A DNA stretch of 64,000 nucleotides from Candidatus Latescibacterota bacterium (GCA_965208125.1 OZ242320.1:896001-960000); one strand, 5' to 3'. Numbered from the stretch's first letter, positions 1 to 64,000 are shown. Numbers and translations: made by a program. Notes: generated from the sequence alone by a model not told the origin.

Positions 1-11099: not shown

Positions 11100-12653
11100 T
11101 TACATCCGAGCCTTCACATCATAAGGCGTCTGCTTAAAAATAATGCCCTCGCGCTCAAGTGTCTGCGGCATCAAACGCGACTGCTCGCCATAAACCGTCA
11201 ACGGACCATCTGCGTCTGGATGTACTTTGGCGATTTCCTCGCGAATATGCGCCAATGTCGCCCGGGTCAAAACATTGCCACCACCCGGTCGCTTATCTCC
11301 AAGAATACCGTTATACAACAACGCATAGGCACGCCCATCGTGCAAACCGAGAAACGGCGAATCGCCCTTCCCCTTCCACGGATGCCCAGTCTCGCTAAAA
11401 TAGACATGCGCGGCCAACACGGAAAATCCAATATCTGACCGAATCTGCCCATCCTCATCGAACACAGGCGGTCCGAGACGATAGAAGCGAAACCCACCAC
11501 CGCCCTGCCAATTGACACGCTTTGAAATACCACCCTGCTCACCCTCAATCACCTTCCTCAGACGCGGGACACAGTGACTGACCGCGTGCTCACCCATCTC
11601 AATGCCAATATACCGCCGCCCCATCTTATGAGCCACCGCCGCTGTAGTGCCAGAACCGAGGAAGGAATCAAGAACAAGATCGCCGGGGTTGGTAGCGATG
11701 TGAAGGATGCGTTGAATGAGGCGTTCGGGTTTGGCAGTTGAAAAAGGTGTTTCTCCGGGAAACAGCTTAATGATTTCGTTTTTTGCCTCTCCATTGGTGC
11801 CAACTTCTTGGTAAACCCAAAGCGTTGATGGAACGAGTCCCTGTTGAACTTCTGATAAGAATTTCTTTACTCGAGGCACATTATTGCCTTTGGCTCCAAA
11901 CCATATGCGGTTGTCATTGATCATTTCTACAAAGCGATCTTCTATATACAACCAACAGCGCCCTGGAGGGGGATTAACTATACGTCCCGATGGGGTTGTC
12001 ACAGGGAAAAACTGCTCCTTCCTGCGCCCTTTTTCAGCTTTTGCGTGAGCAGGAAGGGAAGCCCAAGGACCTCTTGGATCGTTATCTGGATTTGTAAATC
12101 TCTCAAGCTGACTCTTTGATGCTGGAAGAACATTCCGTATTTCCTTCCAGACTTCCCGGTTCCGTGCGAAGAGAATTATATGATCATGTACGGCCGATAC
12201 ATCCGTTCGATTTTCTCGTGTATGAGTCTTTTGCCAAAATACATTAGCCACGAAATTCTTTCGCCCGAACACCTCATCCATAATGACTTTCAGATAGTGC
12301 GCTTCATTGTCATCAATCGACACCCAAATTGACCCATCCTCCGATAGCAGTTCGCGTAAGAGTTCAAGGCGCGGCCACATCATCGCCAGCCACTTGCTGT
12401 GTTCGAGGTTATCGTCGTAGTGCTCAAAAGCCGAGCGCGTGTTATACGGCGGATCAATGTAAATGCACTTCACCTGACCGGCATAGAACGGCAGCAATGC
12501 CTTGAGCCCGTCAAGATTATCGCCCTGAATGAGCATATTGCCGGCATCCGCATCACCAGTGGAAAATTCGGCGTCTTCCTCCAGCAAGCGACACGGCACG
12601 CGAGTGGCGGCGCGTATATCTTCATCTCGTGTTAGCCAGTGCAGGATGGGCAT
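11100..12653 (-). CDS. mod: type III Mod, beta-class N6-adenine DNA methyltransferase
   Basis: IQGDNL, IYIDPPYN (motif IV) before DSFLGSGTT (motif I) with a TRD between. Confidence 0.93.
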   Translation of the reverse strand: MPILHWLTRDEDIRAATRVPCRLLEEDAEFSTGDADAGNMLIQGDNLDGLKALLPFYAGQVKCIYIDPPYNTRSAFEHYDDNLEHSKWLAMMWPRLELLRELLSEDGSIWVSIDDNEAHYLKVIMDEVFGRKNFVANVFWQKTHTRENRTDVSAVHDHIILFARNREVWKEIRNVLPASKSQLERFTNPDNDPRGPWASLPAHAKAEKGRRKEQFFPVTTPSGRIVNPPPGRCWLYIEDRFVEMINDNRIWFGAKGNNVPRVKKFLSEVQQGLVPSTLWVYQEVGTNGEAKNEIIKLFPGETPFSTAKPERLIQRILHIATNPGDLVLDSFLGSGTTAAVAHKMGRRYIGIEMGEHAVSHCVPRLRKVIEGEQGGISKRVNWQGGGGFRFYRLGPPVFDEDGQIRSDIGFSVLAAHVYFSETGHPWKGKGDSPFLGLHDGRAYALLYNGILGDKRPGGGNVLTRATLAHIREEIAKVHPDADGPLTVYGEQSRLMPQTLEREGIIFKQTPYDVKARM

Positions 12654-12719
12654 GGGGTATTATGTGGGTTTGGGGTTATTGTTTTTGCGATAGAGGTGGG
12701 ATTACCTGTTTTAGTTCTA

Positions 12720-15700
12720 CTAAATGAAGAGACGGTAGTCATATGATGTGGCTCCAAAGCGCTGCAATAGTGAGCCAATACGGGCAATCTCGTTAGAAGA
12801 GTGAAGAGTCGCAGGAGCTTTTGTATAAAGATCAAAAGTATTCCAATTCATCTTCGACAAACCGAGAATTTCTTCGCAGATTTGCTTAAGGTCAGTTTGT
12901 CCCACATGCCGACGAATGGTCAGAGGAGCAGGAATGCGCCGTTTGCCCTGAAAATACTTTAATCTCGGATTAACGGCTGTTGTCGCTCCGTGAACCCAAA
13001 GCAAGGCCGTATAATCGTCCAATTGTACAGCCGTTCCACGCCGCACAGGATAATTGTCCTCGTCAATCTTTCCGTAGCGATCCGTTTGGGAGGCCACGTA
13101 CCTTAGAGCATTGTCAATCTGGATTTCTAACATGTCGATCTGTCCAACATTACCCAAACCGTCCAAAAGACCTTCGCGTTCTTCCCTTCTAAAGGGGGTC
13201 CGCTTATGTAGCACCACGCGATTGGGGAGCTTTGAATGCGCCTCATAAAAAAGCTCTCGGATGGTCTCACCTACACGCCTTGCATCGTCTTTAGACATGA
13301 ACGGATTACGTCCGCGCATAATCGGATTTTCGACTTTGCTGAGGCGATATTGCAAACCTTCGCCACGCGCACTGTAAATGTGGCTGCATCCCAAAATCAC
13401 ATGCTGATGCGGTGAGGCAGTTCTGTCAATGCTAAAGCCAAGCCCGACGAAGGCTGTGTCATCACTCAGATTGTCGAGCACCCAAGGAGTCCGCATGCTT
13501 TTGACATACAAGGCAAGGGAAAGCCACCACCAGACACGGCACTGTTGCCTGCCAGACAAAGTATCCTGATTGAGAAATTGGGTGGCTACCCCGCGCTGGA
13601 CGCAAAAAGCCTTAACAAAATCATGTACATCGAAACGTTCATCCTCATCGCTGTATCCACGTAATTGACTCCAGCGGTCTGGAAAAAAGATCAAGACTAC
13701 TTGGGGTGCATACGACGATTGAAGGGTTTGAATGCTGTCGTTGATTAGCCTTGCGACCTCAACCGCTCCTCGTCGAGGGTGTGTTTCTCGTGGCTCAGGA
13801 CAAGTGACCCATCCCGCAGTACCAGGGGTTGGTATGTCCAAAGGCAGTCCATATGCTTGTTGAAAACTTGGATATTCAATCAGATAATCCTGTTCATTTT
13901 GCGCCGGTCTGTGACGCCCGTGTGCTTGAGCAAGGTATGCATGGAGCTTGCTCGTTTCTATATGTGGGCATATAACGCCAAGCCGTACCGAAGGAGCAAG
14001 CCCCCTTTGCGTCAGAGCAAAATCATAAGGTCTGTTATTAACCACACCTTTTATTGGATGTATGTCTTTTATTTGTCCGGAAGCACTACGATTGGAAAAC
14101 ACAAGTGGAGGTTCGGGAAGTTCTACACCTTGATGTTTGAGGAGAGGCCGCATACTCTGGGAAATTGTTAAAGAAGAGCCACCCGCACGGCTAATTTTAG
14201 CGAAAATTGGAGAACGATAAACCTTGAATTTGAAGGTTGAACCGTAGTTTGTGGGGTATTCAAAAAGATTTTGTCCTCTATTGGGAAATAACTTGTTACG
14301 CCATTCGTTGATAGCCTGATTAAAGGGCCCATTGTGTTGCCAGCCAAGGATATCAAGCTTAATCGAGTTAGCGATTTGATGCGGTACTTGTTCTCCATTC
14401 GTATCCAGTACTTTGATAGACGGTTTCAAAACCAGATATTGCCTATTTCCTATCCGACGTATAAACAGGAGCATAGACTGATAGGCAATACATTTTATTC
14501 CACCTTGCTGGATCGTTTTAACGGACCGTGAAAGCCACAATTCTCTACGACCATCCGTTTTGATGCCAGCCGCATCGGCTATGGCACTAACCAATGCTTC
14601 ACGCGTCAACGAAACTATTGCACCATCCTCATATCGAAATTCCTCCGGCTCCACTGGCGTTCGTTGGATATCGCCTTTGATGTTGTCGTCAAATATTTCC
14701 CGCATGTCATCAATCAGGCCGATGGCAAGTACCTTGCCTCTCAGAGGAACGGCAACGACGTGATGATTGCATGTTTGTTCCCGTAGCCAAGACCAAACCC
14801 TCTCTTTCGGCCACACTTTCATATCAAATTGAAACACTTCCGTCGGGCAGTCAATCTCAAATGCATTGCTTTTAATGAGAGTGCTTATTTGCTGTGCAGC
14901 GATCCGAAATGGTTTCCTATCGAGTAAATCTCGGGAAGCCATTTGGGAGAGGTCATTCTGAGCCGCCTGGCGTGCCTCGCTGTCAAGACAATGCAAAGCC
15001 AAACGTGTCATCAAATCGTCAAAACCTTGTGCGGGCACATAAAAAGCTTGTCGCTTATTTGCTCTTGCATGCCGAACTAAATCGGCGATGTGTTCTGGTA
15101 TCTCGCCATCTCCATACCCACACCAGTAAAGAGTACCCAACCCTTGTCCAGTGTAGGCAGTTTTAAACACTTCCATAACTGACTGATCGCGTCCGCTGTA
15201 TCCAATCACTATCATAGGAGTATTGCGGAGTTCTCTAATAAGAGCCTCTCGGAGCTCTGTCTCTTGTGTTTGCAACTCTTCCTGTGTGTTCTTCAGAGAA
15301 TCATAGCGATAATCTCCGTGCAAAGAAACGCAGACCAGTTCCCCTTTAGATGGAATCCGATGCAAACGATCTTGACAATCGATACCAACTTCGATTGTCG
15401 TAAGATTGAAATCAGCAGCAGTTCTTGTAGCAAATCCGTCGAAATTGGTTGTCCAGACGGACCGCATTATGTCACCTTGAGCCAAATGTGACAGCAAACG
15501 ATAGCCCACATGCGGCTTAGCAGAACGTATTCTATCTTGAAAATACGCTCGGCGGTTCTCCATAATCGGATAGCAATGTTCGATATAAAATTCATATTCG
15601 TCGGTACTGCCAGCCGATGGAAATCTGCCCTGCTGGTCCAGCCATTCTTGAATACGACTCTGGACACTGGGAAGGGATAGTTCAGAAAATTGCTCTTCAA

Positions 15701-15899
15701 GGCCTGGATTATTGGTTGCAAAAATGCTTCTCTTCCACTCCCATATACATTTTTCGGCAGAGGGAATACCAGAACTAACAGAAGCACCTGCGCCAAGGAA
15801 AAGTGCGTGCTGCGTATCCCGGTTCACACCAACTGAACGAATGAAAGCATCAAGTGGGAGGATTATATCTTCCTGTTTTTTAGCGATATTGGGTGTCAT
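12720..15899 (-). CDS. SIR2-(APAZ)-short prokaryotic Argonaute fusion (single-chain SPARSA type)
   Basis: N-terminal SIR2 motifs FLGAGAS..SGIP, WTTNFD, LHGDY, IGYSGRD; MID HDFVK..TQ..YVK; PIWI FVGLGF, VLHK, PVRRGT, EILGLSKMNWN, P.T, ending DYRLFI; catalytic aspartates absent. Confidence 0.92.
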   Translation of the reverse strand: MTPNIAKKQEDIILPLDAFIRSVGVNRDTQHALFLGAGASVSSGIPSAEKCIWEWKRSIFATNNPGLEEQFSELSLPSVQSRIQEWLDQQGRFPSAGSTDEYEFYIEHCYPIMENRRAYFQDRIRSAKPHVGYRLLSHLAQGDIMRSVWTTNFDGFATRTAADFNLTTIEVGIDCQDRLHRIPSKGELVCVSLHGDYRYDSLKNTQEELQTQETELREALIRELRNTPMIVIGYSGRDQSVMEVFKTAYTGQGLGTLYWCGYGDGEIPEHIADLVRHARANKRQAFYVPAQGFDDLMTRLALHCLDSEARQAAQNDLSQMASRDLLDRKPFRIAAQQISTLIKSNAFEIDCPTEVFQFDMKVWPKERVWSWLREQTCNHHVVAVPLRGKVLAIGLIDDMREIFDDNIKGDIQRTPVEPEEFRYEDGAIVSLTREALVSAIADAAGIKTDGRRELWLSRSVKTIQQGGIKCIAYQSMLLFIRRIGNRQYLVLKPSIKVLDTNGEQVPHQIANSIKLDILGWQHNGPFNQAINEWRNKLFPNRGQNLFEYPTNYGSTFKFKVYRSPIFAKISRAGGSSLTISQSMRPLLKHQGVELPEPPLVFSNRSASGQIKDIHPIKGVVNNRPYDFALTQRGLAPSVRLGVICPHIETSKLHAYLAQAHGRHRPAQNEQDYLIEYPSFQQAYGLPLDIPTPGTAGWVTCPEPRETHPRRGAVEVARLINDSIQTLQSSYAPQVVLIFFPDRWSQLRGYSDEDERFDVHDFVKAFCVQRGVATQFLNQDTLSGRQQCRVWWWLSLALYVKSMRTPWVLDNLSDDTAFVGLGFSIDRTASPHQHVILGCSHIYSARGEGLQYRLSKVENPIMRGRNPFMSKDDARRVGETIRELFYEAHSKLPNRVVLHKRTPFRREEREGLLDGLGNVGQIDMLEIQIDNALRYVASQTDRYGKIDEDNYPVRRGTAVQLDDYTALLWVHGATTAVNPRLKYFQGKRRIPAPLTIRRHVGQTDLKQICEEILGLSKMNWNTFDLYTKAPATLHSSNEIARIGSLLQRFGATSYDYRLFI

Positions 15900-15959
15900 A
15901 ATGATTAAATCCGTTCGTAAAGGTTGCTGCTCCTTTAGCCGTTCCGGTCAAGGGCATAG

Positions 15960-16050
15960 ATGGTCAAAACGCGGTATAGTTGCCGAACAACATAAGCGAT
16001 CCGAAGTCTCAGCCACAAAGGACAAGAGATTTGAGGGAATTTTCAGCCAT
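15960..16050 (-). pseudogene. possible frameshifted 5' remnant of the partner gene of the upstream antitoxin-like ORF
   Basis: ATG immediately after the stop of 16052-16321 reads MAENSLKSL, continues FVAETSDR in another frame, then breaks off. Confidence 0.35.
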
Positions 16051-16051
16051 A

Positions 16052-16321
16052 TCAATAAGCGGGTTGTACACGCAATACGTCTGTTGGGTCGCTTTGGTGG
16101 AGTTGTTCACTATAAGCTGTCTTGCGGCGTTGCCAGGTTTCGTAAATGCCTTTCCACCGACTGAAATCCGTTCGGGTCTCGTCAAAATCGTCGTAATGCG
16201 GTAATTTTCCCGCCATTAAAAAATCGTAAAAATCCTGATTGAGAATCCCGTATTTTTCTTCGTAAAGCGTGAGCCGCCGTTCAAGCTGCTTCATCTCAAG
16301 GACGAGTTCGTAAAGCTCCAT
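16052..16321 (-). CDS. small antitoxin-like protein (TumA-like)
   Basis: 89 aa, L..YEEKYG....DFY....G.......DF..W pattern; AGGAG RBS. Confidence 0.6.
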   Translation of the reverse strand: MELYELVLEMKQLERRLTLYEEKYGILNQDFYDFLMAGKLPHYDDFDETRTDFSRWKGIYETWQRRKTAYSEQLHQSDPTDVLRVQPAY

Positions 16322-16406
16322 TGTAGTTCTCCTTTTTGGACAGAGAGTAGGGCAATAACAAACTTATGTCAACATACTTGAATGAAACACGACTACAGAA
16401 TCGGCA

Positions 16407-17822
16407 TTAGCTATCCTCCTCCGGTACTTCTGACATAGCTTCTTTGTATTCATTAATCCATGTTTCGACGTCTTTTTTGGAATAAGTTCTGGTATCAGCA
16501 CCGCTGTCTGTCGGCAATTGATTGTTTGGGAGCCGGTCAATGTGCGGTTCCAGTTTCTCTCGCAACTCATTTGCTTTTTCATCAGACAAGCCTTCTACAA
16601 AGGAGTCCACATTCTCCCTACTTAATCCGCCCTCAAAAAGCATACCTGATATATCACTTTCTCTGTCTATTGACTCCGTCAGGCGCTTTGCAAATCTGGA
16701 TGGCTTGAGGAAATTCCTCCAAGCTTCGGCTCCCCATAGCTGTAACTCGCCACGAAAATCCTCTGGCAAGTACTGCGCGCCAACAACCCCTTGTAGGTGC
16801 GTCATCCACAGAATAGCTTCTTGCAGGTGCGCCCCGCAAAGAATAGCTCCCTGCAGCCCTGTGTCTTTCATATTAGCGCATTGCAAATTAGCAAAATAAA
16901 GTATAGCCCCTTGTAATCGCGCCCCAGAAAGATCAGCCTTTTGCAAATACGCCCTATAAAAAATAGCTCCCTGCGAGTACGCCCATTTAAGAATAACTTC
17001 TTGCAAGCGTGCTTCGATAAGCGTAGCCCCTTGCAGACATGCCTTGCTAAGATTAGCCTCTTGTAGATACGCCTTGTCAAGATGAACTCCTTGTAGGCGT
17101 GCCTCACGAAGATCAGCCTTTTGCAAATACGCCCCAGTCAGAACGGCCCCTTGTAAATGCGCTTCCGTAAGCGTAACCCCTTGCAAATGCACCCTTGTCA
17201 GGATGGCCTTTTCTAAACGCGCTCCCCATAGATCTGCACCATTCAGCCAACTTCCTTGCAAGTTGATGTCGCAACCTTTGAAAACCTCGTGTTCCTGCAC
17301 GAACAGCAATCTCAACAGGCTTTGTATTTCTTCTGAGGGTTTGGACTCATGCGCTTTCCGATACTCATTTTCGCTAGTCGTCTGGCGGATATGGAGGCAG
17401 AGCATGTCCAATACCGTCTGGGACAACTCTTTGGAGTCTTTAGCCAGATGAAAGAGTTCGTAGGCTCCGCCCCAACGCACGGATTCTTTTTCATTCCCCA
17501 GGTGTTCAATAGCGTTTTTTAGACGTTCCTGCCGTAGTCCTTGCTCGGTATGTGAAGCGGTATCTTCCATCGCCTTGGCGCGTCTATGAGAAGCCAGAGC
17601 TTGCAGGGCGACCAGTATGCCGCCCAAACCGATTCCCAAAAATTTCAGGACCTCGTATTTTCGATTTTCACCTACAGATAAACCAAAACGTTTGAAAATA
17701 CACTCGAGATTTTCAGAGTACAGGACAACCATAAAAACTATCGCCAAAACAATTAACAGTGCGACAAGAACAACCTGAAAGATCAAAAGAGGATTTTCTT
17801 TGATTTTAGAAACGAGATTCAT
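16407..17822 (-). CDS. membrane-anchored pentapeptide-repeat protein
   Basis: Two N-terminal hydrophobic helices, ERLKNAIEHLG..VRWGGAYEL motif, long A(D/N/x)LxG/A.LQG pentapeptide tract. Confidence 0.9.
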   Translation of the reverse strand: MNLVSKIKENPLLIFQVVLVALLIVLAIVFMVVLYSENLECIFKRFGLSVGENRKYEVLKFLGIGLGGILVALQALASHRRAKAMEDTASHTEQGLRQERLKNAIEHLGNEKESVRWGGAYELFHLAKDSKELSQTVLDMLCLHIRQTTSENEYRKAHESKPSEEIQSLLRLLFVQEHEVFKGCDINLQGSWLNGADLWGARLEKAILTRVHLQGVTLTEAHLQGAVLTGAYLQKADLREARLQGVHLDKAYLQEANLSKACLQGATLIEARLQEVILKWAYSQGAIFYRAYLQKADLSGARLQGAILYFANLQCANMKDTGLQGAILCGAHLQEAILWMTHLQGVVGAQYLPEDFRGELQLWGAEAWRNFLKPSRFAKRLTESIDRESDISGMLFEGGLSRENVDSFVEGLSDEKANELREKLEPHIDRLPNNQLPTDSGADTRTYSKKDVETWINEYKEAMSEVPEEDS

Positions 17823-17915
17823 CGCGGATTTTTCGAACAAAGAATTAAGGATGTTCGGAGAAATCGAACATCCTTTAATGGTTAACCAGAAGCAATTCAA
17901 GTTGATTATGGAACT

Positions 17916-18059
17916 TTACGCAACCGGTTTCTCAAGGATACGTTTGGGAGGCAGTGACACAATGGTATGACCACATGTTTTCTCTTTTTTGCGAAGATCT
18001 TCGCAGATCGCGTGGGTGTCTCTTATCATTCTAATTTCTTCGATAATAGGATCCCTCAT
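17916..18059 (-). CDS. 47-aa small protein resembling PIN-associated antitoxins (not in ORF track)
   Basis: Translated by hand: MRDPIIEEIRMIRDTHAICEDLRKKEKTCGHTIVSLPPKRILEKPVA; GGAG RBS upstream. Confidence 0.55.
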   Translation of the reverse strand: MRDPIIEEIRMIRDTHAICEDLRKKEKTCGHTIVSLPPKRILEKPVA

Positions 18060-18095
18060 GCTGCGTCTCCATCTCCTCCTTTGGCTTCTTTAGAA

Positions 18096-18614
18096 TTAAA
18101 AAATTTTGTTATATTCACGACAGGCGGCTTCCAGCGATTCTGGCGCGGGGGTTCGCAAATTCCCCTCTGTACACATCTGCTCAAGCACATCAACATGTCT
18201 TCGACATTCCCGCTCTCGTCTAAGCTTGGGATATTCGTCCGTCTCGTTCACCTGCTTACCATCCAGATAGGCAAGCCAGGTTTCGATATTGCGCCTGGGA
18301 ACAAAGATGGCGACTTTATCGCTGTCTTTACGCAACGGAAGACCTTTTTCATTACAAGCATCATCCAATTGTTTCATCCGCTCCTTGATGCTGTCATTAT
18401 CACCATCAATCATCACCACGAGAATACCATTGCGTCTGCGAATGGCGTCCAGATATACTGGATAATTATCTCGAACAAATTGCTCGCCAGCACCTGCGCC
18501 GGGCCTCGGCCTCGACACAGTATATATCCTCCGATTGCGTTTTTTGAGAAATCTTCGGATAAAAGCTTCGTGCTGTTTATCTTCGCAAAGGACGGTAATT
18601 GGGGGACGATTCAC
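18096..18614 (-). CDS. hypothetical TOPRIM-like protein coupled to an ABC/AAA ATPase
   Basis: VLCED..H, MIDGD and IETW motifs; 4-bp overlap (GTGA) with the ATPase. Confidence 0.7.
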   Translation of the reverse strand: MNRPPITVLCEDKQHEAFIRRFLKKRNRRIYTVSRPRPGAGAGEQFVRDNYPVYLDAIRRRNGILVVMIDGDNDSIKERMKQLDDACNEKGLPLRKDSDKVAIFVPRRNIETWLAYLDGKQVNETDEYPKLRRERECRRHVDVLEQMCTEGNLRTPAPESLEAACREYNKIF

Positions 18615-19705
18615 GGCGCGAGTCCCTGAGCGTAGAGTTCAGAAATTTTTAACATCGTATCGTTTTTGACGTCCAGGATACGCGTATGGCTCTCCGGATC
18701 ACGCCCCAGCCAAACCGCCTTATCGCTGAGAAAATCAATTGCTTCGGGATGGTGCGAAATCAATATGCTCTGCGGCAGATTGTCGCCACAGCCATCCTCC
18801 AACTCGGCAAACCAAGGTTGCAGTTCCGGAAGAGTGACATAATTATCCGGTTCATCAAAAAACAAAGTGCGTTCAGCATCATCGGCAAAGAGTAGCAAAT
18901 AAAGCACAATCAAAGCACGCTGACCATCTGAAAGCTGGTCAAACCGATATATAGACCTCGATCCTACATCTGCCGAGAAAAACTCCGCTTGCAACTCTCT
19001 GTAATCACTGCCTTTCTGAACAAGTCTCAAATCTACGAAGCTCGGCAGAACATCGCTTAGCTTATCCATCGCATCAAATATTTGGCGAGGATTTTCTTGT
19101 AGGCGTCCCTGATACCACGACGCAAAATTTTCTCCCCCACTACTGAGCATATCGACGTCAAAATCCGAACCGCTTCTCATACGTTTTGGCTCCAAAGAGA
19201 GCGTTACAAAGCGGCGAACTTGATCCCGGAATAGACACAACCGGGTATAGTCTGTTCGTTCGGCCACTGGTGCCAGTCCCGATTGCATCCAATCAAAAGA
19301 ATATCTTGGCCCCTCGCTGTGATCGTCGCGATAAAGTTGTACGTTACCTTCTTCAAAAACAAAGAGCGGCCTATCATCAAACAGAAGCTCTTCGCGCATC
19401 ACACGCGCAAATCGTATTTCCGGTTTGTGCTCAATCACAAGACGATAAAGACATCGCCCACCAGAGATGTCGATCTCCAATTCGAAGCGTTGCTCGGGCT
19501 TTGTGCTCCAATGAGTGAGATCAGTAGAGGGAAACAATTCGCCGACACGTGCATCGCCGCGAATAAAATCGCGCAGTTTTCCCGCAACTTCAAATATAGC
19601 CGACTTACCGCATCCATTTGGTCCGAGGAGCAACGTCAATTCCTCGAAACGAATCTCAAAGTTGGTCAGACATTTATAGTTGTCAATGTAAAGACGTTTG
19701 AGCAT
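18611..19705 (-). CDS. ABC-type AAA ATPase (AAA_15/AAA_21-like)
   Basis: Walker A GPNGCGKS, signature LSDGQ, Walker B FFDEPDN, H-loop ISHHP. Confidence 0.9.
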   Translation of the reverse strand: MLKRLYIDNYKCLTNFEIRFEELTLLLGPNGCGKSAIFEVAGKLRDFIRGDARVGELFPSTDLTHWSTKPEQRFELEIDISGGRCLYRLVIEHKPEIRFARVMREELLFDDRPLFVFEEGNVQLYRDDHSEGPRYSFDWMQSGLAPVAERTDYTRLCLFRDQVRRFVTLSLEPKRMRSGSDFDVDMLSSGGENFASWYQGRLQENPRQIFDAMDKLSDVLPSFVDLRLVQKGSDYRELQAEFFSADVGSRSIYRFDQLSDGQRALIVLYLLLFADDAERTLFFDEPDNYVTLPELQPWFAELEDGCGDNLPQSILISHHPEAIDFLSDKAVWLGRDPESHTRILDVKNDTMLKISELYAQGLAP

Positions 19706-19884
19706 GGCAATTTAATCCCATAAAATCCACGGGCACGGAAGGCGGAAAAACGAAAATATAAAACCTGAAGGCATGTATCTCGCGTCATACCTAAAATAAA
19801 GAATGGCATACTTCCATGCAAGGGGTCGTTCCGTATAGTGCTAAATCAATCGGCGTTGGGCTTTCCTGTCTCATTCAGAAAGCC

Positions 19885-21102
19885 TCAATTCGCCAGATCC
19901 AGAATCGTCTCATCCTCAATATTCAACAGACGGCCCACTTCGAGCAGTCGGCCCTGTGAAATCTCCCCGCGCCACCACGCTTCCAGAGCCAGCCAAAGAA
20001 CCTGCCAATCCAACTCGTGGTCCAAATGCGCTTCGGCATCCTCTACATCGGCATAAGCTCTCACAGCACGCAAATAGCGGTTAGCCTCTTCCGTCTGATC
20101 GAGAAGCGTTTCAGTTTGCTCGGCACCCAGAAGATTCAAACCGCGCAACCGCCAAATCGCCGCCGCATAGCTCACCCCAAAGTGCCGGGCCAAAAGCGCC
20201 ACATCCACATAGGTTATATGCTGCGAACGCGCTGGACTGCGCAACGCACCTTGAAAACCCTCTCCCGTAACGGCATCCATTGCCGCTTCCTCGCGCCGAG
20301 CACTTCTTCCTTTACCCAAACTGTGCAGAAAATCTCGCACCCCCTCTTCGGGCATCAAGAAGGCTGCTGCAAAAGCATTCGCCCGCTGCTCAGTCCTCGT
20401 CTTAGCATTATGAGCACTCGTAACAGTAGCCGCCTCATCGCGGTCCATAAGCGCGTGACCGTGTTCATGAGCAAATGAAAACTGCCGACGCACCGGTGCC
20501 TGATTGAGATTAGCCAGAACCGCCATACCAAAATCGGGACTACTCAAAAAAAGACCCGAAATTTTATCGGGCAACGGCAAAGCCGCCGTCCAGATATTCT
20601 GGCGAGCCAGAGTCTCAGGCACATTAACGGGCGCATTGCCCAAATCGAGACGCCGACGCTCCTGCTCTGCCACAAGCTGGCCCTGAGCAATCGCCTGTCC
20701 CACCGACCGAGGGGGCGGAAGTTCATAACTGGGCAAAGAGACATCTGTCCCGCGACCCGTCAGCCGTCGAAGCGAAGCGCCTTCTCTCAGCAAACGCAAA
20801 CAACGCCGAGCTTGCTCCTGAACAACCTCGCTCTGCAAACCTGGCTCCGCGCGAAAAAGCGCGACCACCGGATCTTCCTGTTTGAGCGGACTATCCGGAT
20901 TAACAAACCACTCTACCGAACGCCCGTACAAATCCGCAAGACGGGTCAGCTCAAGCGTAGAAACCTGCCGCTGGCCGGATTCCATAAGACTAATCGCAGA
21001 CCGCTGTAAACTCAGGACTGTACCTGCGGCTTCTTGAGTAATATGTCGGCTTTCGCGTGCAAATCGCAATCGTTGTCCGATCTCTTCGGAAGTAATGATC
21101 AT
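19885..21102 (-). CDS. XRE-family HTH fused to ImmA/IrrE metallopeptidase
   Basis: N-terminal HTH (ITQE..QRSAISLMESGQR), RRQFSFAHEHGH (HExxH), EQRANAFAAAFLMP. Confidence 0.92.
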   Translation of the reverse strand: MIITSEEIGQRLRFARESRHITQEAAGTVLSLQRSAISLMESGQRQVSTLELTRLADLYGRSVEWFVNPDSPLKQEDPVVALFRAEPGLQSEVVQEQARRCLRLLREGASLRRLTGRGTDVSLPSYELPPPRSVGQAIAQGQLVAEQERRRLDLGNAPVNVPETLARQNIWTAALPLPDKISGLFLSSPDFGMAVLANLNQAPVRRQFSFAHEHGHALMDRDEAATVTSAHNAKTRTEQRANAFAAAFLMPEEGVRDFLHSLGKGRSARREEAAMDAVTGEGFQGALRSPARSQHITYVDVALLARHFGVSYAAAIWRLRGLNLLGAEQTETLLDQTEEANRYLRAVRAYADVEDAEAHLDHELDWQVLWLALEAWWRGEISQGRLLEVGRLLNIEDETILDLAN

Positions 21103-21153
21103 GACGCACCTCTGAATATTGGGAATATCATTAATAACCGTCTATCCAATATC

Positions 21154-21216
21154 AATTTAGATAATCGCACTATACTTGTCAATAATAGAAAATAATTGTT
21201 TTGATTATCGCACTAT
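21154..21216 (-). promoter_or_regulatory. promoter of the XRE-ImmA gene with two candidate operator repeats
   Basis: Minus strand TTGACA-17-TAAATT (21182-21154); GAT(A/T)ATCGCACTAT at 21160-21173 and 21203-21216. Confidence 0.6.
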
Positions 21217-21231
21217 CCCAAAAACGCATTC

Positions 21232-21261
21232 TTGACATAATAGGCTTTTAAGGACTATATT
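21232..21261 (+). promoter_or_regulatory. sigma70-type promoter of the PhyH-family gene
   Basis: TTGACA-18 bp-TATATT. Confidence 0.55.
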
Positions 21262-21344
21262 TCCGAACACTGGACTGGGGTTTATTCCTGGTCGGCAGTT
21301 GGTCCTGGAATCTCTCGGGACCTTTCGCTTTTTCGAGGTGTATT

Positions 21345-22130
21345 ATGAAAAACCCAATTCCATCCCCAATGCTCAGTGAAGAACAGATCGAAGCATTCTT
21401 CGAAATAGGGTTCGTCATCGTACCAGACGTCTTTACGCCGACTGAAATCGAAGAAATGCGAGCCGGATTTGACCGTCTGCAAAAAATGGCCTATGCGCTA
21501 TCGGAACCCGGGATCCACAACGGCTCTGATTTTGCCATAGAAAGAACGGAATCGGGACAGGTCATCATTCACCGCATCTCCTGGTGTGGGGCAGCCGAAC
21601 CCGTATTGCTCGCTTATGGTAAAGACCACCGCCTCCTCGGCATGGCGAGTCAGTTACTGGGCAGCAACGAAATGAACCAGCTAATCAACCAGGCCCACTT
21701 CAAAATACCCGGCGACAACGTGGCATTTCCGTGGCATCAGGACAGCGAACATCGCGGATATGGAAAACCCTGGTGGAAGGACGTCAACGGACGCGGCAGC
21801 TTCGTCCAGCAAGCCATCGCCATTGACGATGTAACCGAAGAAAGTGGACCTTTGAAATTCATCCCCGGAAGTTGCAAATTGGGGCATCTGGGTCTGCTGA
21901 GTCGCAGCGAAGAAGAATACCCGGCACTATTCAATCCCGACGACGCTGTTACGGGAATCATGAAAGCTGGCAGCGTAGCCCTGTTCAACCCTTATGTCAT
22001 TCACGGCAGCGAACCGAACCGCTCGCAGAAACCGCGGCGTATTTTCATAAACGGCTATGCTTACCCGGGCGCCAACTCGAGAACCTATCCTGGAAAGGGT
22101 GCTGGCAGACTCTTGAAGATCACAGATTAA
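21345..22130 (+). CDS. phytanoyl-CoA dioxygenase (PhyH) family Fe(II)/2OG oxygenase
   Basis: WHQD, GPLKFIPGS, HGS..NRS..RR motifs. Confidence 0.9.
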   Translation: MKNPIPSPMLSEEQIEAFFEIGFVIVPDVFTPTEIEEMRAGFDRLQKMAYALSEPGIHNGSDFAIERTESGQVIIHRISWCGAAEPVLLAYGKDHRLLGMASQLLGSNEMNQLINQAHFKIPGDNVAFPWHQDSEHRGYGKPWWKDVNGRGSFVQQAIAIDDVTEESGPLKFIPGSCKLGHLGLLSRSEEEYPALFNPDDAVTGIMKAGSVALFNPYVIHGSEPNRSQKPRRIFINGYAYPGANSRTYPGKGAGRLLKITD

Positions 22131-22143
22131 CGACCAAAACCTT

Positions 22144-22224
22144 CTGGATCGCGGCTAACACCCTGCCGCGATGACACACGGGACGGCACGGGGGCCGTCC
22201 CCTACAACACCCTGCCGCGATGAC
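22144..22224. repeat. REP-like palindromic cluster
   Basis: CTGGATCGCGGC-N8-GCCGCGATGAC, then GGGACGGC..GCCGTCCCCTAC, then a partial repeat; related copies at 58633 and 61150-61190. Confidence 0.75.
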
Positions 22225-22251
22225 GGCACTGTTGATAGGGTTGACAGACGC

Positions 22252-23727
22252 CTAAGGTCGATCCATTGCTGAATTGAAAGACCTCTCCGCCTGCCTTACA
22301 ATCCCCTTTAGCATACGCTTGAAAATGAGACAGTGAATGGGATAAAGGCCATACCAATAAAGCAAACCACCGAGCCCCAGAGGATCGAAAATAGCCGTCT
22401 GTGTTATCAGACTACCCCCCGCCACGGGCTGGACCTCAAACTGGAGCCATGCCCGACCGGGCACCTTCATCTCTGCCTGCAAACGCAAAAGGCGATGTTC
22501 TTCAAAAGCCTCAACGCGCCAGAAATCCAGCGGATCCCCCGGCCGTACATCAACCGGGTGTCGTCGCCCTCGCCGCATACCCACCCCACCCAGCAGCAAA
22601 TCGACAAAACCCCGCAAATACCAGATCCATGTCGCAAAATACCAGCCCTGATCCCCCCCAATGCGCTGAACAGGATCAAAAGCTCGGGCGGGTTTCACAT
22701 TCGCAAAAGCCTGCTGGCGGTCAACAATCCGCGAACCAAAACGCCTTCCACCCCACAAAGGCTCCTCACCACTTGAAGACACCGCATCGCTCCAGCGAGT
22801 CTGAGCCATCTCCCGGTCCTCCTCCTCAAGCGCACGAACCATCGCCTGATGCACATTTAGAGGACGGACGGGAAAACGCTCGCGCGTACCATCATCCCGA
22901 ACAATCGTCTCATTCCGCAAACTATCGATAAGCTTCTTACCCACCCGCGCATAAAGAGGCGTCACCAGCCCCAACCACAAACTGGAAAGGCGAGGACTCA
23001 AAAAAGGAACCGGAAGCATAAGACGCCGCACGCCGATCTGGCGGGCATATTCCCGCATCAACCCGCCATAAGACACCTGTTCCGGACCCCCAATCTCAAA
23101 AATCGCACTCCCTTCCTCCTCCACATCCAGACCCCGGATCAAATAAGCGATCACATCCGCAATCGCAATCGGCTGGGTTGGCGTGCGGACCCAGCTCGGC
23201 GTAATCATAATCGGCAACTTATTGACCAGACTGCGCACCATCTCAAAAGACAGCGAACCCGAACCAATAATAATAGAAGCCCGAAACTCCAGCGTTGCAG
23301 GTCCCTCAGAAGTTAGAATAGCCCCCACCTCCCGGCGACTCTCCAAATGGGAAGAAAGCTGGCGATCCCCAACCAGCCCCCCCAAATAAATAATGCGCCG
23401 AACCCCTTGCTGCAGCGCGACGCGAGCAAAATTTTGTGCCCCAATGCGGTCCTGCGTCTCAAAATTGGCTCTGGACCCCATAGAATGCACCAGATAGTAC
23501 GCCGTATCTACCCCCTCCAGAGCAACGCTCAGCGAATCCCGATCCAGCACATCCCCCGCGACAATTTCGGTATCGGAACAAAACCGACCCATCAGATACT
23601 GGGGATTGCGAGCCAGACACCGCACGCGCTCCCCTCGTTCTTCAAGTTCCGGAACCAGCCGCCCACCAACATACCCACTGGCTCCCGTCACCAGCACAAG
23701 CCCGTCTTTTTCCTTATCCTGATACAT
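22252..23727 (-). CDS. atypical SDR oxidoreductase with C-terminal DUF2867 (YbjT-like)
   Basis: VTGASGYVG, YYLVHSM, C-terminal DFWRVE..AEMKVPGRAWL..GLLYWY. Confidence 0.9.
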   Translation of the reverse strand: MYQDKEKDGLVLVTGASGYVGGRLVPELEERGERVRCLARNPQYLMGRFCSDTEIVAGDVLDRDSLSVALEGVDTAYYLVHSMGSRANFETQDRIGAQNFARVALQQGVRRIIYLGGLVGDRQLSSHLESRREVGAILTSEGPATLEFRASIIIGSGSLSFEMVRSLVNKLPIMITPSWVRTPTQPIAIADVIAYLIRGLDVEEEGSAIFEIGGPEQVSYGGLMREYARQIGVRRLMLPVPFLSPRLSSLWLGLVTPLYARVGKKLIDSLRNETIVRDDGTRERFPVRPLNVHQAMVRALEEEDREMAQTRWSDAVSSSGEEPLWGGRRFGSRIVDRQQAFANVKPARAFDPVQRIGGDQGWYFATWIWYLRGFVDLLLGGVGMRRGRRHPVDVRPGDPLDFWRVEAFEEHRLLRLQAEMKVPGRAWLQFEVQPVAGGSLITQTAIFDPLGLGGLLYWYGLYPIHCLIFKRMLKGIVRQAERSFNSAMDRP

Positions 23728-23734
23728 TGCCTGC

Positions 23735-24769
23735 CTAATGCATATCTATGGACAGCACATAACTGATCAGAGTCACCAAAAGCCACGTCGCCACCAGCAC
23801 AACCCCAAAAGGGCGCTTCATCGCGTCACCCGACACAAAAATGCCACACCGAAAAACAACGAGAATAAACAGCATAGCCGGGAACAAAAATTGGAAAAAC
23901 TGACCATCGGCTTGCAAGCCACCTGGTGTTGCCGCGGCCGAGACACCGGCGACAAAGAGAACATTGAGAATATCTGCGCCGATAATATTGCCAACAGCCA
24001 ACTCGCCATGCCCGCGTCTAACAGCGGTAATCGCCGTCACGAGTTCTGGGAGCGACGTGCCAAACGCGACCAGTGTAGCCGAAATAATATGCTTTGGCAC
24101 GCCAATTCTCTCTGCCAAAATACTCACACTGGGAATGAGAATTTGAGCTGAAATAACAATAACCGCAATCGCCAGGATCAACTTGACGAGCACGAGGCCC
24201 GCGTTACTCTCCTCCGCACCTGTTGCATCTTCCCGCTCAGCATCCGACGTGGTCGCAGCCCATCGGATCGACTGCCAAATATAGAGCACCAAAAGTAGGA
24301 CAAAAGCGAACCCCGCAAACTGCGGCAAAACCCCACCCTGACCAAACAATTTCGCGGGAGAAGCCCACGGAAAACAGGCGAGCACCAGAAGAATACCAGC
24401 ACCCACCTGCACATTTGACAACCGCGACGCCAACTGGCGATTGAGAGGTAAAGGCGCGATCAAAGAAGCCAGGCCGATAATAAGGCCTGTATCGCAAATA
24501 ATCGAACCGACGGCATTCCCAAGAGCAAGCCCCGGCTTCCCCTGAATCGCCGAAAACACGGACACCGCTGCTTCCGGCGTCGTCGTGCCAATACTCACAA
24601 TCGTCGCACCGATAACCGCTTTCCCCAGCCCCCAGCGCACCGAAAGCGTCACAGCCTCATCGACGAGCCAATCCGCACCTTTGCCGAGCGTGTACAGCGT
24701 CACCGCAATAATCACAAGCAAGAACGGACTGGTCAATCCCATCACAAGCTCTTCAATCCACTTTTCCAT
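23735..24769 (-). CDS. Ca2+/Na+ antiporter (CaCA, YrbG-like)
   Basis: Two alpha repeats GTTTPE..GNAVGS and GTSLPE..GNIIGA. Confidence 0.92.
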   Translation of the reverse strand: MEKWIEELVMGLTSPFLLVIIAVTLYTLGKGADWLVDEAVTLSVRWGLGKAVIGATIVSIGTTTPEAAVSVFSAIQGKPGLALGNAVGSIICDTGLIIGLASLIAPLPLNRQLASRLSNVQVGAGILLVLACFPWASPAKLFGQGGVLPQFAGFAFVLLLVLYIWQSIRWAATTSDAEREDATGAEESNAGLVLVKLILAIAVIVISAQILIPSVSILAERIGVPKHIISATLVAFGTSLPELVTAITAVRRGHGELAVGNIIGADILNVLFVAGVSAAATPGGLQADGQFFQFLFPAMLFILVVFRCGIFVSGDAMKRPFGVVLVATWLLVTLISYVLSIDMH

Positions 24770-24784
24770 CGCTACCTTTCCAAA

Positions 24785-25558
24785 TTAAATCACAAAAATA
24801 TCACTCGGACGGTCTTGCTCCGCCACACTCAGGGGAAAAGACCGAATACCCTGCCCCTGCAACATATCCGCGCATGTCTCTCGCGCCAGATCTGGCCGAT
24901 TATTTTTCTGACTCAAATGCGCCAGAACCGCCTGCTGCAACCCCTCTCTCGCCAGATCGCACAACGCCTCGGCCGCCCCATCATTTGACAAATGACCGTG
25001 TGTACTATTGATCCTCTGCTTCAAAACCCACGGATAAGGCCCATCCATCAGCAATTGATAATCGTAATTCGTCTCAATAATCACCAGATCGGCCCGGCGC
25101 ATATACTGATAAACCAGCTGCGTCACCGTACCCATATCTGTTGCAATCGTCACATTAGAATGACCATCTGTCACGGAAAAATTCACGGGATCAGCGGCAT
25201 CGTGAGGCAACTGGAACGCCTGAAAAGACAGATCGCCAATTGAAAAAGCCTCATCATTTTCAAACACTCGAATCCTCTCACTCCCTCGAAAAATCTTCTT
25301 CGACGCATTCAACGTGCCCTCGGTCATCCAAACCGGCAGTCCATATCGCCGCGCCAACACACCCACTCCCTTAATGTGATCGGAATGCTCGTGACTCACC
25401 ACAATAGCCTGCAAACCCGCCGGATTGACCCCAATATTCTGCAGACGCTCCTCGATCTTCTTACCCGTCAAACCCGCATCGATAAGCACACTTGAAGAAC
25501 CATTTTGAACACAAATCGAATTGCCACCACTGCCACTTGCCAACAAACAAATCTTCAC
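24785..25558 (-). CDS. MBL-fold metallohydrolase (YycJ/WalJ-like)
   Basis: LASGSGGN, SHEHSDH, GHLSN, AHLSQKNN. Confidence 0.9.
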   Translation of the reverse strand: MKICLLASGSGGNSICVQNGSSSVLIDAGLTGKKIEERLQNIGVNPAGLQAIVVSHEHSDHIKGVGVLARRYGLPVWMTEGTLNASKKIFRGSERIRVFENDEAFSIGDLSFQAFQLPHDAADPVNFSVTDGHSNVTIATDMGTVTQLVYQYMRRADLVIIETNYDYQLLMDGPYPWVLKQRINSTHGHLSNDGAAEALCDLAREGLQQAVLAHLSQKNNRPDLARETCADMLQGQGIRSFPLSVAEQDRPSDIFVI

Positions 25559-25576
25559 TGGTAACTCCCCTATTCA

Positions 25577-27883
25577 CTACTCATTCACAATCCGCGCCAC
25601 CCAAATACTAATCTCGTACAAAACGATGAGCGGCATCGCCATCAAAAGCTGAGACAAGGGATCGGGAGGGGTCAAAATGGCTGCCAGTATAAACCCGAGC
25701 AAAAGCGCATAACGCCGTCCCTTTCGCATCCGATCGCGTGTTGCAATCCCCATCTTAGCCAGAAAAAACGTCAACACAGGCAACTCAAACACCAGGCCAA
25801 AAGCCACCAGAAGGCGCAGCACAAAACCGATATACTCCCCAATATCAAACTGCGGCTTCACAATCGTATCTTCAGCCATACCAACAAAAAACTTCATCGC
25901 CAGTGGGATAACCAGCCAGTACGCCAAAATAGCACCAATCAAAAAACACACAGTAGCCGAACCAATGACAAACGTCACAAACCGCCGCTCGCTGGCAAAC
26001 AGACCGGGCGCGACAAACATCCAGATCTGAAAAATCAAAAACGGCAGCGCCAGAATCCCCCCGCCCACCAGCGCGATCTGCAGCTTGACCATAAACATGC
26101 CCATCGGTCTTAAAGTCTGCAATATCAGTTCATCTTCCAGTTCGCGGGTAGGATGGAGCAGCACAGCCAAAATCTCATTGACAAAAATTCCGCAAAAAAT
26201 CGCGCCTATAATAATCGCGGCCAAACCCTTCAAAATGCGCCACCGCAACTCCTCCAGATGATCGAGAAAAGGCATCGGCTTGCCTTCATCGGGCAGATCT
26301 TCTTCATCGCGGTCTGGCATAATTGCCGGCACCGTACCCTCAGGCGGTGCAACATCCTCCTCCACCTCTCGCGGTCTCCGAATAGCAGACACCGCCAGCC
26401 CCATCAGCGCGATCACGCCGCACAACTGAGAAAACAAATCGCCAAACCGCATATAAAGCGTCTGCTCATTGCGCGGTGCAATAGTCCCAGCCACAACAGC
26501 CTCGTGAAACAAACCCGTCTTTTGCTCTTGCCGTCCATAAGGGTCGATAAACATCGACACACCCGTATTGGCACAGCGCACCACCCAACGCCTGTTTTCA
26601 ACAGCCCTGAATGTTGCAATATCCGCGTGTTGATACGGCGCTGACGTGCGCCCATACCACCCATCATTCGTAATCACCACCAAAAACTCGGCACCCCGAA
26701 CCATCATATCGCGCGCAAGCCAGGGAAACACCGAATCAAAACAAATCATCCCGGAAAACTTTCCACCCGGCACCTCAAAAACCGTAAGCACCGTCCCACT
26801 CTCAAAATCGCCGCTGATATACCCCCCACCGCTCCACTGAAAATCGCGCAAAAATCCGAGCAACCTGGGAAAAGGCGCCCGCTCTCCAAACGGCACCACC
26901 TTCACCTTGTCGTAATGCGGCAAATCGCCCCCGCCCGGCTCAAACAAAAAAGAAGAATTGTAAAGACGATCTCGCTCTGCGGCCTCGAAGCGATTCGCTC
27001 CCATATACAGATAAATACCCAGCGAATCGACCAGCGCCTGCACCCGCGCCTGATACGCCTGATGCGATGCGCCTTCACTTTTCAAACGCGCGGGCAAAGC
27101 CGCCTCTGACCACACAACCAATCGCGCCCCCGTCTCTGCGGCCTGAATCGTCAAAGGCTCCAACTTGTTAAAATTGTGATCAAAACCCCAGTACGACTTC
27201 TCAACAGGCGGCACATTTTGCTGCACAATAGCGACCTTCAAATCGCCCTCGGCAACCGGCTCTGCCATACGCCACAAACCAAATCCCGCTGGCAGTGCAA
27301 AAGCCAGAATCAGAACACCAACCATCAAACCGCGCCGCGCACTTTCCACTGCCTTAAACGCAATCAGATTAACCACCACCACCCAGAACGACACTCCGTA
27401 AACCCCGGTCGCTTCTGCAACTTGAATCAAAGGCAAATAATCCACCTGGGTATGCCCGAGCAACATCCACGGAAAACCCATATCGCCCAGCGTATTGAAA
27501 TATTCAAATCCCACCCACAAAAAAGGCACCATCCACAAACCCAGCCTGCCAACGCGCGCCATTGCAAACGACCACAACCACACAAACAGCCCCCGAAAAA
27601 GCGACATATACAAAATTGCCCCCGCCATACCCGGGGGAGTAATCCACGCAATCCAATAAACACTCGCACCGTAAAAAACCACACCCTGCAAAAAACCCGC
27701 GCCAAAAGCCACGCGTCCACGCAGATTTTCGACAACGGGAATCAGGGGCAACAAACTGATACAGGCCAAAAAACCGAGAGGCAAAGGGGGAAATGCCGCT
27801 GCCATAAGCAGTCCCGACAAAATCGGATACCCCAGCGCCAATTTCCAACCCCAGGCATTGTCCTGCGTCGTATTATCCGTCAT
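25577..27883 (-). CDS. lnt-tatC: apolipoprotein N-acyltransferase (Lnt) fused to twin-arginine translocase TatC
   Basis: Lnt: GFPW, WSE, YDK..VPFGE, ICFD, TNDGW, RAVENRR, ANTGVS. After an acidic/Pro linker, TatC: MPFLDHLEELR, FVAPGL, FELPV, AILTPPD..SQ..PLIVLYE. Confidence 0.9.
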   Translation of the reverse strand: MTDNTTQDNAWGWKLALGYPILSGLLMAAAFPPLPLGFLACISLLPLIPVVENLRGRVAFGAGFLQGVVFYGASVYWIAWITPPGMAGAILYMSLFRGLFVWLWSFAMARVGRLGLWMVPFLWVGFEYFNTLGDMGFPWMLLGHTQVDYLPLIQVAEATGVYGVSFWVVVVNLIAFKAVESARRGLMVGVLILAFALPAGFGLWRMAEPVAEGDLKVAIVQQNVPPVEKSYWGFDHNFNKLEPLTIQAAETGARLVVWSEAALPARLKSEGASHQAYQARVQALVDSLGIYLYMGANRFEAAERDRLYNSSFLFEPGGGDLPHYDKVKVVPFGERAPFPRLLGFLRDFQWSGGGYISGDFESGTVLTVFEVPGGKFSGMICFDSVFPWLARDMMVRGAEFLVVITNDGWYGRTSAPYQHADIATFRAVENRRWVVRCANTGVSMFIDPYGRQEQKTGLFHEAVVAGTIAPRNEQTLYMRFGDLFSQLCGVIALMGLAVSAIRRPREVEEDVAPPEGTVPAIMPDRDEEDLPDEGKPMPFLDHLEELRWRILKGLAAIIIGAIFCGIFVNEILAVLLHPTRELEDELILQTLRPMGMFMVKLQIALVGGGILALPFLIFQIWMFVAPGLFASERRFVTFVIGSATVCFLIGAILAYWLVIPLAMKFFVGMAEDTIVKPQFDIGEYIGFVLRLLVAFGLVFELPVLTFFLAKMGIATRDRMRKGRRYALLLGFILAAILTPPDPLSQLLMAMPLIVLYEISIWVARIVNE

Positions 27884-28036
27884 CTTCCTCTTTTAACCCC
27901 ATCAATTCATAAACCATTCACAGCAAGAAGCACAAACAAAAATCCCTGTTGCAAAAAACACAAAGACTATGCAATATACTTGTGGGTCAAATCCCTGTCA
28001 ATTGTCGTCCCAAAAAACAAACCCGGTCTATAACCC

Positions 28037-29251
28037 ATGCTACCCGACCTCAATACAGAACTCCAGGCATTGCGCGAACAAAACCTCTACCGCTCGGTGC
28101 GAAGTGTGGAAACCAGCCAGGAACCCCGCATCCGCATCAAAGGGCGGGAACTCATCCTCTTCTGCTCAAACAACTATCTGGGCCTCGCCAACCATCCCGT
28201 CCTCAAAGGTGCAGCCATCGAAGCCCTCAACACCTATGGAAGCAGCACCGTAGCATCGGCACTCATCTCGGGATATATGCCCCCGCATGCCGACCTCGAA
28301 AGCAGTATGGCGCAATTCCTCGGCACAGAATCCGCCATCGCATTTCCCACAGGCTATACAGCCAACCTCGGCGTTATACCCGCCCTCATCAACCGCGACG
28401 ACATCATTTTTAGCGACCAGTTAAACCACCGCAGCATCATCGACGCCTGTCGCCTTTCCCGCGCACAAATCGCCATCTACAACCACGGCGACATCGCCCA
28501 CCTCGAAACCCAGCTCAAAACCTCGTCCGCCCATCGCCGTCGCCTCATCGTCACCGATGGCGTCTTCTCAATGGACGGAGACATCGCCCCCCTACCCGAA
28601 CTCGTCTCTCTCGCCGAACAACACAACGCCATCCTCATGGTCGATGATGCCCATGCAACCGGCGTTCTCGGCCCCAATGGCCGCGGCACCTTCGAACACT
28701 ACGGCCTCTCTCCCAACACCATCGACATCCTCATGACCTCGGGCAGCAAAGCCCTCGGCGCATCCGGTGGTTTCATCTGTGGCAGCCGCGACCTCATCGA
28801 CCTCATCCGCAACCGCTCCGCAGCGTACATCTACACCACTGCCATGCCGCCCGACGCCTGTGCATCTACCACCGCGGCACTCGACCTCATCCAGCGCGAT
28901 ACCAGCTTGCGCCAACGCCTGTGGCACAACACAACAACCATCAGCCAGCATCTTCAAACCCTCGGATTCGACCTCGCCCAATCCCAAACCCACATCATAC
29001 CCATACGCGTTGGCGACGCCCAGAAAACCGTAGAAATATCCGAACACCTATACAACCGCGGCATCTACCTCTACGGCATACGCCCTCCCACCGTACCCGA
29101 GGGCCAAAGCCGTCTGCGCCTCTCCGTCATGGCAACCCATACCGACGACGACATCGCACAATTATTAGACGCCCTGACCGAGGTGCGACACAGTTTTTTT
29201 GGAGACCACCATGTCCAACCCCCTCGACCACATCCGAATCGTCCTGGTTGA
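28037..29251 (+). CDS. bioF: 8-amino-7-oxononanoate synthase (class II PLP enzyme)
   Basis: SNNYLGL, GYTAN, DGVFSMDGD, DDAHATG, SKALG, IRPPTVP. Confidence 0.88.
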   Translation: MLPDLNTELQALREQNLYRSVRSVETSQEPRIRIKGRELILFCSNNYLGLANHPVLKGAAIEALNTYGSSTVASALISGYMPPHADLESSMAQFLGTESAIAFPTGYTANLGVIPALINRDDIIFSDQLNHRSIIDACRLSRAQIAIYNHGDIAHLETQLKTSSAHRRRLIVTDGVFSMDGDIAPLPELVSLAEQHNAILMVDDAHATGVLGPNGRGTFEHYGLSPNTIDILMTSGSKALGASGGFICGSRDLIDLIRNRSAAYIYTTAMPPDACASTTAALDLIQRDTSLRQRLWHNTTTISQHLQTLGFDLAQSQTHIIPIRVGDAQKTVEISEHLYNRGIYLYGIRPPTVPEGQSRLRLSVMATHTDDDIAQLLDALTEVRHSFFGDHHVQPPRPHPNRPG

Positions 29252-29978
29252 ACCCAAAGAACCCGGCAACATCGGCGCTGTAGCTCGCGCGATGAAAAAC
29301 ACGGGCTTATCGCACCTCTACCTCGTCAATCCCCCCGACCACACCAGCGGCGAAGCCCGCGCAATGGCGCACGGATCGGGCGACATCCTCTACGGTGCCA
29401 CCGTCGTATCCTCACTCTCTGAAGCACTCGCAGACGTATCACTTGCCGTGGGCACATCCCATCGCAAACGCCGCGAATTCGACATCGTACATCCGCCCCA
29501 AACCGCGACAGACAAACTGTTATCCCTCCCCAATAACCACAAAGGAGCAATCGTCTTTGGCCGGGAAGAAAACGGACTGACCAACAACGAAATCCAACTG
29601 TGTCAGCTAATCTCCCGCATCCCCTCAGCCGTGCGCTACCCCTCCCTCAATCTGTCGCAAGCCACCCTCATCTACGGCTACGAACTCTTTCGCGCAACCC
29701 ATTCCGAAATCCCCTACAAACCATCAGAAGTCGATCTGGCTACGCACCGCGAACTCGAATCCATGTACGACCACATCCAAACCGCACTCGACAAACTCGG
29801 CTTTGTCTCCCGACATCGCCCTCAAACCTTCATCCGATCCATCCGCCGAATCTTCAGCCGCATCGACATGGAACACCGCGACGTAGCAACCATCCACCGC
29901 GTCTTCCGCCAGGTCGATCGCTTCATCGCGCGCCACGGTCTCAATCCCATCCCACCGCCCAATCAAAAAACAGAGTAA
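29211..29978 (+). CDS. trmJ: SpoU/TrmJ-family RNA methyltransferase
   Basis: PGNIGAVARAMKN, FGREENGL, YPSLNL; GGAG RBS before ATG 29211. Confidence 0.85.
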   Translation: MSNPLDHIRIVLVEPKEPGNIGAVARAMKNTGLSHLYLVNPPDHTSGEARAMAHGSGDILYGATVVSSLSEALADVSLAVGTSHRKRREFDIVHPPQTATDKLLSLPNNHKGAIVFGREENGLTNNEIQLCQLISRIPSAVRYPSLNLSQATLIYGYELFRATHSEIPYKPSEVDLATHRELESMYDHIQTALDKLGFVSRHRPQTFIRSIRRIFSRIDMEHRDVATIHRVFRQVDRFIARHGLNPIPPPNQKTE

Positions 29979-29994
29979 CCGCGCGCTACGACAG

Positions 29995-31344
29995 TCACCC
30001 CCCAAACCCCAGCGTCTCCAAAAGCGACAGACTCAAACTCTCCATTGCCGGCACTGTACCCACACCACCCAAAGACGACAGAGATGCCCAGGTCTCATAC
30101 CCGCCCTCCTGTGTCAATGCCTCATCTGTACACACATAACCGATATACCCATTCGCCAGACTCACCATCATCAACGGCGAAGCCGACGTCTGCGCCTTGA
30201 TCCGAAGGCCAGTCTCCACAAAAATCTCCCCCGGCAACGCCAGAATCGCCGCATCGCCCAATCGGATCGCCTGCACAGGTGCCGTCATCTGTTCGGGCAA
30301 CGCCGCCAACCGCTGGCACTGCCTGGCATACACACCTACCCGATCCTTCCGCACCGGTTGCCCCACCACCCAGCTAAATGGACCCTCCTCGTAATCGTAT
30401 CCACCTGCGAGAATCTGTTCGGCAATATCGAGATCCGTCTCTGTAATCACTTTTCTCGAAAATTCCAGCGTCCCCGTCATAGCCTCCAATACCAGTTCCT
30501 CATCCAAATCCATCAACTGAATCTCTGTCAAAACATGCCCTGCCAGAACATTTGCCATCCGCCGCGCTCTGGGGTGCCCTCGATCCCGCCAAATCCGCTC
30601 GCCACTATAATCGTTATTATTAATTTGTCCAGATGCTGCATTCCACAAAATCGGCACGCAGTTCCCACCCAGATAATGCCGCAACAAATTGAAAAATTGA
30701 CCAAAATAATCCGCCGACACCTCCCCGACACTGCCCGTTCCCACATAGTGCAGTGAAAAACTCGCCACCACTGAAATCGGCGTACCGTCCAACCCCTCCA
30801 CATACATCATCGCCAATTCCGGATCGATCTCTCCCATTGGCCGCACGAGATCCGGATTATTCAAACCCGGATTCATCCGCACCGTCCCATCCTTCATCAG
30901 CCAGCGCCGATAAAACGAAATACGATCCTCCATCACACTGGCAAACCCCGCCCGGGCAGGCTGCATTCTCTTAATAGCCAACGCCACGGCATCGGCCACT
31001 TTTAGCGGAAGCCATGTCGTATAACCCTCATCTTCACCCGTACCCAGAAGATTGCTCACCCCTGCCCCTGAATGCGTATGTGTCGCATTCACCATCACGC
31101 ACTCAGGAGATATCCCACACCGTTCTTGAATGCGAGCCTTCACGGCATTCGCAATCGCTTCTGGCACCGCAATCAAATCGCAGGTCACCATCGCAATCCT
31201 GACATCACCATTGTCGATCACCAGTGCCTTGGCCAGAAGCTCATCGTGAACATCCTCTCCGTATCGCGGATGAAAACTTCCCGGCATCGTAACCCCCAGC
31301 CAGGGTGTAATATTGGACGTAGCAGCCCCTGCTTGCAATTTCAT
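29995..31344 (-). CDS. neutral/alkaline ceramidase-like hydrolase
   Basis: AGAATSNITP, VHDEL, ATHTHSG, LPGEIF, LANGYIGY..GGYE. Confidence 0.8.
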   Translation of the reverse strand: MKLQAGAATSNITPWLGVTMPGSFHPRYGEDVHDELLAKALVIDNGDVRIAMVTCDLIAVPEAIANAVKARIQERCGISPECVMVNATHTHSGAGVSNLLGTGEDEGYTTWLPLKVADAVALAIKRMQPARAGFASVMEDRISFYRRWLMKDGTVRMNPGLNNPDLVRPMGEIDPELAMMYVEGLDGTPISVVASFSLHYVGTGSVGEVSADYFGQFFNLLRHYLGGNCVPILWNAASGQINNNDYSGERIWRDRGHPRARRMANVLAGHVLTEIQLMDLDEELVLEAMTGTLEFSRKVITETDLDIAEQILAGGYDYEEGPFSWVVGQPVRKDRVGVYARQCQRLAALPEQMTAPVQAIRLGDAAILALPGEIFVETGLRIKAQTSASPLMMVSLANGYIGYVCTDEALTQEGGYETWASLSSLGGVGTVPAMESLSLSLLETLGFGG

Positions 31345-31427
31345 AACGCTCCTCCCGTGTTTAGATTTTACATCTTTTTTATTATATAATGGAAACAGGG
31401 CGTTTTGTCGAATAAAGCTCAATGCGG

Positions 31428-31456
31428 TTGACAGTAGTTCAGGGAACGCTTATTCT
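31428..31456 (+). promoter_or_regulatory. sigma70 promoter of the pdxA-like gene
   Basis: TTGACA-17 bp-TATTCT, then AGGAGG RBS. Confidence 0.65.
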
Positions 31457-31478
31457 TTCAAGAACAGGAGGTGGTCTC

Positions 31479-32504
31479 GTGGCTGAATTGACAGAACGCC
31501 CGGTGATTGGAATAACCGTGGGCGATCCTGCGGGAATTGGACCAGAGGTTGTGATCAAGGCACTGCGTGAACCGGCACTTTATAACAATGTAAAGCCTCT
31601 GGTCTTTGCCGACCGATCAGTTTTGGAGCAAACGGTAAACATGCTAAGTGTGGATATGGATCTGCACGCCGTAAACAATCCGCGCAACGGACATTATGAA
31701 GCCGGGTGTATCGACTTTATTGACATTGAGAGCTTGTCTGAGCCGATTGCCTATAGTCAGATCTCTGCCGAAGGTGGTCGGGCGGGATATCAATATCTGG
31801 ACCGGGCAATTGACGCGGCTCTTTCAGGTACCATAGTCGGCCTGGCCACAGCACCACTGAACAAAGAATCATTACAGGCTGCAAAGCTACCTTATATCGA
31901 CCACACAGCGATGCTCAATGCGCGAGCGGCGTTGCGAGTGCCGATGACGCTATTTTTGGTAAAAAATTTGAAAATCTTCTTTCTCACCCGACACATTTCC
32001 TTTCGGGAAATTCCAGATGCGATTACAAAAGCGGGAATTCTGGAAGCATTGCCACTGTGCGACCTGTATTTGCGGCAACTGGGAACTGAAACACCGACCA
32101 TCGCTGTGGCCGGCTTGAATCCACACGGAGGAGAGCAGGGTCTGTTCGGACGAGAGGAAATCGAAGTCATCAGCCCCGCTGTAAAAGAAGCGCAAAAACG
32201 CGGATGGCGAGTACAGGGACCGATACCAGCGGACTCGGTATTTCATCTGGCACTGGAAGGGCGTTACGATGGGGTATTATCGCTCTACCACGATCAGGGG
32301 CATATAGCATCCAAAACACTGGATTTTCACGGAACAGTGAGCCTGACAATGGGACTGAAGTTTTTGCGCACATCAGTAGATCACGGAACGGCCTTTGACA
32401 TTGCCGGACAGGGAATAGCGTCAGAACGGGGCATGGTAGAAGCAATTCGCGCGGCCGGACAATACGCGGTGCCGGTACGCGAGCGACTGGAAATGAGTGT
32501 ATAA
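31479..32504 (+). CDS. pdxA: 4-hydroxythreonine-4-phosphate dehydrogenase family (PdxA/PdxA2)
   Basis: GDPAGIGPE, TAPLNKE, GLNPH, YHDQGH, RTSVDHGTAFDIAG. Confidence 0.92.
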   Translation: MAELTERPVIGITVGDPAGIGPEVVIKALREPALYNNVKPLVFADRSVLEQTVNMLSVDMDLHAVNNPRNGHYEAGCIDFIDIESLSEPIAYSQISAEGGRAGYQYLDRAIDAALSGTIVGLATAPLNKESLQAAKLPYIDHTAMLNARAALRVPMTLFLVKNLKIFFLTRHISFREIPDAITKAGILEALPLCDLYLRQLGTETPTIAVAGLNPHGGEQGLFGREEIEVISPAVKEAQKRGWRVQGPIPADSVFHLALEGRYDGVLSLYHDQGHIASKTLDFHGTVSLTMGLKFLRTSVDHGTAFDIAGQGIASERGMVEAIRAAGQYAVPVRERLEMSV

Positions 32505-32505
32505 G

Positions 32506-32964
32506 ATGCCGTCAAACTACACCATTGCAAAAGAACTGAAGCGAGTGGCGGATTACCGTGAAATATGCGGTGAGGATCCAGCAGATTATCTCAATGCCGC
32601 CTGGATGGTCCAGTCGTTTTCACGCGGCAGGCTGGACGAGTTATACCCGGTTGAAGGCAGGGAGCTACTGGAACGCACAAACGAGTTTAGCGACGAGGTG
32701 ATAGACACAATCGTCGAAATCATTGAAGGCAAAGAGATCCACGCGTTGCAAGAGCGGCAGGGCGTTCCTTTGACCGTGCTGGAATTGATCGAGATTCGGG
32801 GGATCGGTGGCAAAATGGCCAGGCACCTTTTTAGCGAACTGGGCGTGGTTGATTTGCAGGGCTTGCGGGCTGTTGTCGTGAACGGACAAATCAGCCAGAT
32901 AAAGGGCTTCAGGACAAAGACCATAGAAAAAATCACCGCTTTTCTGGACGAAAAAGGGGTGTAG
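32506..32964 (+). CDS. stand-alone helix-hairpin-helix protein resembling the PolX N-terminal region
   Basis: N..IA..L..AD..EI.GED, LLEIRGIGGK, IKGF..KT.EKI. Confidence 0.7.
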   Translation: MPSNYTIAKELKRVADYREICGEDPADYLNAAWMVQSFSRGRLDELYPVEGRELLERTNEFSDEVIDTIVEIIEGKEIHALQERQGVPLTVLELIEIRGIGGKMARHLFSELGVVDLQGLRAVVVNGQISQIKGFRTKTIEKITAFLDEKGV

Positions 32965-33049
32965 ATTTATTTGTCTGGGGATATATACTTTATTATATAT
33001 AATAAGTCACACATCTTAAAATCCCACCTCTCCCTACGAGGACTGCGCT

Positions 33050-35356
33050 ATGGCGATCAAAAAAGAAGACTATTTGGGAATTGAAAATTACAAAGTAGTA
33101 GGCACGCGACCGATAAGGCACGATGGAACCGATAAAGTAACGGGCCGCGCGGTGTATGGACCAGACTTTCATCTGACCGGATCGCTATACGGCAAAACAC
33201 TGCGAAGTCCTCATGGCCACGCGCGGATCAAATCCATCGACACCAGCAAAGCCGAAGCACTCCCCGGAGTAAAAGCCATCGTACTCGGCAAAGACCTCGT
33301 TCAAAATTACGAAGACAAAGTCTCCGACCTCGGTGAGGGATCGGTCGATCTGCGATTCTTAATTGCCAATGTACTCGCCGGAGACAAAGTCCTCTACGAC
33401 GGACACGCCATCGCAGCCGTAGCAGCCACCTCTGCACACATCGCAGAAGAGGCATTAAACCTGATCGACGTAGAATACGAAATACTCGAACCCGTACTCG
33501 AAGTCCGCCGCGCAATGGAAGACGATGCACCGTTATTGCACGACGACTTAAAAATGAAATCCCTCGGCGAAGAAACGGACCAGGCGAGCAACATCGCAAA
33601 TCACTTCCAGCACAAACAGGGAGATATAGAAAAGGGATTTGAAGAAGCGGACATAGTCATAGAGCGGGAATTTGCGACCGGAACAGTACATCAGGGATAC
33701 ATCGAACCGCACAACGTAACCGCGCACTGGAGCGAAAACGGAAAGCTCACAATATGGTGCAGTACACAGGGACCATTTGAAGTGCGCGGCCAGGTCGCCG
33801 ATGTACTCGGCCTCGAAGTGGGCGACATACGCGTCATCCCGCAGGAAATTGGGGGCGGATTTGGCGGAAAATTCCGCGTCTATGAAGAACCGACCGCAGC
33901 CCTATTGGCGCAAAAAACCGGAAAACCCGTCAAAATGGTCATGTCCCGCACAGAAGTATTAAAAGCCACCGGACCAACGCCCGCATCCTACATCAAAGTC
34001 AAAATGGGCGCAACGCGGGACGGCATGCTAACCGCGGCACAAGCCTACATGGCCTATGAAGCCGGAGCCTATCCCGGCTCTGCCGTAGGCGCTGGTGCGG
34101 GATGTATCTTCTCGCCCTACAGCATCCCAAACTCCCTCATCGACGGCTACGACGTCGTCGTAAACAAACCCCAATCGTCCGCCTACCGCGCGCCCGGCGC
34201 GACCAATGCGGCATTTGCATCTGAAACAGTAATAGACGAAATATGTGAGCAGATCGGAATAGACCCGCTCGAATTTCGACTGAAAAACGCGTCCAAAGAA
34301 GGCACGCGACGGGCAGACGGACCGGTCTTCTTGCGCATCGGTCAAGAAGAAGTCGTCAAAGCTGCCATGGCGCATCCGCACTACAGCGCGCCCCTTGAAG
34401 GACCGAATCGGGGACGCGGCGTCGCCGCCGGATTCTGGTTCAACGGCGGAGGCACATCAACAGTGGTCGCCAGCGTAAACCCGGACGGCACAGTAGCACT
34501 CGTCGAAGGCTCGCCCGATATTGGAGGGACGCGCACCTCAGTAGCCATACAATTCGCCGAAGTTCTGAATCTACCCATCGAAGACATCAAACCAAATGTC
34601 GCAGACACCGACGCAATCGGACAAACCGATGGAACGGGTGGAAGCCGCGTAACATTCGCAACCGGCTGGGCGAGCTATGAAGCCGCTCAAGATGTCAAGC
34701 GCCAGATGATAGAACGGGCGGCGACATTATGGGAAATATCAAAAGACGACATAGTCTTTGAAGACGGAACCTTCCGCTCCAAATCGGACGCATCCAAATC
34801 GATGACATTCAAAGAACTCGCCGGCAAAGTCAATCGCGCAGGCGGTCCGGTCGTAGGACGCGCTGCCATAAGTGGCAAGCAAGCCGGCCCGGCATTCGCG
34901 CTATTAATCGTAGATGTCGAAGTAGATCCAGACACGGGCAAAGTGGATATCTTGCGGGCGACCATTGTACAGGACGCGGGCAAAGCCATTTATCCCGGCT
35001 ATGTAGAAGGGCAGATGCAGGGCGGCGTGGTACAGGGAATCGGATGGGCATTGAACGAGGAATTTGTGTACAACGACCAGGGCGTAATGGTCAACGCCTC
35101 CTTCCTGGATTATCGGATGCCCACAACACTCGACATGCCGATGATAGAAACCGTCATCGTAGAAGTGCCCAACCCGGGTCATCCATACGGGGTACGCGGT
35201 GTGGGCGAAGTGCCAATTGTCCCGCCGCCAGCCGCAGTTGCCAATGCGATCTATCGCGCTGTTGGCATACGGCTAAATGAGTTGCCCATGTCCCCATCGC
35301 GAGTCCTGAAAGCACTCTGGGAATCAGATGGTAGCCATGGTCAGGCAGCGGATTGA
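33050..35356 (+). CDS. xanthine dehydrogenase/CoxL-family molybdopterin-binding subunit
   Basis: KVTGRAVY, HQGYIEP, IGGGFGGK, AYRAPG, EGQMQGGVVQGIG, GVRGVGE. Confidence 0.93.
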   Translation: MAIKKEDYLGIENYKVVGTRPIRHDGTDKVTGRAVYGPDFHLTGSLYGKTLRSPHGHARIKSIDTSKAEALPGVKAIVLGKDLVQNYEDKVSDLGEGSVDLRFLIANVLAGDKVLYDGHAIAAVAATSAHIAEEALNLIDVEYEILEPVLEVRRAMEDDAPLLHDDLKMKSLGEETDQASNIANHFQHKQGDIEKGFEEADIVIEREFATGTVHQGYIEPHNVTAHWSENGKLTIWCSTQGPFEVRGQVADVLGLEVGDIRVIPQEIGGGFGGKFRVYEEPTAALLAQKTGKPVKMVMSRTEVLKATGPTPASYIKVKMGATRDGMLTAAQAYMAYEAGAYPGSAVGAGAGCIFSPYSIPNSLIDGYDVVVNKPQSSAYRAPGATNAAFASETVIDEICEQIGIDPLEFRLKNASKEGTRRADGPVFLRIGQEEVVKAAMAHPHYSAPLEGPNRGRGVAAGFWFNGGGTSTVVASVNPDGTVALVEGSPDIGGTRTSVAIQFAEVLNLPIEDIKPNVADTDAIGQTDGTGGSRVTFATGWASYEAAQDVKRQMIERAATLWEISKDDIVFEDGTFRSKSDASKSMTFKELAGKVNRAGGPVVGRAAISGKQAGPAFALLIVDVEVDPDTGKVDILRATIVQDAGKAIYPGYVEGQMQGGVVQGIGWALNEEFVYNDQGVMVNASFLDYRMPTTLDMPMIETVIVEVPNPGHPYGVRGVGEVPIVPPPAAVANAIYRAVGIRLNELPMSPSRVLKALWESDGSHGQAAD

Positions 35357-35373
35357 TCAGATAGGAAAACACA

Positions 35374-35748
35374 ATGGACTGGTTCTCCCAATACGGATTT
35401 CTCGGTGCTCTGCTTCTCTCGGGCATCGTTCTCGGTGCAATCCCCGTCGTACTGCCCTTAATCATATCCCCTCGTGCGCGCGGTCGCAAAAGCCGCGAGA
35501 CCTACGAATGCGGCATGGACACAATCGGCAGTGCCTGGGTGCGCTTCGACATCGCTTATTATCTATTTGCACTCATCTTTGTCGCGTTTGAAGTCGATGT
35601 ACTGTATATTCTTCCCATCGCCGTAATCTACGATTCAGGCACCTACGTCTGGCGCGACTTCATCGAACTCACAATCTTCGTCGGCATTCTTTTTCTCGCC
35701 ATCGTGTACGCCTGGAGCAAAGGCGTTTTGCACTGGAGAAGTCGATAA
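35374..35748 (+). CDS. nuoA: complex I subunit A
   Basis: [24 protein letters not shown]. Confidence 0.95.
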
Positions 35749-36281
35749 TGGAACAAATAGAACTCCCTCTCGTGAAAAGCGATCCCAAAGACATTGAAGA
35801 ACTGCGCGAAGAGGTCGGCCCACTGGTACACATGGACCTGCTGGAAAACCTGCTCAATCACGCCCGGTCCCGATCCCTGTGGCCCCTCACATTCGGCCTG
35901 GCCTGTTGCGCCATCGAAATGATGGCCGCAGGCGCAGCGCGCTTTGACCTCGACCGCATTGGCGCAGGCGTATTTCGTCCCAGTGCGCGACAAGCCGATG
36001 TCATGATCCTCGCAGGCACAATCTCCCGCAAAATGGCACCAGCCATCAAAACGCTCTGGGATCAGATGCCCTCGCCCAAGTGGGCCATAGCCATGGGCGG
36101 TTGCACCATTGACGGCGGTCCCTTTAAATATCCCGGGCAATATGCCATTGTCGAAGGCGCTGACAAAATTGTACCAGTTGATGTGTACGTACCGGGTTGC
36201 CCTCCGCGCCCCGAAGCCCTCTTTGCGGCACTGTTCAAACTCGAAGAAAAAATCAGAGCCGGAAAGAAATTCAAGAAATGA
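35748..36281 (+). CDS. nuoB: complex I subunit B
   Basis: [27 protein letters not shown]. Confidence 0.96.
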
Positions 36282-36739
36282 TCGCCGACAAACTCTCTAC
36301 GCTCGTGCTCAACGCGACCGAGGTCGAATACAATGCGCGTGGCTTTCAGGTACAATACACCGCTTCAGCCGACACGCTCCCTCAGATCGCAGATACCTTC
36401 CTATCCGAAAATTTTCACCTCGAAATGATAACCTGTCAGGATCGACGTGAAGACGACAAAACTTTTCGCCTGATCTATCAGTTTAACCAATACGGCGCTC
36501 CCCAACGGCATATCATCCACACCGACATAGTACCCGATGCAACAGCACCCAGTATTGCCACAATTTTTCCCGCTGCCGACTGGTACGAACGCGAAATTTT
36601 CGACATGTATGGCGTCACCTTTGACGGCCACCCCGATTTGAAACGCATCTTAATGGAAGAAGACTATTTTGGTCATCCCCTGCTCAAAGACTTCGTCGAT
36701 CCCCCCAATCCCTATCGCAGCGAGGACGATGCGTCATGA
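36278..36739 (+). CDS. nuoC: complex I subunit C
   Basis: [29 protein letters not shown]; ATGA overlap with nuoB. Confidence 0.93.
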
Positions 36740-37863
36740 ATCGATTTGAGGTCGAACAAGATCCTAAAAGTCGAGATACCTATTATCTCAACATGGGGCC
36801 TCAGCATCCCTCTACACACGGCGTCATGCGGATCAAATTACACCTGGATGGCGAACGCATAATTTCGGCAGAACCCATCATCGGATATGGGCATCGCGCA
36901 CACGAAAAAATGGCCGAAAACCGCGACTACATCCAGTTTTTGCCCAACCCGAGCCGCGTGGATTATCTCGGCGGGATGATCTACAACGTGGGCTACTGCC
37001 AGGCCGTAGAGCGCGCAATGGACATCGAAGTGCCAGAACGCGCCGAATACATCCGCATCATCTGCAATGAACTCAACCGCATCTCCAGCCACCTGCTCTG
37101 GTTGGGCACCTTTTTGATGGATCTGGGCGCATTTACCCCATTTCTTTACGCCTTTGACGACCGCGAAAAAATCCTCGACATCCTCGACCGCATCACAGGA
37201 TCGCGCCTCACCTATTGTTACGCGCGATTTGGCGGCGTCATTCTCGACATCGACGATGTATTCCTCGACAACGTCTCCAACTTTTGCACCTACTTTGTCG
37301 AACGCTTAAAAGAATACGAAAAACTCGTCATCGGCAACGTCATCTTCCGCGAACGCACCATCGGCGTCGGTATCTTCGCCCCCGACCTCGTTCAAAAATA
37401 CGCCATAACAGGTCCCTGTCTGCGCGCCATGGGCCATGAACACGATGTTCGCAAAGACGAACCCTATGGCATCTACGACCGCTTTGACTTTGACGTACCC
37501 ACGCAAACAGAAGGCGACTGTTTTGCCCGCACACTCGTCCGCATGGAAGAAATGCGCCAGAGCATTCGCATCATCGAACAAGCTGTAAGCGACCTGCCCG
37601 ACGGTCTCTTTCTCGCAGCCCGGGTGCCCAGACGCATCCGCCCGCCCGAAGGCGATTACTACTTCTGTGTCGAATCACCTCGAGGCAACTTCGGCATGTA
37701 CATCGCAAGCGATGGCAGCGACATCCCCTTTCGCCTCAAATTGCGAACCCCATCGTTTTCACACATCTCGACCATGCCCGCCGTCATGACCGGCACCATG
37801 CTCGCCGATGCTGTAGCTATTCTGGGCAGCATCGACATTGTCGTTCCCGAAATAGACAGATAA
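36736..37863 (+). CDS. nuoD: complex I subunit D
   Basis: NMGPQHPSTHGV, ELNRISSH, ESPRG, ending EIDR; no NiFe CxxC motifs. Confidence 0.96.
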   Translation: MNRFEVEQDPKSRDTYYLNMGPQHPSTHGVMRIKLHLDGERIISAEPIIGYGHRAHEKMAENRDYIQFLPNPSRVDYLGGMIYNVGYCQAVERAMDIEVPERAEYIRIICNELNRISSHLLWLGTFLMDLGAFTPFLYAFDDREKILDILDRITGSRLTYCYARFGGVILDIDDVFLDNVSNFCTYFVERLKEYEKLVIGNVIFRERTIGVGIFAPDLVQKYAITGPCLRAMGHEHDVRKDEPYGIYDRFDFDVPTQTEGDCFARTLVRMEEMRQSIRIIEQAVSDLPDGLFLAARVPRRIRPPEGDYYFCVESPRGNFGMYIASDGSDIPFRLKLRTPSFSHISTMPAVMTGTMLADAVAILGSIDIVVPEIDR

Positions 37864-37870
37864 CGCACTT

Positions 37871-38845
37871 ATGAAAACAGACGTCATCCAACTCTTTGAA
37901 AACCCCTATCTCGCACTCGGTGTAACCATTGCCGTCATCATGGCCTATTTGAGCGTCAACGCCATCATGTTGATCTGGCTCGAACGCAAACTCAGCGCGC
38001 GCATACAGCGCCGCATTGGCCCGCAACGCGGACCCTTTGGCCTGATGCAGCAAATTTTTGACATGGGCAAATTGCTCAGCAAAGAACTCCTCACCCCCGA
38101 ACACGCCAACAAACTGCTCTATGTCATCGCGCCCATCCTGGTCTTTGCACCCGTGGTCGCCCTCTCGTCTCTCTTTCCCATTACGAGCACCTACATATTC
38201 CACGACTTCAACATCGCCATTGTCCTGATCCTCGCCATCAGCGGCATCAACGTAATCGGCATATTCTTAGCGGGCTGGGGATCCAATAACAAATACGCCC
38301 TGCTCGGCGCAGTGCGCTCAGTCGCGCAAAATATCTCCTACGAAATCCCCCTCATCCTATCGGTCATCCCCGTAGTCATGATAACCCGCACCATGTCGCT
38401 CTACGACATCACCCTCGCACAGGAAACCTATCCCTTTATACTGGTACAACCCATTGCCCTGATCATCTTTATCATATCAGCCACAGCCGAAACCAACCGC
38501 GCCCCCTTTGACATCCCCGAAGCAGAATCCGAACTCGTCGCCGGATTCCACACCGAATATTCCGGCATGCGCTTCGGACTGTTCTTCTTTGCCGAATACT
38601 CCAACATGATCTTTGCATGCGCATTGGCAACCGTGCTCTTCCTGGGGGGATGGCGCGGACCTCTCTTGCCAGACGCCGTATGGTTCTTCATCAAAGTCTA
38701 TGCACTCATCGTCCTCATGATGTGGTTCCGCTGGACTTTTCCGCGGCTCCGTTTTGACCAACTCATGAAATTCGCCTGGGTGGTACTCGTCCCCCTCTCG
38801 CTGATCAACCTGCTAATCACAACACTGGTCTTGAAAATCGTGTAA
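37871..38845 (+). CDS. nuoH: complex I subunit H
   Basis: ERK..ARIQRRIGP, SNNKY, ISYE, ETNRAPFD.PEAESELVAG. Confidence 0.96.
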   Translation: MKTDVIQLFENPYLALGVTIAVIMAYLSVNAIMLIWLERKLSARIQRRIGPQRGPFGLMQQIFDMGKLLSKELLTPEHANKLLYVIAPILVFAPVVALSSLFPITSTYIFHDFNIAIVLILAISGINVIGIFLAGWGSNNKYALLGAVRSVAQNISYEIPLILSVIPVVMITRTMSLYDITLAQETYPFILVQPIALIIFIISATAETNRAPFDIPEAESELVAGFHTEYSGMRFGLFFFAEYSNMIFACALATVLFLGGWRGPLLPDAVWFFIKVYALIVLMMWFRWTFPRLRFDQLMKFAWVVLVPLSLINLLITTLVLKIV

Positions 38846-38929
38846 AAGCTTTCAGCAGTCAGCGGTCAGCAAAACAAGCGGTTAGCTGATCGCTACTTCA
38901 TCAGTAGTTACCTTCAGAAGGAAATACAC

Positions 38930-39469
38930 ATGGGACTTATTAAGGAAGTCATCGACGGCACCAAAACGCTCCTGACCGGCATGAAAGTCACACTGGACAA
39001 CTTTCGCAAACCGCCCGTCACCTCCCAATACCCCATGGAAAAAATCGAGATGACGGAAGCGTTCCGCAATGTCATTGTCCTCATCGAAAAAGAAGACATC
39101 GGCTCGCACGACTGCATCGACTGCAAACTCTGTGAGCGCGTGTGTCCCTCCTTCTGCATTTACCTCGACGGGGAACGCCCTGAAGGGTTAAGGCGCAAAC
39201 GCTCGACCAAATTCGAAGTCGATTTCGCCCTGTGCAGCGACTGCGGACTGTGCTTAGACGTATGCCCCACAGACACCCTGGGATACAGCAAAGTCCACGA
39301 CGAAGCCGGATACAACCGCAGCGACTTTCTCTACGACTTACTCGAACCCTGGGCAGACAAAGAAGAAGCCGCGCGCGAACGCCTGAAAGAAATCGAAGCC
39401 GAACAAGCAGCAGAACGCGCAAGAAAAGCCGCAGCAAGAAAAGCTAAAAAGGTAAGAAGGAAGAAGTGA
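38930..39469 (+). CDS. nuoI: complex I subunit I (2x[4Fe-4S])
   Basis: CIDCKLCERVCP and CSDCGLCLDVCP. Confidence 0.93.
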   Translation: MGLIKEVIDGTKTLLTGMKVTLDNFRKPPVTSQYPMEKIEMTEAFRNVIVLIEKEDIGSHDCIDCKLCERVCPSFCIYLDGERPEGLRRKRSTKFEVDFALCSDCGLCLDVCPTDTLGYSKVHDEAGYNRSDFLYDLLEPWADKEEAARERLKEIEAEQAAERARKAAARKAKKVRRKK

Positions 39470-39472
39470 AAT

Positions 39473-39535
39473 CCACGAAGGGCACGAAGGGACACGAAGG
39501 GATAGAATGTAGGGGCGATCCCTTGTGGTCGCCCT
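39473..39535. repeat. short tandem repeat plus GTAG-type REP palindrome
   Basis: CACGAAGGG x3, then GTAGGGGCGATCCCTTGTGGTCGCCCT. Confidence 0.7.
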
Positions 39536-39577
39536 TGTTTAAGATACAAGAAGTGTGAAGTAATTCGGAGAACAACA

Positions 39578-40090
39578 ATGCTCGAACAGACTGCCATCTA
39601 CACATTTGTAGCCCTCGTCCTCATCGGTGGGGGCCTCGCGGCATTCTCTCGCCAGATACTCTATGCCATCATCGGCCTGGGCATCAGTCTCTTAGGGCTG
39701 GCGGGACTATTTCTCAACCTCGGCAGTCCATTTGTCGCGGCAATGCAAGTACTCATCTACATCGGCGGCATAACCGTCGCCATTGTATTTGCCATGATGC
39801 TCTCGATAGCCATGTCCATTCGCCCGCCCGATCCCGACAACCGAAAACTCGGCTTCGCCATTGCCTGTGCCGTCATATTTTTTGGCGCAGTCGCCCATCT
39901 AATCCGCGGCGCGCAATTCCAACAAATCGCGCCCCAGACATCTGAAAAAGCCTGGTCTGTGGGTGCATTGGGCCATGCACTGCTCACGCATTACAACGTC
40001 GTCTTTGAAGCCCTCTCCCTCGTTTTGCTCCTGGCCATCATCGGTGCCATCTTGATAGCTCGCAAGGCTTTGCCAAAGGAAAATTCGTGA
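39578..40090 (+). CDS. nuoJ: complex I subunit J
   Basis: AAMQVLIYIGGI, FEALSLVLLLAIIGAI. Confidence 0.93.
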   Translation: MLEQTAIYTFVALVLIGGGLAAFSRQILYAIIGLGISLLGLAGLFLNLGSPFVAAMQVLIYIGGITVAIVFAMMLSIAMSIRPPDPDNRKLGFAIACAVIFFGAVAHLIRGAQFQQIAPQTSEKAWSVGALGHALLTHYNVVFEALSLVLLLAIIGAILIARKALPKENS

Positions 40091-40392
40091 CCCTCGAATC
40101 CTATCTTCTGGTGGGCGCAGCCCTGTTTTCACTTGGTTTGATCGGCGCATTATCCCATCGCAACCTCATAGCCCTGCTCATCGGCATCGAACTCATGATG
40201 AACGCCGCCAGCCTAAACCTCATGGCCTTTAACCGGTTTGTCGTCACCGATCCAACGACCGGCCAGGTCTTCGTCCTCATCATCATTGGGCTGGCAGCCG
40301 CCGAAGTCGCCATCTTTTTATCGATCATCCTGCGCATCTATCGGGCGTATCACGAGATAGATGCGGAAAAACTCACCAAACTGAGCGGTTGA
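40087..40392 (+). CDS. nuoK: complex I subunit K
   Basis: IELMMNA, AAAEVAI. Confidence 0.95.
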   Translation: MTLESYLLVGAALFSLGLIGALSHRNLIALLIGIELMMNAASLNLMAFNRFVVTDPTTGQVFVLIIIGLAAAEVAIFLSIILRIYRAYHEIDAEKLTKLSG

Positions 40393-42215
40393 TGGACACT
40401 CTCTCACTCATACTCTTAACCACAATCTCCCCTCTGGCGTGTTTTATCATTGCCATCATCTTTCTCGTACAACAACCCCGAATAGCTCAGGGATTGGTCC
40501 TATGCGGCAGCGCCGTATCCCTCTTGAGTGCCATTGGCCTTCTCGTACAGGGACCCGTTGAACCCCTGCGATTTTTGTGGTTTCAAAGCGGTGCAATACA
40601 ACTCCAATTCGGCTTCATCCTCGATGGTCCAAGCCTCATGTTTGGCGTCGTCGTCGCCTTCATCACCGCCTGCATCATGCTCTATTCAGTAGGCTACATG
40701 GCGCATGACCCGGGCAAAACGCGCTATTTCGCAATGCTCAGCTTCTTTGCCTGGTCCATGCTCAGCTTTGTCTATGCTGTCGATCTCTTGCAATCTTTCA
40801 TCTTTTGGGAACTCGTTGGCCTGTCTTCGTTCTTCCTCATCGGTTTCTGGTTTGAAAAACCCGAAGCGGCTGGCGCAGCGCGCAAAGCCTTTCTCATGAC
40901 CCGCGTGGGCGACGTTGGCCTCTTCATCGGCATTCTGCTCATCCTCCAACTCGTTTCAAACTTCGATATCCCCACACTCTTAGACCCTCAAACTGGCCTC
41001 TCAACACAGATATCGCCCAACCTGCTCAACGCAATCACACTACTCATCTTCATCGGCATCATGGGCAAAAGCGCGCAATTCCCATTGCACACCTGGCTGC
41101 CCGACGCCATGGAAGGCCCCACACCGGTCAGCGCCCTATTGCACTCTGCCACCATGGTCGCCGCGGGCGTCTTTCTCATGATCCGCCTACATCCGCTCTT
41201 TATGGCGGCACAAGACACAGCACTCATCGTCCTGAGCATCGCCACCTTCACCGCAATTCTCGCATCAACCATTGCAATGGTCGATACCGACATCAAAAAA
41301 GTACTCGCCTACTCGTCCATCAGCCAGCTCGGCTTCATGCTCATGGCACTCGCTGCTGGCAGCCTCTTCGCAGGTGTATTTCACCTGATCACCCACGCCT
41401 TTTTCAAAGCCCTGCTCTTCCTCTGCTCGGGCATTTACATTCACGCCTATCACACCAATAGCATGGCCGAAATTGGCCGCAGTGGAGGCCGCCGCCTCAA
41501 AGCTACAACCCTTGGCCTCCTCATCGGTGGTGCTGCCCTATCGGGCGTTCCCCCACTGGCGGGATTCTGGAGCAAAGAAGAAATTTTTGCCCAACTCGGT
41601 CACAATGGCTTTAACATCTACATGGCCGGTGCATTTCTCGCGGCATTTCTCACGGCCTATTACACATTCCGCATGATTTTCCTCATCACAAAACCCGATC
41701 ACGCACCAGCCACCGACCACAGCCATCCCGAACCTATGAACATGAGAGCACCCGTCTTGCTCCTCGCCCTGGGCGCAATAGTACTCGGCTTTTTCGGCTC
41801 CAACATCGCTCAGGGCCTGGGCCTCATGCCACAACACCACAGCGTCCTGTTGATGATCCCCACCGTAGGCGTCGTCATCCTCGGCATTCTGATCGCCTAT
41901 CTCGACTATGGACGCGACAATGCGCCGCGCACGGGATTCATCAGCAAAATCGCGCCACTCAATACCCTGTTCACAAACAAATGGTACATCGACGAAGTCT
42001 ATCGCGTCACCATCGTCGCCATCACACACGCACTATCTCGCATCTTGCACTGGATAGAAAACCACGTCCTCGACGGAAACTACGACCGCTTTGGCCTCGG
42101 CATCTTGCGCACAGGCGCGAAATCAACCCGCGTACAGGGCGGCTGGATGCAACTCTATCTGGGCTGGGCGATCATCTTATTGGCCGTAGTCGCGCTTTAT
42201 CTGGGATTGCAATAA
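40392..42215 (+). CDS. nuoL: complex I subunit L
   Basis: WELVG..S, GKSAQFPLHTWLPDAMEGPTPVSALLH, HAFFKALLF. Confidence 0.96.
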   Translation: MDTLSLILLTTISPLACFIIAIIFLVQQPRIAQGLVLCGSAVSLLSAIGLLVQGPVEPLRFLWFQSGAIQLQFGFILDGPSLMFGVVVAFITACIMLYSVGYMAHDPGKTRYFAMLSFFAWSMLSFVYAVDLLQSFIFWELVGLSSFFLIGFWFEKPEAAGAARKAFLMTRVGDVGLFIGILLILQLVSNFDIPTLLDPQTGLSTQISPNLLNAITLLIFIGIMGKSAQFPLHTWLPDAMEGPTPVSALLHSATMVAAGVFLMIRLHPLFMAAQDTALIVLSIATFTAILASTIAMVDTDIKKVLAYSSISQLGFMLMALAAGSLFAGVFHLITHAFFKALLFLCSGIYIHAYHTNSMAEIGRSGGRRLKATTLGLLIGGAALSGVPPLAGFWSKEEIFAQLGHNGFNIYMAGAFLAAFLTAYYTFRMIFLITKPDHAPATDHSHPEPMNMRAPVLLLALGAIVLGFFGSNIAQGLGLMPQHHSVLLMIPTVGVVILGILIAYLDYGRDNAPRTGFISKIAPLNTLFTNKWYIDEVYRVTIVAITHALSRILHWIENHVLDGNYDRFGLGILRTGAKSTRVQGGWMQLYLGWAIILLAVVALYLGLQ

Positions 42216-42218
42216 AAA

Positions 42219-43694
42219 ATGCCTCTTCTCTCATCCATACTTCTCACCCCCGTCATCACCCTCATCATCCTTTTGCTCATGCCCCAAAAAGCCGTGCGGG
42301 GCATTCGGCTGATCTGCGCCCTCAGTGGCCTGTTGACCTGTGTGCTGAGTTTGCAACTCTGGATAAGCTATGATCCCACAATCGGCGGTATTCAATTTGA
42401 AGAAATAATCCCCTGGGTCGCAGTCATTGGCATCTCCTATCATCTCGGCGTTGACGGATTTGGCGTCATCCTCGTCATGCTCAACGCCATAGTCTATTTC
42501 ACCGGGGTGCTCACCATGTGGGACCTCGAAGACCGCGTAAAAGAATATTTCGCCTTCATGGTACTCCTCGTCATCGGCGTCTTCGGCGTCTTCATGTCGC
42601 TGGACCTCTTCTTCTTCTTCTTCTTTTACGAAATCGCCGTCGTCCCCATGTATCCCCTCATCCTGATATGGGGCAGCGGCAACAGAGCTTATGCTGGCAT
42701 GAAACTCATGCTCTTCCTCCTCGCCGGTAGCGCACTCCTCTTTCCCGGCCTACTCGCCATCTATCACCACGCGGGCCTCAACACCTTTGACATCATTGCC
42801 CTATCCGCACACACATTCGATCCCCAATTCCAAATATTTGTCTATCCCTTCATCTACATTGGCTTTGGCGTCTTAGCCGGCCTGTTTCCGTTCCACGGAT
42901 GGTCGCCCACAGGCCACGTTGCCGCGCCATCTGCTGTTTCCATGCTACACGCGGGCGTCCTGATGAAACTCGGCGCATTTGGCATACTCACAGTCGGCAT
43001 CCGCCTGCTGCCCGAAGGCGCTGCGTACTGGGCACCGACCTTTGTGGTATTGGCCGTCATAGGAATCATCTACGGTGCTTATGTCGCCATGCGGCAGACC
43101 GACTTCAAATTTGTCATCGGCTTTTCATCTGTATCTCACATGGGCATTGTCCTCCTCGGCCTCAACCTCGCAATCCTCGGCCAGGTCGTTGCAACCGACG
43201 CCCTCAACGGCGCAGTCTTCCAGATGTTTGCCCACGGCATCATGACCGCCCTATTTTTCAGCACCGCGGGATATATCTACGACAAATCCCACTCCAAAAC
43301 CATTGGCGACTTTGGCGGTCTTGGCAAGCAGATGCCCCGCGCAGTCTCCATCTTTATCGTCGCGGGCCTGTGTGGCGCCGGGTTGCCTGGCCTAGCGAGC
43401 TTTTGGGCTGAATTACTCGTCTTTCTCGCCGCTTTGAAAACATACCCCATCGCCGGCATCATCGTCATCCTCGGTCTCGTACTCACCGCAGTTTACATTT
43501 TGCGCGTCTTCAACCTGGCCTTTTTTGGCGCACCAAATCCGAAATGGGAAAATCTGAAAGCACAGGACATGTCTGGCCTGCACCTGATACCGCGCGCCAT
43601 ACTAATCGCCGTACTCGTAATCTTCGGCTTTGTACCCCGCCTCATGCTCGACCTGATCAACAGCACGACAATAGCTTTCTTGGGTAATTTCTAA
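42219..43694 (+). CDS. nuoM: complex I subunit M
   Basis: LGVDG, FFYE..VPMY, FPFHGW, LMKLG, SSVSHMG. Confidence 0.95.
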   Translation: MPLLSSILLTPVITLIILLLMPQKAVRGIRLICALSGLLTCVLSLQLWISYDPTIGGIQFEEIIPWVAVIGISYHLGVDGFGVILVMLNAIVYFTGVLTMWDLEDRVKEYFAFMVLLVIGVFGVFMSLDLFFFFFFYEIAVVPMYPLILIWGSGNRAYAGMKLMLFLLAGSALLFPGLLAIYHHAGLNTFDIIALSAHTFDPQFQIFVYPFIYIGFGVLAGLFPFHGWSPTGHVAAPSAVSMLHAGVLMKLGAFGILTVGIRLLPEGAAYWAPTFVVLAVIGIIYGAYVAMRQTDFKFVIGFSSVSHMGIVLLGLNLAILGQVVATDALNGAVFQMFAHGIMTALFFSTAGYIYDKSHSKTIGDFGGLGKQMPRAVSIFIVAGLCGAGLPGLASFWAELLVFLAALKTYPIAGIIVILGLVLTAVYILRVFNLAFFGAPNPKWENLKAQDMSGLHLIPRAILIAVLVIFGFVPRLMLDLINSTTIAFLGNF

Positions 43695-43695
43695 C

Positions 43696-45120
43696 ATGGA
43701 AAACGCTATCCTCTTCGCACCAGAACTTATTTGCCTGATCATGGGCCTCGTGCTCTTTTTTGCCACAGTGCTCAACTGGTCCTATCGCACCACCCGGGGC
43801 ATTGCCATAGCATCCGGCATAGCCATGATCGCCGCCTGTCTCTGGACCCTACCCCTTGAAGGCGAACCCTTCTTCCCTGGCATATACGCGGTTGACTTCT
43901 TTTCTCAACTGATCAAAACAGCACTCGCTGTCGGATTCTTATTTGTCGTCATCGCCAGCGCCAACCCCCTCACAGTTGACCGCAATGGTTGGCTCGAAGT
44001 CCCCCTCTTCTTCATCTTTTCCACACTCGGCATGATGATGATGGTCAGCGCGACCGAACTCCTCACCCTCTATGTCGCTATGGAACTGGCCGCCTATCCC
44101 GTCTATATCGTCGTTGCCCTTCACCGCAATTCGGACATCGGTGGGGAAAGCGCCGCCAAATACATGGTACAGGGCATGGCAGCCTCGGCCATCTCGCTCT
44201 ACGGCATGAGCTTTCTCTTCGGCACATTTGGCTCCACCTACTTCTCTGCCATCAGCATCCCACACGCCGCCGCGCAACCCATCTTCTACCTGGGCCTATT
44301 GCTCACACTCGCTGGCTTCTTCTTCAAACTCGGCGCATTCCCCTTCCACTTTTGGGCACCCGACACCTATGAAACCGCGCCCCATCCCATCATCACATTC
44401 ATCGCCACTGTTTCCAAAATCGCCGCCATAGGCATCCTCTGCCGCCTGTTATCCCTCGCCATGCCCGGTGGCTGGGAATCGGGCCACGCCCAAACCGCGC
44501 TCATGTGGGCAAGCGTCATCGCAATGAGCCTGGGCAACCTGGCCGCACTCGCACAAAAAGACCTCAAACGCCTGCTCGGATATTCCACAGTCGCCCACGC
44601 CGGTTACGTACTCCTCGCCCTGCAAACCTTCGCCGAATGGGGTCTTACTGCTGCCCTATTTTACGCCATTGGCTACTTTGCCATGTCTTTTGCGTGCTTC
44701 CTCGTCATCTGTGAAATCGGTCGCAGCGAAGACCGCATCACCATCGAATCCGTATCTGGCCTTTACAAACGCGCCCCCTTCTTCTCCTTCACCTTGCTCA
44801 TCGGCCTGTTTGGCCTCATAGGCCTCCCCCCCACAGTGGGTTTTGTCGGCAAATGGTTCCTCTTCTCCGCCGCCCTCCAGCGCGGACAATTCTATCTCGT
44901 CCTCGTCGCAGCCATCAACGCCGCGGTCGCCCTGTATTATTATCTCCTCATCATCCGCCAACTCTACTGGGTAGAACCCGCCACACAGAACACCATCAAA
45001 CCCACGCCCCTCATCGCCGTCACCGCAATGGCGACCATCACCCTCGTAATCGCAATGGGCACGCTCCCCGGTCCCTTCTGGGACATGGCTGCACGCGCCG
45101 TCCGCGCGCTAATCAGTTGA
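43696..45120 (+). CDS. nuoN: complex I subunit N
   Basis: ESAAKY, FKLGAFPFHFWAPDTYE, KRLLGYSTVAHAGY, GLPPTVGFVGK. Confidence 0.95.
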   Translation: MENAILFAPELICLIMGLVLFFATVLNWSYRTTRGIAIASGIAMIAACLWTLPLEGEPFFPGIYAVDFFSQLIKTALAVGFLFVVIASANPLTVDRNGWLEVPLFFIFSTLGMMMMVSATELLTLYVAMELAAYPVYIVVALHRNSDIGGESAAKYMVQGMAASAISLYGMSFLFGTFGSTYFSAISIPHAAAQPIFYLGLLLTLAGFFFKLGAFPFHFWAPDTYETAPHPIITFIATVSKIAAIGILCRLLSLAMPGGWESGHAQTALMWASVIAMSLGNLAALAQKDLKRLLGYSTVAHAGYVLLALQTFAEWGLTAALFYAIGYFAMSFACFLVICEIGRSEDRITIESVSGLYKRAPFFSFTLLIGLFGLIGLPPTVGFVGKWFLFSAALQRGQFYLVLVAAINAAVALYYYLLIIRQLYWVEPATQNTIKPTPLIAVTAMATITLVIAMGTLPGPFWDMAARAVRALIS

Positions 45121-45195
45121 TGTTTTAAGAAAAATATTCACCAAAATTAAATTTGTCTTATATTCTGTTACGCAATCATTCAACTAAAAGGAGAT

Positions 45196-45510
45196 ATGGC
45201 AATGGAAACGATTGCTAAAAATAAAAACGCCACTGCTAAACAGGATCAACCAAAAGGAGATATAGCAATGGACGCTGACACCACAAATAACAACACTGAA
45301 CAGAGCCAACGGATAACAACCCTTGAGACAAATTTGGAATTTATCAAAGAACAGCTTTCAGATGTGAAACAGGACTTAAAAGACCTCAAGCAAGGGCAAG
45401 AAAATATTGAAGCGCGGCTCAACACCCGGATTGACGATTTGATAAAGTGGTATGTCCCCACAACGGTTGTTGCTCTATTGGCTTTTGCTGCTATCATGAA
45501 ATATCTGTAA
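45196..45510 (+). CDS. small coiled-coil protein with C-terminal membrane anchor
   Basis: AAGGAG RBS, heptad segment RITTLE..VKQDLKDLK..RIDDL, hydrophobic C-terminus; second in-frame RBS and ATG at 45268. Confidence 0.75.
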   Translation: MAMETIAKNKNATAKQDQPKGDIAMDADTTNNNTEQSQRITTLETNLEFIKEQLSDVKQDLKDLKQGQENIEARLNTRIDDLIKWYVPTTVVALLAFAAIMKYL

Positions 45511-45532
45511 AATGGAATCATAGACATTAACC

Positions 45533-45577
45533 AAAAAAAGAACCCGCAACCACCGAACGATTGCGGGTTCTTTTTTG
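45533..45577. terminator. bidirectional intrinsic terminator
   Basis: A-tract, GAACCCGCAA..TTGCGGGTTC stem, T-tract between convergent genes. Confidence 0.85.
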
Positions 45578-45627
45578 TTCGTGCAAATTCTCTTTCGCAC
45601 ACCCGATGATTTTGTCATCAGTCAAAA

Positions 45628-46170
45628 TCAGGGCGCCGGTCTATACGGAAATGACGAATGATGCACATTGATACGCAACTTGCCATTCTCGTCCTTAAAA
45701 TAGCCAAATGTGAACTCCACTTTGGCTTCTTTTTCGGTATTCGCGTCTGTAAAATAGTAATTACCCATGGCAATGGCCGAGTCGCCGTTAATAATAATAT
45801 CAGCGTTCTCAAATCGGACTTTGCTCCACGGCTGGATAGCAAAACCGCGATCTTCAGGTACAATACCAGTCACAAAATAAGATATAGCCTCTTCTTTTGT
45901 TAAACGAAATTGCTTTTCTGACGCCTTCGTAGGCTTAAATAGAACCTCGCCTTCATCATAACCATATAACGTATTGACGGTCTCTTCGGCCAGTGCCTTA
46001 TAGTCCTTCTTTTGCGTATAAGCCTCACCGATAGCGACAATTGCTTCGCCCCAAATTTTTTGGGCCTCCATAACCTCTCTCTCAACAATACCATTATCTT
46101 TCATGACATCCTCTGCATATCCCGTCGCCACAACCACCAGCGTTGCCAATATTGCCAATTGAATCTTCAT
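45628..46170 (-). CDS. secreted COG4337-type (iota-class-like) carbonic anhydrase candidate
   Basis: Signal peptide, LFKPTKA, SYFV, GFA..PW..V.F, AMGNY.F, C-terminal HHSS.PY; AGGAGG RBS. Confidence 0.75.
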   Translation of the reverse strand: MKIQLAILATLVVVATGYAEDVMKDNGIVEREVMEAQKIWGEAIVAIGEAYTQKKDYKALAEETVNTLYGYDEGEVLFKPTKASEKQFRLTKEEAISYFVTGIVPEDRGFAIQPWSKVRFENADIIINGDSAIAMGNYYFTDANTEKEAKVEFTFGYFKDENGKLRINVHHSSFPYRPAP

Positions 46171-46395
46171 TTTTTAACCCTCCTCCTATTTAAGCAATCG
46201 TATCCGACTGCATCGCATTATTCCTTCTCTTGTATTTCATACATACATAAAAAATTTCTCTTTGTGTGTCAAATCAATTTTATGCTTTAATCTTTCTGAT
46301 AAACAGTCTTTTTTTGGCAAAAAAAACCGTTTTGTGTATCTTCTGTCTCTGTTGCAATGCCCCTACTCATCTTTACGAAAAATTAAGGAATTTTC

Positions 46396-47322
46396 ATGCT
46401 CGGAAAATTAATCGACAAATTAAAAAAGGGACTGACCAAAACCCGCGAAGGCATGGTACAAAAAATCCGCGAAGTCATTCGGCGGCGTCCTGAAATTGAC
46501 GAAGAAACCCTTGAAGAAATTGAAGAAATTCTCATTGAAGCCGACGTTGGTGTAGAACCCACCCTGCGCATAATTGACCAACTGCGCGAACGCTTCGAAA
46601 CCGGCAAACCCATTGAAAACCCGGAAACCGCAGTCCAGGAATTTCTCGAAGAAGAAATCCGCAAAATCCTCCTGCCTTCAGATACCGCGCCATCTGTTGC
46701 AATCACAGCCAAACCCCACGTCATCCTCGTCGTAGGCGTCAACGGCGTGGGCAAAACCACCACCATTGGCAAAATGGCTCACAAACTCAGCCGCGAAGGC
46801 AAAAAAGTACTCTTTGCCGCCGGAGACACATTTCGGGCAGCAGCCATTGACCAACTCGGCATCTGGGCCAACCGCACGGGATCTGACATCGTGCAACACC
46901 AACCGGGCGCAGACGCAGCATCCGTGGCATTCGACGCCATTCAAGCCGCCAGAGCACGCGACATCGACGTCGTACTCATCGACACAGCGGGCCGTCTGCA
47001 CACCAAAATCAACCTCATGGAAGAAGTCAAAAAAATCCGCCGCGTCGTCGCCAAAGCCATGCCCGGTGCCCCCCATGAAACCCTGCTCGTACTCGACGCC
47101 ACCACCGGACAAAATGCCATCATACAGGCAAAACAATTTCACAACACGGTCGAACTCACAGGCCTCGTCCTGGCAAAACTCGACGGCACAGCCAAAGGGG
47201 GTGTGGTCATCGCCATTGCCGACGAACTCGACCTGCCCGTGCGCTATGTTGGCCTGGGAGAAGACATCGAAGACCTTGACGACTTTGACCCCGAAACCTT
47301 TGTCCAGGCTCTATTTGAGTAA
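46396..47322 (+). CDS. ftsY: signal recognition particle receptor
   Basis: [37 protein letters not shown]. Confidence 0.98.
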
Positions 47323-47356
47323 TTGACGCCAATGCAAAATCGGGTATATTTTTTTC

Positions 47357-48517
47357 ATGCCTATCCAACTGCCCATATATCTCGACAACAACGCCACCAC
47401 TCCTGTAGATGAACGGGTACTCAACGCGATGTTGCCCTATCTCAAAGATCGCTTTGGCAATGCCGCCAGCCGCACACACGCCTTTGGGTGGCATGCCGAA
47501 GATGCTGTTGATCTGGCGCGTGAACAAATAGCCAGCCTCATCAACGCACAGCCCAAAGACATCGTCTTCACCAGTGGCGCCACAGAATCCGACAACCTCG
47601 CCATCAAAGGCGTGGTAGCCGCAGCCACCAACGCGCACATCATCACGCAAGCCACTGAACACCACGCCGTCCTCGACTCTTGCCGCGCGCTGGAACGCGA
47701 TGGCGTCTCAGTCACAATCTTGCCCGTAGATTCACACGGTATTACCGACCCATCAGACATTGCAAACGCCATCACAGACAACACCGCACTCGTCTCCATC
47801 ATGGCGGCCAACAACGAAATCGGCACCTGCCAGGCCATTGAAGAAATCGGAACGATTTGCCATGAAAAAAACATCTACTTTCACACAGATGCTGCACAGG
47901 CCATTGGCAAATACCCGCTTGACGTCGAAGCCATGCACATCGACCTGCTCTCCATCTCCGCCCACAAACTCTATGGACCCAAAGGCGCGGGCGCGCTCTA
48001 TGTGCGCAGCCGTCCGCGCGTTCGCCTCGTCGGCCAAATAGACGGCGGGGGCCATGAAAAGGGCATGCGCTCTGGCACCCTCAATGTACCGGGCATTGTA
48101 GGCATGGGAGAAGCCTGCGCACTTGCACAAAAACACATCGAAACCGAAGCAAAACACAGCCAAAAATTGCGCCATCGCCTGCAAAAACACCTCTTCAACG
48201 CGCTGCCCCAAATACAACTCAACGGCCATCCCGAACAACGCCTTTCGGGCAACCTCAACATCAGCTTTGCCGGCGTGGATGGCGAAAGCCTGCTCATGAG
48301 CTTACAAGACGTAGCCCTCTCATCCGGCTCGGCGTGTACATCCGCCTCTCTCGAACCATCCTATGTACTCAAAGCCATCGGCGTCAGCAATGACATGGCA
48401 CAGTGCAGCATACGCTTTGGCATTGGCCGATTCAACACCAAAGCAGAAATTGACTATGTTGCAGAGCGCGTAATTCAAGAAGTCAATCGCCTTCGCGAAA
48501 TCTCGCCGAACTATTAA
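47357..48517 (+). CDS. iscS: cysteine desulfurase
   Basis: [30 protein letters not shown]. Confidence 0.95.
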
Positions 48518-48536
48518 ATTCATCCCCGGAGCCACC

Positions 48537-49346
48537 ATGCCAACACCAGACCGACCCCAACGCCCCGAAATCTTACCCGAAGTCAAAAACATCGTCGCAG
48601 TATCCAGCTGCAAAGGCGGCGTGGGAAAAACAACAGTTAGCGTAAACCTCGCGGTCTCACTCGCTAAACAGGGCGCAACGGTTGGCTTGCTCGACGCGGA
48701 TATTTACGGACCCAACGTACCGATTATGATGGGCAGCACAGCGCAACCCAGGTCAATAGGCCAAAAAATACTACCCCTTGAAAATCACAATGTCAAATTC
48801 ATGTCCCTCGGCCTCATCGCCGGAGAAAATGCCCCCATTATATGGCGCGGTCCCATCGTGGGCAGAATGATTCAGCAATTCATGGTTGACGTAATATGGG
48901 GCGCACTCGACTACCTCGTCGTCGATCTACCCCCCGGCACGGGCGATGCACAACTCACCCTTGCCCAAACCGTGCCACTCAGCGGTGCGGTCATTGTCAC
49001 AACCCCACAAAATGTCGCGTTGGAAGACGTACATCGCGGCATAGAAATGTTTCACAAAGTCGAAGTCCCCATCCTCGGCGTTGTCGAAAACATGAGCTAT
49101 TTCCTGTGCCCGTGTTGCGGAGACCGCACGCCCCTCTTCGGCGAAGGCGGAGGCCAACACATCGCCGATGCTTATGGCCTACCCCTGCTCGGACAAATCC
49201 CCATCCAGCCCAATATCCGCGAAGGTGGCGACATGGGTGCGCCCATTGCAACAGGTGAAAACAATGCTTTCCCCGAAATCGCCCGACGCATTGCCGACGC
49301 ACTGGCAGAAAGGGAAAGCGACCTGCCCGAAATCACAATCGTCTAA
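48537..49346 (+). CDS. mrp: Mrp/ApbC/NBP35 Fe-S carrier ATPase
   Basis: KGGVGKTT, DADIYGP, WRGP, DLPPGTGD, ENMS..CP.C. Confidence 0.93.
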   Translation: MPTPDRPQRPEILPEVKNIVAVSSCKGGVGKTTVSVNLAVSLAKQGATVGLLDADIYGPNVPIMMGSTAQPRSIGQKILPLENHNVKFMSLGLIAGENAPIIWRGPIVGRMIQQFMVDVIWGALDYLVVDLPPGTGDAQLTLAQTVPLSGAVIVTTPQNVALEDVHRGIEMFHKVEVPILGVVENMSYFLCPCCGDRTPLFGEGGGQHIADAYGLPLLGQIPIQPNIREGGDMGAPIATGENNAFPEIARRIADALAERESDLPEITIV

Positions 49347-49437
49347 CTTTTCGGGCTTGCGGATAGAAAAAAATACCTTACATTAAATTCCACCAAAATA
49401 ACTATTCGAAACCAAACACCAACCCGAAAGGCACGCC

Positions 49438-50616
49438 ATGAGTGCAACTTATGAAATGCTCGTCGGACAGGCAGAAGCCAGCACCACGGGACTCTCTCCA
49501 GAACGCGCACAGGAGAAAATCCATGCAAATGGCACGCTGCTCATAGACGTGCGCGAACGCGAAAATTATATCGAAGGATATATCCCCAGCGCAGAAAACG
49601 TGCCGCGTGGCTTTCTCGAACTCCGCATAGAAAGCATGGACAACGACCGCGACCGCGCAATCATAGTCTATGGTGCACGGGGCCAGGGCGCATTAGCCGC
49701 ACAGGCACTTCAAGACATGGGCTATTCCGACGTCGCATATATCCAGGGCGACATCGATTCCTGGAAAAACGCCGGTCTCGCCATTGACCGCGACCGCGCG
49801 CTCGACAAAGCCGAAGTACAGCGCTACTCCCGTCACCTCCTCATCCCCGAAGTGGGAGAACGCGGGCAGGGCAAACTCCTCGACGCCAGAGTACTGCTCA
49901 TCGGCGCAGGCGGATTGGGCAGCCCAACCGGACTTTATCTTGCCGCGACTGGCATTGGGACACTCGGAATCGTCGATGCCGACATCGTCGATGTTACCAA
50001 CTTGCAACGCCAGATACTACACGGCACATCTGACCTGGGTCGTCTCAAAGCCATCTCGGCTTACGAAACACTCAAAGAAATCAACCCCGGCTGTGATGTT
50101 GTGCCACACACCGACTATCTCACATCTGACAACATCATGGACATCCTCCCCGAATACGATATCATCGTCAACGGATGCGACAACTTCCCAACGCGCTATC
50201 TCGTCAACGATGCGTGTGTCTTCCTCAAAAAACCCATCGTGGATGGCAGCATCTTCCGCTTTGAAGGTCAGGTCACGGTGTACACATGCGACGGTGAGGG
50301 GCCTTGCTACCGCTGCCTCTATCCTGCGCCACCACCGGCAGACCTGGCACCATCGTGAGACGAAGCAGGCGTGCTGGGTGTTCTGCCCGGCACAGTTGGC
50401 CTCGTGCAGGCCACAGAAGTTGTCAAACTCATACTCGGTCAGGGGGATCCACTCATCGGTCGCTTACTGATGTACGACGCCCTGCAAATGAACTTCAACA
50501 CATTCAAAATTCGCCGCGATAAAAATTGCCCTGTATGCGGCGACAACCCAACCATCACCGAACTCATGGACTATCAGGCATTCTGCGCCATGGATCACAG
50601 CGACGCAGCGGATTAA
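49438..50616 (+). CDS. moeB: rhodanese-MoeB/ThiF E1-like adenylyltransferase (MoeZ-like), probable selenoprotein with UGA at 50356-50358
   Basis: RYSRH, GAGGLG, NLQRQ, CYRC, then APS-TGA-DEAGVLG continuing in frame to CPVC; 392 aa if read through. Confidence 0.85.
50371..50393 (+). other. candidate bacterial SECIS hairpin
   Basis: GTGCTGGG-TGTTCTG-CCCGGCAC stem-loop beginning 12 nt after the UGA, G near the start of the loop. Confidence 0.6.
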
Positions 50617-50636
50617 GCACCGCACCGCAAAAACAC

Positions 50637-50675
50637 AAAGGGGTGAAACCACCAATCGGTTTCACCCCTTTTTAT
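50637..50675. terminator. intrinsic terminator between convergent genes
   Basis: AAAGGGGTGAAACC..GGTTTCACCCCTTT followed by a T-tract. Confidence 0.85.
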
Positions 50676-50692
50676 TTTTTTTCTTCGTAAAT

Positions 50693-51760
50693 TCACCTCT
50701 GATAATGCGCCCTATCTTTATCCTCCACAATACTATCATCCACAGGCACCTCATGGCGATCTGCCCATTCGCCAATTTGCTCGTCAATCGTATCGGGTAT
50801 CTCAATGCCGTGTACGAGGCGGTGTCTGCGGTTGCGATACTCAAAATCCCCCGGAACCAGAACTTCATCTACCCCATCGGCGGGTTCGGTCGTCTTCATC
50901 GCATCTAAAAATGCGCGAATACTCTGTTGATAGCCGTCCAAATCTGTAAACGCACTGATATCAATAACCTGCATAAACGCGCCCCCAGAACGCCGGCCCT
51001 CCCTTTGGGCTCCCGAAAGCTGCCCCATCAAACAGACCATCAGCGAAAGCGCGTAGCCCTTGTGCTCTCCAAAAGCACGCAAAAATCCGCCATCGTAAAA
51101 ATCAAGGGGATTGGTTGAAGGCTTATTATTCTTATCCACAATAAAGGTATCGGGAATCGACGCATTCTTGCTTCGCGCGACCTGGAGCTTGCCCTCGGCG
51201 ACCATAGAAGTGGCAAAATCGATTACAAAAGGTGCCTCATCGCCAGTGGGAACGCCCACCGCAATGGGATTGGTACCCAGACTTCCCTTCTTCCCTCCAA
51301 AAGGCAAAACTTTCAGAGTATTGGGCGAACCCCCACCAACCATGCAAATACCGATAAAACCCCCGCGCGCGGCAATCTCGACATATTCTCCCAGACGCCC
51401 AATATGGGCAACCCGCGTGAACGAAACCGAACAAATTTCAGAAGTTCGCGCTTTTTCCATCGCCTGATGGACTGCGCGATACGCTGTAAGATGTCCCAGT
51501 CCCCCGTTGCCATCCAGAACCAGTGTCGTAGCCGATTCCCGCACCGTAGTGGGTTCAGCCGCCGGATTCATCCCCCCCTCGGAGATATTAGTGAGATACA
51601 AAGGGATGCGGAGAACGCCGTGAGAATCGTGACCGGCGAGATTGGCATTGACCAGAATCTTCGCGACAATATCTGCAATATCAGGTGTCGCACCAGATGC
51701 TTCGAACAAACATCTCGTAAGCGCGTGAAGATGTGCGGGTTGATACGTGTGCATTTGCAT
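50693..51760 (-). CDS. Ldh_2 (malate/L-lactate dehydrogenase-like) oxidoreductase
   Basis: GHDSHG, HIGRLG, GTNPIA, DFATS, HKGYAL. Confidence 0.9.
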   Translation of the reverse strand: MQMHTYQPAHLHALTRCLFEASGATPDIADIVAKILVNANLAGHDSHGVLRIPLYLTNISEGGMNPAAEPTTVRESATTLVLDGNGGLGHLTAYRAVHQAMEKARTSEICSVSFTRVAHIGRLGEYVEIAARGGFIGICMVGGGSPNTLKVLPFGGKKGSLGTNPIAVGVPTGDEAPFVIDFATSMVAEGKLQVARSKNASIPDTFIVDKNNKPSTNPLDFYDGGFLRAFGEHKGYALSLMVCLMGQLSGAQREGRRSGGAFMQVIDISAFTDLDGYQQSIRAFLDAMKTTEPADGVDEVLVPGDFEYRNRRHRLVHGIEIPDTIDEQIGEWADRHEVPVDDSIVEDKDRAHYQR

Positions 51761-51770
51761 AAAAAATCTC

Positions 51771-52712
51771 CTAAAGCCCTGCGGCGAAAAACTCTTCAAA
51801 CACCTCATCGGAAACCGTTGCACACGCCGCGCGCACATTGGCTTCGAGTTGCGCCTTATTCAGGCTACCGAGTGGATTGCCGTGGATGCGAGACTCTCGG
51901 ATAGAAAATTGCAAAGTCAGTTCGAGCAAGTTATACCCGCGTTCCTCGCACCACAGACGCATATTCTCGGCACGCTCGTGATCTTCTCGCCAGCGATCGC
52001 GGGGCACAAAATTTTCCACCGGCACACCCGTGAGATAACCGCGCATAATTGACCAGCCATTCATCACGCCCAGATCGCGCGCAGCAGCAGCGGGCAAAAT
52101 ATCTTCGCTAATAGTTTGCTGCAAAAGATTGTGATCCCCAAAACACAGGAAACAATCCGTGCGCCCCGATTCTATCTGCGCCAGATGAAAATCGTGGGGC
52201 CGCATTCCGTATCCAATAAAATTGACCCAACCCCGCTCTCGCGCTTTTTCCAATCCCTCCAGCGTACCACCCGAAGTCAGCGTAGCCTCAATACTCCACG
52301 GATCGTGAATAAAGAGCACATCGAAATAATCAATCCCCAAAATCTCGATCTGGTCTTCTATATCGGCAAGCGCGTGCTCGGTTGAATAATCGGGATCTCC
52401 ATCTCCATACCCCCCCCACTTCGCGGCACTGTGACAGCAAACGCGCCCGCTAATAATGATCTCATCGCGCTCGACAACGCCCTGTTTAATCGCAAGACCG
52501 AGTTTTCGAAGCGAATCGCCATAACACCGCGCACAATCGAAGTGATTGACGCCAATATCCACCGCAAACCGAATGAGATCTGCGGCTTCATCATCGGTAA
52601 CAGGACCAAAATTGTTGCCAAACCCCTGCGTACCAAAGGGAATAACGGGAATAGAAAGTTCTGTTTTGCCCCAGCGCCGACGCGGGACTTGAAGAGTGGC
52701 TTTTTCAATCAT
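51771..52712 (-). CDS. aldo/keto reductase
   Basis: GKTEL..FGT, NHFDCARCYG, DVLFIHD. Confidence 0.85.
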   Translation of the reverse strand: MIEKATLQVPRRRWGKTELSIPVIPFGTQGFGNNFGPVTDDEAADLIRFAVDIGVNHFDCARCYGDSLRKLGLAIKQGVVERDEIIISGRVCCHSAAKWGGYGDGDPDYSTEHALADIEDQIEILGIDYFDVLFIHDPWSIEATLTSGGTLEGLEKARERGWVNFIGYGMRPHDFHLAQIESGRTDCFLCFGDHNLLQQTISEDILPAAAARDLGVMNGWSIMRGYLTGVPVENFVPRDRWREDHERAENMRLWCEERGYNLLELTLQFSIRESRIHGNPLGSLNKAQLEANVRAACATVSDEVFEEFFAAGL

Positions 52713-53098
52713 GTCAAAGGGTCTCCATCATCCAGTGCATATTCCTTCAACGTATCCAAATCGACAAACTCGAGCGTAGAAATATGCGTACCCGAAAGAT
52801 AAACGGGAGGTGCAAAACCCGCATTGAGTGCTTCAACCCAGCGCTGGACACACAAACACCAGCGATCACCCGGCACAAGACCGGGAAAGCGCAATTCGGG
52901 CACAGGCGTACTCAGGTCATTGCCCGCAGACTGGGAAAACGCCAAAAATTCTTCCGTCATCTCCGCACAGAGAATATGCAACCCCAGATCGCCCGGACCC
53001 GTGCGACAACATCCATCTCGAAAAAAACCCGTCATAGGATCGGTACAACAATCCTCGAGTTCCTCGCCCAAAACATTTTTACCGCGATTCATTTTCAC
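52709..53098 (-). CDS. DUF2237 family protein
   Basis: NVLG..L..C..DPMTGFFRDG.C, GNDLSTP, PGDRWCLC..RW. Confidence 0.9.
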   Translation of the reverse strand: MKMNRGKNVLGEELEDCCTDPMTGFFRDGCCRTGPGDLGLHILCAEMTEEFLAFSQSAGNDLSTPVPELRFPGLVPGDRWCLCVQRWVEALNAGFAPPVYLSGTHISTLEFVDLDTLKEYALDDGDPLT

Positions 53099-53106
53099 TC
53101 CAGCGT

Positions 53107-54447
53107 TTAATTTGTATAAGGCACAGTACCGCTCTCATTCACCGTATATCCCCATTGCCGAATATAGTCTGCACCGGGCAGAAATTCATCGCCTTGTGCA
53201 TCGAGGCGGTGCTGGAGCCAGGCATCCAACTCGCTGCACAAATCCGCGCATTCGGGATCATCAACGAGATTATTCAACTGAAAGGGATCGGCATCGTTAT
53301 CATAGAGCAACCACGGCCCATCGAGCGAGCGAACATACGTGTATTGCCCCGTCCGCAAGCCGCGATATTCGCGCGCGCCCCTATCGCGCGTCCACTGCCC
53401 AAAAGGCTGCGGACATTGTAAAAGCGCGGCACCATCAGATGGATTCTCACCTCCCATAAGATAATCCGAAAAATCCAAACCCTCAACCGTATCGGGAACA
53501 TCGATCCCGCAAAGCCCCAAAAGCGTGGGCATAATGTCCGGTATATCAATAGGATCATGGACCTCCCGTCCCTCCAACCCAAATTGCGCCGGCCATCGCA
53601 ACAAAAACGGAATGCGAATAGACTCCTCCCACGGCTGTTGCTTTTTCGCACTCCCCTGTGAACCGAGCATATCGCCGTGATCCGAAAAAAAGAGCAAAAG
53701 CGTATCGTCGGCTATACCCTTATCGTCCAGCGTCTGGAGCAAATCGCCCATACAATCGTCCAGCGCCGTGCAATGGGCATAATAGCCCGCAATCCATTCT
53801 CGGGCATTTGCTTCGGATTCTGGTGGCACATTCTCGCGCAGCGGCACATCCTCGGGGCGATACATCGCGCGGTATTTCTCGGGCGCAGTCTCATAAGGCG
53901 CGTGCGGTGGTCCCCATGAAAGCACCAACAAAAAGGGATTCTCCGAGTCGTGATTCTGGATGTATTCTTGCACATCGCGCGTCTGTGCAATCGCGTCGTA
54001 TCCCTCCCATGTGAGCTTCTCATCGGAATCATTCGCATAATAAAAAGACCCATTGTAATTGTGCGTACACTCCAGCACCTTCCAATAATCAAACCCCTGC
54101 CGATTTTCGGGAGGAATATAATTGGATCGCCCATTTGCATTCACATGCCATTTGCCCACATAAGCGGTATCGTATCCCGCATTCTTAAAAGCCTGTGCCA
54201 GACTAACAGCCCTATCGCTTAAATGAACATCATTGACAAAAACGCCATGCGTGAGCGGATATTGACCCGTCAGCAGAGACGCCCGCGCCGGGCAACAAAC
54301 CGAACAACCCGAAACCGCGTGTGTCGCATTGATACTTTGAGACGCGAGACGGTCGATATTAGGCGTTTGCACACACGTATTGCCGGCATAACCAAATGCC
54401 TGAGCGCGCCACTGATCGCCAAAAATGAGAATGACATTACTGGCCAT
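53107..54447 (-). CDS. sulfatase (Cys-type formylglycine-dependent)
   Basis: CCPARASLLTG (CxPxR), GKWH, PPH, SDHG. Confidence 0.93.
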   Translation of the reverse strand: MASNVILIFGDQWRAQAFGYAGNTCVQTPNIDRLASQSINATHAVSGCSVCCPARASLLTGQYPLTHGVFVNDVHLSDRAVSLAQAFKNAGYDTAYVGKWHVNANGRSNYIPPENRQGFDYWKVLECTHNYNGSFYYANDSDEKLTWEGYDAIAQTRDVQEYIQNHDSENPFLLVLSWGPPHAPYETAPEKYRAMYRPEDVPLRENVPPESEANAREWIAGYYAHCTALDDCMGDLLQTLDDKGIADDTLLLFFSDHGDMLGSQGSAKKQQPWEESIRIPFLLRWPAQFGLEGREVHDPIDIPDIMPTLLGLCGIDVPDTVEGLDFSDYLMGGENPSDGAALLQCPQPFGQWTRDRGAREYRGLRTGQYTYVRSLDGPWLLYDNDADPFQLNNLVDDPECADLCSELDAWLQHRLDAQGDEFLPGADYIRQWGYTVNESGTVPYTN

Positions 54448-54566
54448 AAAAAATCCTTTGCATTAAAATGTAATCCCATAAAAAACTGAAACTATATTAT
54501 AAACCAACACGCCCCTTGTCAATGTATCTGACAAGAGGCAAAGATGATGCGTTATCCGCCACACCC

Positions 54567-56936
54567 TCAAAACCGCACAAACCCAACACTCACAAAAAAC
54601 CCCGGTGCATCCAAACGCTTTGAAAAATCCAAACGGAATAAATTAAATAGCCCGTTAATCGACACACCCAATTCGTGGTGAAAACCGTCTGTATATTGCG
54701 GCGCGTAATCCAATAACGCGCGATCTCCAAACCACGTGCGCCCGTGCCCGCCGTGAACAATCAAACCAATATTGCGCTCCGCAGCCCACCGCCAGCCGAT
54801 TAACTCAAACGGAACAGTGCGAAAATTGTGCTCCCAGAACACCCCCAGCACCTTCTCACCCTCATAAGGGCGCTCTACTCGCGTTCGAAATCCCCCGAAT
54901 ATCGAAACCCTGCTCAATAGCACCCCTAAATCCAAAATCTCAAAACGTTGCCTGGGCAGTGTCCCCAAAAACGCGCTACCAACAACGCGCACATCGAGCA
55001 CATTGGGCAACAAACGCCGCTTAAACATCGTCTCAATCCGCCAATCCAACAGCATCCGAACCTGTGTAAAATCAAAATCACTACCAAATCCCGACCGGCT
55101 GTGTTCAACCTCCAATGCGATTTTTCGTTTCCCAAAAATGAGTGCGGGTCCCGAATTTTTACCCTCGATATCCGCACGCAAAAACACAGAACGCAAATTG
55201 CCCGGATCAATGCCTGGATTGGGCCGTTGCACATCAATATCCCCACCCAAATGCCAATCCGTCGTCTTCTCCACCGAACTGTGTTGCGCGACATTAATCC
55301 CACCGCTCAACCGCACACCCGACCTTCGCGGACGACCAAACCGATAGCCCGCAGTGCCCTTTACACTCTCGCGCCAGAAAAAATCAAAATAATCTTCTAA
55401 ACCTCTAATCTGCCGCAAACTGACCTCGTATCGGCTATACAGTCTCGACCGATGGCGTGTATCTGTTCCGCGAAATCCCTCGAGCGAAACAAAACCCCTG
55501 TTGCTCGCCCCCCAGCGCACCGTCGCCTTGCCATTCAAAGACCACCTTTCCAAACCAAAATTATATGCGCCTCCACCTGCAAAAGCCACTCGGCTTCGAC
55601 TTGATCCCGAAGAAATTTTTGAACCCAGATGCCCACCATCCACGCGATTGAACCATATATCGGGATCAACTCGAAACGGCAACTTGCGCCCCTTCTCACC
55701 GTCCTTCTTTTCTTTTTCTTCATCCTCCTTCACAAAACGCGCCAAAAACCCCTTCGGCTCATACGCTTTATCCAGCGTCATCGTGCTGTCAATGCGCGCA
55801 TAAGCCTCTTGCTCGATATCATCCAACGGCACGGCGAGTGCTGTTTGAACCAACAAACTATCCTGTTCCACACGCACAGAATCCACCACCACAATGCGAT
55901 CCTGTTCATAAAGCGAATCGGGCAACGCGACATTCACCTCATACCCCGTCAACCGAGAAACGCGCTGTCTCTCAAAAGGCGGAAATTTTAAACCAACCAT
56001 CCCAATTTCAATATTTATATCCGACTGATATCCCACCGGCAAATAGTAATCACCGCCGAAATTGCTAAACTGCTGGCGCATAGTAATGGTAAATTCGCGA
56101 ACAGGCGGAGGAAACAAAAACGCCCGATTTGGCGTCAATTCCACCTCCACGAGCGCGTACACACTATCGAGCACAGCTACGCGACCATTAAAAGCCGTCT
56201 TGAGGCTGTGTTTGGGTTTCACGTCAATATCGTAAATAATGCGATCATCCATTTTGCGGCGGCCTGTGAGCACAAAATCATAGTGATCCAGTGCATCGGG
56301 ATGCGTAACACCGATCAAACGATGACCGACAAGTACTGTCTCATCATCGTACAAATTCACACCTGCAGCCGCAGGCAAAGCAAAATCCAAATCCAAATTC
56401 TCTGTCTCGCGTTTATCCTTAACGACCTCCCGCCATCCCTTTTTTTTATCCCAAAAACCATCAGACAAGCTCTCGACAATCGCGACAATCTCGGTATCCT
56501 TGTGCAAAACAAACCGCGAATAAGCCTCGACGCGAAACGTCTCCAGACTATCCCACCACGTTTGCTTCTGCGCGATGACCTTACGCATAATATTCGGGCC
56601 CATATCCTCAGCCGTCACCACGAGCGTCTCCAGCTCAATTGGCACTGGCTCCAGGGCAAAATCGCGCACATCGGCTGCGTCCTCCGTCACCTGGTATTGC
56701 TGCGACCGATAGCCGATATAGCGCACCTCCACCACCGCGGGAAGAGAGCGCAAAGACAGCACATACTTCCCCTCGGTATTTGAAATCGTACCATCATAAG
56801 CCCCAAGAACATGCACCGTCGCAGCGGGAAGCGGCTCTCCTGTTGACGCATCGGTCACAGTGCCCTGAATCACCTTTGCCTGCGCCTGAGTAGTGAAGAA
56901 AAGAAAGGCAAATAGCCAGACCCATCGTGTTGTCAT
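54567..56936 (-). CDS. outer-membrane protein with carboxypeptidase-regulatory-like N-domain (DUF5686-like)
   Basis: Signal peptide, GTVTDASTGEPLP.A.V..G..YIGY, beta-strand-rich C-terminus ending in F. Confidence 0.75.
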   Translation of the reverse strand: MTTRWVWLFAFLFFTTQAQAKVIQGTVTDASTGEPLPAATVHVLGAYDGTISNTEGKYVLSLRSLPAVVEVRYIGYRSQQYQVTEDAADVRDFALEPVPIELETLVVTAEDMGPNIMRKVIAQKQTWWDSLETFRVEAYSRFVLHKDTEIVAIVESLSDGFWDKKKGWREVVKDKRETENLDLDFALPAAAGVNLYDDETVLVGHRLIGVTHPDALDHYDFVLTGRRKMDDRIIYDIDVKPKHSLKTAFNGRVAVLDSVYALVEVELTPNRAFLFPPPVREFTITMRQQFSNFGGDYYLPVGYQSDINIEIGMVGLKFPPFERQRVSRLTGYEVNVALPDSLYEQDRIVVVDSVRVEQDSLLVQTALAVPLDDIEQEAYARIDSTMTLDKAYEPKGFLARFVKEDEEKEKKDGEKGRKLPFRVDPDIWFNRVDGGHLGSKISSGSSRSRVAFAGGGAYNFGLERWSLNGKATVRWGASNRGFVSLEGFRGTDTRHRSRLYSRYEVSLRQIRGLEDYFDFFWRESVKGTAGYRFGRPRRSGVRLSGGINVAQHSSVEKTTDWHLGGDIDVQRPNPGIDPGNLRSVFLRADIEGKNSGPALIFGKRKIALEVEHSRSGFGSDFDFTQVRMLLDWRIETMFKRRLLPNVLDVRVVGSAFLGTLPRQRFEILDLGVLLSRVSIFGGFRTRVERPYEGEKVLGVFWEHNFRTVPFELIGWRWAAERNIGLIVHGGHGRTWFGDRALLDYAPQYTDGFHHELGVSINGLFNLFRLDFSKRLDAPGFFVSVGFVRF

Positions 56937-56967
56937 AATCTTTTTTACCATCTCGCGCTTCAAACTC

Positions 56968-57783
56968 TCATATTTCCGCGCGTTTTTCATACATCACAAG
57001 CCCAATGATCATAAAGATGACACCCATCAAAATTGTAAAAAAATAAATATCTACACTCGTTTTCAAAAAAATGGTACTTTCACTATAAGCAAAAGGAAGT
57101 ATCGGCATCAGTAAACTTTTAAAAACACTCAGACCTTGAAGTATAAAAAAACCAAAAGATAAAAATAAAATAAAAGAAGCAACCGCAGCCAATCGCCGAT
57201 ACCGCTTAACTGAAAACTTCACTCCTTCCGTACCTGTTACAATACCAAAAATAAACATCATATAAGTCGCAAGCTCCAAACTCGCTACCAGAACAAAATC
57301 AAAAAACAGCATACGCTCTACTCCAAATATAACTCTATATATAAACTTAGACTCTGCCTCTCCCAACAAGTCGGCAACATGCGCTATCGACAAATACACA
57401 CTGCCAATAACAATCCCACCACCCACAAAGCCTACACTCGCAACCGCAGCGATCTTTGCCAAAATCACCGTATATTGCGACAACGGCAGTGCAAACATCT
57501 GATAATGCGTTTCTGATCGCCATTCGGAATTGAAGGCGTGCGCCAGCAAAAAGGGCAGACTCAGAACGAGGATAGTTTTTGTCAGACTGATGGGCAACGT
57601 AACGGTTATCAGAAATTTGATGATCGTCCCCATCTGTTCTTGTGCAACAAGCTGTTCTTGCGAAACATTTGCCACCTTCATAAGCCCATACGCATTTATC
57701 CCAGCAACCAAAAGGAGCAAAAACAAAAAAAGCATTTTATTTGCTTTGAGTTCTTTCATATACAGCGTAAAAAATGATTTCAT
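56968..57783 (-). CDS. ABC-2-type permease-like membrane protein, paralog 1
   Basis: KELKA, ~6 TM segments, AFNSEWRSETHYQMFALP, ending YEKRAEI. Confidence 0.8.
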   Translation of the reverse strand: MKSFFTLYMKELKANKMLFLFLLLLVAGINAYGLMKVANVSQEQLVAQEQMGTIIKFLITVTLPISLTKTILVLSLPFLLAHAFNSEWRSETHYQMFALPLSQYTVILAKIAAVASVGFVGGGIVIGSVYLSIAHVADLLGEAESKFIYRVIFGVERMLFFDFVLVASLELATYMMFIFGIVTGTEGVKFSVKRYRRLAAVASFILFLSFGFFILQGLSVFKSLLMPILPFAYSESTIFLKTSVDIYFFTILMGVIFMIIGLVMYEKRAEI

Positions 57784-57833
57784 GTCACGATTCCAGATAA
57801 AGAGTATTCGACCGTCATTACACAATTTGGATT

Positions 57834-58601
57834 TTATATTTCCGCGCGTTTTTCATACATCACAAGCCCAGTGATCATGAATATAATACCCGTAAGAATG
57901 GTATAGACAAAAGGTGCCACATCTGTATTACCAAAAGGAGGCATCGCAATTTGTCCTAAGAATTCAAACGCCCTCTCCCCTTGCAGGAAAAGCCAGCCAT
58001 ATAAAAATACGGATACCAGACAAAAAGCAATCGCAGTCAATCCCCGATACCGCTTAACCGAAAACTTCACTCCCTCCATCCCGGTCACAAGACCGAGAAT
58101 GAAAACCATATACGTCACAAGAATCAAGCCAGTCACCAGAGTAAAATGGGCAAATGACATCAACTCTATTACGCCATCTACAAACTCGGCCTTACGCACC
58201 ATCCATAAATACAGACTACAAATTACAATCCCACTACCTACAATGCCTACACTCGTGATCGCAGCGATCTTTGCCAAAATCACCGTATATTGCGACAACG
58301 GCAGTGCAAACATCTGATAATGCGTTTCGGATCGCCACTCGGAATTGAAGACCTGCGCCAGCAAAAAGGGCAGACTCAGAACGAGAGTAAAAACAGCCAG
58401 CATTGGCCAGAAATAGCTGAAACTCGGCCAAAGAATAAAAGGAAGATTATCGCCGGACTCGATCACATCCTTAAAATGCCAAACATATTCTACCTGCATA
58501 ATCCCATAAGCATTCATCCCCGCAATTAAAAGCAGCACAAATAAAAAAAGGATTTTATGCGCTTTGAGTTCCTTCACATATAATGCAAAAAATTGTTTCA
58601 T
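57834..58601 (-). CDS. ABC-2-type permease-like membrane protein, paralog 2
   Basis: Same conserved blocks as paralog 1. Confidence 0.8.
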   Translation of the reverse strand: MKQFFALYVKELKAHKILFLFVLLLIAGMNAYGIMQVEYVWHFKDVIESGDNLPFILWPSFSYFWPMLAVFTLVLSLPFLLAQVFNSEWRSETHYQMFALPLSQYTVILAKIAAITSVGIVGSGIVICSLYLWMVRKAEFVDGVIELMSFAHFTLVTGLILVTYMVFILGLVTGMEGVKFSVKRYRGLTAIAFCLVSVFLYGWLFLQGERAFEFLGQIAMPPFGNTDVAPFVYTILTGIIFMITGLVMYEKRAEI

Positions 58602-58632
58602 ATCACGATCCCAGATAAAGGATGTTGGAAAA

Positions 58633-58664
58633 CTGGATCGCGGCTAAAAGCCTGCCGCGATGAC
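58633..58664. repeat. REP-like palindrome
   Basis: CTGGATCGCGGCTAAAAGCCTGCCGCGATGAC, nearly identical to 22144-22175. Confidence 0.75.
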
Positions 58665-58715
58665 AATCGCAAGATCAATATGCACAGTCTTTTTTATCAT
58701 GCAGTAGTTCATCCA

Positions 58716-60308
58716 CTATTTGAGTAATTGTATTGCCATCTCTATAACCGGATCTCTCTCCATAACACTATCTGAAGGTGAGACCGCAACGTGAATATCT
58801 GGAGGAATACCAACGTCTTCATACAGAACATTGTCAGCCGAAGACCACTTTCCCGTGGAGACTCTATATTCCCAACCATTGGGCAATTTCTTACGGGTAG
58901 GACTCCCCTGGCCTCCAAATGTCGTGTCCCCTACTGTCCTGACATAAGGGAATCGCTTCATCGCCAATACGAAATATTCTCCAGAACTTATTACTTGTCT
59001 ATCTGTGAGTACAATAATGGATTTGGTAAATTGTTTGTCTCCAGCAGGCTTGACATATTTTTTTGTAATACGACCAAAATCTGAATGTCCAGACCCATCG
59101 CGCCTTTGTACAAGAGCGGACACTCTCTTCTGGTCTGCAAAGCGTCCCACTATTGCATCCACGTTGCGGCTACTTCCTCCGTTATTGCCTCTTACATCCA
59201 CAATTAAACCCTTATGATGAAAAAATTCGTTCACAATAGGGTCTATCGCCTCTACCCAGGCGCTGCCATTCCTGATGCTAAAAGACGCGATGTGTAAATA
59301 GCCTATCGCATCAGAAATTTGACCAGAAGTAAAAAAATTATCCCCTGTGGTTTGAAATCCAGCGTTCAAGTATTTACTCTTTACAAAATCCAAATTTAGA
59401 GTTCCTTCAGGTCGTCTATTTGCAGAATTGAAATTCTCGAACGGCATGGTTAGAGTAACATGAACATCATCTAAATGAGTTAGCATTGAAGATAAAATAG
59501 CAAAAAGCTCAGAATTATCTGTCTGGTCAGTAACCTGCGGCGCGTATATGTCATATAGAGCCTGCCAATTGACATTTTTGGACTCAAAAAAAACATAATA
59601 GTGGTCAAATTCGTTCCATAAAATTTGGAAATTTTTCTCAGGATCAGCGTCAACCTGGGTTTCGTTAAGCAACATAGGCAAGATGTGTTGGGCTTGATCA
59701 TAGTCTTGCTCGGCTGCCTTGCGAACCCACTTTACAGCCTCCTCTCGGTCCCGCTCTACACCCCAGCCTTTGTAATACATATGGCCAAGAAAGTACTGCG
59801 CTCTGTCTAATCCTTGCCCGGCTGCCTTGTGAACCCACTTCACAGCCTCCTCTTCATCTTGTCCCACGGTCTTAACTTTGTAATGCAGTTCACCGAGGTA
59901 AAACTGGGCTTTGGCATGACCTTGCTCGGCTGCCTTGAGAAGCCATTTTTCTGCCTCTTCTCCATCTTGATCTACACCCTGACCTTTGTAATACATATAG
60001 CCAAGAAGGTACTGGGCTTTGACATCTCCTTGTTCGGCAGCTTTGCGAAGCCACTTCACGGTCGCCGCTCCATCTTGACCTACGCCCCTGCCTTTATAAT
60101 ACATATAACCGAGAAGGTACTGGGCTTCAGCATGTCCTTGCTCAGCGAGCGGTCGCAATTCTTTGAGTGCCGTCGCGTAGTCACCCCGGTTATATGCCTT
60201 CCTACCATCCTGGTAATCCCCCCACGCCAACGATGGCGCAATGAACAGACATAGCGACAGAATGAAAAGCAAGCGTCGGAGTTCGGTTTTTCGTCCATTA
60301 TCAGTCAT
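58716..60308 (-). CDS. secreted Sel1-repeat protein fused to S41-family (tricorn-like) peptidase
   Basis: Signal peptide, four 36-aa Sel1 repeats (AQY.LG.MY.KG.GV.QD..A.KW..KAAEQG), then DVRGNNGG, SSGE, GDTTFG, GIPPD. Confidence 0.88.
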   Translation of the reverse strand: MTDNGRKTELRRLLFILSLCLFIAPSLAWGDYQDGRKAYNRGDYATALKELRPLAEQGHAEAQYLLGYMYYKGRGVGQDGAATVKWLRKAAEQGDVKAQYLLGYMYYKGQGVDQDGEEAEKWLLKAAEQGHAKAQFYLGELHYKVKTVGQDEEEAVKWVHKAAGQGLDRAQYFLGHMYYKGWGVERDREEAVKWVRKAAEQDYDQAQHILPMLLNETQVDADPEKNFQILWNEFDHYYVFFESKNVNWQALYDIYAPQVTDQTDNSELFAILSSMLTHLDDVHVTLTMPFENFNSANRRPEGTLNLDFVKSKYLNAGFQTTGDNFFTSGQISDAIGYLHIASFSIRNGSAWVEAIDPIVNEFFHHKGLIVDVRGNNGGSSRNVDAIVGRFADQKRVSALVQRRDGSGHSDFGRITKKYVKPAGDKQFTKSIIVLTDRQVISSGEYFVLAMKRFPYVRTVGDTTFGGQGSPTRKKLPNGWEYRVSTGKWSSADNVLYEDVGIPPDIHVAVSPSDSVMERDPVIEMAIQLLK

Positions 60309-60377
60309 CGCAGAACCCCTCTGTTTTGGGTCTGGGATTTTGCAAGATGTACGACGGGTTGTTGCATAATTCGGAAT

Positions 60378-61124
60378 TTATATTTCCGCGCGTCTTTCAT
60401 ACATCACAAGCCCAATGATCATAAAGATGATACCCGTAAGAATGGTATAGACAAACGGCGCCCACGCTATTTGTCCAGAAGGCGTAGGAAGGATTGAGAT
60501 TTGCCCTAAAAAATCTAACGCCATCTTCCCTTGCTGAAAAAATCGGATGTATAAAAACACGGCAAGTGCAAAAAAAGCGACCGCAGCCAATCCCCGATAC
60601 CGTTTAACCGAAAACTTTATCCCTTCCATCCCGGTCACAAGTCCGAGAATGAAAACCATATATGTCACAAGCCCTAAACCACACATAAAAACAAAATCCC
60701 AAAATAAGGTAACCTCCATCCCATCAAATGAAAGAATTTGACCTGGCAGGTTGGCCAAAATCAGTAAATACAGGCTCCCAATAACAATCCCACCACCTAC
60801 AAAGCCGATACTCGCGACCACAGCGACCTTTGCCAGAATCACCGTGTATTGTGATACCGGCAACGCAAACATCTGATAATGCGTTTCTGATTTCCACTCA
60901 GAATTGAAGGCGTGCGCCAACAAAAAGGGCAGACTGAGAAGAACGAGAAAAATTGCTATCGTCGTCCAAATAAATATCTGTTTGAATGCCTCTTCGAAAT
61001 CCAAACCATCTTCTATTCGGATAAGCCCATACGCATTCAACCCCGCGATCAAAAGCAACAAAAATAGAAAAAGGGTTTTATTTGCCTTAAGTTCTTTCAA
61101 ATACAGCGCAAAAAATGGTTTCAT
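60378..61124 (-). CDS. ABC-2-type permease-like membrane protein, paralog 3
   Basis: Same conserved blocks; AAGGAG RBS. Confidence 0.8.
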   Translation of the reverse strand: MKPFFALYLKELKANKTLFLFLLLLIAGLNAYGLIRIEDGLDFEEAFKQIFIWTTIAIFLVLLSLPFLLAHAFNSEWKSETHYQMFALPVSQYTVILAKVAVVASIGFVGGGIVIGSLYLLILANLPGQILSFDGMEVTLFWDFVFMCGLGLVTYMVFILGLVTGMEGIKFSVKRYRGLAAVAFFALAVFLYIRFFQQGKMALDFLGQISILPTPSGQIAWAPFVYTILTGIIFMIIGLVMYERRAEI

Positions 61125-61148
61125 GTCATACTCCTTGAAAGCAGGGGA

Positions 61149-61220
61149 CATGCCGCGAATGACGGGCGGCACGGGGGCACCGCCCCTACATTGATGTAGG
61201 GACGTAGAGACACCGCCCTC
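61149..61220. repeat. REP-like palindromic cluster
   Basis: TGCCGCGAATGAC plus GGGCGGCACGGGGGCACCGCCCCTACA, related to 22180-22205. Confidence 0.65.
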
Positions 61221-61913
61221 TTACATTGCCACCATCTCAAACATCTCTGAAAGCGATTCCCCGCGTTCCTCACGCAGCGCATCTGCATTGCCGGAAAGGG
61301 CGATCTCGCCCTCTTTCATAAACATCACATCTTCGATAAACTCGCCCACTTCGTGGACCAGATGCGTCGAAATCAAAATCGTCTGCTCGCCAAAGCGAAA
61401 CTCGCTAAACAACGCTTCCACAATGCGTTTGCGCGACGGGGGATCAATACCGGATAGTGGCTCATCCATCAAAACCAGATCACTCGGCCAAGAAAACGCA
61501 CACACCACCTTCAGCCGTCCCTGTTGCCCCCGCGAAAGCGCACCCACCTTCTTATCCTCATCCAGCCCCATAAAACTCAGCAACTCGCGCGACTTATCCA
61601 TATCCCACATCGGATAAAAACGCGCCAGAAACTCCACCTGCTCCATCACCTTCATCCAATCGTAAAACGGATTGATCTCAGCCAAATAAGCCACATGCTG
61701 TCGGGTCTTCACACTCACCTCTTGCCCCATCACCTCGGCGGAACCCCGCGACGGACGGGTCAAACCAGCCAGAATGCGAAACAGCGTACTCTTCCCGCTG
61801 CCATTTTCGCCCAACACACCTTGCACGCGCCCGCGCTCAACCTGAAAAGAAACACCGCGCAGCGCCCACGCGCCTGGATATCGTTTCCAAACATCTTGAA
61901 CATCGATCATCAT
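61221..61913 (-). CDS. ABC transporter ATP-binding protein (YtrB-like)
   Basis: GENGSGKST, LSRGQ, LMDEP, ISTH. Confidence 0.95.
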   Translation of the reverse strand: MMIDVQDVWKRYPGAWALRGVSFQVERGRVQGVLGENGSGKSTLFRILAGLTRPSRGSAEVMGQEVSVKTRQHVAYLAEINPFYDWMKVMEQVEFLARFYPMWDMDKSRELLSFMGLDEDKKVGALSRGQQGRLKVVCAFSWPSDLVLMDEPLSGIDPPSRKRIVEALFSEFRFGEQTILISTHLVHEVGEFIEDVMFMKEGEIALSGNADALREERGESLSEMFEMVAM

Positions 61914-62281
61914 GTCAAATCCTCCTCTATAGCGCGCAACAAATCGGCAATTTGCTCGCTGGAAAGATCCAATTCTCCAACCTCTGCAACAAACCGCGCA
62001 ACAGCACTCTGTGCCAACGCCCGTTTCTCAGCCTCAATCTTCTTACCATCCTCCGTAACGAACGAACCCTGCCCGCGCCGCGTAAAAACAAACCCCTCTC
62101 GCTCAAGCTCTGCATAAGCCCGCGCCATCGTATTGGGATTCACGCCCATTTCTTTCGCCATATCCCGCACCGAAGGCAACTTTGACCCCGGCGAATAAAC
62201 CCCGCGCACCGAACGCTTTTTGATCTCGCCGATAATTTGCAGATAAATAGGTGCATTCGGATCAAACTCATGAGGTGGCAT
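61910..62281 (-). CDS. GntR family regulator, YtrA subfamily
   Basis: PIYLQI, LPSVRDMA..GVNPNT.ARAY..LE, short C-domain; overlaps the ATPase. Confidence 0.93.
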   Translation of the reverse strand: MPPHEFDPNAPIYLQIIGEIKKRSVRGVYSPGSKLPSVRDMAKEMGVNPNTMARAYAELEREGFVFTRRGQGSFVTEDGKKIEAEKRALAQSAVARFVAEVGELDLSSEQIADLLRAIEEDLT

Positions 62282-62322
62282 ACAAATGCCTCCTGACTCT
62301 TTGTACGATCATAAACCGGATA

Positions 62323-63093
62323 TCATATTTCCGCGCGTTTTTCATATACCACAAGCCCAATAATCATAAAGATGACACCCATCAGAATGGTATAGACGAA
62401 AGGTGCCAAATCAATTGGAGGAAGATGATCGAACACTGAAATTTCTCCTAAAAAGTCCAATGCCTGCTCGCCCTGTCGGAAAAGACGACCATATACAAAT
62501 ACGGCAAAAATAAAAAAAACAACCGCTGTCAATCCCCGATATCGCTTAACCGCGAACTTCACCCCCTCCATACCAGTCACAAGACCGAGAATGAAAACCA
62601 TATACGTCACGAGCACCAAAGCAGCCAGAAAAAACAAGCTAAGAGCATAGGTCCTTATCGCGACCTCTGGTTCTCCAATGGACATCATTGCTGCGTCCGA
62701 GGACGTAGCCTCACGTACTATCCATAAAAACAGACCGATAGTCACAATTATGCCGCCTACAATGCCCTTACTCGCAATCGCGGCAACTTTTGCCATAATC
62801 ACCGTGTATTGTGATACCGGTAGCGCGAACATTTGATAATGCGTTTCTGATCGCCACTCGGCATTAAAGGCGTGCGCCAGCAAAAAGGGCAGACTGAGAA
62901 CGAGAGTAAAAGCAGCTATAATTGGCCAAGGAAGATCAATATTAACGAAGCGTTTGCCGATCTCAAAATCCAAGTTATCTCCTGCTCTAATCAGCCCATA
63001 AGCACTCATCCCTACAATCAAAAGAAGCAAAAACAGAAAAAGTGCTCTATTCGCTTTGAGTTCCTTTACATACAGGGCAAAAAATGGTTTCAT
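62323..63093 (-). CDS. ABC-2-type permease-like membrane protein, paralog 4
   Basis: Same conserved blocks; AAGGAG RBS. Confidence 0.8.
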   Translation of the reverse strand: MKPFFALYVKELKANRALFLFLLLLIVGMSAYGLIRAGDNLDFEIGKRFVNIDLPWPIIAAFTLVLSLPFLLAHAFNAEWRSETHYQMFALPVSQYTVIMAKVAAIASKGIVGGIIVTIGLFLWIVREATSSDAAMMSIGEPEVAIRTYALSLFFLAALVLVTYMVFILGLVTGMEGVKFAVKRYRGLTAVVFFIFAVFVYGRLFRQGEQALDFLGEISVFDHLPPIDLAPFVYTILMGVIFMIIGLVVYEKRAEI

Positions 63094-63281
63094 GTCGTAC
63101 TCCTTTGGAACTGGTGAGGCGTTAAAGCCACCCACGACGGAAGAAACACGGTTACCCCATTCGCCAGCCGCACGGGCTTCGGATTACCCGAACTACCGTA
63201 GGACTTCTCGCCCATCAGCGTGCATTGCAGCGCTTGCTTCATCATCAACAAAAACGCCTCGCAACTGCTCATATTCACCGT

Positions 63282-63635
63282 TGAGGTAAGGTGTTATCTC
63301 TCGTAAGTGCTGTAAATACTGGTCAATACGGTTTTCGTCACCATCACCATCATCATCACCTTATTGGCTGTTTTCAGTCTTCCGGATGGGTGCGGTTTGT
63401 CGAACCGAAAGCGGATAGGCTGTGTTTTCTTCCACATCAACCAGTGCCACCCCACAGATTTCTAAGCCCTTTTCTGTTTTGCTATGGCAGCCATTGAAAA
63501 AGTAGTCTAAGCCATAAGTCTTGTTCCCGGATTTGGGGATAAAAGAGGCATCTAAGGCCAGGATACGTGCAGATGCTTGATCTTGGTCTTGATCTTGGTC
63601 TTGATCTATACAGTCATTGATGATGGCGCGATTTT
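63282..63635 (-). pseudogene. DDE transposase internal fragment (IS701/IS4-like)
   Basis: Hand translation: NRAIINDCIDQDQDQDQASARILALDASFIPKSGNKTYGLDYFFNGCHSKTEKGLEICGVALVDVEENTAYPLSVRQT..Q*GDDDGDGDENRIDQYLQHL; no start codon, internal TAA at 63361-63363. Confidence 0.7.
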
Positions 63636-63737
63636 TAAAAAAATGTCCGAAGTATTGCCTGAAAAGAGGCTGATTTGCGCGATTTTTGTCACGATATGTC
63701 TCATTTTGATTTCTCCTTTCGTCCAGGGGCCTCTACA

Positions 63738-64000
63738 TCAATCACTGGCATCATTCACAACCAAAAACTCTATCTCTCGCTGTTCTTTCCGAATTTGTAG
63801 CCCGAGTTGTTCTTTCAGAGCCGCGAGCACGGAATTGGGATCGTCTTTGTCATAGGTGATTTCCCAGTCGTATTTTCCCTCTATTCCAGTGCCATCCTCT
63901 ACGACACGTTCTAAAGCATGTTCCAATGACTGCGCCAGCCTGCTGATTTCACCGTTCATTGTCTTTATCTTGCCACGTCCACTTCTTGTCATAGATCCCC
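63738..64000 (-). CDS. C-terminus of a TIGR03435-like protein (partial, runs off the right edge)
   Basis: VVEDGTGIEGKYD....SVLAALKEQLGL....E.LVV. Confidence 0.65.
   Translation of the reverse strand, partial: GSMTRSGRGKIKTMNGEISRLAQSLEHALERVVEDGTGIEGKYDWEITYDKDDPNSVLAALKEQLGLQIRKEQREIEFLVVNDASD

Follow-up and report, generated by a model that had tools for sequence, protein, structure and literature searches.

In a sponge-associated genus of Candidatus Latescibacterota, nuoABCDHIJKLMN lies immediately downstream of xdhL2, a gene for an XDH/CoxL-family large subunit. Comparison with related genomes favors the view that this catalytic subunit was relocated and rides on the nuo promoter: we believe that xdhL2 is probably still functional and shares its promoter with nuo, a link of co-expression rather than one in which XdhL2 serves as a physical electron-input module. 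According to the passages at hand from two papers, which donor feeds bacterial 11-subunit complex I-like enzymes has long been an open question (PMC11238625, PMC7002350), with ferredoxin favored (PMC11238625); a donor gene within the operon would allow it to be tested.

The probable xdhL2-nuo transcription unit

The window, i.e., the whole 64,000-nt stretch of DNA analyzed, carries xdhL2 and the nuo genes at 33050-45120 on the plus strand:

32962..32989 (+), promoter-like motif TAGATT-N16-TATACT (putative function) in the 85-nt AT-rich gap 5′ of xdhL2
33050..35356 (+), xdhL2, orphan XDH/CoxL-family molybdopterin-binding large subunit, 768 aa, three Pfam domains
35357..35373 (+), 17-nt spacer with AGGA ribosome-binding site, read directly
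35374..35748 (+), nuoA (PF00507, E 6e-29)
35748..36281 (+), nuoB, N2 cluster subunit (PF01058; NF005012, 223 bits versus a cutoff of 116)
36278..36739 (+), nuoC (PF00329, E 4.4e-31)
36736..37863 (+), nuoD, without NiFe-ligand cysteines (PF00346, E 1.2e-92; NF004739, 458 bits versus a cutoff of 360)
37871..38845 (+), nuoH (PF00146, E 1.6e-115)
38930..39469 (+), nuoI, two 4Fe-4S motifs and a charged C-terminal tail (Fer4 families)
39578..40090 (+), nuoJ (PF00499)
40087..40392 (+), nuoK (PF00420)
40389..42215 (+), nuoL (PF00361, PF00662)
42219..43694 (+), nuoM (PF00361)
43696..45120 (+), nuoN (PF00361)

Since the xdhL2 stop codon (TGA) occupies 35354-35356 and the nuoA ATG begins at 35374, the two genes are 17 nt apart; spacer length and sequence are kept in 14 of 15 related loci, the exception (L052) having ∼140 extra nt. 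Sequence scans detected neither a terminator-like site at the junction nor a plus-strand promoter-like site across 33050-43433, and the final 624 nt of xdhL2 contain no TTGnnn-N16-18-TAnnnT motif. ORFs, Pfam matches, and the junction itself thus bear out the sequence-only reading, which had placed an XDH/CoxL-family gene 17 nt before nuoA on the same strand with no intervening terminator, and the independent nuoA promoter that it had raised as a counterargument did not appear within 33050-43433.

The motif T[TA]GATT-N15/16-TATACT ends 57 to 60 nt 5′ of the xdhL2 ATG in 13 of 16 genus loci, regardless of the gene farther upstream. Genomes that lack xdhL2 instead have a TTGCGA-N17-TATCAT-type motif 50 to 80 nt 5′ of nuoA, to which nothing upstream of nuoA in the window is comparable. 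RNA contigs from four metatranscriptome runs (three studies) span the xdhL2-nuoA junction (X1, 34850-35414; X2, 34793-36306; X4, 35218-35954; X9, 35287-35522), these being assembled contigs that cannot prove a single transcript or its ends and that may include DNA carry-over. RNA contigs of two studies start at ∼33010-33027, with lower depth upstream, a weak hint of a start site. Very probably, xdhL2 and the nuo genes form one transcription unit of 12 genes.

The 11-subunit Nuo complex

All 11 nuo Pfam families are contiguous and in order (35374-45120), and nuoEFG is absent, confirming the earlier description of nuoABCD-HIJKLMN without an NADH-input module; for nuoC, we took ATG 36278 from the relatives' ORF, whereas the listed ORF begins at TTG 36197. 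The operon is predicted to encode the known 11-subunit, N-module-less complex I-like type. It matches the enzymes of Bacteroides fragilis/Prevotella and Desulfitobacterium hafniense and cyanobacterial NDH-1: all share the 11 core genes and their order, lack NuoEFG, and combine a NuoD without hydrogenase ligands with NuoB and NuoI that retain FeS ligands. As read from the sequence, NuoB contains CCAIE...GGC...GCPP and NuoI contains CIDCKLCERVCP and CSDCGLCLDVCP; we take these Cys ligands to be those of cluster N2 and of N6a/N6b, respectively.

Two other enzyme types were considered. A canonical 14-subunit NADH:quinone oxidoreductase was rejected since the NuoEFG module is missing. A group 4 membrane-bound [NiFe] hydrogenase, which the sequence-only reading had already discounted for want of NiFe ligands in NuoD, was rejected as well: NuoD, single copy in the genome, has GPQHPSTHGV in its N-terminal and ...IVVPEIDR in its C-terminal part with no Cys pairs in either and scores above its NF004739 cutoff, and three antiporter-like subunits are present along with NuoA/J/K.

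A search for nuoEFG elsewhere, proposed earlier, returned one PF01512 (NuoF) match in the genome. In this match NuoE and NuoF are fused, and the next gene, for a NuoG-like formate dehydrogenase alpha subunit, has an in-frame TGA (Sec) codon before His. We rejected as unlikely the idea that this cluster is a hidden N-module because of the Sec-His motif, the formate dehydrogenase alpha match, and the lack of the cluster in two genus members (G010 and G018; single contigs, 97 to 98% complete), in which no NuoF match was found. The sole NuoF homologue thus belongs to a Sec formate dehydrogenase, and the genome is predicted to encode no stand-alone NuoEFG that could complete the Nuo complex. Some relatives (e.g., G035, G047, G051, and G026) encode a NuoF of ∼445 aa at most 3 kb from NuoB. 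The host genome also has a POR_N gene (2-oxoacid:ferredoxin oxidoreductase) and encodes Na+-NQR, of which NqrA and NqrD/E were found. B. fragilis likewise carries NQR, and its NUO, lacking nuoEFG, is described in the available passages as having no NADH activity and an unknown donor (PMC7002350).

What sets the operon apart from known 11-subunit operons is its first gene, for an XDH-family large subunit, in 17 of 21 genus genomes. Passages of the literature on 11-subunit enzymes describe no XDH-family neighbor, and no Mo-hydroxylase/nuo link is described in the titles or abstract openings of the literature found.

Family, ancestry, and partners of XdhL2

XdhL2 matches three Pfam families, all above cutoffs (Ald_Xan_dh_C, E 1.3e-26; MoCoBD_1, 7.3e-74; MoCoBD_2, 1.2e-62), and among solved structures it is closest to 4-hydroxybenzoyl-CoA reductase alpha (1rm6_A, E 2.3e-92, residues 14-756). 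All 60 aligned family sequences keep GGGFGG (G268-G272) and Glu720 unchanged; Glu720 aligns with a Glu of 1rm6_A and is presumably the catalytic glutamate near the C terminus. Full-length match, domains, and motifs thus resemble those of CoxSML-type enzymes and HcrABC (PDB 1rm6). XdhL2 nevertheless falls under every NCBIfam equivalog cutoff: TIGR03194 (4-hydroxybenzoyl-CoA reductase alpha) is its best family match, but at 483.8 bits against 994.55 it is not a member. CO dehydrogenases have AYxCSFR or AYxGAGR in the active-site loop. We rejected an aerobic CO dehydrogenase CoxL (form I/II) since both CoxL scores are below cutoff (TIGR02416, 324.9 versus 991.15 bits; NF040766, 305.4 versus 950) and the loop reads SSAYRAPGATN, in agreement with the AYRAPG noted earlier. 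XdhL2 is, by these motifs and scores, an XDH-family large subunit and not a CO dehydrogenase.

A tree of 118 large subunits places the 16 nuo-linked genes as sister, with support of 100, to the 12 L2 genes of coxM-coxS-L1-L2-thiS operons (thiS being MoaD-like) in the sister family; xdhL2 is 75 to 76% identical to L2 of these operons. The phylogeny identifies xdhL2 as the orthologue of the second large subunit (L2) of that operon. In the host genus, unlike the sister family, these genes are scattered: M-S-L1 is found at 4.89 Mb, L3-thiS at 5.26 Mb, and L2 before nuoA.

In contrast to three-subunit molybdenum hydroxylases, XdhL2 has no FeS or FAD subunit gene next to its own; the genes just 5′ of xdhL2, pdxA and that of an HHH protein, are neither. 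The genome as a whole has five large-subunit (L) genes versus three FeS (S, Fer2_2) and three FAD (M, FAD_binding_5) genes, again unlike the three-subunit enzymes, and each S/M pair adjoins one L gene, including M-S-L1 at 4.89 Mb. The earlier statement that the FAD and 2Fe-2S subunits are not adjacent therefore stands, but partners are not missing, as there are three of each elsewhere. Given the ancestry and these gene counts, with one pair beside L1, L2 most likely borrows the FAD-FeS pair encoded there.

Elsewhere, in genera g2 and g3, L2 is an orphan that has Gfo/Idh/MocA and TPP-enzyme genes nearby; in three of four loci the TPP gene is its immediate upstream neighbor. We considered whether a ceramidase-like gene in the window (29995-31422) might be a remnant of the g2 ceramidase-like/Gfo/TPP/L2 cluster and rejected this: the gene is absent from the g2 protein matches at E up to 1e-20, and the g2 cluster proteins have only 25 to 35% identical paralogues in the host genome.

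The dN/dS of xdhL2 is 0.025 to 0.045 (nuoA, 0 to 0.068; nuoB, 0.023 to 0.085), and the nuo-linked L2 clade has four clade-specific changes at ≥95% conserved columns, compared with one to eight in five other clades. By the latter count, L2 shows no shift in constraint following relocation; together with the invariant motifs, dN/dS and unshifted constraint indicate that L2 remains an ordinary, presumably functional subunit.

Adjacency and electron input

Of 21 genomes of one Latescibacterota genus, 17 have L2 adjacent to nuoA, an adjacency of single evolutionary origin. Eight genomes have the same nuo type without it (four in the genus, three of genus g6, and one of g12), their NuoB being 86 to 94% identical; upstream nuoA neighbors in these genomes vary (ThsB-TIR, transporters, and SpoU/PEMT). 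Among the matches listed, L2 occurs in the genus only in nuo-linked form: all 17 genomes that have it have it linked, and all four genus members without adjacency lack it, yielding no L2-type match of ≥70%. Judged by the refuting condition that the sequence-only reading had set, the adjacency is thus not conserved. However, the adjacency, its 17-nt spacing, and an xdhL2 under strong purifying selection have been kept across a synonymous divergence of 0.19 to 0.41, making the arrangement more than a fresh accident.

The sequence-only reading had gone further, suggesting that a molybdoenzyme may be the electron input. XdhL2 would then take the position of NuoEFG on the NuoI/NuoCD face and pass electrons from the Mo cofactor straight to N6a, giving a proton-pumping substrate:quinone oxidoreductase; if true, this would be the first donor module identified for an N-module-less bacterial complex I besides ferredoxin or F420-type inputs. 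We regard this as very improbable. The 17-nt gap, the single transcription unit, the absence of FeS/FAD genes next to xdhL2, and the lack of an available NuoEFG all fit such a module, but in the XDH/CODH family the large subunit itself carries no FeS cluster and electrons exit via the 2Fe-2S subunit. Known alternative inputs to an 11-subunit core, FpoF of F420H2 dehydrogenase and the NdhS/V/O ferredoxin site of NDH-1, carry their own FeS/flavin cofactors or bind ferredoxin; XdhL2, unlike these, has the molybdenum cofactor alone, and its binding to Nuo is putative. Electron input by XdhL2 also sits poorly with the narrow adjacency, which arose once and is missing from the eight genomes with the same nuo type, with orthologues in coxM-coxS-L1-L2 operons or in unrelated catabolic contexts, and with the unshifted constraint; for these reasons the inference is unsupported. 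A complex prediction for XdhL2 (60-row alignment) and NuoI (84-row alignment) gave scores of 0.00 and 0.00 in a run without controls and weighs for neither side. The charged NuoI tail noted earlier, K/R/E-rich and ∼40 aa long, does exist but is not special to L2-bearing genomes: it appears in the consensus of 84 homologues, in NuoI of four genus members lacking xdhL2 (match over query residues 1-178), and in that of one sister-genus genome also lacking it (match over 1-171). Also in favor of a direct module is the donor question itself, left open in passages that propose the 11-subunit core as a platform on which different donors could dock (PMC11238625).

A looser connection, in which XdhL2 and borrowed FAD/FeS subunits form a soluble dehydrogenase whose electrons reach the respiratory chain via a carrier or the quinone pool, and in which selection retains xdhL2 in the nuo operon to co-regulate substrate oxidation with the proton pump, seems to us unlikely, though distinctly less so than a direct module. 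The conserved operon structure with co-expression, strong purifying selection on xdhL2, and the exclusively nuo-linked form of L2 in the genus would all be expected under this connection, as would the closest solved relative, since 4-hydroxybenzoyl-CoA reductase is a family member that exchanges electrons with ferredoxin. That type of ferredoxin-linked reductase, however, carries an extra FeS cluster in its FAD subunit, and the FAD subunit at 4.89 Mb matches FAD_binding_5 (residues 12-181 on profile positions 2-169) with no insertion and thus no sign of such a cluster. Genomes of the same nuo type also manage without L2, and unrelated genes are carried in the nuo operon too: in 7 of 15 related loci, WD40, PIN, and DUF4160/DUF2442 genes separate nuoD from nuoH, so co-orientation there is no proof of function.

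We favor, instead, promoter sharing by a relocated gene. In a lineage-specific rearrangement, xdhL2 would have moved ahead of the sole nuo operon in the genome, to a spot before nuoA that appears variable and prone to insertion. Its arrival would have displaced nuoA's own promoter, so that nuo would now be read from a promoter 5′ of xdhL2; when we asked by alignment whether xdhL2 had been inserted behind the old nuo promoter, its upstream region gave no convincing alignment to the nuoA promoter regions of xdhL2-less genomes. XdhL2 would be an ordinary large subunit, most likely assembled in trans with the FAD and 2Fe-2S subunits whose genes adjoin L1, and the holoenzyme would oxidize an organic substrate. 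The 11-subunit Nuo would serve as quinone reductase and proton pump, most likely fed by a soluble low-potential carrier, ferredoxin or flavodoxin, while NADH would go to Na+-NQR. If so, even a tight, conserved, and co-transcribed adjacency can be a lineage-specific accident where operons take up foreign genes.

The same loci suggest a Mo-hydroxylase family in which a single FAD-FeS gene pair appears to serve two or three large-subunit genes. Such sharing bears on the many unexplained CoxL-like genes that passages on sponge symbionts describe (PMC8941161). Related M-S-L-thiS-L operons occur in Binatia.

Architecture and transcription of the xdhL2-nuo region

The genome studied here (G000) is a single contig of 5.75 Mb with 51% G+C; the window spans C1:896001-960000. 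Records of near relatives are titled Candidatus Latescibacterota MAGs, and near-identical sequence occurs in RNA runs whose labels are sponge, coral or marine metagenome. ORF listing and Pfam bore out the anatomy read from the sequence alone, and the occurrence of a molybdoenzyme large subunit gene (xdhL2) ahead of an 11-subunit complex I operon is confirmed:

33050-35356, + strand: XDH/CoxL-family large subunit (xdhL2), 768 aa (ORF listing, Pfam)
35354-35356, + strand: xdhL2 stop codon, TGA (read in the sequence)
35374 to 45120, + strand: nuoA, B, C, D, H, I, J, K, L, M, N (ORF listing, Pfam)

The 17-nt spacer, which includes AGGA and ends at the nuoA ATG, is kept in 14 of 15 related loci; pdxA and a gene for a helix-hairpin-helix protein lie upstream of xdhL2. 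The sequence of NuoD lacks the hydrogenase cysteine pairs, in agreement with the earlier statement that NiFe ligands are missing; FeS cysteines are present in NuoB and NuoI.

A consensus scan found no + strand promoter-like site within 33050-43433 and, as had been claimed, no terminator-like site at the xdhL2-nuoA junction. Genomes lacking the Mo gene carry a TTGCGA-N17-TATCAT-type motif 50 to 80 nt before nuoA; the corresponding stretch in the window is xdhL2 coding sequence, and a search for an independent nuoA promoter found no loose −35/−10 pattern in the final 624 nt of xdhL2. In 13 of 16 loci, whichever gene lies upstream, the xdhL2 ATG is preceded by a T[TA]GATT-N15/16-TATACT motif whose end is 57 to 60 nt away, and RNA contigs of two studies start at 33010-33027. 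Assembled contigs from four metatranscriptome runs (three studies; DNA carry-over is possible) bridge the junction, and a 1514-nt RNA contig extends from xdhL2 through nuoA into nuoB. We regard co-transcription of xdhL2 and nuo as well supported rather than proven, because contigs can neither prove a single transcript nor exclude DNA carry-over; the proposal that they form one operon is likely correct. The junction upstream of xdhL2 (32975-33025) varies between strains, since one contig of RNA run X9 lacks 49 nt of the AT-rich stretch that precedes the gene and contigs of runs X1 and X4 diverge from the window's sequence at 32975.

Ancestry and partners of the large subunit

The xdhL2 product, whose motif reads SSAYRAPGATN, aligns over its full length with solved large subunits, best with 4-hydroxybenzoyl-CoA reductase alpha (1rm6_A, E = 2.3e-92). 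It falls under all NCBIfam equivalog cut-offs; its score against aerobic CO dehydrogenase (324.9, cut-off 991) upholds the view that it is not that enzyme. The claim that FAD (coxM, M) and 2Fe-2S (coxS, S) subunit genes are not adjacent also stood, but three of each are encoded elsewhere in the genome, which has five large subunits (L):

0.87 Mb: S-L-M cluster
4.876 Mb (G000:C1:4875225-4880049; locus L011 5225-10049): S-L-M plus cytochrome b561
4.891 Mb: M-S-L cluster
33050-35356 of the window, + strand: orphan large subunit, xdhL2
5.26 Mb: orphan large subunit beside a ThiS/MoaD-like gene

The 4.876-Mb cluster may encode a membrane-linked, possibly periplasmic, molybdenum hydroxylase; the N-terminus of its FeS subunit is long and bears a twin-arginine-like motif (SRRDFIKG), and the FAD_binding_5 match of its FAD subunit is stretched by ~50 residues.

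Among 75 loci from public genomes, all of the closest 15 (95-99% identity) have nuoA-nuoI after xdhL. A coxM-coxS-L1-L2-thiS operon is present in every one of the next 12 (75-76% identity; a sister family, some labelled Gemmatimonadota), and L2, its second large subunit, is the match to the window's gene. In a tree of 118 large subunits built with FastTree (local support values only; several long branches flagged), the 16 nuo-linked genes form the sister group of those 12 L2 genes (support 100), and L1 groups with the M-S-L gene of our own genome. Synteny and tree thus identify the window's gene as L2 of an ancestral operon whose two large subunits shared one FAD-FeS pair; in the genus studied here, its genes are dispersed. 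Binatia have related M-S-L-thiS-L operons, and Planctomycetota and other groups have simpler ones of the form M-S-L(-thiS). More widely (L059-L070 and L076-L118; e.g., L089 4558-10933), operons of the coxM-coxS-L-thiS(MoaD-like)-L or coxM-coxS-L-L-thiS kind, in which one FAD-FeS pair goes with two or three paralogous large subunits, are spread across Latescibacterota and Binatia; MAGs of Planctomycetota and Methylomirabilota have M-S-L-thiS forms with a single large subunit.

L2 itself shows no change after the move to its new location. Its dN/dS against ten genus members was 0.025-0.045 (dS 0.19-0.38), resembling that of nuoA and nuoB; all 60 of the relatives aligned carry both GGGFGG and Glu720, and the nuo-linked clade has four clade-specific replacements at columns whose conservation elsewhere is 95% or more, compared with one to eight in each of five other clades. 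The charged NuoI tail noted earlier is present (~40 residues) but not L2 specific: the consensus of 84 homologues has it, as do all five L2-lacking genomes checked.

Distribution of the L2-nuoA adjacency

L2 precedes nuoA in 17 of the 21 genomes of the genus, our own counted. Conservation of this synteny across relatives did not extend beyond them: the same nuo type occurs elsewhere without L2. The remaining four genomes of the genus (G001, G010, G016 and G018) share these nuo genes, with NuoA/B identity of 91-94%. What precedes nuoA in them is a ThsB-TIR gene, a gene for an alanine symporter, or small ORFs that match no Pfam family, and none has an L2-type match of at least 70% among the matches listed. 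The same type is present in three g6 genomes and one g12 genome, both other genera (NuoB 86-89%), behind SpoU and PEMT-like genes in g6 and a PhyH gene in g12. Genera g2 and g3, which belong to the same family, likewise have L2 (70-76%) as an orphan: the gene immediately 5' of it encodes a TPP-dependent enzyme in three of four loci, three of four have a Gfo/Idh/MocA gene nearby, and no FeS, FAD, thiS or nuo genes occur within 6 kb in any of the four. This distribution argues that the nuo link arose once, within one genus, and that L2 is a mobile gene. Defence-island-type genes (ThsB-like TIR and DUF4276) shortly upstream of nuoA in G016 and G018 (L119 1449-2343, L121 1493-1960) fit a variable spot. 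At L127 9063-13265, L129 9394-12178 and L130 4388-6007, the L2 orthologue lies 3' of the TPP-dependent enzyme and Gfo/Idh/MocA oxidoreductase genes on the same strand; the g2/g3 neighbourhood might be a catabolic context that hints at the substrate class.

Extra same-strand genes separate nuoD from nuoH in 7 of 15 related loci:

L052 11029-13530, L054 10992-13550, L056 8338-10890, same strand as nuo: WD40-repeat proteins, 833-852 aa
L046 10899-11997, L048 10930-11521, L053 10911-11936, L057 10861-11593, same strand as nuo: PIN, DUF4160 or DUF2442 small genes

The PIN and DUF4160/DUF2442 inserts look like toxin-antitoxin pairs. Moreover, three genus members that lack the Mo gene (G001, G010 and G016) have a split nuo set, with nuoI (L133, L135, L136) 0.1 to 2 Mb from nuoA/B. 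Given such passengers and splits, tight co-orientation here is weak evidence of shared function; an indirect link between L2 and nuo, regulatory or metabolic, would sit well with co-transcription, and we consider it unlikely. The sequence-only reading went further and made the Mo subunit the electron input of the complex. Beyond the adjacency itself we found no positive support for this; the single-genus adjacency, unchanged constraint on L2 and coxM-coxS-L1-L2-thiS ancestry all speak against it, and direct docking of L2 on Nuo as an input module is highly improbable. Instead, L2 is probably a conventional catalytic subunit that would pair in trans with the M/S subunits of the 4.89-Mb locus, having relocated to a variable site ahead of an ordinary complex I operon without the N module (NuoEFG, the NADH-input part).

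Respiratory context

Because NuoD is present in one copy, the nuo operon is the genome's only one. The sole NuoF-like gene encodes a 546-aa NuoE-NuoF fusion:

G000:C1:2698567-2703016 (L009 8567-13016): NuoE-NuoF fusion, NuoG-like/formate dehydrogenase alpha

Located 3' of the fusion, a NuoG-like N-terminus reads through an in-frame TGA beside His (T-TGA-H-A-P-T-V-A-G) into formate dehydrogenase alpha, whose downstream part alone scores 630 bits with TIGR01591. From its sequence, the cluster probably encodes a formate dehydrogenase that is NAD-linked and contains selenocysteine; a role of the fusion, as part of that enzyme, as a spare N module was rejected as unlikely. Complete genus members G010 and G018, with the same nuo type, have no NuoF match whatever. 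The lack of a stand-alone nuoEFG to complete the complex therefore held.

The genome also encodes Na+-NQR subunits and a POR_N-type 2-oxoacid:ferredoxin oxidoreductase. In a study of Bacteroides fragilis (PMC7002350), NADH is oxidised by NQR and NDH-2; NUO, which lacks nuoEFG there, shows no NADH activity, and its donor is not known. NQR with a nuoEFG-less NUO is the pattern of our genome as well. For 11-subunit enzymes in general the donor is, according to another paper (PMC11238625), not yet settled, with ferredoxin favoured. Shortly 3' of nuoN, at 47357-50358, lie genes for a class-V aminotransferase (cysteine desulfurase-like), an Mrp/NUBPL-type iron-transfer P-loop NTPase (PF10609, E = 1.4e-98) and a rhodanese-ThiF fusion (MoeB/MOCS3-like), which could serve FeS- and possibly Moco-related maturation near an FeS-/Moco-rich operon; housekeeping roles are equally possible.
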